From: Thermoanaerobaculia bacterium
GTDB taxonomy: Bacteria > Acidobacteriota > Thermoanaerobaculia > UBA5066
NCBI GenBank assembly: GCA_022071945.1
Contig: JAJVIN010000021.1
Coordinates: 32,452 to 96,451, forward strand
DNA: 64,000 nt
Direction of reading: 5' to 3'
In this document: positions 1 through 64,000 of the stretch, piece by piece
Layout of the letters: the number at the start of each line of letters is the position of its first letter
Position numbering within the stretch: the first letter of the stretch is position 1
The notes under the pieces: model-generated
What the model saw: only the letters and a program-made list of their open reading frames with translations
What the model was told of the DNA's origin: nothing
The model's database searches: none
Translations under genes and position numbers: made by a program

Positions 1-1102
1 GGGGCCGCGATATTCCGCGGACGCCGCCCGCGGGGGTGGCATCCGGGTCGAGACGCCGGACGGCGGGAGGGGCGAACGAAGCCGGCGCCTGGGGCGCCTG
101 AGGCGGAGGCACGGGCGCCGCGGCAGGCCGGGGCGGAACCGGAGCCGCCGGCGCCTGGGGGGCGGAAAGGTCCGGCAAGGCCGTGTCGATCGCGGAGATG
201 GGGCCGAGCTTCTCGGCAGCCGCCACCATCTGTCCGAGGTCCCGCAGCATCTGCCGTTCCTCTTCGCGGGCCTTGTACTCGTAGAGAGCCAGAGCGAAGT
301 CGTTCCCTCTCTGATAGCGGCTGGCGGGGTCTTTCGCAAGAGCCTTCGTCAGGACCGTCACGAGCTCCGAGGGCATCGAGGCGTCGTACGCCTGAGGCGG
401 CGTGAAGGCCTCATGGACGATCTTGTAAGAGATCTGGGTGAGGTTCTCTCCCGAGAAGGGCTTCTTTCTCGTGAGGAGCTCGTAGAGCACGACACCGAGG
501 GAGAACAGGTCACTTCTTCCGTCGACGGCCTCTCCCGTTACCTGCTCGGGAGACATGTAGTTCGGCGTGCCGAGGAACTGCCCGGTCGAGGTCAGGTTCG
601 ATTTCTCGATCTTGGCGATCCCGAAGTCGGTGATCTTCACCACTCCATCGGGTGTGATGATGATGTTGGCCGGCTTGACGTCGCGGTGGACGATCCCTCG
701 CCGGTGAGCGTAGTCGAGCGCCTCGGCGACTTGCCCGACGATTTCTGCGGCTCGCTCGTAGGTGAACGCCGTCCTTTCCTGCAGGAGCTGCTTGACGTTC
801 TTCCCTTCGACGTACTCCATCGCGATGAAGGACGTCGTGGTGACCGGGTCCTCCCCGACATCGTGAACGGTGACGATGTTCGGGTGAGACAGGATCCCGG
901 CGGCCTGAGCCTCCCTCAGGAACCGCTCTCGGAACTCTTTCTGCTCGGCGTCATCCTCGCCGACCGCGCGGATGGTCTTGAGGGCCACCATCCGCCCGAT
1001 GACGGGGTCTCGCCCGAGATACACGATCCCCATGGCTCCCTTACCCAGCTCACGGACGACCTCGTATCGGCCGAGTTTCTTGAGGGAGTTCGGCCCGGAC
1101 AA
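1..1102 (-). CDS. Hanks-type Ser/Thr protein kinase, 3' partial. The kinase domain is followed by a Pro/Ala-rich linker that continues past the window edge.
   Basis: Minus-strand translation gives LGRYEVVRELGKGAMGIVYLGRDPVIGRMVALKTIR (G-loop and VAIK) and ITPDGVVKITDFGIAKIEKS (DFG). It is absent from the ORF track because no stop lies in the window. The start codon is uncertain: TTG at 1102 or CTG at about 1126. Confidence 0.8.
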   Translation of the reverse strand, partial: MSGPNSLKKLGRYEVVRELGKGAMGIVYLGRDPVIGRMVALKTIRAVGEDDAEQKEFRERFLREAQAAGILSHPNIVTVHDVGEDPVTTTSFIAMEYVEGKNVKQLLQERTAFTYERAAEIVGQVAEALDYAHRRGIVHRDVKPANIIITPDGVVKITDFGIAKIEKSNLTSTGQFLGTPNYMSPEQVTGEAVDGRSDLFSLGVVLYELLTRKKPFSGENLTQISYKIVHEAFTPPQAYDASMPSELVTVLTKALAKDPASRYQRGNDFALALYEYKAREEERQMLRDLGQMVAAAEKLGPISAIDTALPDLSAPQAPAAPVPPRPAAAPVPPPQAPQAPASFAPPAVRRLDPDATPAGGVRGISRP

Positions 1103-1312
1103 CCCCGATTCGGTCGGCAGAAAACCTCCTCGTGCGCGGCAAACGGCTCGAGCCGTCTGCCTTCAATCTGTTACAACCAACTCAAAATTCTAGGTTGCGG
1201 GGATGGGAAGGTCAACGCGAGACCTTCCGTGCCGTCCGGAGCGGCTTTTTCCCGCGCGGCAAACCCTATAATCCGGCGCGGATCTTTACCTCTAGTTTTA
1301 GGAGGGGACCGG

Positions 1313-3400
1313 ATGAAGGTTTACCCGGCATCGGCCATCCATAACGTCGTCGTGGCTGGCCACAACAGCGTGGGAAAGACGACACTGATCTCGGCGCTCT
1401 TGCACGAGGCGGGGGCCGTGACCCGCTTCGGACGTGTCGAGGACGGCACCGCACCGACGGACTTCGACCCCGAGGAGATCGAGCGGAAGATATCCATCGG
1501 TCTCGCCGTGGCGTCCCTCGAGTGGAGGAAGCGCAAGGTCAACCTGATTGACACCCCAGGTTACGGCATTTTCGAGTCCGAGATGGTCTGCGGCATGAGA
1601 GCCGCCGACTCCGCCATCATCGTCGTCGACGCGGTCGCCGGCGTCGAGGTCCAGACCGAACGCGCCTGGAGGGTCTCGGAAGACCTCGGCCTGCCGAAGG
1701 TGGTCGTGGTGAATAGGATGGACCGTGAGCGCGCCGATGGGACGAGGGTCTCCGAGCAGCTCGCGGCGAAGTTTGGACGCCGGTGCGTGTGCATCGAATC
1801 GCCCATCGGACGAGAGCGCGGATTCCGGGGCGTCATCGACCTGGTCGGTATGAAGGGATTCCTGACCGACGACGCCGGCAAGACGAGCGAAGGCCCCATC
1901 CCGGCCGAGTTCTCGGCGGAGGCCGCCAGCCTGCACGAAGCCCTCGTCGAGATGGTCGCCGAGGGAGACGACGCCTTGATGGAGACCTTCTTCTCCCAGG
2001 GCAGCCTCACCGAGGAGCAGATGCTCCCGGCGCTCAGGAAAGCCATCCGGGACCGGAAGATCATCCCCGTCCTCTTCGCCGCCGCCGGCAACCACGAGAC
2101 CGGCGTCGAGAAGATCCTCGACGAGATCGTCGACCTCCTGCCCACCTCGGACAGCTTCACCGTCGCGGCGAGGATGAAGGATGGAAAGCCCGACGTCCTC
2201 TCCGCCGACACGGCTGGCCCGGCCGGCGCCTTTGTTTTCAAGACGATCTCCGACCCGTTCTCCGGGCGCCTCAGCCTGTTCCGGGTCTACTCGGGCTCCA
2301 TCAAGGCGGACGGCACGTACTGGAATTCAACCCGCGAGACGGCCGAGAGGTTCGGAACGGTCTTTGCTCCTCTCGGCAAACAGCTCAACGCCGTTCCCGA
2401 GATTCCGGCCGGCGACATCGGGTGCGTCGCCAAGCTAAAGGACACTCTGACCGGAGACTCTCTCGCCACCAAGGAAAAGCCGCTCTCCTTCGACCCGATC
2501 AAATTCCCCGAACCCGCTATTTCGTTCGCGATCGAGCCGAAATCCAAGGGGGACGAGGACAAGATCTCCGCCGCGATCCAGCGACTCGTCGACGAGGATC
2601 CGTCCCTCAGGCTTTCGCGTGACGCCGATACCCAGGAGTTTCTCCTGGCCGGGTCGGGCCAGCTCCACGTCGAGATCGCCATCGCGCGCATGAAGCGCAA
2701 GTCGAACGTCGAGGTCATCCTGCACCCGCCGAAGGTCCCGTACCGCGAGACCATCACCCGCAACGCCGAGGCCCACGGGCGGCACAAGAAGCAGACGGGC
2801 GGGCACGGCCAGTTCGCCGACTGCAAGATCCGGGTGGCTCCCCTGCCGCGCGGCGCCGACTTCCAGTTCATCGACGACATCTTCGGCGGCTCCATCCCCA
2901 GGCAGTTCATTCCCGCGGTGGAGAAGGGTGTCCAGGAAGCCCGCAAGAGGGGGTTCTTGGCCGGCTTCCCCATGGTCGACTTCAAGGTCGAGCTCTTCGA
3001 CGGTCAGTACCACGACGTCGACTCCTCGGAAATGGCGTTCAAGATCGCGGGCACCCTCGCCTACAAGGACGCCATGGCCAAGGCGAACCCCATCATCCTC
3101 GAGCCGATCGTCGCGGTCACCGTGCGCGCCCCGCAGGAGTACATGGGTGACATCATGGGCGACCTGACGTCCCGCCGCGGACGCCCGTCCGGCATGGAAA
3201 CCGAGGGCGAGGATTCGATCATCAAGGCCGAGGTCCCGATGTCGGAGATGCTCTCCTACGCTCCCGTCCTGCGGTCGATCACCCAGGGCAGAGGGTCCTT
3301 CCACATGGAGATGGACCACTACGAGGAGCTGCCGCGCATGCTCCAGGACAAGCTCGTCGCCGAACGAGCCAAGCTGAAGAAGGCCGAGGCCGAAGAGTAG
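1313..3400 (+). CDS. Elongation factor G family translational GTPase (EF-G paralog).
   Basis: ATG at 1313 is preceded by GGAGGGG. The N-terminus reads AGHNSVGKTTL...DTPG...NRMD (G1, G3 and G4 motifs), followed by EF-G domains II to V. The 413..3400 track ORF is a fusion artefact with antisense kinase sequence upstream. Confidence 0.85.
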   Translation: MKVYPASAIHNVVVAGHNSVGKTTLISALLHEAGAVTRFGRVEDGTAPTDFDPEEIERKISIGLAVASLEWRKRKVNLIDTPGYGIFESEMVCGMRAADSAIIVVDAVAGVEVQTERAWRVSEDLGLPKVVVVNRMDRERADGTRVSEQLAAKFGRRCVCIESPIGRERGFRGVIDLVGMKGFLTDDAGKTSEGPIPAEFSAEAASLHEALVEMVAEGDDALMETFFSQGSLTEEQMLPALRKAIRDRKIIPVLFAAAGNHETGVEKILDEIVDLLPTSDSFTVAARMKDGKPDVLSADTAGPAGAFVFKTISDPFSGRLSLFRVYSGSIKADGTYWNSTRETAERFGTVFAPLGKQLNAVPEIPAGDIGCVAKLKDTLTGDSLATKEKPLSFDPIKFPEPAISFAIEPKSKGDEDKISAAIQRLVDEDPSLRLSRDADTQEFLLAGSGQLHVEIAIARMKRKSNVEVILHPPKVPYRETITRNAEAHGRHKKQTGGHGQFADCKIRVAPLPRGADFQFIDDIFGGSIPRQFIPAVEKGVQEARKRGFLAGFPMVDFKVELFDGQYHDVDSSEMAFKIAGTLAYKDAMAKANPIILEPIVAVTVRAPQEYMGDIMGDLTSRRGRPSGMETEGEDSIIKAEVPMSEMLSYAPVLRSITQGRGSFHMEMDHYEELPRMLQDKLVAERAKLKKAEAEE

Positions 3401-3426
3401 CCTGCCCTCGCCCCCCAGAGATCTCA

Positions 3427-3451
3427 GGGCCGCCGGAGCACCCGGCGGCCC
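3427..3451. terminator. Perfect 10-bp hairpin (GGGCCGCCGG agcac CCGGCGGCCC) between convergent genes.
   Basis: The inverted repeat is read directly from the sequence, 27 nt after the EF-G stop. Confidence 0.6.
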
Positions 3452-3547
3452 TTGTCGTTCGTGCCCTCCTCGCGACGGCTGGCGGTCCCTCACAAGCGAA
3501 AACCGGGGCGCAAGGCCCCGGTTCTCAACCTGTCGATGACTGACCGA

Positions 3548-5221
3548 TCAGCGCACGAGGGTGTTGTTGCTCACGAGGAACCGCCGGGTTCCGGCGCTCG
3601 CCGGCCCGCGGGAGTCCCACACCTCGATCTGCAGGTCGTGCTCGCTGTTGGAGAGGAGCGTCGTGTCGAGGTAGAAGCGGAACCGCGCGTTGGCCGAGCC
3701 GCTGTAGTTCGGGTAGACATCCTCGATGTCCGAGCTCGGGAGCCCGTACTCGGCGTAGTCCACCTTCCGGACGGCGTCGATCTGCGGGATCCCGTCGACG
3801 AGCAGGCGCACCTTCTGGACACCGTCGAGGTCGAGCGTCCAGCCGACGACCGTGTAGATGCCGTTGATGAACTTGTAGTTCGTCGGGTCCTCGATGAGGC
3901 CGATCGGGGGCGGGTCGAGGTTGGCCGTCGCGCAATGCATGTTGATCGGGATCGAGGCGATTTCCTTGTACTGGTTTTCCTTGTCGTACGCCTTGATCTG
4001 GAGCATGTGGGCGCCTTCCTTGAACCCCTTCTGGGTCAAGAGCCAGCCGACGTCGACGGCGAAGTGGAAGCCACAGTTCGGGGCCTGCTGGAATCCCGGA
4101 TACAAGACCTCGATGTCCGGACGGTAGTAGCCGTAGCAGTCGAGGAGCTTGTTCCCGAGATTGGAGATTCGTCCGCAATTGAGGCGGCTGTCCTTGATGG
4201 TGACGCCGTCGATCTCGACCTGCACGTGCGAGACGCCGCCCCGATCCTGGTAGGTCGATGTGTCGAGCGCCCATCCAGTCACGTACATGACGAAGCGAGG
4301 ATCGCGAATGAAGCCAGGATCTCCCGAGGGTCCCGGTCCGCCAAGCTGCACGAAGCAGTTTCCGAACCAGTTCGCGTTCAGCATCGGGTACTCGACCTCG
4401 CCGAACGGAGGCAGGTTGCCCGCGCCAACGCCCAGGACCTGGAACCGGCGACTCCCGAGGAGCCCCTTCTGTCCCTGATCATCGACCGCCATGACCGACA
4501 GGCGGTACCACCCGGCCGGGTACTTCGTGGCGTCGATGTTCATGATGAAGCCAGAGAGCAGCGACTCGGGAACGCCCGGATAGTTCCCATAGACATCCGG
4601 ACGGTAGACGCCCAGCACCGCCTGGCGCTCCTGGAGGTCGTTCACGTAGATCTCGACGTGGTCGATGCGGCGGTCATCGAGCGACCAGCCGGCGACCTGC
4701 AGGACGCCATTCCCGTGGACCGAGGCATTCTCCTTCGGGAAATCGAGGCTCCCGAACGGCGCCTGGTTCTTCCTGTTGTCGAGCCTCACACGGCGCGGCG
4801 CCAGGAAGTAGGCGCAGCCGGTCCGGTCCGTGATCCTCACGTAGATCGTCTGCGTCCCGTTCGAGTAGTTCGAGCCCCGGAAGCTGGTCTCGAAGCCCGG
4901 GTGCTCGCCCGGAGTTCCCGCGTACGCCGGGAAGGCCTGCACGACGTCGGGACGCGGAAGGTTGATGTTCGTCCCGCCGGGCGCCGTCACGCGGTTCGCT
5001 TCCTCCTGGCCGCCGACGTAGAGATCCACGTTGGAGACCTCGTTGCCGTTGAGGAAGAAGCCCTTCACGCGGACGAAGCCGGACACGACGGCCATCTCGG
5101 CCGGTTGCTCGATCACGCCCACGGTCTGAGCCGGACACCCTTCGCCGTTCTGAGCCTTGGCCGGCGCCGCCAGCACAAGACCGAAAGCAAGGGCAGGGAG
5201 GACTGCGGCTCTGAGTCTCAT
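3548..5221 (-). CDS. Secreted protein with four tandem beta-sandwich-like repeats of about 120 aa.
   Basis: Signal peptide MRLRAAVLPALAFGLVLAAPAKAQ follows a GGAGGG RBS. The repeats share GW(S/A/T)LD....V.V.VDG....RPD...YP motifs. The longer track ORF begins upstream at an unsupported start. Confidence 0.7.
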   Translation of the reverse strand: MRLRAAVLPALAFGLVLAAPAKAQNGEGCPAQTVGVIEQPAEMAVVSGFVRVKGFFLNGNEVSNVDLYVGGQEEANRVTAPGGTNINLPRPDVVQAFPAYAGTPGEHPGFETSFRGSNYSNGTQTIYVRITDRTGCAYFLAPRRVRLDNRKNQAPFGSLDFPKENASVHGNGVLQVAGWSLDDRRIDHVEIYVNDLQERQAVLGVYRPDVYGNYPGVPESLLSGFIMNIDATKYPAGWYRLSVMAVDDQGQKGLLGSRRFQVLGVGAGNLPPFGEVEYPMLNANWFGNCFVQLGGPGPSGDPGFIRDPRFVMYVTGWALDTSTYQDRGGVSHVQVEIDGVTIKDSRLNCGRISNLGNKLLDCYGYYRPDIEVLYPGFQQAPNCGFHFAVDVGWLLTQKGFKEGAHMLQIKAYDKENQYKEIASIPINMHCATANLDPPPIGLIEDPTNYKFINGIYTVVGWTLDLDGVQKVRLLVDGIPQIDAVRKVDYAEYGLPSSDIEDVYPNYSGSANARFRFYLDTTLLSNSEHDLQIEVWDSRGPASAGTRRFLVSNNTLVR

Positions 5222-5435
5222 CAAATTCCCTCCGTCCGGACTGAAGTCTCTACGAAACATTCGCCTGCTTTCCTTTCGGCGGCCGGACACATCGAGCCCG
5301 GCCGGTGCGAGCCTTTCGATCCGTTGGTCTTGGGGAGATTCTAGGAGCCGTGGATAAGGGGTGTCAAATTGTTCCGCATCCCCCACGCCTCGAAGTCGAA
5401 GGCGCCCCCGTGCGGCTAGGGTAGCATTCGGCCGA

Positions 5436-6494
5436 ATGGCGCTCTCTCCCCGATCGAAAAAAGCTCTCAACATCGGTATTTCCCTGGGGCTGACAGCCCT
5501 GCTCCTCACCCTGTTCCTGAGAAACCTGGACTTCGCCCAAGTCGGCCACTCGATCCGCAACGCCGATCCGCTATGGCTCGGGTCCGCTCTCGTGGCCTCT
5601 CTCGTCGTCATCCCGATTCGATCCTGGCGCTGGACCATCCTCCTCCATCACGCCGGCCCGCTCCGGCAGACCGACGCCATCGCCGCCACCTGCATCGGAT
5701 TCGCGGCCACGACGCTCTTGCCCGCCCGGGCGGGCGAGGTGGTCAGGCCCGTCGCCCTCGCCCGGATGTCCGACAAGCCCGTGAGCCCCTTTCTGGCCTC
5801 GGTCGGCCTCGAGAGGCTCATCGACCTCATCGTCATCCTCCTCCTCTTTCTCGCGTTTGCCCTGGGCGGATACATGCCCCAGGGCCTCGCCCCGGCCGAA
5901 CGGACAGCCTTTCTCATCCTCCAGCGCTCCGCGTACCTTGCCGGGACGGGCTCGATCATCGTCTTGGCCGTAATGACGTTCCTCGCCGTGCGGCGCGACC
6001 TGAGGACCCGGTGGGCCTCGAAGTTCCTCTCGTTCCTTCCGGAACGGTTCGAACACCGTCTCCGCCCCATCCTGATGGGCCTCCTTCAGGGCTTGGACGC
6101 CCTCGACTGTCCGAAACGAGGGCTCCTTCTGGCGTCCTCCTCCATCTTCATGTGGCTCGTGATCTGCCTGCAGCTGTACGCCACGCTGCGGGCATTCGAG
6201 TTCAACTTTCCCTTCCCCATCACATTTTGGGTGCTGGCCTGGGGAATCCTGGGTCTGGCGATCCCCACTCCGGGGGGCGTGGGTGGCTACCACAAGGCGG
6301 TTGCCTACTCCCTGACGGGTTTCTACGGCGCCTCCACTTCCGAGGCGGCCGGGTTCGCGATCGTCTCGCACGCCGTTTCGTTCGTTCCCATCACGATTCT
6401 GGGCCTCGCGTTCCTGGCGCTTCAGGGGACTTCGTTCGGCCGTCTCGCGGCGGAATCGGACTCGTCCCCCGTGCCCGAAAAGGGCGCAGAATAA
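5436..6494 (+). CDS. Polytopic membrane protein of the lysylphosphatidylglycerol-synthase transmembrane-region (UPF0104, flippase-like) family.
   Basis: It has about 8 hydrophobic helices and the conserved R..W pattern typical of the family. The start is chosen at MALSPRSKK. Confidence 0.55.
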   Translation: MALSPRSKKALNIGISLGLTALLLTLFLRNLDFAQVGHSIRNADPLWLGSALVASLVVIPIRSWRWTILLHHAGPLRQTDAIAATCIGFAATTLLPARAGEVVRPVALARMSDKPVSPFLASVGLERLIDLIVILLLFLAFALGGYMPQGLAPAERTAFLILQRSAYLAGTGSIIVLAVMTFLAVRRDLRTRWASKFLSFLPERFEHRLRPILMGLLQGLDALDCPKRGLLLASSSIFMWLVICLQLYATLRAFEFNFPFPITFWVLAWGILGLAIPTPGGVGGYHKAVAYSLTGFYGASTSEAAGFAIVSHAVSFVPITILGLAFLALQGTSFGRLAAESDSSPVPEKGAE

Positions 6495-6500
6495 GCCGCG

Positions 6501-6983
6501 ATGAGGTGTCCCTACTGCGGTAGCACCGACGACCACGTCGTCGACTCCCGGGAGAGCCGTGAGGGCGCCGTGATCAGGCGGCGGCGAGAGTGCCACCAGT
6601 GCACCCGACGGTTCACCTCCTACGAAACGGTCGAGGAAGTCCCGCTTTTTGTCGTCAAGAAGGACGGCAGGCGCGAGGAGTTCAACCGGACGAAGCTCCT
6701 GCACGGCCTCAGGCGAGCCTGCGAGAAACGCCCCGTGGAGACCCGGAGCCTCGAGTCGATCTGTGACGAGGTCGAGGCGGCCCTGAACGGACGCGAAGGG
6801 CGCGAGATGACGACGGCCGACATCGGCTCGCTCGTCATGGAGCACCTCAAGGAGCTCGACCAGGTCGCCTACGTCCGGTTCGCCTCGGTCTACAGGCGAT
6901 TCGAGGACCTGGGAGACTTCGTCGACGAACTCAAACAGCTCCTCGGCCGGTCCCCCACTCACCCGGCCCCCTCGAAAGGATGA
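6501..6983 (+). CDS. nrdR: Transcriptional repressor NrdR.
   Basis: MRCPYCGSTDDHVVDSRE...CHQC is the zinc ribbon, followed by an ATP-cone. Confidence 0.9.
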   Translation: MRCPYCGSTDDHVVDSRESREGAVIRRRRECHQCTRRFTSYETVEEVPLFVVKKDGRREEFNRTKLLHGLRRACEKRPVETRSLESICDEVEAALNGREGREMTTADIGSLVMEHLKELDQVAYVRFASVYRRFEDLGDFVDELKQLLGRSPTHPAPSKG

Positions 6984-6989
6984 GTCTTC

Positions 6990-7412
6990 ATGCGGCAGCG
7001 CCGGCGCCCCCCTCCGTTTTCGTTCCTCCTGCACGACCTCGATGCCGGAGAAGGAGCGGCTTCTCCCTCGCTGACGGGACCGCCCGTCGATATCGTGGAC
7101 GATGGGAAGGCCTGGAGGCTCGTCTTCGAGATTCCCGGTTCCATCCCGAGCCGGCTCGACCTCGAGATCACGGGCCGGATCGTCGTCTTGCGAGGCGAGC
7201 GCCGGGCCACGGAGGGGGAACCCGGGCAGTTCATCCGCGTCGAAAGAGTCCCGGGGCCGTTCGAAAGGGCCCTCGAGCTGCCGGACGACCCGGATCCCGA
7301 TAGGACCAAGGCCTCCTTTTCGGACGGCCTTCTCACGGTCACCATTCCCAGGCTCAATCGGGAGTCGTCCCGCACGATTCCCATTCGCCGGACCGACACC
7401 AGCAAGAGGTAG
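6990..7412 (+). CDS. Hsp20 / alpha-crystallin family small heat-shock protein.
   Basis: The alpha-crystallin domain pattern is W.L..E.PG........I......L.I.GER....E...F.R.ERV.G.F.R...LP. It lies directly upstream of lon. Confidence 0.75.
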   Translation: MRQRRRPPPFSFLLHDLDAGEGAASPSLTGPPVDIVDDGKAWRLVFEIPGSIPSRLDLEITGRIVVLRGERRATEGEPGQFIRVERVPGPFERALELPDDPDPDRTKASFSDGLLTVTIPRLNRESSRTIPIRRTDTSKR

Positions 7413-7418
7413 GAAACG

Positions 7419-9836
7419 ATGGCCAACAGCAGCTCCGGGTCCTCTTCAGGAAGCGACGTCGAAACGATTCCAGAGTTCCTCCCCGTCCTTCCCCTGAAAG
7501 ACGTCGTTCTCTATCCCTTCGTCATCGTTCCGCTCTCCGTTTCCCGCGAGAAGTCGATCGCCGCGGTCGACGCCGGCCTCTCCGAGCAGCGCGTCATGCT
7601 CCTCGTCGCCCAGAAGGACGGCACCGTCGAGGAACCAGGGCCGCAGGATCTCCCCGAGATCGGGACCGCCGCCTCGATCCTCAGGATGCTCAAGCTGCCC
7701 GACGGGCGCGTCCGCCTCCTCGTCCAGGGATTGGCCCGGATGAAGATCGAGACGTTCGTGCAGGAGACGCCGTACCTGCGGGCGCGCGTCTCGCGCATTG
7801 CCGAGCCCGAGCCCCCGAAGCAGATGACCGAGGAGCTCGAGGCCATGCTCCGCAGCGCCAAGGAGGGCCTGGACAAGGCCGTTTCCCTGGGCAAGGCGAT
7901 CTCCCCGGAGGTGATGCTGATCGCCTCGGGACTCGAGGACCCGGCCCGGCTTGCGGACCTGATCGCCTCGAATCTCGAGCTCAAGGTCGAGGAGACTCAG
8001 AAGATCCTCGAGATCATCTCCCCGATCGAGCGCCTCAAGGCCGTGCTCGAAATCCTCAGGCGCGAGATTCGCGTTCTTACCGTCCAGCAGGAGATCAGCG
8101 GAGCCGCCCGCGGCGAGATCGACAAGTCCCAGCGGGAGTACTTCCTCAGACAGCAATTGAAGGCGATCCAGCAAGAGCTCGGAATGACCGACGACCTGTC
8201 GGAGGAAATCGAGGCATACAGAAAAAAGATCCAGGCCAAGCACGTCCCCGACGACGTCGTCGAGGAGATCGAGAAGCAGATCAAGCGGCTCGAGCGGGGT
8301 TCTCCCGACTCCGCCGAGACGGGAATGCTCCGGACCTACCTCGAATGGCTCACCGGGCTGCCGTGGGGCACCTACTCCCAGGACAACCTCGACCTCGAGC
8401 GCGCCCGGCAGATCTTGGACGAGGACCACTACGGCCTCGAGAAGGTGAAGGAGCGAATCGTCGAGTTTCTGGCGGTGCGCAAGCTCGCCCCGGACTCGAA
8501 AGGTCCCATCCTCTGCTTCGTCGGACCTCCGGGTGTCGGGAAGACGTCACTCGGCCGCTCCATCGCCCGGGCCCTCGACCGGAAGTTCATCCGGCTCTCC
8601 CTGGGAGGGGTTCGCGACGAGGCCGAGATCCGGGGCCACAGGCGAACCTACATCGGAGCCTTGCCGGGACGCATCGTTCAGGGCATCAACCAGGCCAGCA
8701 CCTCCAACCCGGTCTTCATGCTCGACGAGGTCGACAAGATCGGCGCCGACTTCAGGGGCGACCCCTCCTCCGCCCTCCTCGAGGTCCTCGATCCGGAGCA
8801 GAACAAGACGTTCCGGGACCACTACCTCGGAGTCGTCTACGACCTCTCGAAGGTCCTCTTCATCACGACCGCCAACGTGCTCGACACGATCCAGGCAGCG
8901 TTTCTCGACCGGATGGAGGTCATCAGGCTCTCCGGATACACGCTCGAGGAAAAGCTCTCCATCGCGCGGCGGCACCTGATTCCGAAACAGAAGAAGGAAA
9001 ACGGACTCCCCGACGAGGGGATCGATTTCACCGAGGACTCGCTGCGCGCCATCATCGAGGACTACACGCGCGAAGCAGGGCTCCGAAACCTCGAGCGTGA
9101 GATCGGTTCCTGCTGCCGGAAGGTGGCCGTCCAGTTCGCCGCGGGCAAGAGGGATCCCGTCGAGGTGACGCCCCAGCACGTCCGGAAATTCCTGGGAGTT
9201 CCCAAGTTCTCCCGTGACGAGCGGCTCGAGGAGGACCAGGTGGGAGCCGCGACCGGGCTCGCCTGGACAGCCGTCGGCGGCGACGTCCTCATCGTCGAGG
9301 CCCGGAGAGTCAAGGGCAAGGGCCGGCTGCAGCTCACGGGACATCTGGGAGAGGTGATGAAGGAATCGGCTCAGGCCGCCCTCACCTTCCTTCGCTCCCG
9401 CGCAAAAGAGCTCGGCCTGTCGGAGACTTTCTACGAGAGCGCGGATATCCACGTCCACGTCCCGGAGGGCGCGATCCCCAAGGACGGCCCGTCGGCCGGA
9501 ATCACAATGGCGGCCGCCATGATCTCGGCCTTCACGGGACGGCCGATCAAGAAAGACGTCGCGATGACGGGCGAGATCACCCTGCGCGGGGACGTCCTGA
9601 TGATCGGCGGCGTCAAGGAGAAGGTGTTGGCCGCGCGCCGCGCCGGCATCAAGACCGTGATCCTCCCCCGAGAGAACGAACGCGACCTCGAGGAGATCCC
9701 CGAGGAGCTCAGACGCGACCTCGACTTCAAGTTCGTCCACACGGTCGACGAGGTGCTGCTGTCCGCGTTTGCCGCACCCCGGAAGAGCGCCCAGAAGGCC
9801 GCGGCCAAGCAATCCGGAAAGAGGCGCAAGCCGTGA
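7419..9836 (+). CDS. lon: ATP-dependent Lon protease.
   Basis: Lon N-terminal domain, Walker A GPPGVGKTS, and the catalytic PKDGPSAGITMAAAMIS...K dyad region. Confidence 0.95.
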   Translation: MANSSSGSSSGSDVETIPEFLPVLPLKDVVLYPFVIVPLSVSREKSIAAVDAGLSEQRVMLLVAQKDGTVEEPGPQDLPEIGTAASILRMLKLPDGRVRLLVQGLARMKIETFVQETPYLRARVSRIAEPEPPKQMTEELEAMLRSAKEGLDKAVSLGKAISPEVMLIASGLEDPARLADLIASNLELKVEETQKILEIISPIERLKAVLEILRREIRVLTVQQEISGAARGEIDKSQREYFLRQQLKAIQQELGMTDDLSEEIEAYRKKIQAKHVPDDVVEEIEKQIKRLERGSPDSAETGMLRTYLEWLTGLPWGTYSQDNLDLERARQILDEDHYGLEKVKERIVEFLAVRKLAPDSKGPILCFVGPPGVGKTSLGRSIARALDRKFIRLSLGGVRDEAEIRGHRRTYIGALPGRIVQGINQASTSNPVFMLDEVDKIGADFRGDPSSALLEVLDPEQNKTFRDHYLGVVYDLSKVLFITTANVLDTIQAAFLDRMEVIRLSGYTLEEKLSIARRHLIPKQKKENGLPDEGIDFTEDSLRAIIEDYTREAGLRNLEREIGSCCRKVAVQFAAGKRDPVEVTPQHVRKFLGVPKFSRDERLEEDQVGAATGLAWTAVGGDVLIVEARRVKGKGRLQLTGHLGEVMKESAQAALTFLRSRAKELGLSETFYESADIHVHVPEGAIPKDGPSAGITMAAAMISAFTGRPIKKDVAMTGEITLRGDVLMIGGVKEKVLAARRAGIKTVILPRENERDLEEIPEELRRDLDFKFVHTVDEVLLSAFAAPRKSAQKAAAKQSGKRRKP

Positions 9837-10897
9837 CCCTCCCCGCTGAAGACGCGCTGGTCGCCCAGTTCTCGAGCGCCTTCAAAACCCGCCGCCGCGA
9901 TGTCCTGGTCGGGATTGGCGACGACGCGGCCGTAATCCGGACCCCCGACAGGACCGTCCTCGCCACGGACGCCCTCGTCGAGGGCACTGACTTCCACCGC
10001 GACTGGGGAGCCCGGCGGCTCGGCAAGAAGGCGATATCGATCAACGTCTCCGACCTGGCGGCGATGGGAGCCGTCTCCTCGCATGCCCTCATCACTCTCG
10101 GCCTTCCCCCTGATCTCTCCGCCGACTGGCTTGACTCCTTCATTCTGGGGTGCCATCAGGCCGCGCAGGAATACGGCATAGCGATCGCCGGCGGAGACCT
10201 CTCGGCTTCCCCGTCTGTCTTCGCGAGCGTCGCGATCCTGGGGAGGCTCATGGCGAAGGATCCGCTCTTGCGGTCGGGCGCGAGGCCCGGAGATTCGATC
10301 TACGTCTCCGGCACCCTCGGCGCCGCCGCCGGCGGCCTTCACCTCCTTCTCCAGGGTTACCGCATCGAGGACTCGGGGGGCCTTCGCCTCCCGGGCGGCA
10401 AGCGATCCCGGACCCGCAACTCAGAGTCTCTCGCCCGCCTGATCCGCCACCAGCTCGACCCGCGCCCCAAACCCGCCCTCGCGTCTCTTCTCGCGGAAGA
10501 ACGGCTCGCGTCGGCCGCCATCGACGTCTCGGATGGACTCGCCCGCGACCTTCACCGGCTGTGCCGGGCCTCGGGAACCGGGGCTCTCATCGACCAGGCG
10601 GCCCTCCCGACCGACTCGGCTCTCGTCGAGATCGCCCCGGCGAACCGGCCGCCGGTGCAGGATCTCGCCCTTTTCGGGGGCGAAGACTATGGGCTCCTGT
10701 TCACCGTGCCCCGGCGCAAGGCCGATCGCGTCACGGCGCTCGCTCCCCGTTTCGCCCTGAGAAGGATTGGCGTCATCGAGGAAGGCGGCGGAGTGAGGAT
10801 CGTGACCGCGAAGGGGGCCGAGCCTCTCCCCGACCGGGGATTCGATCACTTCGCCCCGGAGGCCCCGCCAGCGTCCTTGCCAAGGGCCCGCGCGTGA
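9833..10897 (+). CDS. thiL: Thiamine-monophosphate kinase.
   Basis: AIR-synthase-related fold with GDDAAV....LATDALVEGTDF and GGDLS motifs. Its GTG start overlaps the lon stop as GTGA. Confidence 0.8.
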   Translation: MTLPAEDALVAQFSSAFKTRRRDVLVGIGDDAAVIRTPDRTVLATDALVEGTDFHRDWGARRLGKKAISINVSDLAAMGAVSSHALITLGLPPDLSADWLDSFILGCHQAAQEYGIAIAGGDLSASPSVFASVAILGRLMAKDPLLRSGARPGDSIYVSGTLGAAAGGLHLLLQGYRIEDSGGLRLPGGKRSRTRNSESLARLIRHQLDPRPKPALASLLAEERLASAAIDVSDGLARDLHRLCRASGTGALIDQAALPTDSALVEIAPANRPPVQDLALFGGEDYGLLFTVPRRKADRVTALAPRFALRRIGVIEEGGGVRIVTAKGAEPLPDRGFDHFAPEAPPASLPRARA

Positions 10898-12885
10898 AGC
10901 TCGGGATGCCGCTCGAGGAACTCGTTTAGCCTGGCGAGCGTCACCGGATTCGCCCGGTCCGACCGCCAGGCCCTCGCCAGCTCCACGCAGGCGGGCAGGA
11001 ACTTGCCCTCCTCCTCGTAGATCTCCGAAAGAACGAAGCGGGCCTCTATCTTCGAGGCGTCTTTCCACAGAGCCCAGCGGGCCTCTTCCCTCGCTTCCGC
11101 CGCCCTCCCGGCCCTTTGCAAGGCCCTGGCGAGTCCTGCCCGGCTCTCGGCCGATCCGCTGTCGAGTATCCGGGCCCGCCTCCATTCGTGGAAAGCCCGC
11201 TTCCACTCACCCGTCGTCTCGAAGTGCCGCGCTCGCGCCGAGGCGATGGCCGCGCTCTGCGGTGTCCGCAGGGAAGCGGAGCGCAGCGTTCTCTCCGCCT
11301 CCTGCGTCCTCCCCGCCGCCATGAGGGCGCCCGAGAACCCCAGCACGGCCCTTTCGTAGCCCGGGAAGATCTCGACCGCCTTCTGATAGGCACGGATCGA
11401 TCGCGGGAGATCTCCCCTCTCCCTGTAGATCCGCCCGAGCAGAGTGAAGGCATCATAGTGTCTCGGGAACACTTCGATGGCCGTCTCGAGCTGCCGGGCC
11501 GCCTCGTCGGGCCGCTGCCTCCGGTACAGGTCGTACCCGAGGTTGTAGCGGGCCTTGGCCGATCCGGGCCGCTTGGCCACCATGTCGGTAAAGAGCGATG
11601 TGTCGTCCTTCCAGACTCGGTTCCGGTTCACCGTCACGAGGGCGTTGACCATGACAAGAAGAGTCACGCCCAGCTCGCCCCACTTCACCCGCGACAGCCG
11701 GGGCACGGCCCAGCCGCGAGGCTGGAACAGAGACAGAGCCGCGAGAAAAACGCCGAGGCTCGGAAGGTAGACCAGCCTCTCCGCGTAGATCGTGCCGATC
11801 GGGAACGGGATGTTGGAGGCGGGAAAGAGCGTCCCCAGGAAAAACAGCAGCCCGAAAGAAAAGGCCGGAACGCGCCGCCAGGCCGCGAGAATCGCGAGAA
11901 AAACGGCCACGCCCGCCCCGAGAGCCAGCAGGATCAGGAGTCCGTCGCCACGCGACAGAAGCCTCAACGAGTACGCCGAATGGTCGGCGGCGAGGTCGAA
12001 GGGAAAGAGGCACGTCAACGCGTAGCGGCCGAGCAGCACGAATCCGTTCAGGGCCCGAAGCGGGGCGCTCGTCGCCACCAGAGGGTTCTCCACCTCGAAG
12101 ATCCCGGCGTGCCGGGAGAGAAGAAACCCCTCGAGAACCGCGAGCCTCACCACGAAGAGGATGAAGAGCGGAAAAAGAAGCCCCGAGAGCCACCACCGCC
12201 TGACCCACACGGCGGCCATGAGACTCCTGACCCGCCCCTGGGACCTGCCCTGGCGGAAGAACTCCCCGAGGAGCACGACGCCCGGCACGACCACCGCGCT
12301 CTCCTTCACGAAAACCGCCAGGAGAAAGAAGAGAAGGCACAGAAAATACGGTCCGCGGAGAACCCGCTCTGCAGCCGTTGCCCAGAGCCACGAGAGTGCC
12401 GAGGCAAGCACCAATACGGCGGCCAGGACCTCGGCCCGGCCCACGAGCGACGTCACCGCCTCCACATGAACCGCGGCAGCCGCGAACCAGAGAGATGCGG
12501 CCGCCGCGAGAGAATTTCCCAGGCCGAGCCGCAGGATCCAGAAGTAGGCCAGAAGACAGACGAGCGCGTGAAGCGCGATGTTGACGGCTCGAAACAGGGA
12601 CGGCCGGTTGCCGTGCACCCACCTCTGCGCCGCGTAGGTCAGGAGGACGACCGGCCGGTAGTTTTGTCCCGTGCTCAGGCTCCCGCCGAAGTAGTGTGTC
12701 GTGAAGACACTCAGAGCCGAGCCGGGGGCCGCGAGCCTCGGGTTGTCACGGATGATGATCTTGTCGTCGTACGTGAAGCCGTTCGGAAGCCCGTTCAGGA
12801 AAGGAACCACGGCGGAGACGACGATCAGCCAGAGGATCCACCTCGATGCCCGTTCGCCCGGCGGAGCAAGTTCTTCCTCTTTCAT
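10846..12885 (-). CDS. Membrane protein with an N-terminal multi-pass domain (PMT_2/DUF1736-like glycosyltransferase fold) and C-terminal TPR repeats.
   Basis: About 11 TM helices are followed by TPR-like repeats (YNLGYDLYRRQRPDEAARQLETAIEVFP...). The start overlaps the upstream permease stop. Confidence 0.7.
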   Translation of the reverse strand: MKEEELAPPGERASRWILWLIVVSAVVPFLNGLPNGFTYDDKIIIRDNPRLAAPGSALSVFTTHYFGGSLSTGQNYRPVVLLTYAAQRWVHGNRPSLFRAVNIALHALVCLLAYFWILRLGLGNSLAAAASLWFAAAAVHVEAVTSLVGRAEVLAAVLVLASALSWLWATAAERVLRGPYFLCLLFFLLAVFVKESAVVVPGVVLLGEFFRQGRSQGRVRSLMAAVWVRRWWLSGLLFPLFILFVVRLAVLEGFLLSRHAGIFEVENPLVATSAPLRALNGFVLLGRYALTCLFPFDLAADHSAYSLRLLSRGDGLLILLALGAGVAVFLAILAAWRRVPAFSFGLLFFLGTLFPASNIPFPIGTIYAERLVYLPSLGVFLAALSLFQPRGWAVPRLSRVKWGELGVTLLVMVNALVTVNRNRVWKDDTSLFTDMVAKRPGSAKARYNLGYDLYRRQRPDEAARQLETAIEVFPRHYDAFTLLGRIYRERGDLPRSIRAYQKAVEIFPGYERAVLGFSGALMAAGRTQEAERTLRSASLRTPQSAAIASARARHFETTGEWKRAFHEWRRARILDSGSAESRAGLARALQRAGRAAEAREEARWALWKDASKIEARFVLSEIYEEEGKFLPACVELARAWRSDRANPVTLARLNEFLERHPELHARALGKDAGGASGAK

Positions 12886-13730
12886 CCGCTCCCTTTTCCG
12901 GCTGTTCGCCCCCTCCCCGAGATCGTCTCCAGGAGTTCCTCGCCGGCCGTGTTCGCCGCCAGGACCGTCAGGACGATCGCGGCCGCCGGGACGATCACGA
13001 GGTGGGGGGCGTCCAGGAGGTGGGTCCGCCCCGCCGCGAGCATGCTGCCCCAGGAAGGGTACGGAGCCGGGACTCCAAGACCGAGAAACGAGAGCGCCGA
13101 CTCGGCAAGAATGGCCCCCGCGAGATGGAGCGCGCTCTGCACGATCAGAGACGGCGCCGCGCCAGGCAGGAGGTGCTTGATGAGGATCCTGGCGCGGGAA
13201 CAGCCGCTGGCACGGGCGAAGGCGACATAGTCCCGGGAGGCGAGACGCATCGCCTCGGCCCGTGCGAGCCGGGCGTACGGAACCCAGCCCGTGATCGAGA
13301 GAGCGATGACGGTGTTTCCGACGGACGGTCCGAGGACGGCAGCCAGGGCCATGGCCAGGAGGAGGCCCGGAAAGGCGAGCGTCAGCTGGACGGTCCTCTC
13401 GACGGCAGAATCGATGATGCCCCGCATCTCGGCGGCGATAAGACCGGCGCAGCTGCCGGCAATCGATGAGACGGCAACAGCGGCCGCAGCCACTCCCAGG
13501 GAAACCGAGGATCCGAAAAACAGCCTGTAGAGGAGGGAACGGCCGAGCTCATCCGTTCCCAGAAACTCGGAAGGGGACGGAGGCAGGAGCCGCCGGGCGA
13601 GATCGATGGAGAAGACCCAATCTCGTGGAAGCAAAAGGGAGAGCACGGCACTCGCGAAAACGAAGAGCAAGAACCCGAGCGAAACGAAGAGCGCCGGTCG
13701 GCGCGCCGCGACGCGAAGGGCACGCTTCAA
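12882..13730 (-). CDS. ABC transporter permease, DppC/OppC-like.
   Basis: It carries the EAA-loop region (ARASGCSRARILIKHLLP). A TTG start at 13730 overlaps the upstream stop. Confidence 0.75.
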   Translation of the reverse strand: MKRALRVAARRPALFVSLGFLLFVFASAVLSLLLPRDWVFSIDLARRLLPPSPSEFLGTDELGRSLLYRLFFGSSVSLGVAAAAVAVSSIAGSCAGLIAAEMRGIIDSAVERTVQLTLAFPGLLLAMALAAVLGPSVGNTVIALSITGWVPYARLARAEAMRLASRDYVAFARASGCSRARILIKHLLPGAAPSLIVQSALHLAGAILAESALSFLGLGVPAPYPSWGSMLAAGRTHLLDAPHLVIVPAAAIVLTVLAANTAGEELLETISGRGRTAGKGSG

Positions 13731-14656
13731 TGGGTGCCCTCCCGCGAGGCCGGTCTGGGGTCGAAGAACGCCGACAGGACGTCCGCCGCTGAGTTCACGA
13801 GGATGTAGACGGCCGCGATCAGGAGCACGCACCCCTGCACCATCGGGTAGTCGCGCCTCTGGATCGACTGGATGAGAAGGCGGCCCACTCCAGGCCAGGA
13901 GAAGATGGTCTCCGTGAGGACGGCCCCGGTGAGAAGCGACCCGAACTGAAGTCCCGCGACCGTGAGAAACGGAGTGAGGGCGTTGCGGCCCGCGTGCCTG
14001 AGAGCGGCCATCCAGCGGTTCTCGCCCCGAGCGCGCGCGGCCAGAACATACGGGCGGCCCAATTCCTCGCCGACTGTCGCGCGGACCATCCTCGAAAGAA
14101 GGGACGAGACCGAGATGACGAGGGTCAACGCGGGCAAGACGGCGGATCCGGGTCCCTCTCGCCCGGAAACCGGAAACCACTCCAGGGACACGGCAAAGAC
14201 GAGAGCAAGCAGAGGCCCCGAAACGTAGCTGGGCGTCGAGACGCCCGAGAGAGCGATCCATCTCAGGGCGTGGTCGTCCAGCCGGCCACTCCTGAGTGCC
14301 GCCAGCACGCCTGTGGGAATCGCGATCAGGAGCGAAAACGCGAAGGCGATCAACGCCAGCTCGAGGGTTGCCGGGAAGGCCCGCAAGATCTCGTCTGTGA
14401 CCGGCGTTGCCGTCGCGAAGGACGAGCCGAGATCTCCCTTCAGGAGCCGCCCGGTCCAGGCCACGTACTGGGTGGAGAGCGGCCGGTCCAGACCGAGCTG
14501 GTGTCTGAGCGCTTCGATATCTTCCCTGGAAGCACCGTCGCCCAGCATCACGGCCGCGGGATCCCCCGGAATCAGATGCAGCATCAGGAACACGATCGAG
14601 GCCGCCGCGTAAAGAAGCAGGACGATCCCGACAAGTCTTCTTGCGACCCTCTTCAT
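13727..14656 (-). CDS. ABC transporter permease, DppB/OppB-like.
   Basis: Begins MKRVARRLVGIVLLLYAAASIVFLMLHLIPGDP, typical of this permease family. Its ATG overlaps the regulator stop as ATGA. Confidence 0.8.
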   Translation of the reverse strand: MKRVARRLVGIVLLLYAAASIVFLMLHLIPGDPAAVMLGDGASREDIEALRHQLGLDRPLSTQYVAWTGRLLKGDLGSSFATATPVTDEILRAFPATLELALIAFAFSLLIAIPTGVLAALRSGRLDDHALRWIALSGVSTPSYVSGPLLALVFAVSLEWFPVSGREGPGSAVLPALTLVISVSSLLSRMVRATVGEELGRPYVLAARARGENRWMAALRHAGRNALTPFLTVAGLQFGSLLTGAVLTETIFSWPGVGRLLIQSIQRRDYPMVQGCVLLIAAVYILVNSAADVLSAFFDPRPASREGTH

Positions 14657-17600
14657 GCCTGTCCGATCCCGAGCTTCTTCATCTCGTAGAGGAGCGCCTG
14701 CCTCGTGAGCCCCAGGAGCTTGGCGGCCGCCGTCCGGTTCCCCCGCGCCTCCAGGAGTGCGGCGAGGATCTCCTTCCGTTTCGCGTCCGCGACGGCCTTG
14801 AAGTAGCGCTTCTCCGTTGAAGGCGGAGAAGACTCCAGAGCCGCCTCTTCCTTCCGGACCCTCGAGGGCAGATGCGGGACGTCGATGACGTTTCCCGGCG
14901 AGGCCATGAGCCGGGCGGACTCCAGGGCCGCCATCAGTTCCCGGATGTTCCCGGGCCACGAGTACGTCATCAGAACCGTCTCGGCGCGAGGGGAAAGGCG
15001 CCAGGAGGGCGACAGGGCGCCGTCAATCAGCCGCGCCAGGTCCCTGGGCCGTCGGCGGAGGGGAGGCAGCTCGATCGTGACCCCCGCGATCCGGAAGTAG
15101 AGGTCCTGGCGAAACCGGTTCTGCCTCACGAGGCTCGCGAGATCCTGATGAGTGGCGGAGATCAGCCTGAAATCGGCTGTCCGGGTCCGCGTTTCGCCCA
15201 GCCTGCGGTACTCCTTCTCCTGCAAGAGCCGAAGGAGCTTGGCTTGCAAGGCGAGCGGAAGCTCGCCGATCTCGTCGAGGAAGAGGGTCCCCGAACCGGC
15301 CGTCTCGACGAGCCCGGCCCGGTCCTTCTCCGCTCCCGTGAACGCGCCTCTGGCATGTCCGAAGAGCTCGGACTCCAGCAGGGTGTCGGTCAGCGCGGCC
15401 ACGTTGAGGGCGACATTCGGCCCCGGACGGCCCGAGGCGCCATGAATCTCCCGGGCCAGGATCTCCTTTCCCGTGCCCGTCTCGCCCGTGATCAGGACGG
15501 GCATCGACGATGGCGCGACCCGCCGCGCGAGCTCGAAGGCCTTTTTCGTCTCTTCGTCCTCGCAGACGAACTCCCGGGAGGACCGCGGGCCGCCGGGATC
15601 GGCCCCACCGGAGGCGAGCGTGTGGGTCGAGTACTTTCTCGTCTCGAAATACCGTGACAGGGCCGGACATCCCGCCAGGCTCGCGGCCCGGGCTCCCTCC
15701 TCGAAAAAGACCCCGGCCCTCGCGAGCTCGAAGGCCGCCGGGAACCGGACGGCCCACTCCCAGAGGCGTTCCGCTCTCTCCAGGTCCTTCTTTCTGCTTC
15801 CTCTGACGAGGGTGATTCCCGACTCTTCCAGGGAGGGCACTTGACCGCTCTTGAAGGCGAGTTCCGTCATGAGCAGGCGTTTCTCGAGATCGAGGAGACT
15901 CGCCGTCTCGATCTCCCGCCGGACCGCCGCCGCCGGTGCGCCGGTCGGCGCGCCAAACGTGGTTGGCGCGCCAGCCGTGGTTGGTGCGCCAGCCGTGGTT
16001 GGCGCGCCAGCTACGGCTGGCGCTGCATCGATGAGGCTCGAGAGCCAGAGCCGGATGCGGCTCGTCTCGTTCTGCATCCGGTTGTCCGTGAGCTTGGCGG
16101 CCTCGAGCACGTGCTGCCTCGTTGCGTGCGGCTCTCGCCTGAGGAGAGACCCTCGCGCCTGAACGATCAGGATCTCCCGCCAGGCCGGATGCCCCGGCTG
16201 TTGACGGCCGGCCGAGGCTGCCCGCTGGAACAGGCCGGCACTCGCTTCCAGCTCGAGTTCGGTCAGGAGAATCGCCATCATGGTCGGGACGGAAAAGAGC
16301 CACTGATACTCGCGCCCGGGGACCCCGTCGAAGTCCAGGACTCTCTCGAGATCCCGCCTTGCCTCGGCCACGCAGCCCTCGCGGAAGAAGAGATCCCCCC
16401 TGTTCGCCAGCGCGGAGATGTAGCCGCCAGAGTCGCGAAGGGACACGAAGAGGGCCATCGATTCCTCGAGCTGCTGGCGCGCCTCCTCGAACCTTCCGAG
16501 GTGCATCAGCGAGCCACCGATGTCCAGGGCCGCCTTCGCCCGGATCCTGTCGGTCGTGGCGGACGCCTTCGCCAGCCGGAAGCACCCCTCCGCGCGAGAG
16601 TGCTCCCCGAGGTCCGAATACAGGTACCCCGACGTGAAGGCAAAATCGAGAGAGTTCTCGCCGGAGTTCTCGAGTCCGCCGCTCGCCGTGAGGGTGTCCA
16701 GAATGGATCGAGCCTCCGCGTATTCACCACACCGCGAGAGCGCCTCGGCGGCCGCCAGGAGCCACTCCACATCGTGGTCCTGGACCTCCCGCGGATGTGT
16801 CGAATCGAGGGACTTTCCACGGCTCTTCGAAACCAGTGCCAGCGCCTCGAGATTGCGATTCGCCTCGAGCAAGACCCTCATTTCGAAAAGGCGCCTTCGA
16901 GAGGCAGGAACAAGGGAAGCGATAGAGAGCGCCTTCTCCACGTGCCGGTAACGAGCGAGCAGCTTGCCGGCGCCCTCGACATGCGGGCTGGCGTTCTCGT
17001 CCAGAGTGCCCTCGAAGCAGGCGGCGGCTCGCGTGGCTCGTTCTCCATCGCCGAACCGGTCAGAGAGCACGAGGGCGCGCCAGGCCGAGCCGAGAACGGG
17101 ATCGGACTCAGGAGCGGCCCCCAGAAGGGCAAAAGCCCCTCGCCAGTCTTCCGCGTCGAAGAGGGCGCGAAAACGATCGCGAGCAGCCGGGAGGGCCGCC
17201 GGATCGAGCCTCATCGCGATCCTGAGCTTCTTGTCCGCAACCAGTCCCGAGCTCTGGACGCGTCCAAGGATTCCCTGCCTCTCGGTCCCGCCCATCGCCT
17301 TCTGCAGACTCTCGCGCGGAATGGAGCTCGAAAGCCGCAGATGCCCGCCGGGAACCTCCTCGAGAGTTCCTTCCTCGACGGACTCGGCGACAGAACCGGC
17401 CAGGGCCTCGGCCTCGCGGCCCGCCACGACGGCCAGCTCGGAGAGCGTGAACTCATCGTCGAGAACAGCGGCCGCCTTCAGGACCGGGTTCCGCCTGAAA
17501 CTGGGCGTGGCGGTCACCCCGCGAGCTCGCCGGCCGGTCCAGGAGAGGGACTCGAAGGCACTGACGAAACGGCCTGCCTCTCCCGCGGCTTTCTCGGAAA

Positions 17601-18672
17601 GCTCGGACCAGGCTTTTTGCGCCTCAGCCGAGGACTCGAACGGGAACCAGACGAGACTCGAGACCTCTCCGGCTCCCAGACGCGGGCGGATGAGCCTCAC
17701 GGGCGCCCACGGCAACGTCGATTGGGCCCGGACTTCGTAGCGGGCCACCCACGGATGGAGCCCCTCACATCGCTTCCAGAAGTCGAGCGAGGCCGAGTCC
17801 CACCCTTCCATGTCGAAGGCCACGAGAGAGAGGGAACGTCCGGGATTCCCCGACGATCGGACGCCTGGATCTTCCAGCAGGGCGCTCAACCTCCCGGCAA
17901 CGTGACCCGCTTCTTGGAGCGTTTCGAAGACAGTCCTTCCGGAAAGCCCGGCAGCCGGGCGAAGCTCGACAAAGTCGGAATCTCCAAAGCCCCTCCGCAC
18001 CTTTCCCCGAATCGAGAAACCGCCCCCTCTCCCGATTCCGGCCAAGGGCAGATCACTCGCCGGCCCCGGCTCTGCCTCGAACTCGGCGGGATAGACGAGG
18101 CCCGCGCAGTCGCGCAGCACCGGCTCCGGCCAGCCCCCTCTCGGCTGCCAGTGGAAAAACAGGCTGCATCCGCTGAAGGAGACGGACTCCCTTCCCGACA
18201 GCTCGATGACGTCTTTCGCCAGACCGTCGAGAGCCGGCTGTCCCGGTTCCCCCTGCCGCCTTTCGGAAAGAGCCCGGGATTCTGCCGGCGTGTGCCCCGA
18301 AAGCCTCGAGGCAGCAAAGGTCAGGGCCTCGGCGGCCGGAACGGACCGCCAAAGCGGTACGGGTGGTCTCGCCAGCGCGGGGCGGCGCGGGTCGGAAGGG
18401 TGGCTTCCCAGCGCGTCGAGATCCTGAAAAGAGAGGCCAAGGCCGCAGAACCGGAGATAGGCGAGAAGGGCCTCGAGGCGGACGAGATAGCTCCTTCTCG
18501 ACTCCAGGCTCGCGATGGGACGGATGGGCACGGGCGCGGCACCCCTGAGCCCGAGGACGGCACCGTCCCCCGTGAGAAAGGCCGACTCGATCGCCGGCAG
18601 AAGCCGGTGCTCGAGCTTCAGGAGCATCGTCGCCCCGGTGATCAAGTCGCCGCTCGGGATGCTCCAGTTCAC
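14653..18672 (-). CDS. Large (1339 aa) sigma-54-dependent transcriptional activator with an N-terminal region of about 950 aa of unknown function containing TPR-like repeats.
   Basis: The C-terminal AAA+ domain has GETGTGKE, GAFTGA and a Fis-type HTH. Its ATG lies 6 nt after the aroA stop. Confidence 0.7.
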   Translation of the reverse strand: MNWSIPSGDLITGATMLLKLEHRLLPAIESAFLTGDGAVLGLRGAAPVPIRPIASLESRRSYLVRLEALLAYLRFCGLGLSFQDLDALGSHPSDPRRPALARPPVPLWRSVPAAEALTFAASRLSGHTPAESRALSERRQGEPGQPALDGLAKDVIELSGRESVSFSGCSLFFHWQPRGGWPEPVLRDCAGLVYPAEFEAEPGPASDLPLAGIGRGGGFSIRGKVRRGFGDSDFVELRPAAGLSGRTVFETLQEAGHVAGRLSALLEDPGVRSSGNPGRSLSLVAFDMEGWDSASLDFWKRCEGLHPWVARYEVRAQSTLPWAPVRLIRPRLGAGEVSSLVWFPFESSAEAQKAWSELSEKAAGEAGRFVSAFESLSWTGRRARGVTATPSFRRNPVLKAAAVLDDEFTLSELAVVAGREAEALAGSVAESVEEGTLEEVPGGHLRLSSSIPRESLQKAMGGTERQGILGRVQSSGLVADKKLRIAMRLDPAALPAARDRFRALFDAEDWRGAFALLGAAPESDPVLGSAWRALVLSDRFGDGERATRAAACFEGTLDENASPHVEGAGKLLARYRHVEKALSIASLVPASRRRLFEMRVLLEANRNLEALALVSKSRGKSLDSTHPREVQDHDVEWLLAAAEALSRCGEYAEARSILDTLTASGGLENSGENSLDFAFTSGYLYSDLGEHSRAEGCFRLAKASATTDRIRAKAALDIGGSLMHLGRFEEARQQLEESMALFVSLRDSGGYISALANRGDLFFREGCVAEARRDLERVLDFDGVPGREYQWLFSVPTMMAILLTELELEASAGLFQRAASAGRQQPGHPAWREILIVQARGSLLRREPHATRQHVLEAAKLTDNRMQNETSRIRLWLSSLIDAAPAVAGAPTTAGAPTTAGAPTTFGAPTGAPAAAVRREIETASLLDLEKRLLMTELAFKSGQVPSLEESGITLVRGSRKKDLERAERLWEWAVRFPAAFELARAGVFFEEGARAASLAGCPALSRYFETRKYSTHTLASGGADPGGPRSSREFVCEDEETKKAFELARRVAPSSMPVLITGETGTGKEILAREIHGASGRPGPNVALNVAALTDTLLESELFGHARGAFTGAEKDRAGLVETAGSGTLFLDEIGELPLALQAKLLRLLQEKEYRRLGETRTRTADFRLISATHQDLASLVRQNRFRQDLYFRIAGVTIELPPLRRRPRDLARLIDGALSPSWRLSPRAETVLMTYSWPGNIRELMAALESARLMASPGNVIDVPHLPSRVRKEEAALESSPPSTEKRYFKAVADAKRKEILAALLEARGNRTAAAKLLGLTRQALLYEMKKLGIGQA
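15947..16030. repeat. 18-bp in-frame tandem repeat, about 4.5 copies, inside the sigma-54 regulator gene. It encodes (GAPTTA)n.
   Basis: GGCGCGCCAGCCGTGGTT and near-identical copies are read directly from the sequence. Confidence 0.85.
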
Positions 18673-18678
18673 AACCCG

Positions 18679-19944
18679 CTAGGCCTGGAGATCCTCGCGG
18701 CGAGCCGCTGGATGCGGCACGACCACGGACTCCCACAGCTTCCAGAACTCGGGGAACGACTTCGAGACCGATTCGGCGCCAGAGAGTTCTCCTCCCTCCG
18801 AGCATCTCAGGGCCAGGACCGCGGCCGACATCGCGACGCGGTGATCATCATGGGCGTCAAAAGAAGCGCGGGCCCTCGGCTCGCTTCGACCCTCGATCAC
18901 CAGGAAGCCGCCATCGGCGCCTTCCTCCGAGGCCGTCGCCGCCCGCGACAGAAGATCCCGGGCCGCCGCCAGACGATCGGACTCCTTCTCTCGGAGCCTT
19001 CGCGCTCCCTCGAGGCGGCTCGTGCCGTCCGCAAAAGCCAAGAGAGCCGCAAGCGGGAGGGCCGCGTCGGGAGCTCCGTCGACGGAAACGCGGAGGGGAC
19101 GGAGCCCGCTCGACGGCGGGCCACCGACGACGAGACCGTCCTCCCAGGACACCACTGCCCCGGCCTCCCGGGCCCAGCTCCTGAAGACGGCATCGGGCTG
19201 GATCGACTCTTTCCTGAGGCCCTCGAGGCGGATCGAACCCGAAGAGATCGCCGCCCCCGCGATGAAAAAGCACGCCCCCGAATCGTCGCCCGGCACCTCA
19301 TAGTGACCGCTCTCGCGAGAGAACTCCTCGAGCGTCTCTCGCGTCATGTCGACGTAGGCCCCCGAGACCGCCTGGCCCCGGACCTCCAGCGTGAGGGGTG
19401 ACTCCAGCAGGCACTGAATGAGGAGGAGGGCCGAGATGAACTGGGAGGAGACGCTCCCGTCGATGGCGACGTGGCCTCCCCGCAACTTTCGTCCGTGGAT
19501 CTTCAGGGGAAGGAAGCCCTCCTTTTCGGCGGACTCGATTTCCGCTCCGAGCTGCCTCAGGGCGAAGACCAGGTCCCCCATCGGCCGTTCCCGCATGCGC
19601 TTCGACCCATCCAGGACGAACTCGCCCGGCAGGGCCGAGCAGAGCGCGAGAAGAAAGCGGGCGGGCGTTCCCGCTGGGCCGATGTCCAGAACGAGCGGGT
19701 CCCGTGACGGCGGCACCGCGAGCGGACCCGCGATCTCCCAGCGCCTCCCGGAAAAGACGACGGACGCCCCCATGCGGTCGAGGGCCCCGGCCAGGGTCCG
19801 GGTGTCGTCGGAGTCCAGCGGGTCCTGAAGGACCCAGGGCCTCCCGGCCAGCGCGGCGGCAACGAGGGCCCGATTCGTGTAGCTCTTGGAACCCGGAATC
19901 CGGACCGTTCCCTCGAGACGTCCCGCCGGCAGTTTTCGGTTCAC
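18679..19944 (-). CDS. aroA: 3-phosphoshikimate 1-carboxyvinyltransferase (EPSP synthase).
   Basis: GTVRIPGSKSYTNRAL at the N-terminus. A GTG start follows an AGGAGG RBS and overlaps the upstream gene as GTGA. Confidence 0.85.
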   Translation of the reverse strand: MNRKLPAGRLEGTVRIPGSKSYTNRALVAAALAGRPWVLQDPLDSDDTRTLAGALDRMGASVVFSGRRWEIAGPLAVPPSRDPLVLDIGPAGTPARFLLALCSALPGEFVLDGSKRMRERPMGDLVFALRQLGAEIESAEKEGFLPLKIHGRKLRGGHVAIDGSVSSQFISALLLIQCLLESPLTLEVRGQAVSGAYVDMTRETLEEFSRESGHYEVPGDDSGACFFIAGAAISSGSIRLEGLRKESIQPDAVFRSWAREAGAVVSWEDGLVVGGPPSSGLRPLRVSVDGAPDAALPLAALLAFADGTSRLEGARRLREKESDRLAAARDLLSRAATASEEGADGGFLVIEGRSEPRARASFDAHDDHRVAMSAAVLALRCSEGGELSGAESVSKSFPEFWKLWESVVVPHPAARREDLQA

Positions 19945-20735
19945 TCTCGCCTCCTGAAGAAGTCGGGGCGAAGCCGCGAAAGATTCGACACGGACGGCTC
20001 CTCGACGAGCGTCAGGACCCCGCTCGCGTCGATCTCCGCGTGCTTTCTCTCCTGGAGCCACGCGGGCAGAAGACGGGCCACTCCTCCCGAGCTCTCGAAT
20101 GACCTGCTGATGTGGAAATGGCCGATCAGGACCTCGTCGAATCCCGCTCGCCGGGCGCGAGCCCCTTCCCTCCCGAGGGCCTCCTCGGGAAGGTACCGCT
20201 TGTGCCGGAAATTGGAGTGGTAGAGGCGTGCCTCCGTCCTGGCGACAATGGCCCGAGCGATCGGGCCGGGGATTACTTTCAGGGCAGCTCGCGAGACCGG
20301 GTTCTTCGACACCAGAAGCCAGAAACGGTATGGCAGGTCGCGGGTGTTCACCCGGTCCCCGTGGACAAAGGCATAGGTGCGGCCGCCGACAGCGATGCCG
20401 TCCGTCCGCCCGTAGGACGAAAACCAGGCAGCGTAGGGCGTGCCCGCCAGGAAGAAGTCGCGGTTTCCCTCGATGTAGCGAATGGCGATCCCCTCCCCGG
20501 CCAGTTCTCGCCACGCCTCCAGGACCCGTCTCACGAGGGGCGTTTCGAACTTTCTGTCGCCGATGAAGTACTGGAAGATGTCTCCGAGCAAGACGATGGT
20601 CCGAAATCCCCGTTCCCGCAGGGAATGGAGAGAGGCGAGAAAGTCGTCGCCATCCCCTTCGACCTGTCCGAGGTGCGAATCCGCGATGATGGCCACGGGG
20701 CCATCGATTCGCGCCGGTTCCGGGTACTCGAGCAT
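19941..20735 (-). CDS. Calcineurin-like metallophosphoesterase (LpxH/UDP-2,3-diacylglucosamine hydrolase-like).
   Basis: DSHLG, GD..D, GNRD, VHGD and GHFH phosphoesterase motifs. Confidence 0.7.
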   Translation of the reverse strand: MLEYPEPARIDGPVAIIADSHLGQVEGDGDDFLASLHSLRERGFRTIVLLGDIFQYFIGDRKFETPLVRRVLEAWRELAGEGIAIRYIEGNRDFFLAGTPYAAWFSSYGRTDGIAVGGRTYAFVHGDRVNTRDLPYRFWLLVSKNPVSRAALKVIPGPIARAIVARTEARLYHSNFRHKRYLPEEALGREGARARRAGFDEVLIGHFHISRSFESSGGVARLLPAWLQERKHAEIDASGVLTLVEEPSVSNLSRLRPDFFRRRE

Positions 20736-20824
20736 CGGGCCCGATTCTAGGCTGTCCAAACGTCCCGGGAACGGAGTCTCCCCGCCAGCCCCGGGCAGCG
20801 TGGGAGCGTATACTCCGCCTTCCC

Positions 20825-21970
20825 GTGAGGCGTTTCCGATATCCCATCCTGCTCGGACTCGGCTGGCTCGTCTGGATCTGGGCGGTGGCGCTGATCTCGG
20901 AGCAGGTGTGGCCCTGGATGATGGGCCCGCACAACTGGTCCTATGACGTCTCCCGCAGGGCGACCGCCCTGACCCGGTGGGACTCCGGGTGGTACGTCGC
21001 GATCGTGGAGAGCGGCTACCAGAATCCGCCGACAAGGGTCGCGGAGCAGACCAACCACGCGTTCTTTCCGCTCTATCCCCTGATCGTCCGGGCGATCGTG
21101 AAGGCGACCAAGATGGAAACGTCGGTCGCGGGCAACATCGTCTCCGCGCTTGCGCTTCTGGGCACTCTCCCTCTCTTGGCCCAGTTCACGAGACGGAACT
21201 TCGGAGAGGATGAGGTCAAGCCGGCCCTGTGGCTGTTCCTGCTCTTTCCGACCTCGTTTTTCTTCGCCTCCGTTTACACCGAGAGCCTCGTCCTCTTTCT
21301 CTCGCTTCTGGCAGTCGTCGCGCTGCAGGAAAAGAAACCCGTCGTCTCGGCGGCGGGAGCCTACCTCGCGGGACTGACCCGCATCTCGGGAATCCTCTTG
21401 GCTCCGTACCTGTTCCTGCTCTCGCTCGAGGAATCGGGCCGGGACGAGTTGAAAAAGCCGCGAACCTGGATCAAGGCGCTCGTTGCCGCACTCCCTCCCC
21501 TCGCGGGCTTCGGGACCTTCTGTCTCTACTACTGGAAGCGCTTCGGCGATCCCTTCCTTTTTTTCACCGCGCAGCACAACTGGGCGGACGCCCCCAAGAC
21601 CGTCTGGGATGGCCCCCGGCTGATCTGGGAGGCCGTCGTCACCGACATCACGACGGGCCGGATCCTGACGAAGAGCCCGGCCCGAACGCTCGAGGGCTTC
21701 TTCTTCGTCCTCTTCATCGGGCTTTCCCTCTACCTGATCGTGAAGAAGCGCTTCAGCCACGGCGCCTATTCAGGGATGACGACCGGCATCATCCTGGCGA
21801 GCGGAACGCTCGAGTCGACGGGCCGCTACGTCCTGCCCGCCTTCCCGGCATTCGTGGCCCTGTCACGGCTTCACACCCGACCGATTCTCTGGGCCCTCAT
21901 CCTCACCGGATGCGCCGCCGCCCAGGTCTTTTACGTTTTCGTTTTCGTGCACTGGCTATGGGCCGGATGA
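20825..21970 (+). CDS. Integral-membrane glycosyltransferase (PIG-V/DUF2029 mannosyltransferase-like).
   Basis: Multi-pass hydrophobic profile. The conserved W.SGWY region is typical of family 87/PIG-V transferases. Confidence 0.6.
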   Translation: MRRFRYPILLGLGWLVWIWAVALISEQVWPWMMGPHNWSYDVSRRATALTRWDSGWYVAIVESGYQNPPTRVAEQTNHAFFPLYPLIVRAIVKATKMETSVAGNIVSALALLGTLPLLAQFTRRNFGEDEVKPALWLFLLFPTSFFFASVYTESLVLFLSLLAVVALQEKKPVVSAAGAYLAGLTRISGILLAPYLFLLSLEESGRDELKKPRTWIKALVAALPPLAGFGTFCLYYWKRFGDPFLFFTAQHNWADAPKTVWDGPRLIWEAVVTDITTGRILTKSPARTLEGFFFVLFIGLSLYLIVKKRFSHGAYSGMTTGIILASGTLESTGRYVLPAFPAFVALSRLHTRPILWALILTGCAAAQVFYVFVFVHWLWAG

Positions 21971-22746
21971 AGTCGGCTCTCGTCCCGCTCGTCCTCTTTC
22001 TGTTGTTGACGGGCTGCCAGCGCGAGCATCAACCGATCGGGGACTATCAGTACTTCATCCCGGCGGTGGTCCGCTCGCCGCGAGGAAGCGGCCTGGAGTG
22101 GAAGACGCGAGTCGTGCTGTCGAATCCGTCCGGGTCGGAAGTGCCCGTGAGGGCGTACCGGTGGCCGCCGGCTCATCGGACGCTCGAGACGTTCGACGTC
22201 ACGCTGGCTTCGGGGCAAACGACATCGATTCCCAGCCTCGTGGCGCCTCTTCCGGCGGTCTCCTCGCTTTATGTCGAGAGCAAGCAGCCGGTCGGGCTCG
22301 AGGTCCTGGTCGAGTCCCGCAGGAAGTCAGATCTGGCCCCCCTTCGCGTGCCGGTTCTCCACATTCAGGATCTCGCCAGGCCGGGAGACACCCTCAGAAT
22401 CGAGGGGCTCCTGAACGACGATCACTACAGAAGCCACTACTGTTTCACGATGCCCTGGACCGAGAAGGACGGCGTTCCTTACCTGATCCGGCTCGTGATG
22501 ACGACGGGAAAGCGTCATCTCCTGACCGAGACGAAGACCATTCCCGGCGTTCCGCTCGTCGTCGCGGACCCCTGGCAAGCCCACGGACTCCCGCCCGGCA
22601 TGCCTCTCGATCTCGAGGTGACCCTTCTCGGGAGCAACCGGGGGAGAAAGGTCGTCCACGGGCTCTGGGTTTACGGGATCCGGCAGGACAAGGCCACGGG
22701 CCAGTCGGAGTTCCTCCAGACGCGCGTCGAGCGTGGCAGCCGCTAG
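21967..22746 (+). CDS. Lipoprotein of unknown function.
   Basis: Lipobox LLLTGC. Its ATG overlaps the upstream stop as ATGA. Confidence 0.6.
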   Translation: MKSALVPLVLFLLLTGCQREHQPIGDYQYFIPAVVRSPRGSGLEWKTRVVLSNPSGSEVPVRAYRWPPAHRTLETFDVTLASGQTTSIPSLVAPLPAVSSLYVESKQPVGLEVLVESRRKSDLAPLRVPVLHIQDLARPGDTLRIEGLLNDDHYRSHYCFTMPWTEKDGVPYLIRLVMTTGKRHLLTETKTIPGVPLVVADPWQAHGLPPGMPLDLEVTLLGSNRGRKVVHGLWVYGIRQDKATGQSEFLQTRVERGSR

Positions 22747-22751
22747 ACGTC

Positions 22752-23474
22752 ATGGAAAAGGCACGGGTTGACAAGACGTCTCACCGGATCCGGGGGATGT
22801 TCGGCCGGGTGGCGCACCGCTACGACCTCTTGAACCGGCTCCTCTCCGGCGGGTCGGACATCGTCTGGCGCAGAAAGGCCATCCGCCTGCTGTCGCCACG
22901 GCCAGGAGAGCGGAACCTGGACCTGTGCTCGGGCACCGGAGACGTCGCTCTGGAGGTCTTCCGCCGTTCGAGCGGAGAGACGAGGGGCGTGGCCGCCGAC
23001 TTCACCTTCGAGATGCTCGCCCTGGGGAAGCGCAAGATCGAGAGGGCGCGGGCCTCTATCCCCGAGGTCAATGCCGACGCCCTCGCCTTGCCTTTTCAAA
23101 GCGCGTCCTTCGACAGCGCCACGGTCGCCTTCGGCGTGAGGAACTTCGAGAGCTTCGAGAGGGGGATCCGGGAGATCCACCGGGTCCTGAAACCGTCCGG
23201 AAGGCTCGCAATCCTCGAGTTCATCCCCGAGCCCGACTCGATCCTGGCGCCCGGAATCCGCCTCTACACTCGGACCGTCCTGCCCAGGATCGGAGCCTGG
23301 ATCAGCGGCGACGACCACGCGTATCAGTACCTTCCCGATTCGGTCGAACAGTGGCCCAGCCCTGAACTGCTGGGACAGAAACTGAAGCAAGTCGGGTTTG
23401 TGACCGTCCGGTTCGAGGTTCTGGTCCTTGGGATGGCCGCCGTCCACATTGCCGAACGAGGAGGAGAGAGATGA
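22752..23474 (+). CDS. ubiE: Demethylmenaquinone/ubiquinone C-methyltransferase.
   Basis: Class I SAM methyltransferase with DLCSGTGD, and the UbiE/MenG N-terminus HRYDLLNRLLS. Confidence 0.8.
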   Translation: MEKARVDKTSHRIRGMFGRVAHRYDLLNRLLSGGSDIVWRRKAIRLLSPRPGERNLDLCSGTGDVALEVFRRSSGETRGVAADFTFEMLALGKRKIERARASIPEVNADALALPFQSASFDSATVAFGVRNFESFERGIREIHRVLKPSGRLAILEFIPEPDSILAPGIRLYTRTVLPRIGAWISGDDHAYQYLPDSVEQWPSPELLGQKLKQVGFVTVRFEVLVLGMAAVHIAERGGER

Positions 23475-24400
23475 CCGCCCGGATTCTCGACGGAAAGAAG
23501 GCTGCACAGACACTGAGAGCGGAGGCCGCCGCGCATGCCGCGCGGCTGAAGGAGCAAGGGATCACCCCTTCTCTCGTCGTCGTCCTCGCTGGCGACAACC
23601 CTGCCAGCGCCGTCTACGTGAGAAACAAGGCGACAGCGGCCGGCGAGGCCGGAATCGCGGCGCGGACGCTGCGCTTCGATGCATCGCTTTCGGAAACAGA
23701 GCTCCTCGGCACGATCCACGAGCTCAACGCCGACGACACGGTCGACGCCATCCTCGTCCAGCTCCCCTTGCCGGCGCACATCTCGACACAGCGAGTCCTG
23801 GAGGCGGTGGTGCCGGCCAAGGACGTCGACGGCTTCCATCCCCTCAATGCCGGGAAGCTCCTGCAGGGCCAGCGCGGGCCCGTTCCCTGCACGCCCGCGG
23901 GAATCATGGATCTCCTGCGACTCGAGGGAATCGACCCGAAAGGCATGAGGGCGACGGTGATCGGACGCAGCGACATCGTCGGAAAGCCCATGGCTCTCCT
24001 CTTGATGCACGCTCACGCCACCGTCACGATCGCGCACTCGCGCACTCGCGACCTCGCTGGCGTTTGCCGCGAGGCCGACCTCCTCGTCGCGGCTCTGGGA
24101 AAGCCGGGTCTCGTGACGGCGGACTTCGTCCAGCCCGGTGCCATCGTCATCGACGTGGGCATCAACCGCGTGGACTCTCGGGCGGAGGTGGAGCGGCTCT
24201 TCGGGCACGACGAGAAGCGGCTCACGGAGTTCGACCGGAAGGGCTCGGTCCTAGCCGGCGATTGCGAGTGGGCCTCGGTCGTCTCGGTCGCCTCCGCCGT
24301 CACTCCCGTTCCCGGTGGTGTGGGACCCCTCACCATCGCCCGGCTCCTGAAGAACACCGTCGAGCTCGCAGAGAGCCGGCGGCTGAGCATCCTCTCTTGA
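23471..24400 (+). CDS. folD: Bifunctional methylenetetrahydrofolate dehydrogenase/cyclohydrolase.
   Basis: ILDGK...YVRNK...DGFHP..NAGKL and GRS.IVGKP motifs. Confidence 0.9.
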   Translation: MTARILDGKKAAQTLRAEAAAHAARLKEQGITPSLVVVLAGDNPASAVYVRNKATAAGEAGIAARTLRFDASLSETELLGTIHELNADDTVDAILVQLPLPAHISTQRVLEAVVPAKDVDGFHPLNAGKLLQGQRGPVPCTPAGIMDLLRLEGIDPKGMRATVIGRSDIVGKPMALLLMHAHATVTIAHSRTRDLAGVCREADLLVAALGKPGLVTADFVQPGAIVIDVGINRVDSRAEVERLFGHDEKRLTEFDRKGSVLAGDCEWASVVSVASAVTPVPGGVGPLTIARLLKNTVELAESRRLSILS

Positions 24401-25023
24401 TTCTCAGAGCCGGCCTGACGGGAGGCATGGCTTGCGGCAAGTCCACCGTGGCCCGCACGCTGGCCGAATGCGGGATTCCCGTTCTCGATGCGGACCGGAT
24501 CGTCCATGCCCTCTACGAACCCGGGGAGGAGGGGGCAGCCGCTGTCGCAGCCGCATTCGGACCGGCGATGCTGGCGAGCTCGGGTGCGGTCGACAGGAAG
24601 GCGCTCGCGGCGGCGGTGTTCGGCGACGCCGAGAAGGTGAGAAGGCTCAATGCCCTCGTCCACCCTCTCGTTCACAAGAGACAGGCGTCCTGGTTTGCCG
24701 AGCTCGAACGGGAAGGACACGCGCTCGGTGTCGTCGAGGCGACTCTCCTTTTCGAGAGCGGCGGCCGGTCACGGTTCGACATCATCGTCACCGTTTCGGC
24801 GCCACAAGCCGTTCGAATCGAGCGAGCCCTCGCGCGAACGTCTGGGATCACGGCGGAAGAGGTCCGGTCCCGGATCAACGCCCAGTGGCCCGACAGCAAG
24901 CGAGAGGAGCTGGCCGACATCGTGATCCGAAACGAGGGCACCCTGCCCGAGCTGATCGAAGCGAGCCGCGCCCTCGCCACGGCGCTCCTGAAGAGGGCGG
25001 TCTCCCGGCTTCAGCGGACCTGA
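24397..25023 (+). CDS. coaE: Dephospho-CoA kinase.
   Basis: P-loop GLTGGMACGKST. A TTG start is chosen at 24397. An alternative ATG at 24427 would truncate the P-loop context. Confidence 0.7.
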   Translation: MILRAGLTGGMACGKSTVARTLAECGIPVLDADRIVHALYEPGEEGAAAVAAAFGPAMLASSGAVDRKALAAAVFGDAEKVRRLNALVHPLVHKRQASWFAELEREGHALGVVEATLLFESGGRSRFDIIVTVSAPQAVRIERALARTSGITAEEVRSRINAQWPDSKREELADIVIRNEGTLPELIEASRALATALLKRAVSRLQRT

Positions 25024-25589
25024 TCGAGGAGAGACCGGAGCTTGCAGAAAGCCTGGCTCCGGTGCGAGATCGCGTTCTTCTCGGCGGGTTCCATCTCGGC
25101 GAACGTCCGCGACTCCCCTTCCAGCACGAAGAGAACGTCCCAGCCGAAACCGCCCGAACCGCGCGGGAAAGAAGCGATCGTTCCCGCGACTTCCCCGCGC
25201 ACGCAAGAAACGTCGGGGAGAGTGAATCCCGGCCGGGCCAGGGCGAGGACGGATACCGCCGTCGCCGAGCGATCCGGGAAGGAGTCGAGCATCCGGGCAA
25301 ACCCGGCCTCTCCGGCGGCCGCCACGGCCCACTTCGTGAAGGGCCCGGGGTACCCGTTCCACGCGGCAACGGAGAGACCCGAATCCTCGACGAGGACCCA
25401 GCCATTGACGACCGCGGCGGCGGCGAGTGCCTTGGCTGCCGCGACGGCGGAAAAATCCGCGGACTGGATCTCGGGAAGATCGAGCCCGAGGGAACGGAGA
25501 GACCGTCCGGCGAGCGCCTCGGCCTCTCTTCTCTTTCCTTCGTTGCCGGTCACCAGGGTGATGACTTCATCCTGGCGGGGCAGATTCAA
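25011..25589 (-). CDS. rdgB: dITP/XTP pyrophosphatase (Ham1/RdgB family).
   Basis: The Ham1 family signature TGNEGK is present near the N-terminus. Confidence 0.85.
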   Translation of the reverse strand: MNLPRQDEVITLVTGNEGKRREAEALAGRSLRSLGLDLPEIQSADFSAVAAAKALAAAAVVNGWVLVEDSGLSVAAWNGYPGPFTKWAVAAAGEAGFARMLDSFPDRSATAVSVLALARPGFTLPDVSCVRGEVAGTIASFPRGSGGFGWDVLFVLEGESRTFAEMEPAEKNAISHRSQAFCKLRSLLDQVR

Positions 25590-27232
25590 TACGACGCTCC
25601 GGGGGGAGGCAGGGGCAGTCCCCTGCCGTCGAGCCGGACCCGATAGGCCCTGAAGCCTCGCGTCAGGCCCTTGAGCTTCATCTCGCCGAGCGGCTCGAAC
25701 GAGAAGTCATTGGCGGCCTGCTCGGCTGTCTCGTACCCGACGACGATCTCGTTCGGGCCGGCCACGTGTTCCTCGAGGCGGGCTGCGATGTTGACCGTGT
25801 TCCCAAGGACGGTGTAGTCGACGCGCTTGTCCGACCCGACGTCGCCGACGAACACGTTGCCGGTGTTGATGCCGATGCGGATTCCCACTGTCGGCTCCCC
25901 GCGCGAGGCGCGCTCGGCATTCCAGGCCTTGACGTTCTCCACGAGCCGCGCGGCCGCGGCGACGGAGCGGCGGGCGTGATCCGGCTGATAGATGGGCGCG
26001 CCGAAGAACGCCATCACCGCGTCGCCGATGAACTTGTCGAGGGTGCCGCCCTGGGCGAAGATCGCGTCCGCCGCGAAAGTGAAGACCGTGGTGAGGAACT
26101 TCGCGAGTTCTTCCGGCTCCATCGATTCGGCCGCGGTCGTGAACCCGACGATGTCGGCGAAGAGGACCGAGACGGGCCGGATCCGGATCTTCTCGACGTT
26201 GGCCACGTCGGCTTCCGAGACGATCTCCTCGACCACGGCGGGTGAGTGGTAGCGCGACAGCCGCTCCCGGATCTTCTCCTCGTTTTCGATGCGCTTCTGG
26301 AGCCGGGCGCGCTCGATGGCGACGGCGGCGAAGTTCCCGAGCGCCGTCAGAAGATCGAGGTCGTCCGCGGTGAAGGTTCCGGCGCGCAGGGGCGTGTCGA
26401 CGTGGAGGGCCCCGATGATGCGTTCCTGATTCCAGAGCGGGACGCACATTGCGGACCGGATCTGCTGGATACGGATCGACTGCCCGGCCTCGAAGCGTCC
26501 ATCGGCCAGAGCGTCGGACGTCAGGACCGCTATCCGATCGCGGACGACGGTGTCGACGATCGTGTGCGAGAAGATCTCGGTCGCCTCCACGCGATCCTTC
26601 CCCCGCTGCCGGGCCAGCATTGGAACGGGACGGTCGTTTCGGTCCAGAAGGACGACGACGGACCGATCGACGGGCAGGTACTCGAACAGGAGGTCCATGA
26701 CCTTCTCGAGGATCTCGTTGACCTCGCGCGCCACGATCAGTGTCTTGGCGACCTGGACCAGGATTTCGAAGATCTTGCCCCTGGCCACGGGCGAAGTGAA
26801 CCGCCGCCCGGAGACTGTGAGGCTCGCGTCCGCCTCGAGCGGTCCGACCTGCTCGAGGCCGAAGTCCCGGTTGAAGTCCGCGATCGACCGCACGAAGGTG
26901 GCCGACGACTCACTTTGGACCTTCGACGAGGCCACGGGCCCGACCTGGACTTCTTCCTTCACCGTCAGGGTGAAGGTGCCAACGGTCACCACGTCTCCCT
27001 CGGTCAGGAGCGCCTGAGTCACGAAGCGGCCATTGAGCTTGATTCCGTTGGTCGAGTTCTGGTCGTAGATGATCCAGCGTTCCTTCTCGCGCCGCAGCAC
27101 CGCATGCCGGCGTGAAACCGAGAAGTCGTTGAGGACGACTTCGTTATCACTGGATCTGCCGAGCGAGATCTCGGTGCCCGCAAGCCGGTACCGACGGGTT
27201 TGCCCCTCAACCTCGTAGACGAGTTCGAGCAT
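25586..27232 (-). CDS. FHA domain, GAF domain and class III adenylate/guanylate cyclase fusion protein.
   Basis: The N-terminal FHA reads LGRSSDNEVVLNDFSVSRRHAVL. A central GAF follows. The C-terminal cyclase has FADIVGFT....GD..MAFFG. Confidence 0.85.
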   Translation of the reverse strand: MLELVYEVEGQTRRYRLAGTEISLGRSSDNEVVLNDFSVSRRHAVLRREKERWIIYDQNSTNGIKLNGRFVTQALLTEGDVVTVGTFTLTVKEEVQVGPVASSKVQSESSATFVRSIADFNRDFGLEQVGPLEADASLTVSGRRFTSPVARGKIFEILVQVAKTLIVAREVNEILEKVMDLLFEYLPVDRSVVVLLDRNDRPVPMLARQRGKDRVEATEIFSHTIVDTVVRDRIAVLTSDALADGRFEAGQSIRIQQIRSAMCVPLWNQERIIGALHVDTPLRAGTFTADDLDLLTALGNFAAVAIERARLQKRIENEEKIRERLSRYHSPAVVEEIVSEADVANVEKIRIRPVSVLFADIVGFTTAAESMEPEELAKFLTTVFTFAADAIFAQGGTLDKFIGDAVMAFFGAPIYQPDHARRSVAAAARLVENVKAWNAERASRGEPTVGIRIGINTGNVFVGDVGSDKRVDYTVLGNTVNIAARLEEHVAGPNEIVVGYETAEQAANDFSFEPLGEMKLKGLTRGFRAYRVRLDGRGLPLPPPGASY

Positions 27233-27283
27233 TCGAGCTCCGATTATAGGGTTCCGGCGGGCCAGACCCGGAAACTCCTGTTC

Positions 27284-28252
27284 CTAACCTCCGAGAGAAA
27301 ACCTGACGGTCGTCGTGAGATAGACGTCGACAGGGACCCCTTCGACCCGGGCCGGCTCGTACTCGTACTCCTTCACCGCTTCCGCCGCGACTTGTCCGAG
27401 CCCCATCGGGAGGTCACGCAGAATCTGGACGGACCCGACGGTCCCGTCCCGCTTGACCAGAATCCGCAAGATCACGATCCCCTGCACGCCGGCGCGGCGG
27501 GCCCCGTCCGGGTAGCGGGGCTTCACCTCCTTTTTCAGGATGGGCCGTTCCGACCCCTCGGGGAGGCTCTCGTAGGGGCCGCTCGACACGGCCGGCCGAT
27601 CGGGGGGCTCGAGCTCGCGTGCGGGAGGGATGGTGACCTCTCGGGCGGCGGGGCGGGGTGCGGGCTTTTCCGGCTCTTCCTCGGGAGGGTTCTCGGGCTC
27701 CGGAGTGGGAGTCGGCTCGGGCGGGACGAGCTGGACCGAGCGGCTCGCCACGAATCCGAGCGGCAGTCCGGGCAGCCTCAGTCCCAAGAAGTCTCCTCGC
27801 GTCGTGAGCACCTCGACCGGGGTGGCGGTCGGGATCTCGCCCCACTGGGCGGCCCCGTAGTCGGGTGCGAGGAACACCAGGGTCCGCTCGACTGTCAGAC
27901 CCGGCTGGGGCGCAAAACCCTGGACTTCGCGGGTTCGCTCTTGCCGCTCGACGAGTTCAGAGGACCGTTCGAAAGTGCCCTGGGGAATCCAGGCCCGACG
28001 TCCGTCGGACAACAGAACCGACACGAATCCATTCCTCGCCGCGCCGGCCTTGATCTGGGTTCCGCGCTTGAGCGTCGCGACGAGGGCCGAGGCCGCCGTG
28101 GCCTCCTGCCGGGCAAACGCCGGGTCGACGGAGATCATCCCGGTGCTTTCGTCCGCCTGCGACTTCTTCGCGGCGCCCTTGCCGCAGGCCGACAGGGCAG
28201 AGATGAGAGATGCCGTCAGGACCGCCCGGGCGATCGCCCCCCGCCCCCGCAT
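27284..28252 (-). CDS. Lipoprotein with a Pro/Glu-rich linker and a TonB C-terminal-like domain.
   Basis: Lipobox LSAC, a PEPTPTPEPENPPEEEPEKP linker, and a C-terminal Y.P.......G.V.V...V..DG.V....... TonB-C signature. Confidence 0.65.
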   Translation of the reverse strand: MRGRGAIARAVLTASLISALSACGKGAAKKSQADESTGMISVDPAFARQEATAASALVATLKRGTQIKAGAARNGFVSVLLSDGRRAWIPQGTFERSSELVERQERTREVQGFAPQPGLTVERTLVFLAPDYGAAQWGEIPTATPVEVLTTRGDFLGLRLPGLPLGFVASRSVQLVPPEPTPTPEPENPPEEEPEKPAPRPAAREVTIPPARELEPPDRPAVSSGPYESLPEGSERPILKKEVKPRYPDGARRAGVQGIVILRILVKRDGTVGSVQILRDLPMGLGQVAAEAVKEYEYEPARVEGVPVDVYLTTTVRFSLGG

Positions 28253-28254
28253 GT

Positions 28255-29544
28255 TCAGGAGAGCGGGGCCCGCACGAGGGGCATCGTCATGCAGCGGGGC
28301 CCGCCGCGAGCCCGAGACAGCTCCGTCGACGTCAGGAGGATCGCGTACTTCTTCGACGGCTTCCAGAGCTCGAGCTCCCGCCGTCCGAGCAGCAGCTCGT
28401 CATCGGTGATGACCTGGTACCCATGCCGCGTCAGCTCGTCGCACGTGCGCGTGTTTCGGTCGTAGAGCAGGATGATCCCGGGCGCCAGCGCAAACGCGTT
28501 CGCTCCGTCGGTCCATTGTTCCCGCTGCTGGTCGATCGGGTCTTTACCGCCGCACAGGAGGGGTTCGAGGTCGATCTTCCGGTGGCGAAGGGCCGTCAAC
28601 AGATCCGCCTCGGTCGTCCATGTGATCTCTCTTTTCGTCAGATCCGCGACATAGACGTCCGCCTCCTCGGCTCCTCCCGCCAGGATCATCGGGGCATAGC
28701 AGAGGCACTCGTGGTGGTTGATCTGGGTGAAGACCGTGTCGAGGTGCATGTACGACCGGGCTGGGGGAATCGCCACGACGAGGATCCTTTTGACGTGGGA
28801 TTTGCCCTTCCGCAGCGCCTCGGCCAGGCGTTCGATGGTGATCTTCTCGGTCCTTTCCGAGTAGCCGATGACCAGGAGGTCTTCCCGCAGGACCAAGACG
28901 TCGCCGCCCTCGATCGTCGGACGCATCCGCGCGAAAGAGACCGGCCGGGAGAACTCGGTGGAGAACTCCTGGAACCAGAAGGGGTCGCCATCGAACGAGA
29001 AGCGTGAGTTGTGCGCGAAGGCCGCCCCGGAAATCAGGGGCTCGCGGGACCGGGCGGGCGTGGCCATCGAGGCCCGGATCAACCGGTCTCCCACCGCTAT
29101 GGCGGGATCCCTTTGGAAGAAGTAGTTGGGGATCGGGGGCAGGGCGAAGAGCGAGTCGAGCGTTCCCGAGATCTCGGGCGACTCCCTCTCGACTCCCTCG
29201 ATGAGGGCGGCCGCGAGCTTCTCTGCCGGCATCTCGAGAAGGACCGGCAGGAGCTCCGCCGAGAGATGGAGCTCGGAAACGAGGCTCTCGAGCACCATCT
29301 CCTTCCGGTCGTCGTCCAGCAGGACCTCTTCGAGAAGATCCTGAATTTCAAGGACTTCCTGGGCGACGAACCGGAGGAGCTGCTGGAAGCGGCGGTGTTC
29401 CTCGCGGGCCCTGGCCCCGAACAGGATGTCGTCGAACAGGAGGTTCTGCATCATGGCCGGAACCATCCGGTCGATCTCTTTGCCCGGCTGGTGGATGACG
29501 ACAGTCTCGAGCTTTCCGATTTCGGAATGGATCTGGAGTCTCAT
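28255..29544 (-). CDS. arcA: Arginine deiminase.
   Basis: The amidinotransferase fold ends in GGPRCMTMPL, which contains the catalytic Cys. The start is chosen at MRLQIHSEIGKLETVVIHQPG. The upstream extension in the track ORF is unsupported. Confidence 0.75.
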   Translation of the reverse strand: MRLQIHSEIGKLETVVIHQPGKEIDRMVPAMMQNLLFDDILFGARAREEHRRFQQLLRFVAQEVLEIQDLLEEVLLDDDRKEMVLESLVSELHLSAELLPVLLEMPAEKLAAALIEGVERESPEISGTLDSLFALPPIPNYFFQRDPAIAVGDRLIRASMATPARSREPLISGAAFAHNSRFSFDGDPFWFQEFSTEFSRPVSFARMRPTIEGGDVLVLREDLLVIGYSERTEKITIERLAEALRKGKSHVKRILVVAIPPARSYMHLDTVFTQINHHECLCYAPMILAGGAEEADVYVADLTKREITWTTEADLLTALRHRKIDLEPLLCGGKDPIDQQREQWTDGANAFALAPGIILLYDRNTRTCDELTRHGYQVITDDELLLGRRELELWKPSKKYAILLTSTELSRARGGPRCMTMPLVRAPLS

Positions 29545-29634
29545 GACGGGGACAAGCTCTCGCGGGACGAGGGATACTAGCAAACACGGGAGCCGCGCCA
29601 AGAGCAGATGCCAGCGGCACCACCGGAGGATCGG

Positions 29635-29805
29635 ATGGCTGGCGACTACGATTTCATCGTGTGCAAGAACTGCGAGACACCGTGCTACATGTTCGACCTC
29701 GACAGGAAAGGGAACATCCAGTCCGCCTTCTGCACGCTGTGCGGAAACGACGATGTGACCGAGTTCCGGCTCCCGGACGCGGACGAGACCGGAGTCGACG
29801 AGTGA
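29635..29805 (+). CDS. Small (56 aa) zinc-ribbon protein, CxxC...CxxC, translationally coupled to purB.
   Basis: GGAGGA sits 4 nt upstream of the ATG. It carries four Cys (CKNC ... CTLC). Its TGA overlaps the purB GTG as GTGA. Confidence 0.55.
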   Translation: MAGDYDFIVCKNCETPCYMFDLDRKGNIQSAFCTLCGNDDVTEFRLPDADETGVDE

Positions 29806-31265
29806 CCCCTGGGCCCGCCGATTCTCTCTTTGACCGGTACGAGAATCCGCTGGTCTCGCGGTACGCGTCGCCAGAAATGGTGCGTCTCTTCTCGGCGCGT
29901 TCGCGGATCGGCACATGGAGAAGGCTCTGGCTGTGGCTAGCCGAGGCCGAGAGGGACCTCGGACTGCCGATTCCCGAGTCCGCTGTCGACGCCCTGAGAC
30001 GCCACCTCATACCCACGGACGGCGAGATGGCCTCCGCGGCCCGGCACGAACGGCAGACGCTCCACGATGTCATGGCTCACGTCCATGCCCTCGGAGAGGC
30101 CGCGCCCGAGGCCAGGGGGATCATCCACCTCGGAGCGACCTCGTGCTACGTGACCGACAACGGGGATCTCCTCATCATCCGGGAGGCCCTGGAACGGCTC
30201 ACCGCCAGGATCGTCAGGGTGATGAATGCCCTGGCCATCTTCGCGCGGCGCCACAAGGCGCTGCCCGCGACGGGCTTCACGCACTTCCAGTCCGCCCAAC
30301 CCACAACGGCCGGAAAGAGAGCCTGCCTCTGGCTGCAGGACCTCCTCCTCGACTACCACGAGATCGTTAGGCAGAAGGAGAACATTCCCTTCCTCGGCTG
30401 CAAGGGAGCCACCGGCACGCAAGCCTCCTTCCTCGCTCTTTTCGAGGGCGATGCGGACAAGGTCGTCGAGCTCGACCGGCGGATCGCCGAAAAGGCCGGC
30501 TTTGGCCGCACGCTCACCATTGCCTCGCAGACGTACACCCGAAAGCTCGACACCCTTGTCCTCTCTGCCGTCTCTGGCCTGGCGGGCACGGCGGGGAAAT
30601 TCGCCAACGACGTTCGCCTCCTTCAGCATCTGAAAGAGCTCGAGGAACCGTTCGGCAAGGGGCAGGTCGGCTCCTCGGCGATGCCCTACAAGCGCAATCC
30701 GATGAAGTGCGAGCGAATCAACTCGCTCGCCCGCTGGCTCATCACCGTCTCGGCAAACGGCGCCTGGACGCACGCTCACCAGTGGCTCGAGCGGACGCTC
30801 GACGACTCGGCCAACAGGAGACTCGCCATCGGCGAGACCTTCCTTTCGGCCGACGCCATCCTGGTCCTCATGGAGGCCGTCGTCACGGGCTTCCACATCA
30901 ACCCCACCGTCATGGAAAGACGGCTCGCCGCCGAGCTGCCGTTTCTGGCCACCGAGAACATCCTGATGGAAGCGGTGAAGCGAGGGGGCGACCGCCAGGT
31001 TCTCCACGAGAGGATCCGGACGCTTTCGCGCGAGGCCGCCGACAGGCTGAACGAGGGCGAAACCGAGAACGTCCTCATCGACGCAATCGCGCAAGACGAG
31101 GTTTTCCAGCTCTCCCGGTCCGAACTGGACAGTCTCCTGTCGGCCGAGCTCTTCACGGGCCGCGCGGCTGACCAGGTCGAGACATTCCTCGATGAGGAAG
31201 TCCTACCGGTCCTGCGCCGGCACGCCGCCGTTCTCGAGACACCGCCCACCGAGGTCACCGTTTGA
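29802..31265 (+). CDS. purB: Adenylosuccinate lyase.
   Basis: SRYASPEM at the N-terminus and the fumarate-lyase signature GSSAMPYKRNP. Confidence 0.9.
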   Translation: MTPGPADSLFDRYENPLVSRYASPEMVRLFSARSRIGTWRRLWLWLAEAERDLGLPIPESAVDALRRHLIPTDGEMASAARHERQTLHDVMAHVHALGEAAPEARGIIHLGATSCYVTDNGDLLIIREALERLTARIVRVMNALAIFARRHKALPATGFTHFQSAQPTTAGKRACLWLQDLLLDYHEIVRQKENIPFLGCKGATGTQASFLALFEGDADKVVELDRRIAEKAGFGRTLTIASQTYTRKLDTLVLSAVSGLAGTAGKFANDVRLLQHLKELEEPFGKGQVGSSAMPYKRNPMKCERINSLARWLITVSANGAWTHAHQWLERTLDDSANRRLAIGETFLSADAILVLMEAVVTGFHINPTVMERRLAAELPFLATENILMEAVKRGGDRQVLHERIRTLSREAADRLNEGETENVLIDAIAQDEVFQLSRSELDSLLSAELFTGRAADQVETFLDEEVLPVLRRHAAVLETPPTEVTV

Positions 31266-31912
31266 CACGCCGGCGGGAGCTTTTCGCCTTGGCTCTCGCC
31301 GGGGTCTGTCTCGTGTCGGGATGCTCCTCTGCCCCGAAGACCGGCGGCCTCCCCGCCAGGGAGGGCGCCGTGGAACGCGGCATGGCCTCGTGGTACGGCC
31401 AGGAGTTCGCCGGGCTGCCCACCGCCAGCGGCGAGATCTTCGATCCCGCCCGGGTCTCGGCGGCGCACCGGACCTTGCCGCTCGGGACGCTCGTGGAGGT
31501 CACGAACGAGAAGAACGGTCTGTCGGTCTCCGTGCCGATCAACGATCGCGGCCCCTTCATCGCGGGCCGGATCCTGGATCTCTCCCGCGCCGCGGCCGAG
31601 GCTCTCGGGGCCGTCATCGACGGAGTCGTCCCGGTCTCGATCCGTGTGCTGGCCCTCGGAGACAACTCCAGGCGCCCCTCGGGTCCTCCCGTGAGCGCGT
31701 GGGTCGTCCAGGCCGGCGCCTTCTCGAGCGAAGAGAATGCCGTGAAGGTGCGTGATCTCTTATCCCGAAGCTATCCGAATCCGTATCTTGAGAAGTACCT
31801 CGGCCTCCTGCGGGTCAAGTTCGGGCCCTACGAAAAGCGCCAGGATGCCGAGGAAGCGCGCGAGTCACTCGGAACGCTCGGACTGGCGGGAATCGTTCTC
31901 CCCCTCCAGTGA
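31262..31912 (+). CDS. rlpA: Septal-ring lytic transglycosylase RlpA-family lipoprotein with a C-terminal SPOR domain.
   Basis: Lipobox VSGC. DPBB domain GMASWYG...G..TASGE. C-terminal SPOR-like region WVVQAGAFSSEENA. Confidence 0.8.
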   Translation: MTRRRELFALALAGVCLVSGCSSAPKTGGLPAREGAVERGMASWYGQEFAGLPTASGEIFDPARVSAAHRTLPLGTLVEVTNEKNGLSVSVPINDRGPFIAGRILDLSRAAAEALGAVIDGVVPVSIRVLALGDNSRRPSGPPVSAWVVQAGAFSSEENAVKVRDLLSRSYPNPYLEKYLGLLRVKFGPYEKRQDAEEARESLGTLGLAGIVLPLQ

Positions 31913-31966
31913 GGTTCCAATGGCTCTCGCGAGCCCGCGACAGAAAAGCTCCGAAGGAGTTCGACC

Positions 31967-33874
31967 ATGAGTGATTCCGACGTTTTCCCGATCGACCCTG
32001 TCCCCGAACCGCCCGCGGCTCCCGCTCCAGCGGCGCCCGTTCCTGCGGCGCCGCCTCCGCCCGCCGCGCAGGCTCCAGAACCCGCCCCGCCCGCGGCTCC
32101 GAGGAAGCCAGGCCGCGGCCTGAAGTTCCTCTTCATCGGGGCCGGCATCTTCTCCCTCCTGGTTCTCATCGCCGCGATCGGCTTCCTCCTCTTCGGAAAG
32201 AAGATGGCGGTCAAGGGCGGGACTGTCCTCGAGCTGAACCTCGAGTCGGCGTACCCCGAAATCGCGAGCGATGGTCCCTTCGCGTTCGGTAAGAAGACCA
32301 TGACCCTCGCGGATCTGACGGGCACCATCGATCGGGCCGCCACGGACGAGCGAGTGTCGGGGCTTCTGGCTCGAATCGGAGCCAGCGCGACCGGAATGGC
32401 GGAGACCCAGGAGATCCGGGACGCGATCAAGCGATTCCGGGCCTCGAAGAAGTTCGCGGTGGCCTACTCCGAGACCTTCGGCGAGTTCGGGCCCGGGAAC
32501 GGCTCCTACTACCTCGCGACGGCCTTCGACGAGATCTACCTCCAGCCGTCCGGCGACATCGGACTGAGCGGGTTCGTCCTGGAGTCCCTCTTCCTTCGGG
32601 GGATGTTCGACAAGATCGGCGTCAAGCCCGAGTTCGACCACCGCAAGGAATACAAGAACGCGATGAACACCTTCACCGAGAAGGCCATGACCCCCGCCCA
32701 CCGCGAGGCGATGGACGGGATCCTGCAGTCGCGCTACCGGCAGCTGGTCTCCGGAATCGCCGAGGCCCGGAAGATGAGCGAGGACGAGGTCCGAACGACC
32801 ATCGACAACGGACCGTACCTGGGGCCCGAGACGGTGAAGGCGAAGCTCGTCGACGGGCTTGCCTACTGGGATGAAGTCACGAAAAAGGTCAAGGAGCGGG
32901 CCGGCAAGAACGGACACCTCATGAAGGCTTCCCGCTACCTCGACGCGGAGGGACTCCTTCACGAAGAGGGCAAGCACACGATCGCCGTCATCCACGGAAT
33001 CGGCGGCGTGGCGCGCGGCCGGAGCAGCGTGAACCCGGTCACGGGGAACGCGACCATGGGCTCGGACACCGTGACCCACGCCTTCCGCAAGGCCGCCGAG
33101 GACAAGTCGGTGAAGGCCATCGTCTTTCGCGTCTCGAGTCCCGGAGGGTCCTATGTCGCCTCCGACGCCATCTGGCGGGAGGTCGTCAACGCGAGAAAGG
33201 CGGGCAAGCCCGTGATCGTCTCGATGGGCGAGGTGGCGGGTTCGGGCGGCTACTTCGTCGCCATGCCCGCGGACAAGATCGTCGCCCAGCCCGCAACCAT
33301 CACCGGCTCGATCGGAGTCCTGTCCGGGAAGTTCGTGACCAAGGAAATGTGGGAGAAGCTCGGGATCACCTTCGACCAGGTGGAGGCCGGCAAGAACTCC
33401 AACTTCTGGAACAGCTCGAGAAGCTACACCCCGGCCGAGTGGGAGCGGTTCCAGGCCTGGCTCGACCGGATCTACGAGGACTTCACGAAGAAGGTCGCCG
33501 AGGGAAGAAAGCTCCCGATTGAGAAGGTCCAGGAAATCGCCAAGGGCCGTATCTGGTCAGGAGAGGAAGGAAAGAAGATCGGGCTCGTGGATGAGCTGGG
33601 AGGAATGGAGACCGCCATTTCCCTGGCCCTGAGGGCCGCTGGCCTGAAGGACACCGACTCGTACAAGCTCGAGGTCTTCCCGAGAAAGAAGGCGCCGTTC
33701 GAAGCCCTCATGGCGGCTTTTTCGGGCCAGGACGAGGATGCGGCGGCTGCATCGGTCTCCTCCCAGGAGGAGCTCATCCGGACCCTTCGGCCCCATCTGA
33801 AGAAGCTCGAGGCCATGGGCGTGATCGGCGAACCGCCTGGAGTCCTGTCGATCCCGCCGGTCGAGATGCAGTGA
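31967..33874 (+). CDS. sppA: Signal peptide peptidase SppA (protease IV), 67K type.
   Basis: Two ClpP/crotonase-like halves. The serine nucleophile is in the GEVAGSGGYF context, and the N-terminus has a TM anchor. Confidence 0.85.
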   Translation: MSDSDVFPIDPVPEPPAAPAPAAPVPAAPPPPAAQAPEPAPPAAPRKPGRGLKFLFIGAGIFSLLVLIAAIGFLLFGKKMAVKGGTVLELNLESAYPEIASDGPFAFGKKTMTLADLTGTIDRAATDERVSGLLARIGASATGMAETQEIRDAIKRFRASKKFAVAYSETFGEFGPGNGSYYLATAFDEIYLQPSGDIGLSGFVLESLFLRGMFDKIGVKPEFDHRKEYKNAMNTFTEKAMTPAHREAMDGILQSRYRQLVSGIAEARKMSEDEVRTTIDNGPYLGPETVKAKLVDGLAYWDEVTKKVKERAGKNGHLMKASRYLDAEGLLHEEGKHTIAVIHGIGGVARGRSSVNPVTGNATMGSDTVTHAFRKAAEDKSVKAIVFRVSSPGGSYVASDAIWREVVNARKAGKPVIVSMGEVAGSGGYFVAMPADKIVAQPATITGSIGVLSGKFVTKEMWEKLGITFDQVEAGKNSNFWNSSRSYTPAEWERFQAWLDRIYEDFTKKVAEGRKLPIEKVQEIAKGRIWSGEEGKKIGLVDELGGMETAISLALRAAGLKDTDSYKLEVFPRKKAPFEALMAAFSGQDEDAAAASVSSQEELIRTLRPHLKKLEAMGVIGEPPGVLSIPPVEMQ

Positions 33875-33906
33875 AGGGGCTCCCCTCACCGGCGTAGACT
33901 CGACGC

Positions 33907-34545
33907 ATGTCGGCAATCGCGAAGCACATCGAGGACGAAGAGCGGGAGGCGCGGCCGGAGTTGCCGGCCGTGCCGAACTTCACGGAGATCTTCCACGAGA
34001 TGGAGGCGACTCTCGAGAAGCTGCCGGATCGCCCCAGGGTGGAGATCATCCGGGGCATCTTCGCCATGTCGCCCCGGCCGAGAGTCAGGCACAACCTGAC
34101 CATTACGGCGCTACGCGCCCACCTCCACGACGCATTTGGACGGACCTCTGGGGCTGAGGCCCCCGAGTGGCTGTTCGTGGAGGAAGCCGAGCTCAAGTCA
34201 GAGGTGACATTGACGAGAGTCGTCCCCGACATCTCCGGGTGGCGCCGCTCGACGACCGGCTGGCCAGGGCTCGACGAATCCCTGATCACCTTGATGCCTG
34301 AATGGGTCTGCGAGGTCCTGTCGCCATCGAACGCCGCGACAGACCGCGGCGCAAAGCTCGAGGCTTACGGCTTGATGGGCATCGGATGGGTCTGGATCGC
34401 CGACCCGCAGGAGAGGACAATCGAGACCTTCGTCAATATCCGGGGGCAAATGAAGCCCGAGACGACAGCGGCGCCCGGTTCCGTGATCCAGGCGCCGCCG
34501 TTCGAGAGCCTGCCAGTCCGGCTCGACGAGATCTTCCCGAGCTAG
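33907..34545 (+). CDS. Uma2-family (DUF820) putative endonuclease.
   Basis: PEWVCEVLSPSN...D...K.EAY core of the Uma2/PD-(D/E)xK family. Confidence 0.75.
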   Translation: MSAIAKHIEDEEREARPELPAVPNFTEIFHEMEATLEKLPDRPRVEIIRGIFAMSPRPRVRHNLTITALRAHLHDAFGRTSGAEAPEWLFVEEAELKSEVTLTRVVPDISGWRRSTTGWPGLDESLITLMPEWVCEVLSPSNAATDRGAKLEAYGLMGIGWVWIADPQERTIETFVNIRGQMKPETTAAPGSVIQAPPFESLPVRLDEIFPS

Positions 34546-35642
34546 CGGCCCCTGACAGGACGCCGGAAAGCGCTCTGCACGAGCTTTCCGAGGAGCACGG
34601 GGAGGCTCGTGCCCGTGGCCTCCCACATCTTCGGGTACATCGAGATGGGCGTGAACCCCGGCAGCGAGTTGATCTCGTTGAGGAGGATCTTTCCGCTCGA
34701 CCGCTCGAGGAAGAAGTCCACTCTCGCGAATCCCGCGCCGCCAACGGCGTCGAAGGCCGACACGGCGAGTGCGCGGATCTCCTCGACCAGCTCGGGTGCA
34801 AGGGCGGCCGGGATCACCGGCCGCGACGTGTTGTCGATGTACTTGTCCTCGTAGTCGTAGAACTCGTGGCCCGGGATGATCTCTCCCGGCAGAGACGCCA
34901 GCGCCGGCTCGCCGGCCTCGCCCTCGAGAACCGAGCACTCGATCTCGCGGGCATCGACGCCTTCCTCGACGATGGCTTTCGTATCCATCTCCAGGGCGAG
35001 CGCGATGGCCCGGTCGAGGTCGTTCACCGACTTGACCTTCGTCACGCCGACGGACGAGCCGGCGCAGGCCGGCTTGACGAAGACGGGCATCGGCATCATC
35101 TCGAGACGTTCTTCGAGGAGGTGGCGGCGTCCTCCGCTCCCCCAGTCGCTCTTCGTCACGGGCACGTAGTGCACCTGAGGAAGACCGGCGGCGGAGAAAG
35201 CAGCCTTCATCAGGATCTTGTCCATGCCGACGGCCGAGGCGCTGACCCCGCAGCCGACATAAGGGATGTTGAAGGACTCGAAGAGCCCCTGGTAGACGCC
35301 GTCCTCGCCGAAGGTGCCGTGAACGATTGGGAACATGACGTCGACACGGGAGGCGCCGTGAGCCGCGAGAAAAGACCCGATGATGGCCTCTGGCTTCGCG
35401 AGCTCGCTGCCGGGCTTGACGCCGTCGAAGAGGAGGGCGTTGTCTGGGCGCGCGAACTGCGCCGTCATCTCCTCGGCCGAGGCCTCGGGAGTGTGCCAGA
35501 GCCCATCCTTGGAGACGAAGAGAGGGACACTCTCGTAGAGGTCACCGGGCAGGTTCTCGAGGAGACACTTAGCGGAGTAGAAGGAGACTCCGTGCTCGCG
35601 CGAGGGGCCGCCAAAGACGACCCCGACTCGTATCCGGCTCAC
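34542..35642 (-). CDS. ddl: D-alanine--D-alanine ligase.
   Basis: RIRVGVVFGGPSREHGVS at the N-terminus and an ATP-grasp domain. Confidence 0.9.
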   Translation of the reverse strand: MSRIRVGVVFGGPSREHGVSFYSAKCLLENLPGDLYESVPLFVSKDGLWHTPEASAEEMTAQFARPDNALLFDGVKPGSELAKPEAIIGSFLAAHGASRVDVMFPIVHGTFGEDGVYQGLFESFNIPYVGCGVSASAVGMDKILMKAAFSAAGLPQVHYVPVTKSDWGSGGRRHLLEERLEMMPMPVFVKPACAGSSVGVTKVKSVNDLDRAIALALEMDTKAIVEEGVDAREIECSVLEGEAGEPALASLPGEIIPGHEFYDYEDKYIDNTSRPVIPAALAPELVEEIRALAVSAFDAVGGAGFARVDFFLERSSGKILLNEINSLPGFTPISMYPKMWEATGTSLPVLLGKLVQSAFRRPVRGR

Positions 35643-37246
35643 GACAGCGTCACGATCCTCGCCGCCAGGATGCCGGGCAAACCCAGGAGCGAGGCGGTCA
35701 GGGCGTCCTCATCGAGGCCGGTCTCTGGCCGGTCGATCTTCACGACCGCCGCGGCGCGCGACTCCGAGCTGCGGGCCAGGGCGAAGTCGGCGATGTTGAT
35801 CCCGAGCTCTCCCAGCTTGGTACCGATCCGGCCGACGACACCGGGCACGTCCCGGTTCTCGATGAAGATCAGGTTGCCTTCCGGCGTGAATTCCATCGGC
35901 AGGCCATCGACCGCGACGATCCGGCAATGGCGCTCGCTGAAGAGGGTGCCCGACACACTTCGCCGCGAGGAAGCCGACGAGAGCGTGACCGTCACGAGGT
36001 TCGCGAACCCCTCGGGACCTCCCTCCACGATCTCGGAGATGGAAAGGCCCCGTTGCCGGGCGATGGTCGGAGCGTTGACGAGGTTGACCGCCTCGGCACA
36101 GCGCGGGGTGAGGACGCCTCGAACGGCCGCTACCGTGCAGGCCTTCTGGACGCCCGGGGGCACTCCCGACAGCGAGACCTCGACCTTGACGGGCGCTTCC
36201 TTCAAGAGCTGGCTCGCAAGCTCGCCAGCCGCCCCCGCGAGGCGCATCCAGGGAAGGGCCGTGTGCGGATCGCCGCCCGCGGGGAAGGGAAGGTTGACAG
36301 CCGCAACGAAGGGCGAGCCCGAGAGCGCTTCCACGAGCATCTCCACGGTCTCGACCGCCACGCGGTCCTGGGCCTCGACGGTGGAGGCCCCGAGGTGGGG
36401 AGTGCAGATCACCTTCGGGTGCGAAATGAGGGCAAAGTCCTTGGGCGGCTCCTCGACAAAGACATCGAGCGCGGCGCCCGCGATCTTCCCGGAATCGAGT
36501 CCCGCGAAAAGAGCGGTGTCGTCGATGAGAGTCCCGCGGGCGCAGTTGACGAGGTAGACCCCCTCCTTCATCTGCGCGACACGGGCCTCGTTCACGAGCC
36601 TCGCCGTCTCGGCGGTCGACGGCGTGTGCAGGGAGATGATGTCCGCGCGAGAGAAGAGCTCATCGAGGGAAACCAGGTTGATTCCGAGCTCGGCGGCCTT
36701 TTCTGGCGGAATGTACGGGTCGTAGGCCAGAAGGCTCACCTGCCAGGGCCGAAGCCGGGCCGCCACGCGTGAGCCGACCTGTCCGAGGCCGACGAGCCCG
36801 ACTGTCTTGCCCTGAAGCTCCGTTCCGACGAACTGGGTCCTCTTCCACTCCCCGGCCTTCAGGGAGACGTGGGCCTGGGGGACGCGCCGGAGGAGAGCCA
36901 GCAGCATGGCAATCGAGTGCTCGGCCGCCGAAACGACGTTGCCCGAGGGGGCGTTGACGACGAGGACTCCGAGCTCCGTCGCGGCCTTCACGTCGACGTT
37001 GTCCAGACCGACTCCGGCCCGGCCGACAACTCGAAGGTTCGTGCCCGCGGCCAGGAGCTCGCGATTGACCTTGGTGGCCGAGCGAACGACGAGGCCGCCA
37101 TAGCCCGGAATGATCGACAGGAGCTCCTCGCGGCTGATCCCGGCCTTCACGTCGAAGGAGAGACCGGCCTGCGAGAGGATCGCGAGGCCGGTCTCGGAAA
37201 GCGGTTCAGCGACGAGGACGGAAGAGTTCTTCGGCCGGGCGCTCAC
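35639..37246 (-). CDS. serA: D-3-phosphoglycerate dehydrogenase with a C-terminal ACT domain.
   Basis: GLVGLGQVG Rossmann motif, the 2-hydroxyacid dehydrogenase catalytic region, and an ACT domain. Confidence 0.9.
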   Translation of the reverse strand: MSARPKNSSVLVAEPLSETGLAILSQAGLSFDVKAGISREELLSIIPGYGGLVVRSATKVNRELLAAGTNLRVVGRAGVGLDNVDVKAATELGVLVVNAPSGNVVSAAEHSIAMLLALLRRVPQAHVSLKAGEWKRTQFVGTELQGKTVGLVGLGQVGSRVAARLRPWQVSLLAYDPYIPPEKAAELGINLVSLDELFSRADIISLHTPSTAETARLVNEARVAQMKEGVYLVNCARGTLIDDTALFAGLDSGKIAGAALDVFVEEPPKDFALISHPKVICTPHLGASTVEAQDRVAVETVEMLVEALSGSPFVAAVNLPFPAGGDPHTALPWMRLAGAAGELASQLLKEAPVKVEVSLSGVPPGVQKACTVAAVRGVLTPRCAEAVNLVNAPTIARQRGLSISEIVEGGPEGFANLVTVTLSSASSRRSVSGTLFSERHCRIVAVDGLPMEFTPEGNLIFIENRDVPGVVGRIGTKLGELGINIADFALARSSESRAAAVVKIDRPETGLDEDALTASLLGLPGILAARIVTLS

Positions 37247-38388
37247 GCCCCGGCTCCGGCTGCCGCGGGCACCTTCGCGCGGAGCTTCTCCACACAGCGG
37301 TCATAGGCCGCCAGGAGGTTCCTGATGGACTCGACGTCCACGTCTCCCATGTGGCCGATGCGGATGTTTGTCTCCTTGACCTTTCCGTAGCCAGAACCAG
37401 GCGTGATGCCCTCGTTCTTGATGACCTTGTTGAGCTCGACGGCACTGATCCCCTCGGGCGGATAGAGGGACGAAACCGTCGGCGAGTGAGCGCCATCCAC
37501 GGGGAAGAAGCGGAACCCGCTCGTCTTCGTCCACTCTTCGATCACGGACAGCATCTCGTGGTGCCGGGCCCAGCGGTTCTCCAGCCCCTCGGCCAGGATG
37601 TGGTCGAGCTGGACGTCCATGGCGTAGAGCAGCGGAAGGCTCGGCGTCGTCGGGTTCTGCTTCTTCTTTCCGAACTCATGGACGTCGATGATGTCGAGGT
37701 AGAGGCCGCGGAACTTCTTGTTCCGGGCCGCCTCCAGAGCCTTCTCGGAGACGGAGAAGAGGGCGATGCCGGGCGGAAGCGCCAGAGCCTTCTGGGAGCC
37801 GCACACGGCGATGTCGATCCCCCACTCGTCGACCTCGACCTTCGTTCCGGCCAGGGACGTCACGACGTCGACGAAGATCAGGGCGTCGGAATTCTCCTTG
37901 ATGACCTTGCAGATGGCGGCGATGTCGCTGATGGTGCCCGTCGAGGTCTCGTTGTGGACCACCGTGACGGCCGCGTACTTCTTGGCGAGGAGCTTGGCCT
38001 TAACGTCATCGGCCAGGATGGGCTTGCCCCAGTCGACCTTCAGGATGTCGGTCTCGAGGCCGAGCTTCTTGCTCATCTCGCCCCACTTGTCCGAGAACGC
38101 GCCATTGCAGCAGGCGAGGACGGGACCCTCCACGCACGAGACGAGGGCCGCTTCCCACACGCCGGTCGCCGAGGTGGCGAGGGTATGGGCGGCGCCCTTG
38201 GTCCGGAAGAGCTTCGGGAGGCGATCGAGGATCTTGCCGTACAGGTCCGAGAATGCCGCGGAGCGGTGCGACATCATCGGCCCGCCGAGTGCCGCCAGAA
38301 CCTGGGGCCGAACCCAGACGGGGCCTGGGTTGAAGAACTTCACCTTGCCGGCAAAGCCGCTGGTCGAGTCGAATTGTTCGGTGCTCAT
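37243..38388 (-). CDS. serC: Class V aminotransferase (phosphoserine aminotransferase / serine-pyruvate type).
   Basis: PLP-lysine context SQKAL. Operonic with serA through a 4-nt overlap. Confidence 0.75.
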   Translation of the reverse strand: MSTEQFDSTSGFAGKVKFFNPGPVWVRPQVLAALGGPMMSHRSAAFSDLYGKILDRLPKLFRTKGAAHTLATSATGVWEAALVSCVEGPVLACCNGAFSDKWGEMSKKLGLETDILKVDWGKPILADDVKAKLLAKKYAAVTVVHNETSTGTISDIAAICKVIKENSDALIFVDVVTSLAGTKVEVDEWGIDIAVCGSQKALALPPGIALFSVSEKALEAARNKKFRGLYLDIIDVHEFGKKKQNPTTPSLPLLYAMDVQLDHILAEGLENRWARHHEMLSVIEEWTKTSGFRFFPVDGAHSPTVSSLYPPEGISAVELNKVIKNEGITPGSGYGKVKETNIRIGHMGDVDVESIRNLLAAYDRCVEKLRAKVPAAAGAGA

Positions 38389-38454
38389 ACCCCGAATTCT
38401 AGTCCGGGGAGACTCCCACGGCCGGAGGCGACCAGACCAAAGTCCGGGGTGCGG

Positions 38455-39123
38455 CTAGTCAGCGAAAAGGTCGAGGATGTCCGTCAGGGAATCGACGAGG
38501 TAATCGGGCCGGGCGGACTCAAGCTCCTCGCGAGACGACGAGCCGGTCGGCAGGACGGCGACCGGCATGCCGACCGCCCGGGCGGTTTCGACATCGATCG
38601 GCATGTCCCCGACAAAGAGACTGGAAGAGGGCGGAACACCCATTGCGCCGAGCGCGGCGACGACCATGGCGGGATCCGGCTTGGGCGGAAACTCGGGAGT
38701 CGGCCCGGCAATGACACGAAACCTCGGGGCGAGACCGAGCTCTTCCAGAAGCTGGATGGAGAACTGCAGGGGCTTGTTCGACGCCACGGCCAGGGGAACG
38801 CCGCGGCTGGCGAGATCCCGGGTCACCTGCTCCGCCCCGGGCAAGAGTTCGGTCATCTCGGGTCCGCTCCGGGCATAGCTCTTCCGGAACATGTCCACAC
38901 CCAGGGGAGCACGTTCGGGACCGAGAACCTTTCGCATGAGGGCTTCGAGACCATTCCCGACGAGCCGGCGGGTTTCTTCCCTGCCGATCGGCGGCTCGCC
39001 GAAAGCGGCGAGAACCTCGTTGAGCGAGAGATTGATGGCCGAGTAGGAATCGATCAGGGTGCCATCGAGGTCGAAGACACAACCCGAGAAGCGAGGCGAG
39101 CCGTTTCGCGGCTTCTCAGTCAT
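38455..39123 (-). CDS. HAD-superfamily hydrolase (phosphoglycolate phosphatase-like).
   Basis: Motif I DLDGTL and motif IV GD..D. The start is chosen at MTEKPRNG. The upstream extension in the track is unsupported. Confidence 0.75.
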   Translation of the reverse strand: MTEKPRNGSPRFSGCVFDLDGTLIDSYSAINLSLNEVLAAFGEPPIGREETRRLVGNGLEALMRKVLGPERAPLGVDMFRKSYARSGPEMTELLPGAEQVTRDLASRGVPLAVASNKPLQFSIQLLEELGLAPRFRVIAGPTPEFPPKPDPAMVVAALGAMGVPPSSSLFVGDMPIDVETARAVGMPVAVLPTGSSSREELESARPDYLVDSLTDILDLFAD

Positions 39124-40067
39124 TCCGGCACCGTCAGGACGACCTTTCCGATGTTCTCGTTTCGTTCCAGGATGGCGTGCGCAAGGGCCGTTTGACCGAT
39201 CGGGATCACGGCGTGAACGACGGGGCGGAATCGCTCGGCCGCGAATCCGGGCAGGATGTCGGCGGAGAACCGCCGGATGATCTCGGCCTTTTCGGAAATA
39301 GAACGGGACCGAAGCGTGGACCCGATGATCCTCAGCCTCTTGGCCATGAGGGCCCGAAGGTCGAGCTCGGCCTTTGGGCCGCCCATCGTGGCGATCTGAA
39401 CGAGCCTGCCGCCCCGGGAGAGGACCTGCACGTTCTGCGGGAAGAAGGACCCGCCGACGGGATCCAGAATCACGCCCACGGCATCCCGTCCCCATTCCGC
39501 CTCCAGGGCGGCGGCAAAGAGGCCATCCGGCGCGGCCAGGGCGAGATCGGCCCCGAGGGCTGAGAGCGCCTTCAGTTTGCCGGCCGACCGGACCGTCGCC
39601 GCCACGCGGCAGCCCCGGTCCTTGGCGATCTGGATGCCGGCGGTTCCCACACCCGAGGCCGCGGCGTGCAAGAGAATGCTCTCCCTGTCTTTCAATCCGG
39701 CTTCGAGGACCAAGTTGAGATAGGCGGTCAGCCAGACCTCCGGAATCGAGGCCGCCTCTGCAAACGACAGGTTCGCGGGCACCGGCATCAGATGCGATCG
39801 AGGAACGGCCACGCGCTCGGCGTATCCGCCGCCCGGCAGGAGAAAGAAGACCCGCTCTCCCGAGTCCTCCGCCACGCCGGCCGCCTCGAGTCCCAGGATC
39901 TCCGACTCTCCAGGCGGAGGCGGGTACTTGCCCGCGGCTTGCAAGAGGTCCGCCCGGTTCACGGCCGTCGCCCGCACCCGGACCAAGACCTCCCCCGGCC
40001 GGCAAGACGGATCGGGTACTTCGGTCCACTGGAAGTGACCGGGAGCCAGGCAGACGACCGCTCTCAT
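39120..40067 (-). CDS. NAD(P)H:quinone oxidoreductase (MDR superfamily, zinc-independent).
   Basis: GroES-like N-terminus and AASGVGTAGIQ Rossmann motif. Confidence 0.8.
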   Translation of the reverse strand: MRAVVCLAPGHFQWTEVPDPSCRPGEVLVRVRATAVNRADLLQAAGKYPPPPGESEILGLEAAGVAEDSGERVFFLLPGGGYAERVAVPRSHLMPVPANLSFAEAASIPEVWLTAYLNLVLEAGLKDRESILLHAAASGVGTAGIQIAKDRGCRVAATVRSAGKLKALSALGADLALAAPDGLFAAALEAEWGRDAVGVILDPVGGSFFPQNVQVLSRGGRLVQIATMGGPKAELDLRALMAKRLRIIGSTLRSRSISEKAEIIRRFSADILPGFAAERFRPVVHAVIPIGQTALAHAILERNENIGKVVLTVPE

Positions 40068-40160
40068 GACAGTTCTTCTTCCTCTTTTCTCAGTTTAGCC
40101 CCGAGGACGTCTTTCCATCTCCGGGGAAACGCCGCTTAGAATTCGAAAGGCACCAGCACC

Positions 40161-42092
40161 ATGAACGAGAGTTCCCGCCCGAGACGGCGACCGCTCACCG
40201 AGATCCGGCGCACGGTCAGCGAGTTCGCGACCGCGGTCGCCTCGCAGCCCGCGGCCTGGCCCCACCTCTTCACCGTCTACAGACAGCGGATCGCCGCGAC
40301 GCAGGGAGCCGACCTGCCCGACGCTGTCTCGACCCTCGAGACCGAGCATCGGGGCCAGACTCAGAGATACCTTTTCACGGGACTCGAGAGCTTCGGCAAG
40401 GGCGGGATGAACGCCGTCTCGAAGGGCATCGAGATCCTCACGGGCCGGACGGTCATCCTGAGACGCCATCTCCCGTCCGAGAGCGCGGCTGAGGAAGAGG
40501 TTCGCTCCCGGCGGGACTTCATCGTCCAGGACCGGATGACGGTCCTCAGAAGGCACCCCATCATCCCCCGCTTCTGGGCCACCGGGGAGTTCGAGGGACA
40601 GAGGTGCGAGGTCTTCGATTTCGCGCCTGGGATCAGCCTGGCGAGCTTCGTCAATCAGAAGGGACTCACCTACGGCGACTTTCTCGACTTCGGCTACCAC
40701 GCCGCCCGGGGGCTCTTCCACCTCCACCAGCAGGGCCTCATCCACGGAGACGTCAAGCCGGAGAACTTCTGCGTGGAGAAACGAGTCCACCCCGACGGCC
40801 GGTCTCGCCTGCGCGTTCAGCTGATCGACTTCGACATCGTCTCGACGGCCGAGGAGCAGATCCGGCAGTACTCCCTCGGCATCGCCCTCGAGGGCACTCT
40901 CCCCTACATGCCCCCGGAGAACTTCTGGCAGGACGTGCCCGAGGACGACCTCCTTGCGGAGAGGATGGTCTTCTCCAAGGACGTCTTCGCCCTCGGACTC
41001 ACCCTCTACAGGATCGGCAGCGGACGGTTCCCCGAGAACTTCTACACCTCCGTCGAGTCGCTCCTGGCCAAGAAGGTGGAAGGGACGCCAGCGGAGCTCC
41101 GATTCCCCGGCTCCTGGCCCCGCGAGCTCATCCAGCTCGTCGAGCTGATGAGCGCGAGCGACTGGGCCATGCGCCCGGCCCTGCGCTATGTCATCCAGGT
41201 GTTCAGGCGTTTCCGGGATCTGACCACCGAGGAGGAGCGCGAGGTCCACCTGACGTTCCCGGAGGCGCCCGACACGGAATCGGCCACCGCCGCGATGGCG
41301 CCGCTCGAGGGCGAGCACGTCGGCCCCTACCTCGTCATCAACCAGAACTTCTATCCGCGCTCCGGATCCGATGGCCAGACGCTGCCGCTCGCGGCTCTCA
41401 GAGACCGGTTTGGAAGAAACCTCATCGGCGTACCCTTCGCCTTCCGGACGGAAGAGGAGGAAAAGGCGTTCTACGAGGAGCGCAACGATGCCCTCAAGAA
41501 GCTCAACACCCTCAGGCTGAAGCACCCCGAGCACTTCCCGGGCAGCTTCCGGGACCTCGTGAGGGAGCACCGCGGAGGGCAGTACCTCGTCTGGATCATT
41601 CGCCCCCTGCTCGAAAACGCCAAGCCGCTCCCCCAGTTCCTCGAGGAGGAGAACCCGAACGCGACGCCAAAAGAGCGGCTCCAGATTCTGCGCAAGACCG
41701 CCGAGGCCCTGGCCTTGCTCGAGGAGGCCGGGTTCCACCTGCCCCAGCTGACGCCGGATCTCATCTTCTTCATCCCGCTCGCCAACGACGTCCCCGGGGT
41801 CTCTCTGACTCGCGGGGCCATCACCCGGCCCGTGACGAGGATGTTCGACGTCCTGTCGAGACGCCCGGAAAACCGCTTCCGGCAGGAACTGATGGGCACA
41901 GCCTCGGTGAGACGAGGAGCCATGGGAACCAAGGACCCCACGGTCCCGGGCTTCCTCCAGATCGCGGAAGACATCCGCGTCCTGAGGGACCTCTCGATCG
42001 GCGAGACGATCATGTTTCTCGCCATTCGCGAGGCCACGACCTGGCGGGAGCGCCTGAGCATCATCTTGATGCTCGAGATGCAGCAAGGCTGA
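40161..42092 (+). CDS. Atypical (non-RD) protein kinase with a C-terminal extension of about 310 aa of unknown function.
   Basis: G-loop FGKGGMNAVSKG. Catalytic loop HGDVKPEN (Gly replaces the RD arginine). DFD in place of DFG. PYMPPE in place of APE. Confidence 0.75.
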   Translation: MNESSRPRRRPLTEIRRTVSEFATAVASQPAAWPHLFTVYRQRIAATQGADLPDAVSTLETEHRGQTQRYLFTGLESFGKGGMNAVSKGIEILTGRTVILRRHLPSESAAEEEVRSRRDFIVQDRMTVLRRHPIIPRFWATGEFEGQRCEVFDFAPGISLASFVNQKGLTYGDFLDFGYHAARGLFHLHQQGLIHGDVKPENFCVEKRVHPDGRSRLRVQLIDFDIVSTAEEQIRQYSLGIALEGTLPYMPPENFWQDVPEDDLLAERMVFSKDVFALGLTLYRIGSGRFPENFYTSVESLLAKKVEGTPAELRFPGSWPRELIQLVELMSASDWAMRPALRYVIQVFRRFRDLTTEEEREVHLTFPEAPDTESATAAMAPLEGEHVGPYLVINQNFYPRSGSDGQTLPLAALRDRFGRNLIGVPFAFRTEEEEKAFYEERNDALKKLNTLRLKHPEHFPGSFRDLVREHRGGQYLVWIIRPLLENAKPLPQFLEEENPNATPKERLQILRKTAEALALLEEAGFHLPQLTPDLIFFIPLANDVPGVSLTRGAITRPVTRMFDVLSRRPENRFRQELMGTASVRRGAMGTKDPTVPGFLQIAEDIRVLRDLSIGETIMFLAIREATTWRERLSIILMLEMQQG

Positions 42093-42210
42093 GACCGAAA
42101 GAGGGAGGCCGCGGAGAGCGCAAAAGCCCGCTGCTCACGTCTCGCTCTCTCAAAAAGAGACCACGGCGTCGCCAGATCTATAGAATCAGTGCGTGCCCAG
42201 CCGAAAGGCG

Positions 42211-42741
42211 ATGTCCCGCTGCTCTGAAGAGCCATGCGTCTACAGGGATCTCTTCGACGCCGTCGAGGACATCCTGTACGTGCGGGATCTCGACGGCGTC
42301 ATCCTGGAGATCAACGAGGCAGGAGCAAGGTTTCTCGGAAAGCCGAAGGAGAAGATCATCGGAACGACGTTCCATGGAGCCCCCGTGGACGACAGGGCGA
42401 TGAGCCTGATGGAGACGAATCTGGCCCTCTTGGAAAACGGCACGGACCGTTCGACCGTCAAGCTCACCGGTGCCGATGGCGCCGAGCACGTCTTCGAGTG
42501 CCGCGCCACCCTGATGCTCGACCCCCGGACTCGCACTCCGGCGGGGGCGTTCGGAGTGATGCGAGAGATCACGATGACCCTCATCGAAGAGCAGAGGGCG
42601 AGGCTCCGGCCCGCCTTCGAGGGGAACGCGCCCTCGTGGCTCGCGGATCCCCCGGCCTCGGCCGCATCGGACGTCGCGACCTGCGAGCTCCCCGGACTCC
42701 GAGAGGCGAAGGAGCCTCGAAAGGGGGGCGTGAGGCCGTGA
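42211..42741 (+). CDS. Stand-alone PAS-domain protein.
   Basis: The PAS core reads ILYVRDLDGVILEINEAGARFLGKPKEKIIGTTF. Confidence 0.6.
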   Translation: MSRCSEEPCVYRDLFDAVEDILYVRDLDGVILEINEAGARFLGKPKEKIIGTTFHGAPVDDRAMSLMETNLALLENGTDRSTVKLTGADGAEHVFECRATLMLDPRTRTPAGAFGVMREITMTLIEEQRARLRPAFEGNAPSWLADPPASAASDVATCELPGLREAKEPRKGGVRP

Positions 42742-43814
42742 CCGAACAGAGAAACGACGCCGGCTTTCTCGCCCCGCTCTCCAACGCGCAGAGCTTCGAG
42801 GCCCTGCGCCGGCTCCACGGTGTCATGATGGTCGAGGAGAAGTGGACCGACTGGGAGGCGACCGGGTTCTCCTGGTGGCCGGGCCGGCTGAGGCAGAGGC
42901 TTCACATCGAAGAGGTGGACTGGCGGGGATACCAGGCCCGGCGCCTGGTGGCGGAGACGGACCTCTACTCCGGAAGTCCCGGCGCGGCCGCGCTTGAGGG
43001 ATTCTGCGAGCTCTCGCGCTTTCCCCCGCTCAGTCATTTCGTGGTCGATCAGGACGCGAAGCGGACGGCTCTCAGGGCGCATCTCTTGCTCGCCGAGGCA
43101 TGGGAGGCCGAGATGGTCGCCCGTTTCTCGGTCGTGGCGATCTTGCAGGCGACCTTCGCGGAGCTCGGGGGCGAGGGCCTCGCCTCGCGCTTCGGTCTTG
43201 CGCTCGCCACGAGCCAGCACCCCGAGAGCGGCGAGAGAGAACACCCGGACGGTCTCCTGAGCCTGGCCGCGGCCGAGATCGTGCCCGCCGGCCGGGACGG
43301 ATCGGCCTGGAACACTCCGGAGGTCTTCGAGGAGGTCTCCGAGATCCTCGTGGATGCGGACGCCCGGGTGACATCGACGCGAGCCGGGCTCCTCTCGGCA
43401 CGCCTCCCCTCGCCCGAGCCCGGGGGCGACCGCTACGCGCCCCGTTCCTCGGCTCTCCTGCAGATCCAGTTCGAGGCGAACCACCCGGAGCTCGCGAACG
43501 GAGCCTGCCTGAGACTCTTCCTGCCTCACCACCTCACGGAGGCGGCGGGATCGCCCGCACTGACCGCCCTCACCTTGAACTCGCGAGAGATCGAGGGGGT
43601 GGACGCTCCCGCCTTCGGCTTCGGGGCCTGGTGCCTGGAGCACTCGATTCCCGAGGTCATCGAGTTCGCGGTGAAGCCTTCGCCCGCGCGGCTCTGCCAC
43701 GTGGTCTTCATCCCGAACTATCTCCACGGCGAGAGCATCTTGCCCCTCCTTCTCGAGGACGAGATCCTCAGGTCGGCCTGGGCGCTGGATGTCCTCGGGG
43801 AAACCCGGAAGTAG
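42738..43814 (+). CDS. Hypothetical protein (358 aa), translationally coupled to the PAS protein.
   Basis: Its GTG overlaps the upstream TGA as GTGA, and it runs in the coding-strand direction of the neighbouring genes. No motifs were recognised. Confidence 0.5.
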   Translation: MTEQRNDAGFLAPLSNAQSFEALRRLHGVMMVEEKWTDWEATGFSWWPGRLRQRLHIEEVDWRGYQARRLVAETDLYSGSPGAAALEGFCELSRFPPLSHFVVDQDAKRTALRAHLLLAEAWEAEMVARFSVVAILQATFAELGGEGLASRFGLALATSQHPESGEREHPDGLLSLAAAEIVPAGRDGSAWNTPEVFEEVSEILVDADARVTSTRAGLLSARLPSPEPGGDRYAPRSSALLQIQFEANHPELANGACLRLFLPHHLTEAAGSPALTALTLNSREIEGVDAPAFGFGAWCLEHSIPEVIEFAVKPSPARLCHVVFIPNYLHGESILPLLLEDEILRSAWALDVLGETRK

Positions 43815-43867
43815 GACTCCGAAACTGCCAGCGCCCGCGGCCCCCGCCTTGCGCTACTCTGTCCGGC

Positions 43868-45040
43868 ATGCCACTCGTGATCGACTTCGACCTGGTTCGT
43901 GACGCCGCAATCCAGAAGACCAAGGTGAAGGAGCTCTGCGACACCGCGGAAGAGATCTACGAGGACGGCTTCTACCCGATGATGGAGGTTGTCAGACCCT
44001 GGTCGCGTCACAATCCCGTGCTCCAGGGCGAGCTCGCGTGCCCCCGGGCGATCCGGTGGTTCCTGGAGCGGGAGCTGACAAAGCTCGCGCAATCGAAGGC
44101 CAAGGTCTCGGTGGGAGCCTCGCGGCCCGTCCTCGGCTTTGATGATCCCGCTCTTTTCTCGGCCCTCGACGAGCGTGAGTGGGACCTGCGGAAAAAGAAG
44201 CTCATCCTGTTTCGTCCGGAGAGAATCGCGCTCTCGCTCAACCGTCTCGAGCACTACACGGGGAGCAAGCCCGAGTGGTTCCAGCGCTTCGTCCTCTTCA
44301 CGAACTACACGATGCACGTGGAGGTGTTCCTCAACGCTTTTCCGGATGCGCTCAGGCCCCGGCAGAACGGCGTGCAGATGCCGGCCTACCATCACGTGAT
44401 GCCCGGCAACACGGGCGTCACGCTCCTCAATATCGGGGTCGGACCCGCCAACGCGAAGACGATCACGGACCACCTCGCGGTGCTCCGGCCGGACGCGATG
44501 ATCATGGTCGGCCACTGCGGGGGGGTCAGAAACCACCAGGAGATCGGGGATCTCGTCATTGCGACGGCCTTCATGAGGGGCGACCGCGTGATGGACGAGA
44601 TCCTGCCGAGGAGCGTGCCGGTCGCCTCGAATCACCACCTGAATTCCGGCCTGATCGCCGCGCTCGACCGCCGCGATGCCCCCTACCGGATCGGGACGGT
44701 CTACACGACCGGCAACCGGAACTGGGAGTTCGACCCGAAGGACACGATCGAGGAGATGGCCCTCTGCCGGGCCGTCGCCATCGACATGGAGTCCGCCACC
44801 ATCGCGGCGAACGGGTTCAGATACCGGATCCCCTTCGCGGCGCTCCTCTCCGTCAGCGACAAACCGCTTCACGGCAAGCCGAAGCTCTCGGCGGAGGCCC
44901 AGCTCTTCTACAAGGCGAGCCGGGAGCAGCACCTGGCCACGGCCATCGAGGCGATCGAGAAGATCCGGGTCCAGTTCCCCGACGGCCTTCCGACCGGAGA
45001 CATCCGGTCGATCGATGAACCGCTCCTCGGCAACCGCTGA
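43868..45040 (+). CDS. amn: AMP nucleosidase (Amn N-terminal domain plus PNP/UDP phosphorylase fold).
   Basis: Amn N-domain with FTNY...YV. Catalytic domain with HCGG and AIDMESATIA. Confidence 0.8.
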   Translation: MPLVIDFDLVRDAAIQKTKVKELCDTAEEIYEDGFYPMMEVVRPWSRHNPVLQGELACPRAIRWFLERELTKLAQSKAKVSVGASRPVLGFDDPALFSALDEREWDLRKKKLILFRPERIALSLNRLEHYTGSKPEWFQRFVLFTNYTMHVEVFLNAFPDALRPRQNGVQMPAYHHVMPGNTGVTLLNIGVGPANAKTITDHLAVLRPDAMIMVGHCGGVRNHQEIGDLVIATAFMRGDRVMDEILPRSVPVASNHHLNSGLIAALDRRDAPYRIGTVYTTGNRNWEFDPKDTIEEMALCRAVAIDMESATIAANGFRYRIPFAALLSVSDKPLHGKPKLSAEAQLFYKASREQHLATAIEAIEKIRVQFPDGLPTGDIRSIDEPLLGNR

Positions 45041-45115
45041 GGCGGGCGGTCCGCTAAGATTACGGCCGATTTCCGCAGGGCCCCGCGCGACGGGGCCGGC
45101 AAGGAAGGAACCCGC

Positions 45116-45865
45116 ATGAAAAAGGTCGTTCTCCTCCGGCATGGCGAGAGCCAGTGGAATCTCGAGAACCGGTTCACGGGCTGGACCGATGTCGACCTGA
45201 CCCCGAAGGGAGTCGAGGAAGCCAAGACAGCCGCCCGGCTCCTGACCGAAGCCGGATTGACGTTCGATGTGGCCTACACCTCCGTCCTGAAGAGGGCCAT
45301 CCGGACCCTCTGGCTGACGCTCGATGGGATGGATCTCATGTGGATCCCCGTCATCAGGAACTGGAGGCTGAACGAGCGCCACTATGGAGCCCTCCAGGGG
45401 CTCAACAAGGCCGAGACGGCCGCCAAGTTCGGCGACGCCCAGGTGAAGCTCTGGCGCAGGAGCTATGCCGTTCCGCCCCCGGCGCTGACGCCCGAGGACG
45501 AGCGGTACCCGGGCAAGGACCGGCGCTACAGCGGGCTCTCGCCCGAAGAAATGCCCCTGACCGAGTCCCTGAAGGACACGGTCGCCCGCTTCGTTCCCTA
45601 CTGGGAAACTGTCATCGCGCCGGCCGTCAAGGCCGGGGAGCGCGTCCTGATCGCCGCCCACGGCAACAGCCTGCGGGCGCTGGTCAAGCACCTCGACGGC
45701 CTGTCGGAAGAGGCCATCATCGAGCTCAACATCCCCACCGCCATCCCGCTGGTCTACGAGCTGGACAACGACCTGAAACCCCTGAAGAACTACTACCTCG
45801 GCGATCCAGAGGCCGCCAAGAAGGCGGCGGAGGCGGTCGCCAAGCAGGCAGCGGCAAAGGCGTAG
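45116..45865 (+). CDS. gpmA: 2,3-bisphosphoglycerate-dependent phosphoglycerate mutase.
   Basis: [10 protein letters not shown] histidine-phosphatase signature. Confidence 0.95.
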
Positions 45866-45999
45866 CGCCGCTCCGCCAGGCCCTGAAGGCCCGTCTCTAC
45901 AGGGAGAGGGCTTTGCCTGGCGGCCCCTATCGCCCAGAAGCCGCTCTCTACCAGGGGAGGGGCAACGCCAAGGACGCGGGGTGAGATCCCCCAGAAGCA

Positions 46000-46027
46000 C
46001 TCGAGGCGGCCTTTTGGCCGCCTCGAG
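46000..46027. terminator. Bidirectional terminator: perfect 12-bp stem (CTCGAGGCGGCC tttt GGCCGCCTCGAG).
   Basis: Read directly from the sequence, between convergent gpmA and etfA. Confidence 0.75.
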
Positions 46028-46053
46028 GTCTTCTTACCGGGAATGGTTGGGCT

Positions 46054-47031
46054 TCAGCCCTTCATCTTCTTGGCGGCCTCGGTCATGGCCGGGACGATCT
46101 GGAAGAGATCGCCGACGACGCCGTAGGTGGCGACCTTGAAGATCGGGGCTTCGGGGTCCTTGTTGATGGCCACGATGACCTTCGAGGAACCCATGCCCGC
46201 CAGGTGCTGGATGGCGCCGGAAACGCCGCACGCCACGTAGAGCGACGGGGAGACGACCTTGCCGGTCTGGCCCACCTGGTGAGAGTGGTCGATCCAGCCC
46301 GCGTCGACCGCCGCGCGAGAGGCGCCGAGGGCCGCGCCGAGTTCCTTGCAGAGCCCGCGCAGGATCGGCCAGCTCTCGGGTCCCTTGATGCCGCGTCCGC
46401 CGGTGACGATCTTGTCGGCCTCGGCCACGTCGAGCTCGCCCGCTTCCGAGGTCTCGAGCTTCACGACCTTCGCCCGGATCTTCAGACCGGCGAGGTCGAG
46501 ATTCACGATTTCACCCGCTCCCGGAGCGTCCTTCGACGCCGGGAAGACGTTCGGGCGGGGGGTTGCGATCTGCAGGGCGGCACCGGCGGCGGGGGCCACC
46601 GTGGCGCGCGCCTTGCCGGAGTAGACCGAGCGGTTCCCGACGAGGTTTCCGCCCTCGATGTCCAGAGCCATCACGTCCGAGAGCATGCCGGCCTTCTTGC
46701 GGGCGGCAAAGCGCGGAGCGACGTCCTTGCCCATGGTCGTCGCGGAAACGAGGACGACATTCGGGGAGAACGCCTTGGCGGCGGCGTCGAGCGCGGCCAC
46801 GTAGCCCTCGCAAGAATAGAGAGCGAGATCGGCGTGGTCGGCCACGAAGACCTTGGCCGCGCCATAGGCCGAAAGCTCACCGGTGAGCCCGGCAATGCCC
46901 GAGCCGGCCACGACGGCGGCGACGGAGCCGCCACTCTTCTTCGCCAGGTTCCGGCCAAGGGTCAGAGCCTCCAGGGAGGCCTTGCGAATCTTTCCATCAC
47001 GCTGTTCGATGAAAACGAGAACGTTCGCCAT
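46054..47031 (-). CDS. etfA: Electron transfer flavoprotein alpha subunit.
   Basis: C-terminal FAD-binding region with the conserved PELYIAVGISGAIQH-type motif, here [16 protein letters not shown]. Confidence 0.9.
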
Positions 47032-47061
47032 GGATACTCTTCCTTCCTGATCCCTGAAAAC

Positions 47062-47850
47062 CTACAGAACCTTCGCTTCGTCGCGGAGCAGGCGGAGGAG
47101 CTCCTCCGCGGCCTTGGCGGGGTCGTCCGCCGGCACGAGCTTGACGGCCTGACGGGCCGGGGGCAGCTCGAGCTTGGTCCAGCGCACGGGCGACTTGTCC
47201 CCGCTCATCGCGGCGGCATCCACACCCACCTCGGCGGGCTTCTTCACCGCGATCTGCTTCTTCTTGGCGGCCATGATGCCCTTGAGGGAGGCGTAGCGCG
47301 GCTCGTTGAGCCCCTTCTGCGCGCCGATCACGGCCGGCAGCGGGCACTCGACGACTTCCTTGGCCCCCTCGATCTCTCTCCAGGCAGTGACCGCACCGGC
47401 CTTCCACTCGATCTTCGTCACGAGGTTCACGTGCGGCAGGTCGAGGAACTCGGCCACCATCGGCACCATCACCTGGGCGTCGGTGCCAACGCCCTTGTTG
47501 CCGAGCCACACGACGTCGTACTTGAGCGTCTTGATCGCGCCCGCAAGCATCTGGGCCACGCCGAGGGAGTCAACATCCGCGATCCCTTCGGAGGCGATGC
47601 GGATCGCTTCGTCCGCTCCGCGCGCCAGGCACTCACGCAGACCGACATCGGCTCGAGCCGGACCGTACGTGACCACCGTGACCGTTCCCCCCTTGGCTTC
47701 CTTGGCCTTGATGGCCTCCTCCAGGGCGAACTCGTCATAGGGCGACACGATCCACTTGACGTCAGCCTCGTCGATCGACTTCCCATCGGAGCCGATCTTG
47801 ATCTTGGTTTCTGTATCCGGAACGTACGCTATGCAGACGACGTGATTCAT
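47062..47850 (-). CDS. etfB: Electron transfer flavoprotein beta subunit.
   Basis: The ETF-beta N-terminus MNHVVCIAYVPDTETKIKIGSDGKSID matches the family. Confidence 0.9.
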   Translation of the reverse strand: MNHVVCIAYVPDTETKIKIGSDGKSIDEADVKWIVSPYDEFALEEAIKAKEAKGGTVTVVTYGPARADVGLRECLARGADEAIRIASEGIADVDSLGVAQMLAGAIKTLKYDVVWLGNKGVGTDAQVMVPMVAEFLDLPHVNLVTKIEWKAGAVTAWREIEGAKEVVECPLPAVIGAQKGLNEPRYASLKGIMAAKKKQIAVKKPAEVGVDAAAMSGDKSPVRWTKLELPPARQAVKLVPADDPAKAAEELLRLLRDEAKVL

Positions 47851-47943
47851 CTCTGCTCCCTCTAGAAATTGACGCGAGACCCCGGACGGGGCCCGTGAAT
47901 CAAACTACCACGCTCCCGGGACGTCCGGCACAAAAAACCGTAG

Positions 47944-47957
47944 GAACCTCTCAGAAC
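47944..47957. promoter_or_regulatory. Candidate SOS (LexA) operator, GAAC-N6-GAAC direct repeat, upstream of the imuA-imuB-dnaE2 cassette.
   Basis: GAACctctcaGAAC lies 140 nt upstream of imuA in a locally AT-rich region. It resembles but does not exactly match the alphaproteobacterial/acidobacterial GTTC-N7-GTTC box. Confidence 0.3.
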
Positions 47958-48098
47958 GCCCGCAAATCCCTCCATTCCATTGATTTCCCCTATTTACTCC
48001 AATTTCTCTCTTTTCCCCGCACCCTTGACTTACGTCTTTTTTGCGACTAGCGTTAGTCAGGCGCAAATACGGATTCGTGCTCGAGGGGGGAAAGGATC

Positions 48099-49091
48099 AT
48101 GGAGGCTCTTCAGATGGTGGGGGCGAGGGAAGCAGGAGGAACGGGAAAAGCTGGCGAACGCGGCACGGCCGAGATCGCGGGAATGACCTCATCGGGGTGG
48201 CCAGGAGGGACGCCAGGCACGGCGGTGGTCGCACGGTTGAGGGCGGCTCTTCCAGACTCCCTCTCTTCCTTTCTTTCCCGGGGAACGGACCTCTTGCAGC
48301 GCAACCGGTACACCCGGTCAACCGTCTTGCCGACAAGGATTCCGGGGTTTGACGAAGTGCTGGGGGGCGGTTTGCCGAAGGGAGAGGTCGTCGAGATCAC
48401 CGGCTCTCGTTCCTCGGGCCGTTTTTCGCTCGTCCTGTCGCTTCTGGCCGCCGTGACGAGCCAGGGGAATTCCGCGGTTTTCATCGACTTGGGGGACAGT
48501 CTCGACCCGCGAGCCGTCCGGGCGGAGGGAGGGGATCCGTCCCGGCTCCTCTGGGTGCGGCCCCGGAAGTTCCGGGAGGCCCTGGTGGCGGCGGAGATCG
48601 TGGCGGCGACGGGGTTTTCGCTCGTCGTTCTCGACCTGGGGGTGGATCCGATCCGGCGCGGGCCCTTCCGGGAAGCGGCTCCCTGGCTCCGGCTGGCCCG
48701 GACGGTCCGGACGCACGACACGGCCTTCGTGATCCTCGGCGCCACGAGGGTGAGTGGACCGGCGGCGCGTCATGTCCTGTCGCTTGCGCGCCCCCGCTCG
48801 TTCTGGAAGATCGAGGCTCCTGCTCCCCCGCTCCTCGAGGGGCTGGCAACCGGTCTACTGGTCGAGAAGCACCCCGGGTCAGGGCCCGGGCTCTACCGGC
48901 GGATCCGCTTCCAGGTCCCCGAAGCTCTGACCCGGCCGGAGCGTCTCGAGCATGAGGAGCGTGGACGGGCGGCCGGCTCCGTTCCCGCGGTGGCGGCGGA
49001 GGCGCCGGTGCTTCGCAACCCGGAAAGCGCAGAGGGCGGAGCCCCGTCGAAAGCCGCGGCCGCCGTTCACCGGCGGGCAGTGGGGGCGTAA
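48099..49091 (+). CDS. imuA: ImuA-like RecA-fold SOS mutagenesis protein.
   Basis: RecA/KaiC-like P-loop context (IPGFDEVLGGGLPKGEVVEITGSRSSGRFS). It sits directly upstream of imuB and dnaE2. Confidence 0.75.
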   Translation: MEALQMVGAREAGGTGKAGERGTAEIAGMTSSGWPGGTPGTAVVARLRAALPDSLSSFLSRGTDLLQRNRYTRSTVLPTRIPGFDEVLGGGLPKGEVVEITGSRSSGRFSLVLSLLAAVTSQGNSAVFIDLGDSLDPRAVRAEGGDPSRLLWVRPRKFREALVAAEIVAATGFSLVVLDLGVDPIRRGPFREAAPWLRLARTVRTHDTAFVILGATRVSGPAARHVLSLARPRSFWKIEAPAPPLLEGLATGLLVEKHPGSGPGLYRRIRFQVPEALTRPERLEHEERGRAAGSVPAVAAEAPVLRNPESAEGGAPSKAAAAVHRRAVGA

Positions 49092-49102
49092 GGAGGGATC
49101 CC

Positions 49103-50677
49103 GTGGCGCCGCGCATCGCGTGTCTCTTTGTCCCGCTCTTTCCCCTGGCGGCGCGTTTACGCAGTGAGCCTGAGTTGCGCGACGAGGCCGTCGTCATCGT
49201 GGAGGGCAATGGCACGGCGGCCCACGTCGTGGCGGCCTCGAAAAAGAGCCGCAAGGCCGGGATCCAGCCGGGCATGACGCTCCCCCAGGCAAGGGCGCTC
49301 TTACCAAAGCTGGTGGCGCGCAGCCGGGACGCCGCCTGCGAGCGGGCCGCGGAGGAAGTTCTGACCGAGGTCGCGGGCCGCTTCACCCCCCGCTGGGAAG
49401 ACGCGGGGCAGGGAGTGGTTTACCTGGAACTCGGGCAGGCGGGGAAAGAGGACGTGAAAAAACGGGAGAAGCTCCTGGGAAGCGACCTCATTGCCTGTTG
49501 CGAGAAGGAGAGCCTGCCGGCGCGCTGTGGCATCGCCGCGAACAAGCTGGCGGCGCGGGTGGCGGCGGGACTCCCGGAGTCTCCCACGGTCATTCCAGCG
49601 GGCGAGGAGCCGGCGTTTCTGGCACCGCTCCCGCTCGACCGGCTGAGTCCGGAGATCGAGATCTCGGCGGTGCTTTCCCGCTGGGGGCTCTCGTCGATCG
49701 GAGACTTCGCGAAGCTCCCCGCCGCCGAGGTCGTGGCCCGTCTCGGGGAACCCGGCCGGGCGCTGCACGAATCGGCCCGGGGTATCGGCAGTCAGCCCTT
49801 TTTCCCCTCCGTGCCCCCGCCGCTCTTCTCCGAGGGGTTCGACATCGATTGGCCCGTCGTGACTCTCGAACCGTTCCTCGAGTTCGTCGAGGCTGCTCTC
49901 GAAAGGCTCTTGAAGCGCCTCAAGGCCGAGGCCCGAAGCTGCCGGGAGCTCGCCCTGGAAATGAGGCTCGACCCCTCTGGCAGCGACGCGCGGGCGCTGT
50001 CGCTCCCGGCCCCCACACAGGATCTGAAGACACTGAAAACCCTCGTGAAGCTCGAGCTCGAGGCCCGTCCGCCGAAGGCCCCGATCATCGGGTTCACCCT
50101 GTCTGCTCATCCGGACCGGCCCCGGATGGGGCAGCTGACGCTCTTCGGCCCGGTGGAGATCTCTCCCGACCAGCTCGCGACGGCTCTCGCGCGGCTGGCC
50201 GTCCTCGTGGGAGAGGGCCGGATCGGCTCCCCGGATCTCTTCAACGGCCACCTTCCCGAAGGCTTCGTCACCGAGGCGTACGACCCGCCGCCGGCCCCCC
50301 TCAGGCCCACTCCGGCCCGGAGCCGGGGACTTCTCTCCGCACGCGTTCTGCGCCCTCCCGTGGAGCTGGAAGTGTTAACGCAGGAAAAACCGGGCGGCTT
50401 CCGGCTGCTCTCGATCAAGCCACTTCCCGACAGCAAAGCCCTGCACACGGACACGACACCCCGGGAAACTGTCAAGCCGCCAGACGCCAAGGCCCTCGAC
50501 GCGTTACGCGGCACGGTGCTCGTCGCCTCGGGCCCCTGGCACCTCGAGGACGGCTGGTGGAGCGACCAGCCCGTCCGGCGGGCCTACTGGGACCTCGAGA
50601 TATCGGGCGGGACTCTCTGCCGGATCTTTCGAGACGAGACGAACGGCTGCTGGTTCGCGGATGGGATCTATGACTGA
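49103..50677 (+). CDS. imuB: ImuB, Y-family polymerase-like protein of the mutagenesis cassette.
   Basis: The DinB/UmuC-like N-terminus lacks the catalytic acidic triad context. It lies between imuA and dnaE2. Confidence 0.8.
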   Translation: MAPRIACLFVPLFPLAARLRSEPELRDEAVVIVEGNGTAAHVVAASKKSRKAGIQPGMTLPQARALLPKLVARSRDAACERAAEEVLTEVAGRFTPRWEDAGQGVVYLELGQAGKEDVKKREKLLGSDLIACCEKESLPARCGIAANKLAARVAAGLPESPTVIPAGEEPAFLAPLPLDRLSPEIEISAVLSRWGLSSIGDFAKLPAAEVVARLGEPGRALHESARGIGSQPFFPSVPPPLFSEGFDIDWPVVTLEPFLEFVEAALERLLKRLKAEARSCRELALEMRLDPSGSDARALSLPAPTQDLKTLKTLVKLELEARPPKAPIIGFTLSAHPDRPRMGQLTLFGPVEISPDQLATALARLAVLVGEGRIGSPDLFNGHLPEGFVTEAYDPPPAPLRPTPARSRGLLSARVLRPPVELEVLTQEKPGGFRLLSIKPLPDSKALHTDTTPRETVKPPDAKALDALRGTVLVASGPWHLEDGWWSDQPVRRAYWDLEISGGTLCRIFRDETNGCWFADGIYD

Positions 50678-50806
50678 GACGTCGAGTTCCTTCCCGGTGT
50701 CGCCTCCCGTCCAGGGGGAACGGCCTCGTGGGATTCGACACCTCGGACCTCGTGGGATTCAACACCACGAGCCTCGCAGGATCCAACGCCACGGGGAAGC
50801 TCTGGT

Positions 50807-51090
50807 AGCCCCCTCTTTTGTAAAGAGGGGGTTGGGGGAGTTAGAGCCCGCCCGCGAGCCTCACCCACACCGCCGGGCCGCGCTCCTCTTCCTGACACAC
50901 GCCACCAACCCAGCAGAGATTGACGTCAACCTCGCAGAGGCGCTGCTTCGTAGCCCGGCGATTCATCGCCGGGCGTTCGCACGCTTTTCTCCGAACCCCA
51001 AAAAAAAGAGGGCGCGAGGGAACCAAAGTCCAGCCCGGTCTTCCATTCGAGCTCTAACTCCCCCAACCCCCTCTTTACAAAAGAGGGGGC
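50807..51090. mobile_element. MITE-like non-coding element, copy 1. It has perfect 41-bp terminal inverted repeats (50807..50847 and 51050..51090) flanking a 202-bp core.
   Basis: AGCCCCCTCTTTTGTAAAGAGGGGGTTGGGGGAGTTAGAGC and its exact reverse complement. Each TIR contains an internal 10-bp hairpin. Confidence 0.6.
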
Positions 51091-51269
51091 TTTTCGGGCC
51101 GCTCCTGATTCACACCCCGCGGCTTTTCGGGCCGTTCCAGATCCACGCCCGTGGCTTTTCGGGCCGCCACAGATCCACGCCCGTAGCTTTTCGGGCCGCC
51201 ACAGATCCACACCCCACGGCTTTTCGAGCCGCCACAGATCCACGCCCCGCAGCTTTTCGGGCAGACGGA
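51088..51269. repeat. Array of 33-bp tandem repeats (about 5.5 copies in unit 1; a second array of about 3.5 copies lies at 51670..51790).
   Basis: GCTTTTCGGGCCGCCACAGATCCACGCCCGTGG variants sit head-to-tail with no spacers. Confidence 0.85.
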
Positions 51270-51386
51270 ATCTATGACTGAGACGTCGAGGTCCTCTCCG
51301 CTGCCGCCTCCCATCCAGGGAAAACGGGCTGGTGGGATTCAACACCACGGGCCTCGCAGGATTCAACGCCACGGGGAAGCTCTGGT

Positions 51387-51672
51387 AGCCCCCTCTTTTG
51401 TAAAGAGGGGGTTGGGGGAGTTAGAGCCCGCCCGCGAGCCCCACCCGCACCGCCGGGCCACGCTCCTCTTCCTGACACACGCCACCAACCCAGCAGAGAC
51501 CGACGTCAGCCTCGTAGAGGCGCTGCTTCGTAGCCCGGCGATTCATCGCCGGGCGTTCGCACGCTTTTCTCCGAACCCCAAAGAGAAAGGGGGAGCGAGG
51601 GAACCAAAGTCCAGCCCGGCCTTCCATTCGAGCTCTAACTCCCCCAACCCCCTCTTTACAAAAGAGGGGGCT
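51387..51672. mobile_element. MITE-like element, copy 2 (TIRs 51387..51427 and 51632..51672).
   Basis: Identical 41-bp TIRs. The core differs from copy 1 by a few substitutions and a small indel. Confidence 0.6.
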
Positions 51673-51806
51673 TTTCGAGCCGCTCCTGATTCACGCCCCG
51701 TGGCTTTTCGGGCCGTTCCAGATTCACACCCCGCGGCTTTTCGAGCCGCTCCTGATCCACAGCCCGTGGCTTTTCGGGCCGTTCACATCCCGGGGGCTTA
51801 CCCCTC

Positions 51807-54800
51807 ATGACTGAGCGCTTCCCTCCCACCCGCGACCTCTTCATGCCGGGAGACGCGACGAAGATCATCGGCCCCGGCGCCCGCAAGGAGAAGCTGCGCA
51901 ACCGCTCCTTCTCGCCCTCCGCACCCGCACCGGGAGCGCGGTATGTGGAACTGCACGCCGCCTCTGCCTTCTCCTTTCTCGATGGAGCCTCCGAGCCCGA
52001 GGACATCGTGGAAGCCGCCGCCGCCCTTGGTCTCCCCGCGGTCGCCCTCATCGACACGAACGGCGTCTACGGCGCCCCGCGCTTCTACAAGGCGGCGAAG
52101 AAGGCCGGGATCAGGGCTCTCGTCGGCGCGGAAGTCGTCCTGGACCCTTCTCCTTACATCCCTGCCGCTGCCGACACGCAGAAGCGCGGCCCGCTCGGCA
52201 TCGTTCCGCCTCCCCCGCCGCCGGGTCTCCCCCCCGCCCGCGTGACGCTCCTCGTCGAGAGCCAGCGCGGCTACCGCAACCTCTGCCGGCTCCTGACCCA
52301 GGGCGCCCTCGGCAAGCCCAAGGGCGAGGCCGCCGTCACCTGGCACGACATCGCCCACCACTCCGACGGGCTCCACCTCCTGACCGGCAGCGACGAGGGC
52401 CCCGTCGCGCGCACCCTCGCCCAGGAGGGGATCGACTCGGCCCGGCGTCTTCTCGAGCGGCTCTCCGCCCTCTTCCCCGATCGCTGTCACGTGGAACTCC
52501 AGCGGCACAACCGTCGCGACGAGGAGCACCGCAACCAGGCCCTCGTCTCCCTCGCCCGCTCGCTCAAGCTCCCCCTGCTCGCGACGAACGGCGTCCGGTA
52601 CGCACGGCGGGAAAAGCGGCCGCTCTTCGACATCCTGACCTGCATCCGGAACCACACGACGCTCGACGCCGCTGGGACCCTGCTCGACATCAACCGCGAA
52701 CGCCACATGAAGAACGCCTCCGAGATGGCGCTCCTCTTCGCCGACCTCCCCGAGGCCGTCGTCCATGGCGTCGAGCTTTCCGAGAGGCTCGACTTCACGC
52801 TCGCCAACCTCGGCTACCGCTTCCCCGAGTACCCGCTCCCGCCCGGAGACACCGCCGCTTCCCTCCTGCGCCGCCTCACGTGGGAAGCCGCGATGAGCCG
52901 CTTCCGCCCGCTTTCGGCCAAGGCCCAGGCACAGATCAACAAGGAACTCGCCCTCATCGAGAAGCTCGACCTCGCCGGCTACTTCCTCATCGTCTGGGAC
53001 ATCATCCAGTTCTGCAAGAGGAACGGGATCCTCGCGCAGGGACGCGGCTCGGCCGCCAACAGCGCGGTCTGCTACGCCCTCTCCATCACGGCCGTCGATC
53101 CGGTCAAGATGGACCTCCTCTTCGAACGCTTCCTCTCCGAGGAGCGGGGCGAGTGGCCCGATATCGACCTCGATCTCCCCTCCGGCGATGCCCGGGAGAG
53201 CGTCATCCAGTACGTCTACCGGCGCTACGGCTCGCACGGTGCCGGGATGACGGCCAACGTCATCACGTATCGCGACCGCTCCGCCGCCCGCGAGGTCGCC
53301 AAGTCTCTCGGCTTCTCCGCCGAGCAGGTCGACCGGCTCGCCAAGCACCTCGGCAAGTGGAGCTTCGGCGAGTTCCGCGACGGGTTGCGGAAGTTCCCGG
53401 AAGAGATGCGGGCCGCCGGATTCGACCCCGAAGACCTCCGAATCCGGCACTTCGAGACCTTCTGGAAGGAGATCCAGAACCTCCCCCGCCACCTCGGCCA
53501 GCACTCGGGCGGGATGGTCATCGCCATGGGGCGGCTCGACGAGGTCGTCCCGCTCGAACCCGCGGCGATGCCGGGCCGCAACGTCATCCAGTGGGACAAG
53601 GACGACTGCGCCGACCTAGGGATCGTCAAGGTCGACCTCCTCGGGCTCGGGATGCTCGGGGCGATCGCCGAGATGATCCCGACGATCCGGGAGCACGAGA
53701 AGGTCGACGTCGACCTCGCTCATCTCCGCATGGACGACCCGAAGGTCTTCCAGATGCTCAACGAGGCCGACACGGTGGGCGTCTTCCAGGTGGAAAGCCG
53801 TGCGCAGATGGCGTCGCTCCCCAGAAACGCGCCGAGGAACTTCTACGACCTCGTCATCCAGGTGGCCATCATCCGGCCCGGGCCCATCGTCGGCGGGATG
53901 GTCCACCCCTTCTTCGACCGCCGCCAGGGACGCGCCCCGGTCGAGTACCCGCACCCCTCGCTCGAACCCATCCTGGCCCGGACGCTCGGCGTCCCGCTCT
54001 TTCAGGAACAGCTCCTGAAGATCGCCATGGTCGCGGCGGGCTTCACCGGGGGCGAGGCGGAGGAGCTGCGGCGCGCGATGGGCTTCAAGCGTTCCTCCGA
54101 GCGGATGGCCGTCATCGAGAAGCGGCTGCGCGACGGGATGACGAACCGCGGCATCACGGGCGAGGCGCAGGAACAGATCGTCAAGTCGATCACCTCCTTC
54201 GCGCTCTACGGATTTCCGGAGTCCCACGCGGCGAGCTTCGCCCTCATCGCCTACGCGAGCTGCTACCTGAAGGCCCACCACCCCGCGGCGTTCCTGAAAG
54301 GGCTCCTCAATGCCTGGCCGATGGGCTTCTACCACCCGGCAACTCTCGTCAAGGACTCCCAGCGGCACGGCGTGACAGTCCTACCGATCGACGTCTCCCA
54401 CTCGGGCTGGATGTGCCGGATCGAGAAGGGAGCCGTGCGGCTCGGAATGAGGTTCTTGAAAGGCCTCCGGCAGGCCGCCGGGGAGCGAATCGCGAGGGAA
54501 GCTTCGTTCCGTCCCTTCGGAAGCACGCAAGAACTGGCGCGGCGCTGTGAACTCCACGAGGACGAACTCTCGGCCCTCGCCTTCTCCGGAGCGCTCGGAT
54601 CCCTCGGCCTGACGCGGCGTGAGTCGCTCTGGCAGGTGGCGGCGGTTTCCCGGCACCAGGGACCGCTCTTCGATTCCTCGGACGAGGAGATGGCGCCGTC
54701 CCCGCTCCCGGAGATGTCGTCCTTCGAGGAGACGGTCGCGGACTACACCTCCTCCGAGATCACGGCGGGACCGCATCTGATCGCCTACTACCGGAGGCAG

Positions 54801-55127
54801 TTCCGGGAGAAATCGATCTTCTCCGCGGAGGAGCTGACACGGCTCCCGGACGGCATGCGGGTCCGGACGGGAGGGGCGGTCGTCGTGAGGCAGCGGCCCG
54901 GGACAGCGAAAGGGTTCGTCTTTCTCTCACTCGAGGACGAGACGGGAATGGCCCAGGCGATCGTGAAGCCCGACATCTTTCGCGAGAACCGGGCGCTCAT
55001 CGTCGGGTCGCCAGGCCTCATCGTGGAGGGGCGGCTGCAGAAGACCGACGGGACGCTTTCCGTGAGGGCGGAGAAGTTCTGGCGGCTGCCGGACCTGCCA
55101 CAGATCCCGAGTCACGACTTCAGATGA
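51807..55127 (+). CDS. dnaE2: Error-prone DNA polymerase DnaE2 (ImuC).
   Basis: PHP domain (HAASAFSFLDGAS) and Pol III alpha catalytic core. The DnaE2-type C-terminus lacks tau-binding extensions. Confidence 0.9.
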   Translation: MTERFPPTRDLFMPGDATKIIGPGARKEKLRNRSFSPSAPAPGARYVELHAASAFSFLDGASEPEDIVEAAAALGLPAVALIDTNGVYGAPRFYKAAKKAGIRALVGAEVVLDPSPYIPAAADTQKRGPLGIVPPPPPPGLPPARVTLLVESQRGYRNLCRLLTQGALGKPKGEAAVTWHDIAHHSDGLHLLTGSDEGPVARTLAQEGIDSARRLLERLSALFPDRCHVELQRHNRRDEEHRNQALVSLARSLKLPLLATNGVRYARREKRPLFDILTCIRNHTTLDAAGTLLDINRERHMKNASEMALLFADLPEAVVHGVELSERLDFTLANLGYRFPEYPLPPGDTAASLLRRLTWEAAMSRFRPLSAKAQAQINKELALIEKLDLAGYFLIVWDIIQFCKRNGILAQGRGSAANSAVCYALSITAVDPVKMDLLFERFLSEERGEWPDIDLDLPSGDARESVIQYVYRRYGSHGAGMTANVITYRDRSAAREVAKSLGFSAEQVDRLAKHLGKWSFGEFRDGLRKFPEEMRAAGFDPEDLRIRHFETFWKEIQNLPRHLGQHSGGMVIAMGRLDEVVPLEPAAMPGRNVIQWDKDDCADLGIVKVDLLGLGMLGAIAEMIPTIREHEKVDVDLAHLRMDDPKVFQMLNEADTVGVFQVESRAQMASLPRNAPRNFYDLVIQVAIIRPGPIVGGMVHPFFDRRQGRAPVEYPHPSLEPILARTLGVPLFQEQLLKIAMVAAGFTGGEAEELRRAMGFKRSSERMAVIEKRLRDGMTNRGITGEAQEQIVKSITSFALYGFPESHAASFALIAYASCYLKAHHPAAFLKGLLNAWPMGFYHPATLVKDSQRHGVTVLPIDVSHSGWMCRIEKGAVRLGMRFLKGLRQAAGERIAREASFRPFGSTQELARRCELHEDELSALAFSGALGSLGLTRRESLWQVAAVSRHQGPLFDSSDEEMAPSPLPEMSSFEETVADYTSSEITAGPHLIAYYRRQFREKSIFSAEELTRLPDGMRVRTGGAVVVRQRPGTAKGFVFLSLEDETGMAQAIVKPDIFRENRALIVGSPGLIVEGRLQKTDGTLSVRAEKFWRLPDLPQIPSHDFR

Positions 55128-55139
55128 AAGGAGAACCCC

Positions 55140-55766
55140 ATGATTCCAGAGCCCAGTTCGTATAGTGTTCCGGCGATGTCGAGCCAGCCTCTGCGCCGCC
55201 GCGCGACCTACCAGGACATCCTGGACCTGCCAGACAACGTGACCGGTCAGCTCGTCGATGGCGAGTTGATCGCGTCGCCGCAACCGGTCATCCGGCACCA
55301 ATGGAGTGCTTCCGCGCTGGGCGGCGACCTTTTCAACCCATTCCATCGCGGCCGGGGTGGCCCTGGGGGCTGGTGGATCATCGATGAGCCCGAGCTTCAC
55401 CTCGAAGAAGACATCCTCGTGCCGGATATCGGCGGCTGGCGAAAAGAGAAGCTCCCGATCCTCCCGGACGAGCCGTACTTCACGCTCGCTCCCGACTGGG
55501 TCTGTGAGGTTCTCTCCCCTTCGACGGCCCGCATCGACCGGATCAAGAAGCTCCCGATTTACGCACGCGAAGGTGTCAGCCACGTCTGGCTGATCGATCC
55601 CGATCTTCAGACTCTCGAGGTCTTCAGGCTCGAGGGTCAGCGCTGGCTGCTGCTCCTGACGGCGGGAGGAGACGAGGTCGTGAGGGCCGAGCCGTTCGAT
55701 GCCATCGAGTTGGAACTGGCGGGACTCTGGATCCAGCCGGCGGCGGCCGAACCGGACCGCCGCTGA
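55140..55766 (+). CDS. Uma2-family (DUF820) putative endonuclease, second paralog.
   Basis: PDWVCEVLSPST core. An AGGAGA RBS sits 12 nt after the dnaE2 stop. Confidence 0.75.
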   Translation: MIPEPSSYSVPAMSSQPLRRRATYQDILDLPDNVTGQLVDGELIASPQPVIRHQWSASALGGDLFNPFHRGRGGPGGWWIIDEPELHLEEDILVPDIGGWRKEKLPILPDEPYFTLAPDWVCEVLSPSTARIDRIKKLPIYAREGVSHVWLIDPDLQTLEVFRLEGQRWLLLLTAGGDEVVRAEPFDAIELELAGLWIQPAAAEPDRR

Positions 55767-56052
55767 CGACTCCCGGCGGGGTCTCGCGCGGCCGTCGGTT
55801 CGATCCCGTGGCGAGCAAAGACCGGCCGCCGTTCCGGTCGCGGGGAGGTCATCACCCGAAGACCATCACGCAGGGCCTCGTTCACCAGGTCCACCCCTGT
55901 TCTTGTGGGAAGACTGGACCAGTCCGACTTCGCGGCAATCTTGATGACCCGGGTACTGCTTGCCGGGCTGGGAGTAGTTCAACACTCGGCGAGGCAGGAG
56001 AACGCGTCTCTCCTTGCGTGCATCATGTCAAATATATAAGATAGGCGAGCTG

Positions 56053-56745
56053 ATGGTCGTGCCCGCCGAAAACGCCCCGCCCCGGCACCGGCAGCTCAGG
56101 CAGTGGGTCGCGGATCACCTGCGAGCGGAGATCCTCGAAGGAAAGCGAAAGCCCGGCGACTGGCTCCGGCAGGAGCAACTCGCCCGCGAGCTGGACGTCA
56201 GCCAAACACCTGTCCGAGAAGCGCTCAAACAGCTCGTGGCGGATGGGCTCCTGGAACACGTCCCCTACCGGGGCATCCAGGTCGTCCGGTTCTCGGTCGA
56301 GGACGTCGAGGACCTCTACGAGAGTCGCTCGGTCCTGGAAGCGATGGCGGCGCGCCACGCCGCGACCGCGATCACCGCGGAGGAACTGAAGCTCCTGGCA
56401 TCGCTTCACTCCCGGATGCTCGAGTGCGAGATGCCGTCCCAGCTGAAGGCCTACCGCGACCTCAACCGGCGTTTCCACGAGACCATCATCACGGCGTCGC
56501 GCCGGAGCTTCCTCACGCGCACCTTGAGCCAGCTCTGGACGGCGTTCCCGACCATGCTCTGGAGCAACGTCCCCCACATCGCCCTCAAGTCCATCCCCGA
56601 GCGGGACGAGCCGGATAACGCCGAACACGCCGAGATCGTCGCGGCCCTGCAGGCCCGCGATCCGGACCGCGCCGCGCGAGCCGCCAGAAGCCACATCGAG
56701 AGTGCGGGCCGGACCCTCCTGGCGGCGATGAAAGCCCGTCCATGA
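56053..56745 (+). CDS. GntR-family (FadR/FCD subfamily) transcriptional regulator.
   Basis: N-terminal wHTH (EQLARELDVSQTPVREALKQL) and a C-terminal all-helical FCD domain. Confidence 0.8.
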   Translation: MVVPAENAPPRHRQLRQWVADHLRAEILEGKRKPGDWLRQEQLARELDVSQTPVREALKQLVADGLLEHVPYRGIQVVRFSVEDVEDLYESRSVLEAMAARHAATAITAEELKLLASLHSRMLECEMPSQLKAYRDLNRRFHETIITASRRSFLTRTLSQLWTAFPTMLWSNVPHIALKSIPERDEPDNAEHAEIVAALQARDPDRAARAARSHIESAGRTLLAAMKARP

Positions 56746-56915
56746 ACAGCTCGCAGGGTTTCCGCCACCCGGCGGATCCGCAATGCGGCATCCCATCCCC
56801 TTCATCCGGACGGCTGACCGTCAGCGGGACCGCCGCGCGGCGGCCCGTGCCATTCCCGGTCTCTAACGGTCATCGGGCGCCACAAGCCCGTCATTCCCAG
56901 CCCCGAGGAGGAGAA

Positions 56916-59654
56916 ATGTCAAAGAAGATCCTGATTCCCATATGTGCTGCTGTGTTCATCCTGCTCGGTCTCCCCGCGACCCTCTGGGCCCAGGGTTCGG
57001 TCACGGGGCGAATCGAGGGAGTCGTCAAGGACAACACCGGCGCCGCGTTGCCCGGGGTCGCCGTCACGGCGTCCTCGGATGCCCTGGTCATGCGGAAGAC
57101 GACAACCGTCACAGACAGTCGCGGCGCCTACCGCTTCCCGGCGCTCCCTCCAGGGAAGTACACGGTGGAGGCAATGCTGACGGGATTCGAGACCGCACGC
57201 CGGGAAGGCGTGAAGGTCATCCTCTCGCAGGCCATCGCCGTCGACCTCGTGCTGGACGTCTCGAAGGTCTCGGCCACCGTCACGGTGACGGGCGAGGCGC
57301 CTCTCGTCAGCGTCGTCTCCAATAGCGTCTCGGCGAACTTCGGCCAGGACTACCTGGAAAAGCAGGCGGTCCCCCGTAACTACTACCAGGTGATCACGAG
57401 CGCTCCCGGCGTCAACGCCGACGCCCTCTCGTCGAGCGGCAGCGCGATCCTCGCCTACGGCGCCACGACGGAGGGACAGAATGCCTACACCCTCGATGGC
57501 GTCAACATCGCCGACACCGGCTCCGGTCAGCACTGGCTCCTCCCCAGCATCCAGTGGATGGAGGAAATCCAGATCATGGGCCTCGGGGCCAATGCCGAGT
57601 TCGGCGGGTACACCGGCGGCATCATCAACGGCGTCACGAAGTCTGGCGGGAACGAGTTCAAGGGAGGATTCGAGGTCTACTACGAGCCCGAATCCTGGGT
57701 CTCGGACAACACCGACGGGGACACTCAGGAGACGTTCAAGTTCGAGGACTACTCCCTGAGCCTCGGAGGGCCGATCGTCAGGGACAAGCTCTGGTTCTTC
57801 GCCAGCGCCGAGTACTGGCACCAGGTCTCGACCCCCGTCGGCGCCGCCGGCACCTCCGACCGGAAGATCCCCCGGTTCCTGGGAAAAGTGACGTACCAGA
57901 TGAACGAGAAGAACCGCGTCTTCGTGATGGGCGAATACGATGCCGTGACCAACGACCGGCGCGGAATCAGCACCTACACGCTCCCCACCGGCGCGCAGAA
58001 GCAGGACGGCCCGGGCTTCAACTTCTCCCTGAACTGGGAGTCCCTCGTCTCCTCGTCGAACTTCCTCAACCTCAAGGTCACGGGCTACGACGGGAACGAC
58101 GACTACCTCCCCTACGGCGGGACGTCGATGCCGGGCAACAATGACTACTACAACACCGAGTACATCTGGAACAACGCCCCCTTCCAGAACCTCTCCCACC
58201 GCCATCTCGTGACGGGAGACGCCTCGTGGAGCCTCTTCGTGGACGGGCTCGTCGCCAAGACCGACTCGCACTCGTTCAAGTTCGGGGGCCTTTACGAGGA
58301 AGCCAACGCCACCGACTCGTGGCGGCGCAACGGCGGCTTCACTTACTACGACGACTCCTCTCAGTGTGACTCCCTCGACGCGTACTTCGCGAACCCGGCG
58401 TGCGGGCGCTACGAGCGCTCTAGAGGCTATGGCGAGTACGAGGTCCACGCTCAGCACAAGGGCTGGACGCTCTACGCTCAGGACTCCATGCGCCTCAACC
58501 GTGTCACTGTCAACTTCGGTCTGCGCTACACGGGCTACCGGGCCGGGTGGCAGGAAGGGTTCGGCGACTCGACCGTCTACTCTACTGACTTCGTCGACCC
58601 GCGCATCGGCTTCGCCTGGGATGTCGCCGGCAACGCCAAGTGGGCCGTGAAGGCGCACTGGGGCCGCTACCACTCCTCGATGTACACGTATCTGTACGAC
58701 CGCGAGCGGTCGGGCCACGCCACGATCCAGGACGCGGACAGCTCCTGGGACCCGGATACCAACACATGGGGACCGTGGGTCAATGCCGGCGCGCCGATCG
58801 AGGCCGCCATGGGCAGCACCTCGCACCCGTATGTCGACGAGACGCTCATCACCGTCGAGCACCAGCTCGGCAAGGACATGTCCCTCGGCCTCGACTTCAT
58901 CGACAGACGGTTCGCCAACATCATGGGGCTCGTCAACACCAACGATGACTACACGGCGGTCACGACCACCAACCCGTACACCGGGGGAACCCTCCAGATC
59001 TGGACCCTCAATACGCCGCAGAACTGGGTCCTGACGACCGACAACCCCGGGTACCGGACGTACGACTCCTTCGTCCTGCGGTACGAGAAGCGGTACGCGC
59101 AAGGCTGGCAGCTCCGCTCCTCCCTTGTCTGGACGGACCTGAAGGGCAACGTTCTGAAGAACAACGGCTACGCGGACGAGCTGAGGGACAAGAATGGACT
59201 CGTGAACGCCGACGGGAGGATGGACCTCTCTTACAACGAGTGGGAGTTCAAACTCTCCGGCGCCGTCGACCTCCCGGTCGGGTTTGTTCTCAGCGGCCAG
59301 TACACGTATCTCTCCGGGCAGTACTACACGCCCTATGCCAGGGTCGACGCCTTCCTCGACGAGAATTCCTCTAGCGGCCGTTACGTCAACCTCACCGAGC
59401 GCGGCGCCGAGAAGCTCCCGGCTCGCAACATTCTCGACCTCCGCCTCGCGTGGGGGACGAAGATCGCCAAGTCCTTCCGTCTCGACCTTTCCCTCGAGTG
59501 CTTCAATGTCCTGAACACGGGCGAGACACTCGACCTCGACACGTACTATGCCCGATACAGACGGGGGCAGTGGCAACTCCAGCCCAACTACGGCACCCCG
59601 ACTGCCATCGAGAAGCCGCGCGAGTTCCGCGCCGGCTTGCGCTTCTCCTTCTGA
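56916..59654 (+). CDS. TonB-dependent outer-membrane receptor with an N-terminal carboxypeptidase-regulatory-like domain.
   Basis: Signal peptide, then a CarboxypepD_reg-like domain (GSVTGRIEGVVKDNTGAALPGVAVTA), a plug, and a beta-barrel. The C-terminus ends in F. Confidence 0.85.
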   Translation: MSKKILIPICAAVFILLGLPATLWAQGSVTGRIEGVVKDNTGAALPGVAVTASSDALVMRKTTTVTDSRGAYRFPALPPGKYTVEAMLTGFETARREGVKVILSQAIAVDLVLDVSKVSATVTVTGEAPLVSVVSNSVSANFGQDYLEKQAVPRNYYQVITSAPGVNADALSSSGSAILAYGATTEGQNAYTLDGVNIADTGSGQHWLLPSIQWMEEIQIMGLGANAEFGGYTGGIINGVTKSGGNEFKGGFEVYYEPESWVSDNTDGDTQETFKFEDYSLSLGGPIVRDKLWFFASAEYWHQVSTPVGAAGTSDRKIPRFLGKVTYQMNEKNRVFVMGEYDAVTNDRRGISTYTLPTGAQKQDGPGFNFSLNWESLVSSSNFLNLKVTGYDGNDDYLPYGGTSMPGNNDYYNTEYIWNNAPFQNLSHRHLVTGDASWSLFVDGLVAKTDSHSFKFGGLYEEANATDSWRRNGGFTYYDDSSQCDSLDAYFANPACGRYERSRGYGEYEVHAQHKGWTLYAQDSMRLNRVTVNFGLRYTGYRAGWQEGFGDSTVYSTDFVDPRIGFAWDVAGNAKWAVKAHWGRYHSSMYTYLYDRERSGHATIQDADSSWDPDTNTWGPWVNAGAPIEAAMGSTSHPYVDETLITVEHQLGKDMSLGLDFIDRRFANIMGLVNTNDDYTAVTTTNPYTGGTLQIWTLNTPQNWVLTTDNPGYRTYDSFVLRYEKRYAQGWQLRSSLVWTDLKGNVLKNNGYADELRDKNGLVNADGRMDLSYNEWEFKLSGAVDLPVGFVLSGQYTYLSGQYYTPYARVDAFLDENSSSGRYVNLTERGAEKLPARNILDLRLAWGTKIAKSFRLDLSLECFNVLNTGETLDLDTYYARYRRGQWQLQPNYGTPTAIEKPREFRAGLRFSF

Positions 59655-59670
59655 TCTGACCACCAGGCTG

Positions 59671-59708
59671 GGCGGGGTGTCCGGAAACGGCTGCCCCGCC
59701 CCTTTTTC
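59671..59708. terminator. Rho-independent terminator after the TonB-dependent receptor.
   Basis: GGCGGGG...CCCCGCC stem followed by CCTTTTTCG. Confidence 0.6.
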
Positions 59709-59724
59709 GTCTGCGGAGCACTTC

Positions 59725-60627
59725 GTGAAGCATCCCGTGACCCTGCGTCCTCTTCGTCGACTGCCGCTGCTCTTCCTGGTCCTCGCTCTGGCGGCGGTGC
59801 CCGCCGGGGCCGAGCCGGCTCTCGCCGGCCGTGGGCATCTGGTCCTGATCGGCGGTGGCGAGAAGCCGGCCGACGCGATGCTGAAGTTCATCGAGCTTTC
59901 GGGCGGCAAGGACGCGCCGATCGTGATGATCCCGACCGCGTCCACCGACGCGGACGCTCCCGAGTTCTACGAGAAGCTCTTCCGCGAGACCTTCGGGTGC
60001 GAAAAGGCCGTGTCGCTTCGGATTCGAAGCAAGGCCGACGCGTCGCGGCCCGACTACGTCGAACTCGCGGCCAGAGCCCGGGGAATCTTCTTCGGGGGAG
60101 GAGACCAGATCCGGATCACGGGGGCCCTCCTGGGGACTCCCGTGGGCGATGCCATCGCCCGCTCCTTCGCGCATGGCGCGGTCGTTGGCGGGACCTCCGC
60201 CGGAACTGCCTGTCAGAGCGAGGTCATGATCACGGGAGAAGGGGACTTCTCCGTCATCCGGACGCGAAGTGTCGAGACCTGGCAGGGACTGGGATTCCTC
60301 CCCGCCGGAGTCGTCGTCGACCAGCACTTCATCAAGCGGCAGCGCGAGAACCGCCTCCTCTCGGTCATTCTCGAGAACCCCAGCCTGCTCGGCGTAGGCG
60401 TTGACGAGGAGACCGCGATCTGGGTGCGGCCAGACGGGACGTTTCAGGTTCTGGGAAAGAGCAGTGTCATGGTCGTCGACGCCAAGGGCGCGGCTCCGAG
60501 CCGCCAGGCACGGCCCACGGGCCAGGACTCGCTCGGCGTCCACGATCTGAAGGTCCACGTTCTCCTTCCGGGCGAACAGTTCGACCTCGGCTCCCGCGCG
60601 GTCCTGCCGGTGCCGCCCGGTCGCTGA
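59725..60627 (+). CDS. Secreted cyanophycinase / peptidase S51 family (CphE-like).
   Basis: Signal peptide. S51 signature GTSAG with the conserved GGG...Q.HF region. A GTG start follows GGAG. Confidence 0.7.
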   Translation: MKHPVTLRPLRRLPLLFLVLALAAVPAGAEPALAGRGHLVLIGGGEKPADAMLKFIELSGGKDAPIVMIPTASTDADAPEFYEKLFRETFGCEKAVSLRIRSKADASRPDYVELAARARGIFFGGGDQIRITGALLGTPVGDAIARSFAHGAVVGGTSAGTACQSEVMITGEGDFSVIRTRSVETWQGLGFLPAGVVVDQHFIKRQRENRLLSVILENPSLLGVGVDEETAIWVRPDGTFQVLGKSSVMVVDAKGAAPSRQARPTGQDSLGVHDLKVHVLLPGEQFDLGSRAVLPVPPGR

Positions 60628-60803
60628 GCGGTCGCGCCAGCTTCCATCCAACGACCGCGGGTGACGGGTCCAGCGACCCGGGCGCGGTCTACGGGCGCCC
60701 GTGTCGCGGACGAGACGGCCTGGAGCACAGGGGCTCCTCCTCCCGCCTTGGCCTCCACTCCCTCTGCTAGCATGCGTCCATTCCCCTCGACCGGAGGTTG
60801 ACC

Positions 60804-63611
60804 ATGAACGAGCGGGCCAGCCGGAAGATCCCCGTCACCGAACGGCAGTTCCTCTGGGTACAGGACGACGACAAGGGCGAAGTGACCCTCCACGTCGGCC
60901 CGACGATGGTGTCACCGACCGCCGCGGACCGCGTCGTCGTCGATGACGGGCTCGGAGGGTTCCGAGAGGACCCGACCGGAAAGCCGCAGATGATGGTCGA
61001 GGTCAGCGACATCCAGTACGCCGTCCTCTTCAATCCGCTCCTGGAGCCGGACGGGGGCCCGAACGGGAAGTTCAAGCAGGGCCGCAACGAGTCGCGGCCC
61101 CTGAAGAACGGGACGCGATCGATGATCCCCGGACCGTGCAGCTTCTGGCTGCGGCCGGGACAGCGCGTGGAGGTCCGGGACGCCCATGAACTCGCCTCGG
61201 ATCAGTACCTCGTCGTCAAGGTCTATGGAGAGGTCGACCGGACCGCTCCCTTCTACGACCTGACGGCCCGCTCCGCGCGCATCACTCGCGCCACCGCCGA
61301 GAACGTGGGCGGAGACAAGAAGGACAGCACCCGCCTCGCCGACCTCGAGCCGAGCGAGTTGCAGCGCGGTCAGCTCATCGTCATCCGGGGGCTCGACACC
61401 CAGCTCTACATGCCGCCCACGGGTGTCGACGTCGTCCCGGATACCTCCGTCGATCCCTCCGGACTGGGTCTCTCCGCCGAGGCGGCCCGGACGCTCCTCA
61501 ACCAGCTTTCGTCGGAGGTTTCGGAGCCGAAACCCGAAGCTCTTCTGCCGGCAACCGAGGAGGAGTATCCGAACATCCCCGAGGCGCAAAAACAGGTCAT
61601 GCGCCGCGGGCTCGCAGAGGCGGACACAGTCGATCAGGCAGCCCGCAGCCGGCAGAAGAAGTTGATGCCGCCGCCAATGGCGGTCCAGTCGGCGATGGCG
61701 CCGCCCCCGGCACCCCCTCCGCCCTCCCCGGCGCCGGCTCCATCCCTGTCCGAGTTCCTCGCGGTTCCCGAGGTCCGCCGTGCCCTCGAGCGCCAGGCGC
61801 GGCAGGCGAGACTCATCAGACGCGCGGTCGTCCTCGGTGAAAAGGAGTACTGCGTCATCATCGACGCGGACGGCAAGCGCGAGATCAAGTTCGGCCCGGC
61901 TCGCGTCTTTCCCGGACCTTACGACCAGTTCCAGGTCAAGGGCTCGCGCAACCGGATCTACGACGCCTACGAACTCCTCCCACAGCGGGCCCTCTGGCTC
62001 CGGATAATCTCGCCCATCTCACGGGCGGAACTTGCCGCGAAGCTCCCGAAAGGCGTCACCCTCGATCAGGAGCACTACACGCCCGGCGACGAACTCCTCT
62101 TGACGGGCGTCTCAACGTTCTTCTTTCCCTTCAACGAGATCGAGGTCCTCTCGCCTGAATCGGGAGAAGCCATCGTCGGCAACGATCACTCGCGCGTCTT
62201 CATCGAGGCCATCGGGATCGACCAGAAGAGCGGGATCTACGTGCGCGACCTCTCGACCGGCGAGGCGCGTCTCGTACGCGGAAAGCTGTCCTACCTGGTC
62301 GATCCGAGGAAAGAAGTCCAGATCACGCGGACGGTTCCGGCCGACGACTGGAACCTCTGGATCGCGGCGATGGAGCCTCACAAGCGGACCAGCGTGCCCG
62401 TGACCACTCCGTGGGCCGTTTCCATCACGGTCCCCCACAACACGGCCGTTCTCGTCACTTCCGCCGATGGCCAGCGCGTCGCGGAGGGGCCGTGCGTGAC
62501 CCTCCTCGGCTACGAGGAGAGACTGACGCCTCTGTCGCTGTCGACGAGTACCCCGAAGACGGACGAGCGGCTCCTGCGGACGTGTTTCCTCCGGTCGACG
62601 GGCAACCGGGTCTCTGACGAGATCTCGGTCGAGACGGCGGACTTCGTCCGGATCTCCATCCGGGTGTCGTATTCCGTCACGTTCTTGCCGGAGCTCCGCC
62701 AGAGGTGGTTCAACCACGAGAACTACATCCAGGTTCTTTGCGAGCACCTGCGTTCCCTCGTCAGGAGCCGCTGTCGCACCATGACCCTGTCGGCCCTCTG
62801 GCCGCAGCTTCCGAACTTGATCCGCGACACCATCCTGGGTGAGCGGACGGCCGAGGGACGCAAGGGCCGCATCCTCAACGAGAACGGCCTCATCGTCAGC
62901 GAGGTCGAGATCCTCCTCTCCAAGATCGAGGATGCGGAGATCGGCGACCTGATGCGGAAGGTGCAGACCCAGTCGGTGACGCTCCAGATCGGCGACCGCC
63001 AGGCACAGGAAGCACTCGCCTCGGCCCGCCTGCGCTCGGAAGTCGAGAAGGAGCAGAAAGACCTCGAGATGTCGGGACACGAGCGGTCCGCGGCCGTCAG
63101 GGAGTTGGTCAGGCGACTCACGCACGGGGACGTGATGGGACGGGTGAAGGACGAGGAAGCCGTGGCGATGGAGCGGAGTTCTCTCGCCCAGCAACGGGAA
63201 GACCTCGTCCAGAAAGCCGAACTCGAGAGACAAAAGGAGAAGCGAGAGACCGAACTGCTTCTCGTTCAGAGGGACGCGAGCGTGCGGTCAGAAGCCCAGA
63301 GGGCCCTGCAGTCCGCCGACGCCGAGTTCAAGGAGAGGCTCCACGAACTCGAGGTGAAACTGATCCAGGCGCAATCGGCCGCCTCGGTGGCCGAAAAGGA
63401 GGCCGTGCAGCGGGGCCTCATCGAGGCGCTGACGGCGCTCGGCGACAAGGTCCTCCTGAGCGAGGCGGCGGCCAACATGAACCTCGTCTCTCTTCTGAAG
63501 GGCAAGGATGTCGCCTCGCTCCTCTCGGAAGTCTTCGGCGGGACGAAGGTCATGCCGACCCTCGCGGCCATGGTTGAGAAATTCGGGACTCAGCCCCCGC
63601 CAAAGAGCTGA
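60804..63611 (+). CDS. Major vault protein (MVP) homolog: N-terminal vault repeats, shoulder (SPFH-like) domain and a C-terminal coiled-coil cap helix.
   Basis: Colinear similarity to eukaryotic MVP runs from the N-terminus to the cap. EYCVIIDADGK aligns with NYCVILDPVGPDGK. GIYVRDLSTGEARLVRG aligns with GIYVQDVKTGKVRAVIG. VTTPWAVSITVPHNTAV aligns with VVSYRVPHNAAV. ISVETADFVRISIRVSYSVTF aligns with [21 protein letters not shown]. The start is preferred at ATG 60804 with GGAGG at 6-nt spacing, but the TTG at 60798 heading the listed ORF is only 1 nt after the GGAGG, so the start is uncertain. Confidence 0.85.
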   Translation: MNERASRKIPVTERQFLWVQDDDKGEVTLHVGPTMVSPTAADRVVVDDGLGGFREDPTGKPQMMVEVSDIQYAVLFNPLLEPDGGPNGKFKQGRNESRPLKNGTRSMIPGPCSFWLRPGQRVEVRDAHELASDQYLVVKVYGEVDRTAPFYDLTARSARITRATAENVGGDKKDSTRLADLEPSELQRGQLIVIRGLDTQLYMPPTGVDVVPDTSVDPSGLGLSAEAARTLLNQLSSEVSEPKPEALLPATEEEYPNIPEAQKQVMRRGLAEADTVDQAARSRQKKLMPPPMAVQSAMAPPPAPPPPSPAPAPSLSEFLAVPEVRRALERQARQARLIRRAVVLGEKEYCVIIDADGKREIKFGPARVFPGPYDQFQVKGSRNRIYDAYELLPQRALWLRIISPISRAELAAKLPKGVTLDQEHYTPGDELLLTGVSTFFFPFNEIEVLSPESGEAIVGNDHSRVFIEAIGIDQKSGIYVRDLSTGEARLVRGKLSYLVDPRKEVQITRTVPADDWNLWIAAMEPHKRTSVPVTTPWAVSITVPHNTAVLVTSADGQRVAEGPCVTLLGYEERLTPLSLSTSTPKTDERLLRTCFLRSTGNRVSDEISVETADFVRISIRVSYSVTFLPELRQRWFNHENYIQVLCEHLRSLVRSRCRTMTLSALWPQLPNLIRDTILGERTAEGRKGRILNENGLIVSEVEILLSKIEDAEIGDLMRKVQTQSVTLQIGDRQAQEALASARLRSEVEKEQKDLEMSGHERSAAVRELVRRLTHGDVMGRVKDEEAVAMERSSLAQQREDLVQKAELERQKEKRETELLLVQRDASVRSEAQRALQSADAEFKERLHELEVKLIQAQSAASVAEKEAVQRGLIEALTALGDKVLLSEAAANMNLVSLLKGKDVASLLSEVFGGTKVMPTLAAMVEKFGTQPPPKS

Positions 63612-63662
63612 GCCGTCCCCTTCGCCTCCTTCGAGGCTCCCAGACGTTCGGACGTCCGGTCT

Positions 63663-63692
63663 CCCCTTCTCCCGCACTTGCGGGAGAAGGGG
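63663..63692. terminator. Bidirectional terminator: perfect 12-bp stem CCCCTTCTCCCG cacttg CGGGAGAAGGGG.
   Basis: Read directly from the sequence, between MVP and the convergent gene. Confidence 0.7.
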
Positions 63693-63706
63693 CCGGGGGA
63701 TGAGGG

Positions 63707-64000
63707 TTACGGCATCGGCACGAGCCCCAGCGTCCTCGCCAGGAACTCCCCGATCTGCGCCCGGGTCACAAGATCATTCGGACAGAACTTCAGGTTGTTT
63801 CCAGGTGTCCCGGAGCATCCCGACGTGATCCGGTCCTGGAAGGCCAGGTTCGCTTCGCGGCGCGGCCACCCAGGTACGTCCATTGCGCCACCGGCGTCAG
63901 TCCACCCCTTGCATGCCGGGTAGGCGACCGCACAGCCCGGATCCGTCTCGCCCACCGTCGACAGAAGCGTGTTGAGGACTCCCGTCTGCCGCAGCCGCTC
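63707..64000 (-). CDS. C-terminal part of a protein of unknown function (5' end beyond the window).
   Basis: The open frame continues to the window edge. The C-terminus has the Cys-rich pattern DPGCAVAYPAC...SGCSGTPGNNLKFCPNDLVTRAQIGEFLAR. Confidence 0.4.
   Translation of the reverse strand, partial: ERLRQTGVLNTLLSTVGETDPGCAVAYPACKGWTDAGGAMDVPGWPRREANLAFQDRITSGCSGTPGNNLKFCPNDLVTRAQIGEFLARTLGLVPMP

Follow-up and report, generated by a model that had tools for sequence, protein, structure and literature searches.

A tandemly duplicated palindromic repeat doublet, probably REP/REPIN-like, between imuB and dnaE2 in a Thermoanaerobaculia species

Introduction

Why are two adjacent genes of a mutagenesis operon separated, in one bacterial species, by more than a kilobase of repeated sequence? 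In the imuA-imuB-dnaE2 SOS mutagenesis cassette the imuB–dnaE2 junction is usually compact (PMC10421592, PMC4951493). A MAG of an uncultured Thermoanaerobaculia bacterium (Acidobacteria group) has the gene order and domain content of this cassette, but its imuB and dnaE2 lie 1,129 bp apart and the spacing is filled by two tandem repeat units. Here, we analyze these units within a stretch of 64,000 nucleotides (the window) and ask what they consist of, how they may have arisen and what they could mean for the operon.

Two classes of bacterial repeat offer a comparison. The REP/REPIN/BIME sequences include REPINs, whose arms are separated by tens of nucleotides, and the REPIN-RAYT systems have been described as vertically inherited and lineage-specific (Bertels and Rainey 2011, PMC3116915; PMC3337134). 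The bacterial MITEs include Chunjie of Geobacter uraniireducens, which is inserted in an operon, the Correia elements and the Rickettsia palindromic elements (PMC10969869).

Results

The cassette and its relatives

The first gene of the cassette, imuA (48114–49091, forward strand), has a Pfam RecA/KaiC match, and an identical protein is recorded as MCG3192939.1. It is followed by imuB (49103–50677, forward), a Y-family polymerase-like gene (Pfam IMS) whose product ends in ...ADGIYD before a TGA at 50675–50677 and is 100% identical to a protein from a Thermoanaerobaculia MAG (P0001). The third gene, dnaE2 (51807–55127, forward; MCG3192942.1), encodes an error-prone Pol III alpha paralogue with Pfam PHP, DNA_pol3_alpha, finger, HHH_6 and OB domains. 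Pfam recovers the three cassette proteins, ImuA (RecA-like), ImuB (Y-family) and the Pol III alpha paralogue, in this order on one strand. The promoter-like sequence TTGACT-N17-TAGCGT at 48026–48060 is overlapped by the palindrome GACTAGCGTTAGTC, at most a candidate LexA operator, and a look-up of the SOS operator GTTCN7GTTC revealed no enrichment.

Several related Thermoanaerobaculia do not have dnaE2 next to imuB, and hence a single relative, L014 (66% ImuB identity), can be compared at this junction. It shares the ETF-imuA-imuB-dnaE2 synteny, but only 62 nt separate its imuB from its dnaE2, and DnaE2 aligns from residue 1 at L014:7623 (tblastn). Judged from this relative, the ancestral junction appears to be a 62-nt spacer and not the ATGA overlap that the initial annotation had supposed, and the insertion is a lineage-specific gain, absent from the sister lineage.

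The structure is real and not an artefact of assembly. A second MAG, GCA_023151375.1, contains the same two-unit structure minus one 32-nt repeat, its unit 2 being nearly identical, and GCA_020845555.1 contains unit 1 with the beginning of unit 2. In addition, five independent short-read contigs break off 136–156 nt downstream of the imuB stop, at the point from which the two units are identical.

Anatomy of the two units

Both repeat finding and unit alignment confirm a composite insertion of two tandem units. Unit 1 (50657–51260, forward; direct repeats D2–D4 and unit alignment) starts within the last 21 nt of imuB, and unit 2 (51261–51806, forward) runs from a copy of the imuB tail (GCAGACGGAATCTATGACTGA, 51261–51281) through to the dnaE2 start. 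The length of 604 bp first given for unit 1 is retained, whereas the 537 bp given for the second becomes 533 bp when measured from start to start. Within each unit a 286-bp inverted-repeat element stands between a 24-nt hairpin repeat and a 32/33-nt array; these components are far above shuffle expectation and have no further copy in the window. The two units share blocks that are 83–95% identical, and taken as collinear blocks they are 82–100% identical (unit alignment). Their divergence varies from part to part (spacer 18%, core 5.6%, arms of the inverted-repeat element 0%). The junction between the units is a hybrid of the 33-mer and the imuB tail, and the sense strand of the whole spacer is C-rich (414 C versus 303 G).

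The 24-nt repeat (GCCTCGTGGGATTCAACACCACGA), each copy of which folds into a 7-bp stem closed by a 9-nt loop (z = -1.6), is present three times in unit 1 (50723–50793, forward; TRF). A triple repeat had been ascribed to both units, but the alignment of unit 2 has a 24-nt gap and one copy fewer (two copies, 51327–51374, forward). The 32/33-nt array of unit 1 starts from the outer edge of the right arm (GGCTTTTCGG...) and has 5.4 copies (51088–51262, forward; TRF), one more than in GCA_023151375.1, and that of unit 2 has 3.4 copies of 33 nt (51669–51781, forward; TRF). A derivation of the 33-mers from the end of imuB, suggested by the apparent resemblance of their consensus to it, found no support: the likeness is no better than chance (local score 6 versus a shuffle mean of 5.9), and 90% of genic windows reach the same score.

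The 9-mer ATGACTGAG and the duplicated imuB tail

The three copies of ATGACTGAG reported in the initial annotation are present, with the first two starts corrected from 50669 and 51273 to 50670 and 51274; their interpretation as target-site duplications does not hold. Copy 1 (50670–50678, forward) consists of the imuB codons (T)AT GAC TGA with an embedded ATG; it encodes I-Y-D-stop, and the same 9-mer ends imuB in the insertion-free L014. Copy 2 (51274–51282, forward) lies within the co-duplicated imuB tail (unit alignment), and copy 3 (51807–51815, forward) is the true start of dnaE2 (MTE...), homologous to GTGTCTGAG in L014 (tblastn). The 9-mer is separated from the inverted arms by 128 nt on the upstream side and by 182 nt on the downstream side, and it is also found at another gene junction in the window. 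Because the present imuB stop is the second TGA inside ATGACTGAG (50675–50677), the overlap there is 8 nt and not ATGA, which amends the earlier account of this stop.

The 21-nt tail copy (51261–51281) has three differences from imuB. All three are third-position changes, as had been noted, but one of them (GAT/GAC) is a polymorphism of imuB itself, GAC being found at this site in both the second MAG and L014. Only two of the three changes belong to the tail copy.

Open frames across the units

ORF1 (50670–51281, forward; 203 codons; GenBank hypothetical protein MCG3192941.1) begins at an ATG inside the imuB stop region and ends in ...FRADGIYD and a TGA in the second ATGACTGAG. ORF2 (51274–51810, forward; 178 codons) is an open frame whose TGA overlaps the dnaE2 ATG as ATGA. 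The differences between them are spread over the codon positions (7/5/7), with 15 nonsynonymous and 4 synonymous; their GC3 is 0.62–0.63, compared with 0.78–0.90 in the neighboring genes; and a Pfam search of both found no match. The frames have no coding signature and are under no coding constraint, and the annotated protein MCG3192941.1 is almost certainly not a gene.

Arms, cores and folding

Element 1 comprises a left arm (50807–50850, forward), formed by the hairpin CCCCCTCTTTTGTAAAGAGGGGG followed by TTGGGGGAGTTAGAGC, a core of 197 nt (50851–51047) and a right arm (51048–51091, reverse). Element 2 has the corresponding left arm (51387–51430, forward), a core of 198 nt that is 94.4% identical to core 1 by unit alignment (51431–51628) and a right arm (51629–51672, reverse). 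The arms, delimited by repeat finding, are 44 nt long and 98% complementary in both elements, and a 39-nt stretch is identical in all four. Between the units the arms show 0/88 mismatches and the core 11/197, a contrast with a chance of about 0.006 at the core rate. There are no direct repeats flanking the arms (left flank ...AAGCTCTGGT, right flank TTTCGGGCCG...). No copy of the roughly 200-nt core was found elsewhere: BLAST against 130 loci matched only the arms, and HMMER found no other copy of the translated core among 1.84 billion proteins.

The whole elements fold with free energies of -161 and -184 kcal/mol (z = -11 and -10), but beyond the long arm stems nothing in the folding stands out (z -0.15 to -2.3). 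The right-arm hairpin is followed by CUUUUC and resembles a weak terminator; a scan of the spacer found no intrinsic terminator by its criteria, and a promoter scan of both strands found no sigma-70-like site. Antisense to the operon, each core contains a motif like Acido-Lenti-1 (RF01687; Weinberg et al. 2010, PMC2864571), an RNA family of Acidobacteria or Lentisphaerae whose function is not known. The motif in core 1 (50928–50973, reverse) scores 27.8 bits (E = 5e-4) and that in core 2 (51508–51553, reverse) 36.8 bits (E = 1.7e-6), against a gathering score of 37 that both miss, the second being borderline. The alignment spans model positions 1–46 with both stems paired, and the two differences within the motif (a loop base, and a G-C to G-U pair) leave both hairpins intact. 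The two hairpins, the conserved GGCUA linker and the phylum, Acidobacteriota, all agree with the family (PMC2864571), and differences from the consensus are compensatory; unlike the known family, the motif here lies antisense in an operon spacer, inside a foldback element, and scores below the gathering threshold.

A hairpin module dispersed across phyla

The arms belong to a dispersed family, as matches in GTDB genomes, metagenomes and viral contigs confirm. The shared module, CCCCCTCTT-loop-AAGAGGGGG-GGGGGAG, is extragenic and crosses phyla; at its full 45–60 nt it reads (TCCGAAG)-CCCCCTCTTT-loop-AAAGAGGGGG-TTGGGGGAGTTAGAGC and includes a 23-nt hairpin. Only the 44-nt arm is dispersed, not the core. 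A 21-mer of the arm occurs at 8 loci in GTDB genomes of unrelated phyla and the 23-mer hairpin at 117 metagenome loci, which together represent 45 distinct contexts (GC 0.33–0.67); the 23-mer is also present in 14 viral contigs. Acidobacteriota, Desulfuromonadota, Syntrophia, Patescibacteria and phages have the module in common; one metagenome (WBZQ01) has it on several contigs, and a sister MAG has a solo copy at a different locus (L056, 93% over 60 nt).

The module typically lies tens of nucleotides from the ends of the flanking ORFs. Its neighbors are ordinary housekeeping genes, and no transposase or RAYT gene was seen flanking the 45 distinct loci. Its arrangements are single copies, inverted pairs and tandem arrays: three pairs stand 143–148 nt apart without flanking duplications (L042, L075, L083), and two tandem arrays include flanking sequence, one with a period of 179 nt (L121) and one of three 76-aa units (P0136). 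The cores of the three pairs are unrelated to the present one, and the other arm-bracketed elements contain no Rfam motif. Compensatory variants occur in the stem, namely a T-A/A-T swap at its top and CCTCCCCTT/AAGGGGAGG in neighboring copies. None of the 45 other distinct loci is at an imuB or dnaE2 junction, and with a core that has no other copy in anything searched, this speaks against the proposal of a MITE that prefers this site.

Discussion

We consider it probable, with moderate confidence, that the region is a REP/REPIN-like palindromic repeat doublet, tandemly duplicated with its flanks in a short imuB–dnaE2 spacer of one Thermoanaerobaculia species. The spacer looks like an ordinary REP/MITE-type cluster, and neither like a new site-specific mobile element nor like a demonstrated regulator. 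The module has a palindromic core, is dispersed extragenically among unrelated genes and forms inverted doublets and tandem clusters. As in REP/REPIN systems (PMC3116915; PMC3337134), where the extragenic palindromic unit measures 20–60 nt, it occurs as singles, as inverted doublets forming long hairpins and as ordered tandem arrays of near-identical doublets with their flanks; target-site duplications are likewise missing, and conservation is higher in the arms than in the sequence they enclose. The resemblance to MITEs (PMC10969869) lies in the long terminal inverted repeats, the small size (286 bp), the non-coding and transposase-free sequence (no Pfam match), the stable folding and the position between operon genes, none of which has been removed; a reading frame through the element is also found in the Rickettsia elements and in some ERIC and BOX elements. 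Unlike MITEs, however, the present element has no direct repeats at its arms, the 9-mer that resembled a target-site duplication being host coding sequence; it also has no known parent IS and, among 130 loci and 1.84 billion proteins, no dispersed copies that share its core.

We infer an order of events, a mobilization of the module in trans and an effect on expression as follows. Two inverted module copies, mobilized by a trans-acting RAYT or IS200/IS605-type enzyme that leaves no duplication, would have come to bracket about 200 nt of unique sequence and so produced a 286-bp foldback with the look of a MITE. Local replication slippage may then have generated the adjoining 24-nt and 33-nt arrays, before one tandem duplication on a larger scale, about 600 bp long, took in the entire block and its flanks, probably via recombination between the imuB tail and a 33-mer at the short homology TTCG(C/G)G. 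The duplicated segment would have had its left end 21 nt within imuB, so that a copy of the imuB tail with ATGACTGAG came to lie between the units. The effect on the operon would most likely be neutral to mildly modulating. Two stems of about -160 kcal/mol have to be carried by the operon mRNA. Each unit keeps an open frame, from the ATG within the preceding stop region to the next start codon, and for this reason ribosomes could still reach dnaE2.

Some observations fit a REP/REPIN origin less easily. Classic REPs number hundreds per genome, whereas here the copy number appears low, with no other module in the 64 kb. The distance of about 200 nt between the arms exceeds that in described REPINs, the hairpin is identical across phyla and extends to viral contigs while REP families are normally lineage-specific, no RAYT gene was seen next to any of the 45 loci, and the array lies inside an operon and includes a gene end. 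The uneven divergence of the units calls for gene conversion or selection in addition to a single duplication, and the Acido-Lenti-1-like motif and the uninterrupted frames, here treated as incidental, could mean function.

Several other explanations have to be weighed. The initial annotation's model, a non-autonomous MITE that targeted ATGACTGAG at this junction and inserted twice, draws on the long arms, the small size, the lack of a transposase, the dispersal of the arm family and the threefold 9-mer. It is largely refuted and now very unlikely: the 9-mer does not flank the arms and pre-exists in the insertion-free relative, what is repeated where the units meet is a 21-nt piece of imuB and not a short target duplication, direct repeats flank neither these arms nor the three other pairs, whose cores differ, and no other copy is at imuB or dnaE2. 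Elements that integrate into the 3' ends of genes leave a repeated gene tail, and each unit might be such a site-specific element carrying its own imuB 3' end as an attP-like site, which would keep imuB intact and yield attL/attR repeats. The 21-nt tail at the distal end of unit 1, with differences that are all synonymous, has this appearance, but these changes are not significant: once the imuB polymorphism is set aside, the chance for the two that are left is about 1 in 9. At its distal end unit 2 has just 9 nt in common, which are the start of dnaE2 itself, no integrase lies in or near the units, and no free or relocated unit copy was found among the loci and proteins searched; we regard such an origin as highly improbable. 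An artefact or genuine coding sequence is scarcely credible. The region is indeed repetitive, all the assemblies are from short reads and ORF1 is annotated as a hypothetical protein; nevertheless, three independent MAGs agree, the five contig breakpoints fit two diverged copies, and units that differ by 5–18% for that reason assemble separately. Coding genes are made improbable by GC3, by the nonsynonymous-to-synonymous ratio and by a search of 1.84 billion representative proteins that found no homologue.

Two further readings are functional. Translation may be relayed through the units as junk ORFs, from the imuB end to the ATG in ATGACTGA, through ORF1 to the next ATGACTGA, and through ORF2 to its own TGA, which overlaps the dnaE2 ATG. 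Translational coupling would thereby be kept and 1.1 kb of C-rich RNA shielded from Rho, and for this reason the insertion would be tolerated or its frames selected. Such a relay, although compatible with a REP/REPIN origin, is fairly unlikely. In its favor, both frames are open, as are only 7% of dinucleotide shuffles per unit; they remain open in different frames after a poly-A indel; with the 32-nt deletion in the other MAG, ORF1 shifts frame yet reaches the next ATGA; and the insertion-free relative has a 25-codon mini-ORF that begins at the same ATGACTGA and whose TGA overlaps GTGTCTGA, the dnaE2 start. But the units are homologous and so are not independent trials, the 33-mers have no stop in any of the three sense frames, apart from a TGA that the CTCCTGAT variants contain in one of them, and ATGACTGAG, whatever the phase, produces either a stop or an in-frame fusion, which leaves frame openness alone as informative. 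There is also no peptide-level constraint, only one relative is comparable, and the stems would impede ribosomes. It is quite unlikely that the spacer acts as regulatory RNA, either through a minus-strand Acido-Lenti-1-type small RNA or through stems that serve as RNase III sites, stabilizers or attenuators and set the dnaE2:imuB ratio. The RF01687 matches at the same place in both cores, their intact hairpins, the strong folding of the whole elements, the CUUUUC tract and the perfectly conserved arms are consistent with it; the scores below threshold, the unremarkable folding outside the arms, the scans for promoters and terminators and the other arm-bracketed elements without an Rfam motif speak against it. 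That both hold together, in a horizontally spreading palindromic element with an antisense-RNA cargo and a ribosome relay that forms a new control point of the SOS mutasome, is decidedly unlikely. If true, the module would be an undescribed one whose inverted pairs enclose a variable cargo of about 145–200 nt, here an Acido-Lenti-1-type antisense RNA, and tandem amplification would have made a chain of stop-start-overlapping frames from imuB to dnaE2.

Read as a tandemly duplicated REP/REPIN-like doublet, the locus would show cleanly, in nature, how a REP/MITE-type foldback can be amplified within an operon and take part of the upstream gene along. Its importance would grow if the insertion changed the amount of DnaE2 relative to ImuB, because this ratio bears on stress-induced mutagenesis, or if the cross-phylum hairpin module were a single mobile family, since REP-like repeats are generally thought to be lineage-bound. 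It also carries a warning for annotation, a hypothetical protein having been called here across repeat DNA.

Structure of the imuB–dnaE2 Spacer

Pfam searches identify imuA (48114–49091), imuB (49103–50677, with its stop TGA at 50675–50677) and dnaE2 (51807–55127, ATG at 51807). ImuB is 100% identical to a protein from a Thermoanaerobaculia (Acidobacteriota) MAG, and the database records are MCG3192939 for ImuA, MCG3192941 for a 203-codon ORF in the spacer and MCG3192942 for DnaE2. The 1,129 bp from the imuB stop to the dnaE2 ATG are made of two collinear tandem units (unit 1, 50657–51260; unit 2, 51261–51806). From 5′ to 3′, each contains a copy of the imuB end (GCNGAYGGNATCTATGACTGAG), a spacer of ~45 nt, a 24-nt hairpin repeat present three times in unit 1 and twice in unit 2, a foldback element of 286 bp whose 44-nt inverted arms enclose a core of 197–198 nt, and an array of 32/33-nt repeats (5.4 copies in unit 1 and 3.4 in unit 2). 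An identical 39-mer is common to all four arms; a search across the 64-kb window found no further copies of the unit components outside the locus. A tRNA derivation of the 24-mer was rejected when ARAGORN gave no match. The 33-mers had been said to resemble the imuB 3′ terminus, a similarity that proves to be at chance level. The array starts precisely where the right arm has its outer end, and the CCGAAAAGCC flank has GGCTTTTCGG as its reverse complement, which suggests that the array arose by slippage seeded at the element's edge.

Elsewhere in the window, an 18-nt tandem repeat (GGTTGGCGCGCCAGCCGT, ~4 copies at 15943–16014) has a GGCGCGCC palindrome in each copy. A gene for a putative endonuclease of the Uma2 family (PF05685; 55140–55766) starts 12 nt past dnaE2, a position that it also occupies in L016 and L017, two further assemblies of the species.

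The Two Units and Their Occurrence in Other Strains

The components of the two units differ in how well they have been preserved: identity between units is 86% in the imuB tail, 82% in the spacer, 93% in the 24-mers, 94.4% in the core (11 mismatches in 197 positions), about 81–93% in the 33-mers where these are alignable, and 100% in the arms (0 mismatches in 88). At the core's rate of change, the chance of 88 identical arm positions is ~0.006, so their identity has been maintained, whether through selection or through gene conversion between the four arm copies. At the novel joint (...AGCTTTTCGGGC|AGACGGAATCTATGACTGAG) a TTCG(C/G)G microhomology joins a 33-mer to the imuB tail, an arrangement that fits a single tandem duplication of ~600 bp with its left end 21 nt inside imuB. 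Since the divergence between units is 5.6–18%, versus 0.3% between strains, this duplication is long older than the strains sampled.

The composite insertion itself is real and reproducible, with the same structure found in other MAGs. One of these (L016, GCA_023151375.1) has the same two units, the only differences being one SNP in the imuB tail and one 32-nt repeat fewer; another (L138, GCA_020845555.1), 99.4% identical over 11 kb, contains unit 1 and the beginning of unit 2, where its contig ends. Different sequencing runs yielded five short-read contigs that all end 136–156 nt past imuB, the point at which the units become identical and a de Bruijn graph must branch, and a sixth begins 59 nt upstream of dnaE2, within the 33-mer array. 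Together these loci rule out the suspicion that the tandem duplication is an assembly artefact. A stronger-than-usual conservation of the insertion among strains was considered and rejected, the 0.3% divergence being that of the local background (~0.4–0.6%). Against a background of 0–5 mismatches per 500-nt bin, the bin at 52000–52500 has 34 mismatches or indels relative to L016 in a low-complexity DnaE2 insert, and the DnaE2 of L016 is 11 aa longer than that of the window; relative to L138, two imuB stretches in 49000–50500 have 15 and 10 mismatches per 500 nt.

The Ancestral Junction

Only one relative has dnaE2 adjoining imuB, the locus L014 (GCA_016277765.1), which has the same ETF–imuA–imuB–dnaE2 synteny and identities to the window of 66% for ImuB and 79% for DnaE2. 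Its imuB likewise terminates in ...GCGGACGGGATTTATGACTGAG, followed by a 62-nt spacer and a dnaE2 that starts with GTGTCTGAG, the first 12 residues of which align to the window's MTERFPPTRDLF. Three further ImuB homologues (~59% identity) have no dnaE2 adjoining imuB. In more distant Thermoanaerobaculia (L015, L135, L136 and L137) imuA–imuB is without dnaE2 downstream, so the cassette is often split in this group; the genes that follow are a PIN/VapC-type pair with a tyrosine integrase, a glyoxalase, or MarC. Judged from the L014 junction, the ancestral arrangement was a short spacer and not the ATGA overlap of imuB and dnaE2 proposed in the initial annotation. Nor do the imuB stop and the ATG overlap as ATGA in the window, where the stop is the second TGA of the 9-mer ATGACTGAG and the overlap with the embedded ATG is 8 nt.

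This 9-mer had been read as a target-site duplication. It does occur three times at the locus, at 50670, 51274 and 51807, the first two being one base away from the positions originally assigned. By comparison with L014, however, the copy at 50670 is the conserved last codons of imuB and that at 51807 is the start of dnaE2 itself; the copy at 51274 is part of a 21-nt duplicate of the imuB tail. The distance from ATGACTGAG to the inverted arms, 128 nt on the upstream side and 182 nt on the downstream side, rules out the 9-mer as a target-site duplication of these arms. The window contains five copies versus 0.24 expected, one of the others lying at another ATGA stop/start gene junction (39115–39123, minus strand) and one within an ORF or at its start (43029–43037, minus strand). 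The three differences between the imuB tail and its copy are, as first described, synonymous, but one of them (GAT/GAC) is a polymorphism of imuB itself, since GAC occurs in both L016 and L014, and for the remaining two, both at third codon positions, the probability by chance is ~1 in 9.

A Dispersed Hairpin Module

A BLAST comparison of both units with 130 loci gave matches to the arms only: the arms are dispersed, and the core has no match there. A 21-mer of the arm matches eight loci in the species-representative genome set, in hosts as unrelated as Pelobacter, Candidatus Doudnabacteria, Patescibacteria, Syntrophaceae and a deltaproteobacterium. All eight contain the module CCCCCTCTT, a variable 3–5-nt loop, AAGAGGGGG and then TTGGGGGAGTTAG. 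The window's exact 23-nt hairpin, loop included, is present in 117 metagenome loci, which when pooled with the eight genome loci represent 45 distinct genomic contexts (GC 0.33–0.67), and also in 14 viral contigs. The module is carried by L001–L008, L018–L134 and L139–L152, and in the window at 50809–50847 and in three further copies. Its tails are of two types, GGGGGAGTTAG(AGC) and GGGGGAGATTT. Twelve high-GC loci share 45–60 nt with the window arm at 93–100% identity, extended outward by TCCGAAG; one of them (L056) comes from the same MAG as the insertion-free L014, so the sister lineage also has the module family, at another site.

The modules are extragenic, typically tens of nucleotides from the ends of flanking ORFs, and the genes next to them are unremarkable ones, among them ferrochelatase, MFS transporters, response regulators and methyltransferases. 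Among 78 flanking ORFs there was no transposase or RAYT, nor any transposase enrichment; no other module locus is an imuB or dnaE2 junction; scans of high-GC and low-GC loci found no Rfam family for the hairpin; and a literature search found no paper containing the arm sequence. A role of the GGGGGAG tail as the Shine–Dalgarno sequence of a downstream gene was rejected (a long-ORF start within 60 nt in 13 of 45 contexts vs. 39% at random positions). Several viral copies have an ATG immediately after the tail (GGGGGAGTTATG) and an outer stem formed with the upstream partner TAACGCCCCC. The form of the module (CCCCCTCTT–loop–AAGAGGGGG, 1–5 nt, GGGGGAG, TTAG or ATTT) is near base-for-base the same across phyla and viral contigs, an identity that is a loose end in our interpretation.

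Origin of the Insertion

The arrangements of the module bear on the class of the element. Solo copies occur at L056, L073, L097, L112, L117, L123 and L128, and L113 is a plain long hairpin without a tail. Inverted pairs occur at L042 (1339–1566, core 146 nt), L075 (3277–3502, core 143 nt) and L083 (3009–3240, core 148 nt), all from one metagenome; they are built like the window element, with TCCGAAG–hairpin–TTGGGGGAGTTAGAGC, 143–148 nt and the mirror image. None of these pairs has flanking direct repeats, and neither BLAST nor global alignment with shuffle controls detected core similarity among them or with the window core, which rules out a common core among arm-bracketed elements; that the other doublets' cores are near-equal in length yet unrelated in sequence is a further loose end. 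In low-GC contigs the module forms tandem arrays whose period takes in flanking sequence, as at L121 (693–1307), where three 179-nt units lie downstream of a gene. Each L121 unit reads hairpin–GGGGGAGATTT...AAATCTCCCC–hairpin followed by a terminator-like CTTTTTT, the architecture of the window's units in miniature. The predicted protein P0136 has three 76-residue tandem units, each with the same hairpin translated; no contig carrying it was matched.

REPs and REPINs are described as occurring singly, as inverted doublets and as ordered tandem clusters "including the flanking sequences" (Bertels and Rainey, PMC3116915), and the window's module family likewise occurs in all three forms. A classical MITE (criteria in PMC10969869) fits less well, for tests here revealed neither flanking duplications nor shared internal sequence; a MITE with a preference for this site, one of the two options of the initial annotation, is further contradicted by the 45 contexts, none of which is an imuB or dnaE2 junction. 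The observation made in that annotation stands without its target-site duplications, ATGA ancestor, site-specific MITE or imuB-derived 33-mers. The best-supported reading is a REP/REPIN-like palindromic doublet, flanked by slippage arrays and duplicated with its flanks and the imuB end. In one Thermoanaerobaculia lineage, such a doublet would have entered the imuB–dnaE2 spacer and become flanked by arrays from local slippage; a tandem duplication would then have copied it along with the flanks and the terminal 21 nt of imuB.

Open Frames and Expression Signals

Each unit is spanned by an open frame. ORF1 (50670–51281) opens at the ATG within the imuB stop region and ends after 203 codons in ...FRADGIYD* on the next ATGACTGA; ORF2 (51274–51810) runs for 178 codons from the ATG of the second ATGACTGA to a TGA that overlaps the dnaE2 ATG. 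There is strong evidence against these frames as real genes. Their differences are spread 7/5/7 over the codon positions (15 nonsynonymous, 4 synonymous), their GC3 is 0.62–0.63 versus 0.78–0.90 in neighboring genes, and they match no Pfam domain. A HMMER search of 1.84 billion representative proteins with ORF2 gave three hits: ORF1, P0136 (matched only across the arm) and a weak match in low-complexity sequence. Neither frame encodes a conserved protein. From its GC3 of 0.62, its substitution pattern and its absence of homologues, the hypothetical protein MCG3192941.1 that GenBank places at 50670–51281 is most likely a spurious gene call over repeat DNA.

The openness of the frames is nonetheless mildly unusual, as, for each unit, a frame stays open in only 7% of dinucleotide shuffles, and in L016 the frames are still open despite a frame-shifting 32-nt deletion. 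The insertion-free L014 has a 25-codon mini-ORF (7553–7630), from an ATG inside imuB's ATGACTGA to a TGA overlapping dnaE2's GTGTCTGA start, which may be a translational-coupling bridge. For these reasons we retain as a minority reading that a relay of translated junk frames would keep imuB and dnaE2 coupled and protect 1.1 kb of C-rich RNA against Rho. However, the two units are not independent, most 33-mers are stop-free in every sense frame, and ATGACTGAG gives a stop or an in-frame fusion whatever the phase.

The minus strand of each core matches the Acido-Lenti-1 RNA motif (RF01687), at 27.8 bits in core 1 (50928–50973) and 36.8 bits in core 2 (51508–51553), versus a gathering score of 37, and an Rfam scan of the whole window gave nothing at gathering score. 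This motif was described from Acidobacteria and Lentisphaerae as probably a non-coding RNA, its function unknown (PMC2864571); it is absent from the other arm-bracketed elements. Its antisense occurrence together with uninterrupted frames is another loose end. The foldbacks are predicted to be very stable (−161 and −184 kcal/mol; z = −11 and −10). A regulatory role of the region can only be inferred, because no sigma-70-like promoter was found on either strand of 47800–52200, no terminator in the spacer satisfied the scan, predicted folding outside the arms is unremarkable (z = −0.15 to −2.3) and ARAGORN found no tRNA-like gene in the region. The window shows no enrichment of GTTCN7GTTC, the LexA box of alphaproteobacterial type. 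Upstream of imuA, at 48026–48070, a promoter-like TTGACT-N17-TAGCGT overlaps the palindrome GACTAGCGTTAGTC, a candidate operator.

Follow-up and report, generated by a model that had tools for sequence, protein, structure and literature searches.

The inverted arms in the gap between imuB and dnaE2 of this Thermoanaerobaculia (Acidobacteriota) MAG, which a preliminary description had taken for the terminal inverted repeats of a MITE-like element, are best read as inverted copies of a 41-nt dispersed repeat of the BoxC/PIT/TM intrastrand triplex class, lying in a duplicated, rearrangement-prone spacer of the SOS mutasome operon (we put the probability of this reading at about 0.72). On this reading, the repeat is a new sequence family within a known repeat class of obscure function; it is neither a transposon nor a new RNA. 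In what follows, the window is the whole 64-kb stretch of DNA that was analysed, and the numbered module copies were counted within these 64 kb only.

The 41-mer AGCCCCCTCTTTTGTAAAGAGGGGGTTGGGGGAGTTAGAGC is located at 50807-50847 on the plus strand (module 1), and its exact reverse complement at 51051-51091 on the minus strand (module 2). The arms lie 203 nt apart and are perfect over 41 nt, or 44 nt long when one mismatch is allowed (98% identity). The chance expectation for a 39-mer match in the window is 0.00, and the perfect 41-nt arms of the preliminary description are thus present and beyond chance. Its count of two copies was too low, since the 41-mer occurs four times in the window: a second pair of exact matches consists of module 3 (51387-51427, plus strand) and module 4 (51632-51672, minus strand). 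This second copy of the whole arrangement (51387-51672) had been overlooked. The 10-bp hairpin described inside each arm is indeed perfect, but its loop is the 3-nt TGT instead of "tgta". A three-way junction with two such local hairpins had also been predicted; as RNA, it is 23 kcal/mol weaker than a continuous 41-bp duplex of the arms (-132.2 versus -155.4 kcal/mol). Finally, the 16-nt tail, which was supposed to pair solely with the opposite arm, obeys third-strand rules on the hairpin of its own module.

The triplex motif proper comprises 35 nt (CCCCCTCTTTTGTAAAGAGGGGGTTGGGGGAGTTA, at 50809-50843 in module 1). Its blocks follow one another as pyrimidine CCCCCTCTTT, loop TGT, purine AAAGAGGGGG, loop TT and third strand GGGGGAGTTA. 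With the third strand aligned antiparallel to the purine block, all ten triads belong to the permitted kinds (G*G-C seven times, T*A-T twice and A*A-T once). For the scan, we re-implemented the class II ITxF rules (PMC4666352), i.e. consecutive 5'-pyrimidine/purine/third strand-3' blocks with stems of 6-15 nt and loops of 1-6 nt, G*G-C, A*A-T and T*A-T as the only triads, and at most one mismatch. In each of the four window copies, 10 triads without a mismatch and loops of 3 and 2 nt were found, and the four modules are the sole class II motifs with a stem of at least 8 in the 64 kb; in 30 shuffles of the window, no class II motif with such a stem was found. The E. coli BoxC/TM_ECO example used as a positive control (L024) was recovered by the same scan. 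Most metagenome copies (15/17, see below) were also returned with 10 triads, no mismatch and the same loop lengths, and the two that were missed are variants, one with a stem change (at 3010 in locus L012) and the other with a 5-nt loop insertion (L015).

The fit of the third strand accounts for the conserved "tail" of the module. By sequence rules, the module is a class II intrastrand triplex motif, and triplex formation itself is a prediction. According to Holder et al. 2015 (PMC4666352), TM_ECO adopts an intrastrand purine-motif triplex in vitro; it was observed with isolated single strands, whereas duplex DNA and in vivo footprinting showed none. The TM_ECO pattern CCCTCNCCC N3-6 GGGNGAGGG N3 GGGNGAGGG does not occur in the window module; it does occur in sibling repeats of related loci, at 2701 and 4129 in L020 and at 5820 in L022. 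The siblings have the form CCCTCTCCC-NNN-GGGAGAGGG-TCG-GGGTGAGGG, and the same motif is found in E. coli with a median of four per genome, i.e. it is the BoxC/PIT/TM_ECO element. As the module departs from the TM_ECO sequence pattern and shares its architecture, we assigned it to a new sequence family within that structural class. Two features receive no account from the triplex, namely the conserved GAGC and an invariant G three bases past the module (19/19 copies). The perfect hairpin with its tail could equally be the recognition site of some protein or transposase.

Copies of the 41-mer were also found in other genomes. The scan of metagenome contigs, which needed an exact 26-mer and thus leaves only the other 15 nt free of ascertainment bias, returned 13 loci. 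In these loci, the 41-mer is 97.6-100% identical and sharply bounded, with flanks that are unrelated between loci. A single full module is present in ten of the 13, convergent pairs enclosing unrelated sequence of 141-148 nt are present in L010 and L012, and L017 carries a symmetrical version of the module. Altogether, 19 full copies across 14 loci have near-identical stems and less conserved loops. The copies differ in the first-loop base (T or C, giving TGT or TGC); the remaining differences are a single insertion in a loop, a single change in a stem and a single terminal change. Concentration of variation in the first loop has been reported for TM_ECO as well (PMC4666352). Outside the module, the 5' flank is semi-conserved (yTCCrA-AGCC), which extends the repeat to about 47 nt when the 5' TCCGA is counted, and the third base after the module is the G mentioned above.

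Two of the module loci belong to GCA_016277765.1, a MAG whose ImuB is 66% identical to that of the window, and another module locus encodes a protein 47% identical to its window counterpart. The identity of 97.6-100% in the 41-mer is striking against the 47-66% of orthologous proteins and indicates that the repeat is far better conserved than the genes. Within the window, modules show no differences between the two tandem units described below (0/88), while the divergence of the units outside the modules reaches 8.6% (P = 4e-4 versus modules); core 1 and core 2 are 95% identical, with a divergence of 5.6% (P = 0.006 versus modules). "Recent mobility or strong structural selection", as the preliminary description put it, is thus a fair reading of a repeat that is multi-copy, sharply bounded, exceptionally conserved and present in other genomes. 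When 185,579 species-representative genomes were scanned for exact occurrences of a 39-mer and a 21-mer, no match was found, from which it can be inferred that the repeat is confined to lineages absent from this set. Neither a scan of viral contigs nor BLAST against plasmids and phages yielded a match, and the module is absent from the flanks given for the Acido-Lenti-1 seed sequences.

As for gene context, the module was located 9-32 nt past the stop codon, or overlapping it, in seven loci with seven unrelated Pfam-confirmed genes (those of an enolase-superfamily enzyme, a TPR protein, a methyltransferase, an OmpR-type regulator, a peptidase M2, a phosphodiesterase and an amine oxidase), and in all seven its strand is the coding strand. 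None of the 20 genes flanking modules encodes a transposase. In L018, the module lies in frame within a gene for an AddB-like PD-(D/E)XK nuclease, in an insertion of about 35 residues that is missing from 12 homologs. Beyond the modules, inverted symmetry of the flanks is not significant (score 18 versus 16 +/- 2.3 in shuffles). Several other kinds of element were considered and rejected. An integron attC site was suggested by GCTCTAAC...GTTAGAGC, which resembles R''/R' sites; reading of the alignments revealed that most copies are without the left half and that their contexts are large housekeeping genes, not cassettes. A CRISPR repeat, a tRNA fragment and a dif site were rejected on sequence, and no tRNA genes were found in the window.

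In the window itself, the modules occupy a 1.13-kb gap filled by a tandem duplication of about 600 nt. Upstream of it lies imuB (49103-50677, plus strand; Y-family polymerase-like, Pfam IMS, E 1.8e-20), preceded by a RecA-like imuA; the ImuB protein is 100% identical to a Thermoanaerobaculia MAG protein, and the 3' codons of its gene (ATC TAT GAC TGA) overlap the ATGACTGAG start. Downstream lies dnaE2 (51807-55127, plus strand), which encodes an error-prone Pol III alpha paralog with Pfam PHP, DNA_pol3_alpha, finger, HHH_6 and OB domains, and whose start ATGACTGAG aligns with the N-terminal region of the ortholog in L019. The two tandem units between them (plus strand, 50657-51260 and 51261-51806, about 604 and 546 nt, delimited by self-BLAST and alignment) are 88% identical overall, the self-BLAST match of unit 1 covering 51261-51781. 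Both units have their parts in the same order: the imuB 3' end (~20 nt) comes first, the 24-nt repeats and a plus-strand module follow, and then come the core of about 200 nt, a minus-strand module and the 32/33-nt repeats. In unit 1, the 24-nt tandem repeat (GCCTCGTGGGATTCAACACCACGA; 50723-50793, TRF and alignment) has three copies, and the 32/33-nt tandem repeat (GGCTTTTCGGGCCGCCACAGATCCACGCCCGC; 51088-51262, TRF and repeat search) has 5.4 copies and begins within the end of module 2. According to the alignment, unit 2 is one copy of the 24-nt repeat short, and its 33-nt repeat counts 3.4 copies (51669-51781, TRF). Each unit begins with a copy of the last ~20 nt of imuB, including the ATGACTGAG stop/start overlap, and the copy that opens unit 2 is diverged (GACGGAATCTATGACTGAG). 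The ATGACTGAG copies, which represent the imuB stop and the dnaE2 start, bound the 600-nt duplication units and not the inverted-repeat unit.

A single tandem duplication at a short microhomology (TTCG...GA.GG.ATCT) explains both copies of the supposed MITE, and two insertions are not needed. When TRF was run on the 64 kb, four of its five tandem-repeat rows (three of four distinct arrays) fell in the imuB-dnaE2 spacer. The orthologous spacer of GCA_016277765.1, which is syntenic (ImuB 66% identical), is shorter than 100 nt and contains no module. In L020, a TM_ECO-pattern motif is found at an internal tandem duplication of imuB of 435-450 nt. The link between motif and tandem duplication is an association, a co-occurrence at two loci and not a demonstrated cause. 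The spacer is a mosaic of repeat types, like a BIME.

The proposed fold is one of a single DNA strand, in which the pyrimidine block CCCCCTCTTT would pair with the purine block AAAGAGGGGG to form a hairpin, and the downstream GGGGGAGTTA would lie back on the purine block via reverse-Hoogsteen G*G-C, A*A-T and T*A-T triads. The module is dispersed over several Thermoanaerobaculia lineages, usually behind stop codons and at times in inverted pairs. In the window, ordinary locus-specific spacer is enclosed by each convergent pair, including a double hairpin on the opposite strand that resembles Acido-Lenti-1. The stretch of about 600 nt with one pair was duplicated in tandem at the microhomology, and the 24- and 33-nt minisatellites would have grown beside the modules. 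Following PMC4666352, the triplex may form transiently on DNA that becomes single-stranded in replication, repair or transcription; in transcription, the coding strand serves as the non-template strand, and for co-oriented genes it also provides the lagging-strand template. The structure might stall polymerases, leading to slippage and hence to local duplications, and a further possible effect of the hairpins is a damping or uncoupling of dnaE2 expression.

As regards the spread of the repeat, a RAYT/TIRYT-type transposase is the leading candidate. It is possible, although we consider it distinctly less probable than not, that the module is a REP/TIR-type non-autonomous element moved as a single-stranded DNA hairpin by an HUH tyrosine transposase (RAYT or TIRYT), in which case the locus would be a BIME-like cluster. 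This explanation concerns only spread and conservation and is compatible with the fit to triplex rules. The module is a palindrome of REP size, dispersed and extragenic, located near stop codons at the 3' ends of ORFs, present as singles, dimers and clusters and once within a repair gene; all these placements have been described for REPs, including REPs in DnaE2 genes (Di Nocera 2013, PMC3733652). Target-site duplication is absent, as expected for IS200/IS605-like chemistry, and the biased orientation with respect to genes is consistent with single-stranded DNA as the target. Moreover, a separate group of TIRYTs is found in Acidobacteria, with TIR families that are genome-repeated and share GGGGWSAS (PMC3733652). 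The third strand of the sibling repeats (GGGGTGAG) fits this consensus, while GGGGGAGT of the module matches it at 6/8 positions. On the other hand, a common GTAG or CGTC tag is lacking, the 5' flank being TCCGA-AG, and GGTAG occurs in the two left-hand window copies only. No Y1 transposase was detected by tblastn with RAYT/IS200 queries in about 260 kb (a weak search, as the queries were approximate), the 20 flanking genes are likewise free of transposases, and BoxC/TM_ECO elements were reported to be unlinked to mobile elements (PMC4666352).

The sequence enclosed by the modules (core 1, 50848-51050) is locus-specific spacer DNA, as judged by BLAST of the unit against the 13 loci. Both palindromes formerly described in it, CCCGGCGAttcaTCGCCGGG (50954-50973) and TTGACGTCAA (50921-50930), are present, but the latter is lost in the duplicate unit, where its counterpart reads CCGACGTCAG; it is thus probably due to chance. 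At gathering thresholds, Rfam returned nothing in the window or in 15 loci. A search with relaxed threshold gave matches to RF01687 (Acido-Lenti-1) on the minus strand of both units, the better one in unit 2 (51508-51553; 36.8 bits versus the gathering value of 37; local E 1e-6, whole-window E 1e-4) and the weaker one in unit 1 (50928-50973; 27.8 bits; local E 3e-4, whole-window E 0.028). As in Acido-Lenti-1 (PMC2864571), the minus strand of the core contains a first hairpin of 8 bp closed by a UGAA loop, the conserved GGCUA, a linker of 12 nt and a second hairpin of 5 bp, so that all structural elements of RF01687 are present, and its first hairpin is one compensatory pair apart from a soil seed sequence. 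The match differs from the family in being borderline and in spanning only 46 nt of the core, without involvement of the inverted arms. The Rfam check suggested in the preliminary description therefore yielded a sub-threshold match for the core, and no family covers the unit of about 280 nt. In the published seed of RF01687 itself, dozens of copies are present per genome, many of them in tandem or inverted at 74-200-nt spacing, and of six instances whose flanks were inspected, four lie near a gene's 3' end, the gene being on the other strand. The Acido-Lenti-1 family may itself be a REP-like repeat, which is our inference and not that of its authors (PMC2864571).

We regard it as rather unlikely that the region acts as structured RNA, either through hairpins in the imuA-imuB-dnaE2 transcript, with stabilisation of the message upstream or attenuation of dnaE2 as their effect, or as an antisense Acido-Lenti-1 small RNA from the minus strand. 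Such a role would be in line with the two RF01687 scores and their compensatory changes versus the seed, with the second hairpin of unit 1 (closed by G-U on the minus strand and by A-C on the plus strand), and with the position of the modules behind stop codons on the coding strand, like that of mRNA-stabilising REPs (PMC3733652). However, the better score falls just below the Rfam threshold, and the seed resembles a dispersed tandem repeat, not a gene. The RNA folding z-score of -9.4, which could be counted in favour, is a trivial consequence of the inverted repeat. Neither an intrinsic terminator nor a sigma-70 promoter was found in the spacer, and PIT/BoxC elements are without promoter or terminator activity (PMC4666352). 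Furthermore, the conserved tail has no explanation at the RNA level, because purine-motif triplexes do not form in RNA (PMC4666352). The latter property, one of DNA, also speaks against the stable RNA of about 280 nt envisaged in the preliminary description.

Some of the contexts involve repair genes: four modules lie in the imuB-dnaE2 gap, TM_ECO-pattern siblings are in frame within imuB in two other MAGs, and one module lies in the gene of the AddB-like nuclease. It seems improbable to us that triplex repeats of this lineage are preferentially tied to genes of error-prone or recombinational repair, whether they act as polymerase-stalling and instability sites that tune or diversify the mutasome operon, or are both created and spread by the repair machinery.

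The original interpretation as a MITE, taken here as a unit of about 283 bp with 41-bp terminal inverted repeats that a DDE-type transposase would move as a whole, now appears very unlikely. Perfect 41-nt inverted arms 203 nt apart do occur twice in the window, and convergent pairs exist in L010 and L012, too. Nevertheless, the 200-bp core was found beside the module in 0/13 other loci, where BLAST of the unit matches modules only; the single full module prevails there (10/13), and what lies between the paired modules of L010 and L012 is unrelated. Target-site duplications are lacking: the modules have no consistent direct repeat beside them, nor does the 283-bp unit have one (GCTCTGGT on one side, TTTCGGGCC on the other). 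The one tandem duplication that explains both window copies also copied the 3' end of imuB, a protein-level search with the open frame of the unit found only itself, and plasmid and phage collections contained no match.

Two readings are weaker still. That the open frames X1 (203 codons, 50670-51281, plus strand; its ATG overlaps the stop of imuB and its TGA the following ATG) and X2 (178 codons, 51274-51810, plus strand, ending in an ATGA overlap with the dnaE2 start) are small proteins translated by coupling between imuB and dnaE2 is highly improbable: the frames are consecutive, chain imuB to dnaE2 through stop/start overlaps (ATGACTGA, ATGA) and have chance probabilities of openness of 0.007 and 0.013, and X1 is annotated in the MAG as a hypothetical protein, but their GC3 (0.62 for X1, 0.63 for X2) is below the 0.78-0.90 of the neighbouring genes, their homologous 3' halves are read in different frames, neither has a Pfam match, and among 5.8 billion proteins only X1's own entry was returned for X1. 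The frames may matter solely for ribosome retention on the message and not for their products; if their openness is selected, we can only speculate that it keeps ribosomes on the imuB-dnaE2 message. For annotation, both "hypothetical proteins" of the gap should not be called genes. Equally improbable is an artefact of metagenome assembly, such as a serial joining of two strain variants that would give the doubled arrangement: the window does come from a MAG and contigs from five independent read sets all end at or within the first module, but with k = 31 an inverted repeat of a 41-mer is expected to break contigs, a divergence of 5-12% plus indels makes the units separately assemblable, and the junction ...TTTTCGGGCAGACGGAATCTATGACTGAG... 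is non-imuB sequence that joins the 33-nt repeats to the diverged copy of the last ~20 nt of imuB, unlike a strain chimera.

Taken as a triplex repeat, the module can be compared with several known systems. With REPs and BIMEs and with the TIRs of TIRYTs (PMC3733652), it shares the nature of a short, GC-rich dispersed palindrome behind ORFs, which sometimes supplies the stop codon, the occurrence as singles, inverted dimers and clusters, the lack of target-site duplication and the occasional in-frame position within DNA-repair genes, among them dnaE2 in the case of REPs. It differs from them in the absence of a GTAG/CGTC tag and of a linked tyrosine transposase (within about 260 kb, by the weak search), and, in contrast to ordinary REPs, its asymmetric tail can be explained by a triplex. 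Like the inverted-repeat unit, bacterial MITEs (Correia/NEMIS, ERIC, RUP) are a few hundred bp long, bounded by inverted repeats, intergenic and able to fold into a long hairpin; the unit, however, has no target-site duplication, its internal sequence is not common to the copies, and its arms mostly occur alone. The MIRU minisatellites of Mycobacterium, a description credited to Supply and colleagues in 1997, are reportedly tandem repeats within operons whose open frames overlap the flanking stop and start codons, which recalls the overlap chain imuB - X1 - X2 - dnaE2. MIRU units measure 46-101 bp, as opposed to about 600 bp for the units of the window, and are without triplex or hairpin modules.

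The closest relatives are the BoxC/PIT/TM_ECO elements (Bachellier 1990s; Hoyne and Maher 2000; PMC4666352). They consist, as does the module, of a pyrimidine block, a short loop, a purine block, a short loop and a G-rich third strand, with a total of about 35-37 nt, and they likewise occur in many dispersed copies with near-identical stems and variable loops, mostly intergenic, with some inverted pairs, without a known associated transposase and in rearrangement-prone loci. Extraordinary identity between copies, intergenic location, inverted pairs and the lack of a transposon link are properties reported for the class as a whole, and loci bearing its motifs were found to be rearranged more than controls (PMC4666352). 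The occurrence of a triplex motif beside a fresh tandem duplication at two loci is independent, cross-phylum support for the proposal that such motifs destabilise their neighbourhood. The module is distinguished from TM_ECO by its stems (CCCCCTCTTT / AAAGAGGGGG / GGGGGAGTTA with two T*A-T triads, versus CCCTCNCCC / GGGNGAGGG / GGGNGAGGG), by ten triads instead of nine, by a second loop of 2 instead of 3 nt, and by the added conserved 3' extension GAGC..G and 5' TCCGA. Its strong preference for the same strand behind stop codons is not seen for TM_ECO. Its host belongs to Thermoanaerobaculia (Acidobacteriota), whereas TM_ECO is an element of E. coli and other Proteobacteria. The label of a MITE or small RNA is thereby replaced by the testable one of a triplex repeat, whose stem sequence is new and makes use of T*A-T triads, and intrastrand triplex repeats, earlier characterised mainly in Proteobacteria and counted in Cyanobacteria, are extended to an uncultured class of Acidobacteriota.

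Between imuB (49103-50677) and dnaE2 (51807-55127) in the window, two long open frames without a coding signature were present (50670-51281 and 51274-51810). Stop/start codon overlaps (ATGACTGA, ATGA) linked imuB through both of these frames to dnaE2. By analogy with mycobacterial MIRUs, which reportedly preserve translational coupling across inserted DNA, the chained frames may keep coupling intact across the DNA inserted here. An identical ImuB was encoded on contigs of five independent public read sets (L001-L005), all five of which ended at or inside the first 41-nt module. This shows a widespread organism and a repeat at which short-read assemblies break.

At three loci of relatives (L020, L022 and L023; ImuB identity ~59%), the place of dnaE2 downstream of imuB was taken by a PIN-toxin gene and a tyrosine integrase. 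At a fourth locus (L021), a 2.4-kb stretch without any called gene lay there. The 3' side of imuB looks like an insertion hot spot. Within imuB itself, repeats exactly matching the E. coli TM_ECO/BoxC pattern were found in frame in two other Thermoanaerobaculia MAGs (L020 2699-2734 and 4127-4162; L022 5820-5852), where they encode the peptide PLPPGEGRGEG in the variable ImuB linker. Only from Proteobacteria had the pattern been reported (Holder 2015, PMC4666352). The 675-aa ImuB of L020 is the product of an internal tandem duplication of 435-450 nt (2649-3068 vs 3084-3518, copies 95% identical), and a triplex motif is located near the junction, within the first copy. Triplex motif and tandem duplication are paired in L020 imuB as they are in the window gap.

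In-frame placement was observed for the 41-nt module as well, namely in an AddB-like PD-(D/E)XK nuclease gene of another metagenome locus (L018 3405-3445; ORF 813-4478, minus strand). There, the module sits in an insertion of ~35 residues that 12 homologs do not have. Directly past the stop codon of this gene (about 640-805) there is a second copy, in two parts with ~135 nt of other sequence between them.

Several other repeats were encountered. Two loci shared a repeat with 91% identity over 68 nt (L011 2308-2375, L014 3130-3197); its 12-bp hairpin (CCTCTCCCGCGC...TCGCGGGAGAGG), with GTTGGGGTGAGGG after it, makes it a relative of the TM_ECO pattern with a longer stem. A weaker match to the class II triplex rules (CCTCCCCT / AGGGGAGG / GGATGGGA; 8 triads, 1 mismatch) occurred in two copies 297 nt apart (L007 5753-5787 and 6050-6084). 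In the window, an 18-nt tandem repeat (15943-16011; 3.8 copies, GGTTGGCGCGCCAGCCGT) forms a long hairpin and was the source of spurious miRNA-family matches in the relaxed Rfam search.

Finally, the seed alignment of Acido-Lenti-1 (Rfam RF01687) comprises roughly 55 copies from Lentisphaera araneosa and 12 from Koribacter, many of them in tandem (spacing 74, 110 or 192-200 nt) or inverted (Weinberg 2010 supplement, PMC2864571). In this respect Acido-Lenti-1 resembles a family of REP-like repeats more than it does one small-RNA gene.

Follow-up and report, generated by a model that had tools for sequence, protein, structure and literature searches.

The DNA that we analyzed (hereafter the window) is a 64,000-nucleotide stretch of a Thermoanaerobaculia (Acidobacteriota) chromosome that carries, close to one end, a gene for a full-length protein that belongs to the major vault protein (MVP) family. 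The gene and its immediate surroundings comprise the following features:

59725..60627, + strand: Peptidase_S51 (cyanophycinase) gene, the upstream neighbour (Pfam E=9e-22), ending 176 nt before the MVP start
60793..60797, + strand: Shine-Dalgarno-like GGAGG, read from the sequence, 6 nt before the ATG
60804..63611, + strand: MVP-family coding sequence, 935 codons plus a stop codon, from the reading of open reading frames
63663..63692, no strand assigned: perfect inverted repeat (13-bp arms, 4-nt loop) separating the MVP gene from a convergent gene

The reading frame reported in the preliminary description of this DNA was borne out, and its length of 935 residues is reproduced by independent gene calls on other assemblies. 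The canonical ribosome-binding site and ATG that had been described are also present, and the GC content and codon usage both match those of the window, as claimed; in closeness to the pooled codon usage, the MVP gene ranks first among the 25 window genes. The flanking signals fared less well. A hairpin had been placed after the cyanophycinase gene, but the fold there equals that of shuffled sequence (z=-0.05), and no sigma-70-like promoter was found upstream of the MVP gene. Downstream, where the window extends 390 bp past the MVP stop codon, the proposed perfect 12-bp bidirectional terminator turned out to be a perfect 13-bp stem (arms 63663-63675 and 63680-63692) within an intergenic region that folds better than shuffled controls (z=-3.8 on the + strand and z=-4.9 on the - strand); however, no T-run follows the hairpin, and a terminator scan did not list the repeat. 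The repeat is therefore a possible, candidate bidirectional terminator, and we infer, rather than observe, both this function and the monocistronic status of the MVP gene.

Pfam searches placed MVP_shoulder (PF11978) at residues 601-705 (E=5e-18; score 65.6 bits, cut-off 25) and Vault_3 at residues 539-594 (E=2.7e-9; 37.5 bits against 28.8), whereas Vault_4 at residues 469-514 stayed under its cut-off (18.6 against 22.9 bits) and Vault (PF01505) had no match in the 935-residue protein. A phmmer comparison with MVP chains from the PDB gave E~1e-22, and hhalign, using the family profile against human MVP, aligned residues 343-729 with human residues 275-662 at a probability of 99.7 (E=5e-27). 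By contrast, the N-terminal 215 residues, which correspond to 268 residues of human MVP, gave weak sequence signals (E=4e-4 and 0.03). The colinearity that had been claimed from the first vault repeat onward thus stands by sequence for residues ~343-935 and by predicted structure for the full length, with a weak N-terminus. Stretches of 10 to 20 residues near-identical to human MVP had also been reported, but identical runs reach 4 residues at most, the best 10-mer has 7 identities, the best 20-mer has 11, and overall identity to human MVP is 25-28%. The central claim, namely a full-length MVP-family protein encoded on a bacterial chromosome, holds, with repeats, shoulder, and cap helix present in that order. 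The domains, all on the + strand, are arranged as follows:

60804..61448, + strand: residues 1-215, N-terminal beta-rich region with ~3 vault-repeat-like modules (residues 9-55, 65-140, and 150-212)
61449..61742, + strand: residues 216-313, disordered Pro/Ala-rich insert (pLDDT <50), subfamily-specific
61743..61823, + strand: residues 314-340, conserved Arg-rich helix into the next repeat (model helices 315-320 and 322-337)
61824..62603, + strand: residues 341-600, four vault repeats corresponding to R6-R9 of MVP (phmmer/hhalign against rat/human MVP 274-520)
62604..62933, + strand: residues 601-710, shoulder domain with an SPFH/Band-7 fold (Pfam MVP_shoulder at residues 601-705)
62934..63443, + strand: residues 711-880, cap-helix-like continuous long alpha-helix (AF2; aligns with human MVP 648-814)
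63444..63608, + strand: residues 881-935, C-terminal short helices, cap-ring-like (helices 903-910 and 917-927; human 815-881)

The secondary structure of the AF2 model, built from a diverse 82-sequence alignment (an alignment of 54 close orthologs gave a pLDDT of only 56), yields ~3 + 4, i.e., ~7 repeat modules rather than a nine-repeat architecture, with a disordered insert of ~120 residues between repeats 3 and 4, followed by the SPFH-type shoulder, a cap helix of ~157 residues, and the C-terminal helices. The four repeats at residues 341-600 are modelled at pLDDT >93. The insert, in which a small basic motif is conserved (Q278, R281, and R283), varies from 84 to 149 residues within the subfamily; the spacing from P205 to L344 that contains it is ~20 residues in most of the wider family versus 111-190 residues here. 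The helix that follows it carries a net charge of +4, with R325, E329, R333, R336, and R339 conserved. Having ~7 rather than 9 repeats, together with a long flexible insert that splits the stave, could prevent a regular barrel. The long helix spans residues 711-867 (157 residues) in the model, with a second helix at 870-899, and a conserved LGDK motif, in which G880, D881, and K882 are invariant, belongs to the C-terminal region. Across the family, the cap-helix region falls into length classes of 160, 175, or 179 residues (179 in the window protein; ~169 in human MVP, by a hand count on the human sequence), and shoulder length is invariant, a sign of constrained geometry. Since no hydrophobic segment is present (the maximum 19-residue Kyte-Doolittle window, 1.29, lies inside a beta-repeat), the protein is predicted to be soluble.

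We also examined the NAD+/ADP-ribose "keyhole" pocket described in the shoulder of human MVP, for which 13 residues are listed (R437, R504, K506, R507, P508, H509, R511, L517, D521, F522, W545, P565, and K573; PMC12280208). Only K506 is kept (as K585, a lysine in 128 of 130 family members), along with the adjacent P505 (as P584); R437 is deleted, and the other positions differ (T583, T586, D587, R589, L591, R597, N601, R602, V625, E639, and E647). A conserved pocket was therefore rejected, although shifted basic residues leave some doubt.

The preliminary description had regarded bacterial MVPs as extremely sparse and held that a prokaryotic vault-like nanocompartment would be new biology; this framing as rare and novel did not survive. 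The lower bounds for prokaryotic and viral relatives are 472 clusters (50% identity), 73 species genomes, and 218 viral contigs, and bacterial homologs have been published since 2013, at ~25% identity to eukaryotic MVP, from Corallococcus, Plesiocystis, Saprospira, Microscilla, and Herpetosiphon (Daly et al. 2013, PMC3762200), and later from Enhygromyxa and others (Sokolskyi 2019, bioRxiv 10.1101/872010). Two phage MVP-like proteins (bioRxiv 10.1101/2023.11.10.566534) and Asgard archaeal homologs (PMC12962969, 2026) have been reported as well; the latter have 5 repeats versus 9, their assembly was modelled only, and half are reported to fall with a clade to which eukaryotic MVPs belong. In UniRef, Polyangium orthologs already bear the name "Major vault protein shoulder domain-containing protein", and precomputed annotation gives the MVP_shoulder domain to nearly every listed homolog. 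Polyangium, Byssovorax, and Minicystis have orthologs 58-76% identical to the window protein. The closest homolog overall (P0002) is 76% identical, and 54 orthologs share a mean column identity of 63% with hundreds of invariant residues. The window protein thus adds a member to an already described family whose relatives are common in myxobacteria and large phages. Named MVP relatives are otherwise all from Polyangia, Myxococcota, or Planctomycetota, and an Acidobacteriota (Thermoanaerobaculia) host was not among the MVP carriers in the literature searched; nor did that literature contain an experimentally characterised prokaryotic homolog.

MVP is best known from eukaryotes, and the gene lies near a window end, so that a protist MVP gene mis-assembled into a bacterial contig had to be considered. 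We give this explanation practically no weight. For the Lon protease and the cyanophycinase of the window, named relatives come only from Thermoanaerobaculia/Acidobacteria (source annotations name the relatives of the Peptidase_S51 neighbour cyanophycinase), and the junction of outer membrane protein (OMP) gene, cyanophycinase, and MVP recurs in assemblies of two independent read sets (SRR32799350 and SRR32799349) and in three samples of a sister lineage. Moreover, hundreds of prokaryotic relatives are 58-76% identical to the protein versus 25-28% for human MVP; the gene has a bacterial Shine-Dalgarno sequence, no intron, and window-typical codon usage; and the OMP gene nearby has the same dS as the MVP gene (0.105). 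Junctions, identity, codon usage, and dS together refute contamination or chimerism for practical purposes, and the gene is resident, as had been claimed. In the sister lineage (L080-L082; 95.7% nucleotide identity), the five-gene order Uma2-GntR-OMP-S51-MVP is kept, whereas in relatives L083-L086 OMP-S51 is present without the MVP gene. The gene is thus a lineage-specific single-gene insertion downstream of cyanophycinase, placed into a conserved block that the cyanophycinase gene marks. In a neighbour-joining tree without bootstrap, the window protein falls next to a Polyangia sequence; this nesting among Polyangia sequences suggests horizontal transfer, most likely from a putative Polyangia-like (Myxococcota) donor, and the codon-usage match cannot date the event, because such donors presumably have similar G+C. 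Its patchy distribution, stand-alone setting, and long low-complexity insert might be read as those of a transferred gene decaying without current function, which is very improbable: dN/dS is 0.054 (69 synonymous versus 12 non-synonymous changes), contradicting a relic; the frame is intact at 935 residues in two lineages; and the ortholog alignment retains the conservation given above. After the insertion, descent has been vertical, with strong purifying selection acting on the gene.

Two further explanations concern function. The protein could be a scaffold or compartment of a conflict system, for RNA repair or anti-phage immunity, with RNA, RNA-repair enzymes, or NAD-consuming effectors as the sequestered material. 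Burroughs and Aravind are reported to have proposed (NAR, 2016) that RNA repair uses SPFH/Band-7 and Rot/TROVE scaffolds. Of 80 viral MVP-like loci, 42 have, co-directionally and no more than 5 kb away, RlaP, an AAA_33 kinase, an RNA ligase, or DUF2828+DUF7788, and the position of these distant phage relatives inside RNA-repair gene clusters is the sole functional hint; a profile search of DUF2828 against the PDB for a relation to TROVE/Ro60 matched nothing. In a Planctomycetota ortholog (L005; 64% identity), a TIR_2 gene overlaps the MVP stop, translationally coupled, and is followed by a gene for a SAM-TIR-STAND-WD40 protein, and at the closest homolog's locus (L003) a DUF4062-STAND-WD40 (TEP1-like) gene lies 6.7 kb away. 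The MVP gene, as a probably horizontally acquired accessory gene, would also fit. However, such partners are absent from the window and from ~75 loci of its own clade, PADLOC (like NCBIfam) had no match for the gene product, and the phage relatives are only 25-38% identical to it. The TIR and DUF4062 cases amount to 2 of ~64 loci and may be chance, given phyla in which STAND proteins abound. Searches seeded with TIR, DUF4062, and STAND-WD40 proteins (phmmer) found nothing in the window or other clade loci, and a TEP1-like or TIR partner as a general association was rejected, with no case beyond L003 and L005. Pfam scans of 335 neighbours at ~50 loci (a further 97 neighbours lay outside), together with the seed searches, revealed no recurrent partner gene. 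Nor does the window contain the eukaryotic minor components (TEP1 with TROVE, DUF4062, NACHT, and WD40; PARP4; vault RNA): no TEP1, PARP4-like, or TROVE genes, and no Rfam families, vault RNA or Y RNA included, or ARAGORN tRNAs were found in its 64 kb. We regard a conflict-system role as doubtful. A membrane-apposed small cage of the SPFH/Band-7 type (HflK/C-, flotillin-, or QmcA-like), with the repeats as accessories and no free barrel, is less probable still. It would account for the SPFH fold of the shoulder, for SPFH cages being the next-best structural matches, and for weak Band_7 matches in some relatives, and it is for such cages that prokaryotes commonly use an SPFH-plus-helix design; yet the protein has no transmembrane or hydrophobic anchor, ~600 of its 935 residues form conserved vault repeats absent from SPFH proteins, MVP chains outscore SPFH proteins by 30 orders of magnitude, and the gene has no NfeD or FtsH-type partner next to it.

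The explanation that we favor, and consider somewhat probable as a whole, is that of an MVP-family protein, probably acquired from a Polyangia-like source and kept under selection, that would form a cytoplasmic, ring-symmetric, vault-like shell. To our knowledge, the solved relatives that combine an SPFH domain with a long helix (MVP, HflK/C, flotillin, prohibitin, erlin, and stomatin) all form a ring-symmetric cup, and by this analogy self-assembly of the window protein in the cytoplasm is most likely. The eukaryotic vault is a 78-mer ribonucleoprotein, a D39 barrel of two 39-mer halves. In the bacterial shell, a closed cap would arise from bundled cap helices and a barrel wall from repeat "staves" lined up side by side, and the particle would be shorter than the eukaryotic vault. 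A bolder, three-part reading we hold only tentatively: the Polyangia-type proteins, including the Thermoanaerobaculia copy, would form a true closed compartment in the bacterial cytoplasm; the ~120-residue insert with its basic motif would serve as a flexible tether for cargo or RNA; and the prokaryotic and phage family would have started out in RNA-repair ribonucleoprotein systems, as their shell or scaffold, an origin from which the eukaryotic vault ribonucleoprotein (MVP with a small RNA and a TROVE/TIR-like protein) would descend.

Since 1986, what vaults do has been an open question. Should a bacterial MVP prove to form a shell, vault assembly and function could be studied in a simple, genetically tractable system, and a new protein nanocage would become available; the cultivable Polyangium and Minicystis have orthologs ~65% identical to the window protein. 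The window copy contributes a new host phylum, Acidobacteriota, and a clean case of single-gene horizontal insertion retained under strong selection, and the family proves to be large and partly phage-borne. By itself, the copy does not change existing knowledge, and hundreds of orthologs are equally suitable for the same experiments.

Among known systems, SPFH/Band-7 proteins (HflK/C, QmcA, flotillin, prohibitin, erlin, and stomatin) share the SPFH-fold domain with the window protein, but are membrane-anchored and lack vault repeats. The phage MVP-like proteins are full-length relatives that match query residues ~1-920, conserved N-terminal region included, at 25-38% identity; their genes, found here on 218 IMG/VR contigs, lie on low-GC viral contigs (many >100 kb) in RNA-repair clusters, whereas the window gene is chromosomal, high-GC, and without such neighbours. 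The earlier bacterial homologs (2013 and 2019), compared here by description, are likewise ~25% identical to eukaryotic MVP, Myxococcota-centred, predicted to have the MVP fold, and experimentally uncharacterised; the long insert is a trait of the Polyangia-type subfamily. Asgard MVPs are also prokaryotic MVP-fold proteins with fewer repeats than eukaryotic MVP, but they form a separate lineage with another repeat number and no reported disordered insert. Eukaryotic MVP itself (PDB 4V60, 9BW5, and 11DR) has the same order of beta-repeats, SPFH shoulder, cap helix of ~155 residues, and C-terminal helices, and is colinear with the window protein by sequence from R6 onward and by predicted structure end to end. 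It differs in having nine repeats (R1-R9) instead of ~7 plus a disordered insert of ~120 residues, and in its longer R8 loop, which in the window protein lacks an equivalent of R437. Nine repeats define the eukaryotic protein rather than the MVP family, since the Asgard homologs, whose place among MVP relatives is accepted, likewise have fewer.

The vault-family assignment of the window protein was upheld in part by Pfam: MVP_shoulder (residues 601 to 705; E=5e-18, 65.6 bits against a cut-off of 25) and Vault_3 (residues 539 to 594; E=2.7e-9, 37.5 bits against 28.8) matched above their cut-offs, whereas Vault_4 fell below its own and the classical Vault model, PF01505, was unmatched. NCBIfam and PADLOC returned no match for the protein. 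Among all PDB sequences, major vault protein (MVP) chains were its only phmmer matches (E∼1e-22; residues 342 to 854 against MVP residues 274 to 807), and a profile built from 54 orthologs improved the E value to 7e-32. Against human MVP, with a reference sequence matching PDB chain 11dr_A at 100% identity across 893 residues, identity was 28% by BLASTP (residues 344 to 686) and 25.4% by Smith-Waterman alignment (residues 343 to 933). The longest identical run is four residues (YCVI), and the best windows reach 7/10 over 10 residues and 11/20 over 20 residues, which contradicts the preliminary description of 10- to 20-residue stretches near-identical to the human protein. An hhalign comparison of the family profile with human MVP gave a probability of 99.7 (E=5e-27; residues 343 to 729 against human residues 275 to 662), with weak signals in the N-terminal third for (i) residues 64 to 213 against human repeats R6-R7 (E=4e-4) and (ii) residues 12 to 83 against human residues 11 to 69 (E=0.03). 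The NAD+ pocket appears not to be conserved, as only Lys506 of the 13 residues named as lining this pocket in human MVP (PMC12280208) is kept in the window protein, together with the adjoining Pro505.

AlphaFold modeling with close orthologs only was poor (pLDDT of 56); a second run, with a diverse 82-sequence alignment, gave a mean pLDDT of 82.9 and a pTM of 0.61, with residues 10 to 215 and 335 to 720 at pLDDT >90 and residues 217 to 310 disordered. The proposed colinearity with MVP, from the first repeat to the cap helix, holds in this predicted structure, but with ∼7 modules (∼3 N-terminal modules and four equivalent to R6-R9, by strand pattern) rather than nine, and with a disordered, Pro/Ala-rich insert between the two sets. 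The Pro205-to-Leu344 spacing, which contains the insert, is 111 to 190 aa in the window protein's subfamily versus ∼20 aa in the wider family. Inside this otherwise variable insert, Gln278, Arg281, and Arg283 (residues 278 to 283; 61635-61652) are invariant in 54/54 orthologs, and an Arg-rich helix of net charge +4 (residues 314 to 340; 61743-61823) precedes the next repeat; together, these might constitute a short linear motif that binds a partner or a polyanion. The shoulder hardly varies in length across the family, and the distance from the shoulder end to the C-terminal LGD motif in the family-wide alignment is 160 (n=48), 175 (n=11), or 179 (n=23) residues, the window protein having 179 and human MVP ∼169 by our own count from its sequence. 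These discrete classes suggest subfamilies with fixed cap-helix lengths and perhaps, judging from the alignment, a fixed particle geometry for each. The window protein contains no hydrophobic segment.

The gene and its flanking elements are as follows.
60793-60797, + strand: GGAGG, 6 nt 5′ of the MVP ATG
60804-63611, + strand: MVP-family coding sequence, 935 aa
63663-63692: perfect 13-bp inverted repeat in the spacer that separates the MVP gene from a convergent gene fragment

The open reading frame with SD and ATG was borne out by this GGAGG and by identical calls of the 935-aa product in independent assemblies; an in-frame TTG lies two codons 5′ of the ATG. As for the claimed bidirectional terminator, the inverted repeat is perfect and folding of the 3′ intergenic region is stronger than that of shuffled sequence (z=-3.8 and -4.9), but no T-run follows the repeat, which is also absent from the terminator-scan list. 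The hairpin described after the upstream cyanophycinase gene was not confirmed, since the fold of the 176-nt spacer 5′ of the MVP gene is indistinguishable from that of shuffled sequence (z=-0.05). A search for a sigma-70-like promoter for the MVP gene found none. Given the lack of a fold signal in the spacer, this negative search, and the missing T-run and terminator listing, the description of the gene as monocistronic is unproven. The convergent fragment (63707-64000, - strand) is the C-terminal part of a gene truncated at the edge of the window. Pfam gives no match for it; by eye alone, its last 30 residues resemble an SLH-type motif.

Gene content across the window is that of an ordinary bacterial chromosome: alongside a GntR regulator and the imuA-imuB-dnaE2 cassette, it includes genes for Lon protease, a Peptidase_S51 cyanophycinase (S51), and an outer-membrane barrel protein (OMP) that has a CarboxypepD_reg domain. 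Named relatives of its Lon and cyanophycinase come only from Thermoanaerobaculia or Acidobacteria, except for one Lon match labelled Acidithiobacillales. The OMP-S51-MVP junction is present in two independent read sets, and a sister lineage (L080 to L082; 95.7% nucleotide identity) keeps the Uma2-GntR-OMP-S51-MVP order, which supports the earlier view of a resident gene rather than contamination. The sister-lineage MVP is 99% identical in protein to that of the window; the genes differ by 69 synonymous and 12 non-synonymous changes (dN/dS=0.054), and their dS of 0.105 equals that of the neighboring OMP gene. The MVP gene thus predates the split of the two lineages and evolves under strong purifying selection. 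More distant relatives, with cyanophycinases 78-83% identical, keep OMP-S51 and lack the MVP gene, with a convergent MR_MLE gene or a PGA_cap gene coming after S51; the MVP gene is therefore a lineage-specific single-gene insertion. In a neighbor-joining tree (no bootstrap), the window protein pairs with its closest homolog (P0002, 76% identity), and the two sit next to a Polyangia sequence within a Myxococcota-dominated clade, a placement that fits horizontal acquisition by the Thermoanaerobaculia lineage from a myxobacterial donor. Codon usage is indeed host-like, the MVP gene ranking first of 25 window genes; Myxococcota are generally high in G+C too, so this match gives no date for the transfer.

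Farther 5′ of the MVP gene, imuA-like (RecA fold), imuB (IMS family), and dnaE2 (error-prone Pol III alpha) genes form a complete mutagenesis cassette (48099-55127), followed by a Uma2 endonuclease-like gene (55140-55766). The Uma2 dS of 0.56 (window 55140-55763 against L080 1080-1703) exceeds that of neighboring genes (0.07 to 0.24), which suggests local recombination or allele replacement. The longest OMP reading frame spans 56742-59654, with a start at 56916 (912 aa) favored by independent calls and by Pfam (CarboxypepD_reg and OMP_b-brl_4). A 1008-aa antisense frame overlaps it; such frames commonly arise as artefacts in high-GC DNA.

Bacterial MVPs are not extremely sparse, contrary to the preliminary description. 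A word-indexed search with the window protein recovered 411 clusters (90% identity level). The best 120 of these are all full-length and 58-76% identical; names among these 120, its own record aside, were Polyangia, Polyangium, Byssovorax, Minicystis, or Planctomycetes. In exhaustive HMMER searching, 966 clusters at 50% identity passed E≤1e-3 and 472 passed E≤1e-30, the best 150 listed all exceeding 230 bits. Because vertebrate MVP (∼83 bits in the PDB search) has an estimated E of only ∼1e-18 against the larger cluster library, these 472 clusters should be nearer to the window protein than eukaryotic MVPs are. Moreover, scanning one genome per GTDB species gave 73 loci, mostly in Myxococcota and some in Planctomycetota, and in IMG/VR, full-length relatives 25-38% identical to the window protein are encoded on 218 viral contigs, many of them 100-470 kb long.

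Within the window's clade, we found no conserved MVP neighbor beyond genus-level Polyangium synteny, and no recurrent partner in Pfam scans of 335 neighbors within 5 kb; the 64-kb window contains no Rfam family or tRNA. At Polyangium loci (L004, L008, L009, L010, L019, L036, and L074), the gene for a MutS_V-domain protein either stops at the MVP start or overlaps it, as also in L011 and L022, and on the same strand, 11-37 nt past the Polyangium MVP stop, a conserved ∼330-aa protein begins (the L004 copy has no Pfam match on record); these three genes may form a genus-level operon. In viruses, 42 of the 80 loci examined have at least one of an RlaP nucleotidyltransferase, an AAA_33 kinase, an RNA ligase, or DUF2828 plus DUF7788 within 5 kb. 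These RNA-repair-type genes are co-directional around the MVP-like gene, often with DUF2828 directly 5′ of it, and are often joined by metallophosphoesterase and separate Band_7/flotillin genes, which hints at a possible scaffolding role for the wider family in RNA-repair or conflict systems. HMMs from the viral neighbors matched nothing in the window or its clade, and this reading cannot be confidently extended to the window gene. In three distant loci, the MVP-like gene is adjoined by a PTS phosphocarrier HPr gene, namely L087 (3841-8469; order HPr, PtsI, MVP-like, with a 5-nt gap), L088 (6001-8894; HPr overlapping the MVP-like stop codon), and L090 (5001-7871), whereas no HPr gene was seen in the other 79 viral loci or the window's clade.

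The window gene is a genuine, functional prokaryotic member of the MVP family. Some relatives are already annotated, by JGI as "major vault protein" or by UniRef as "Major vault protein shoulder domain-containing protein". Bacterial homologs at ∼25% identity to eukaryotic MVP were reported by Daly et al. in 2013 (PMC3762200), with later accounts in Sokolskyi 2019 (bioRxiv 10.1101/872010) and a 2026 Asgard study (PMC12962969); two phage cases appear in a 2023 preprint (bioRxiv 10.1101/2023.11.10.566534), the sole phage MVP report found. Our literature search turned up no experiment demonstrating a prokaryotic vault. The window protein joins a known, experimentally unexplored family. By analogy, it would most likely form a ring-symmetric cytoplasmic shell, because every solved relative of the same design assembles into a ring-symmetric cup. 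As for partners, a TEP1-like DUF4062-STAND-WD40 (DUF4062-AAA_16-WD40) gene lies 6.7 kb downstream of the closest MVP homolog (L003, 19568-22814). In a Planctomycetota MAG (L005), a TIR_2 plus LD_cluster2 gene (13039-15084) overlaps the MVP stop codon, the MVP ortholog there having 64% identity, and a SAM-TIR-STAND-WD40 (SAM-TIR-NPHP3_N-WD40) gene follows (15948-20447). A TIR or TEP1-like partner was rejected as a general association, neighbor Pfam scans and seed searches having given no further case; these neighbors echo TEP1, the eukaryotic vault partner, but in 2 of about 64 loci.
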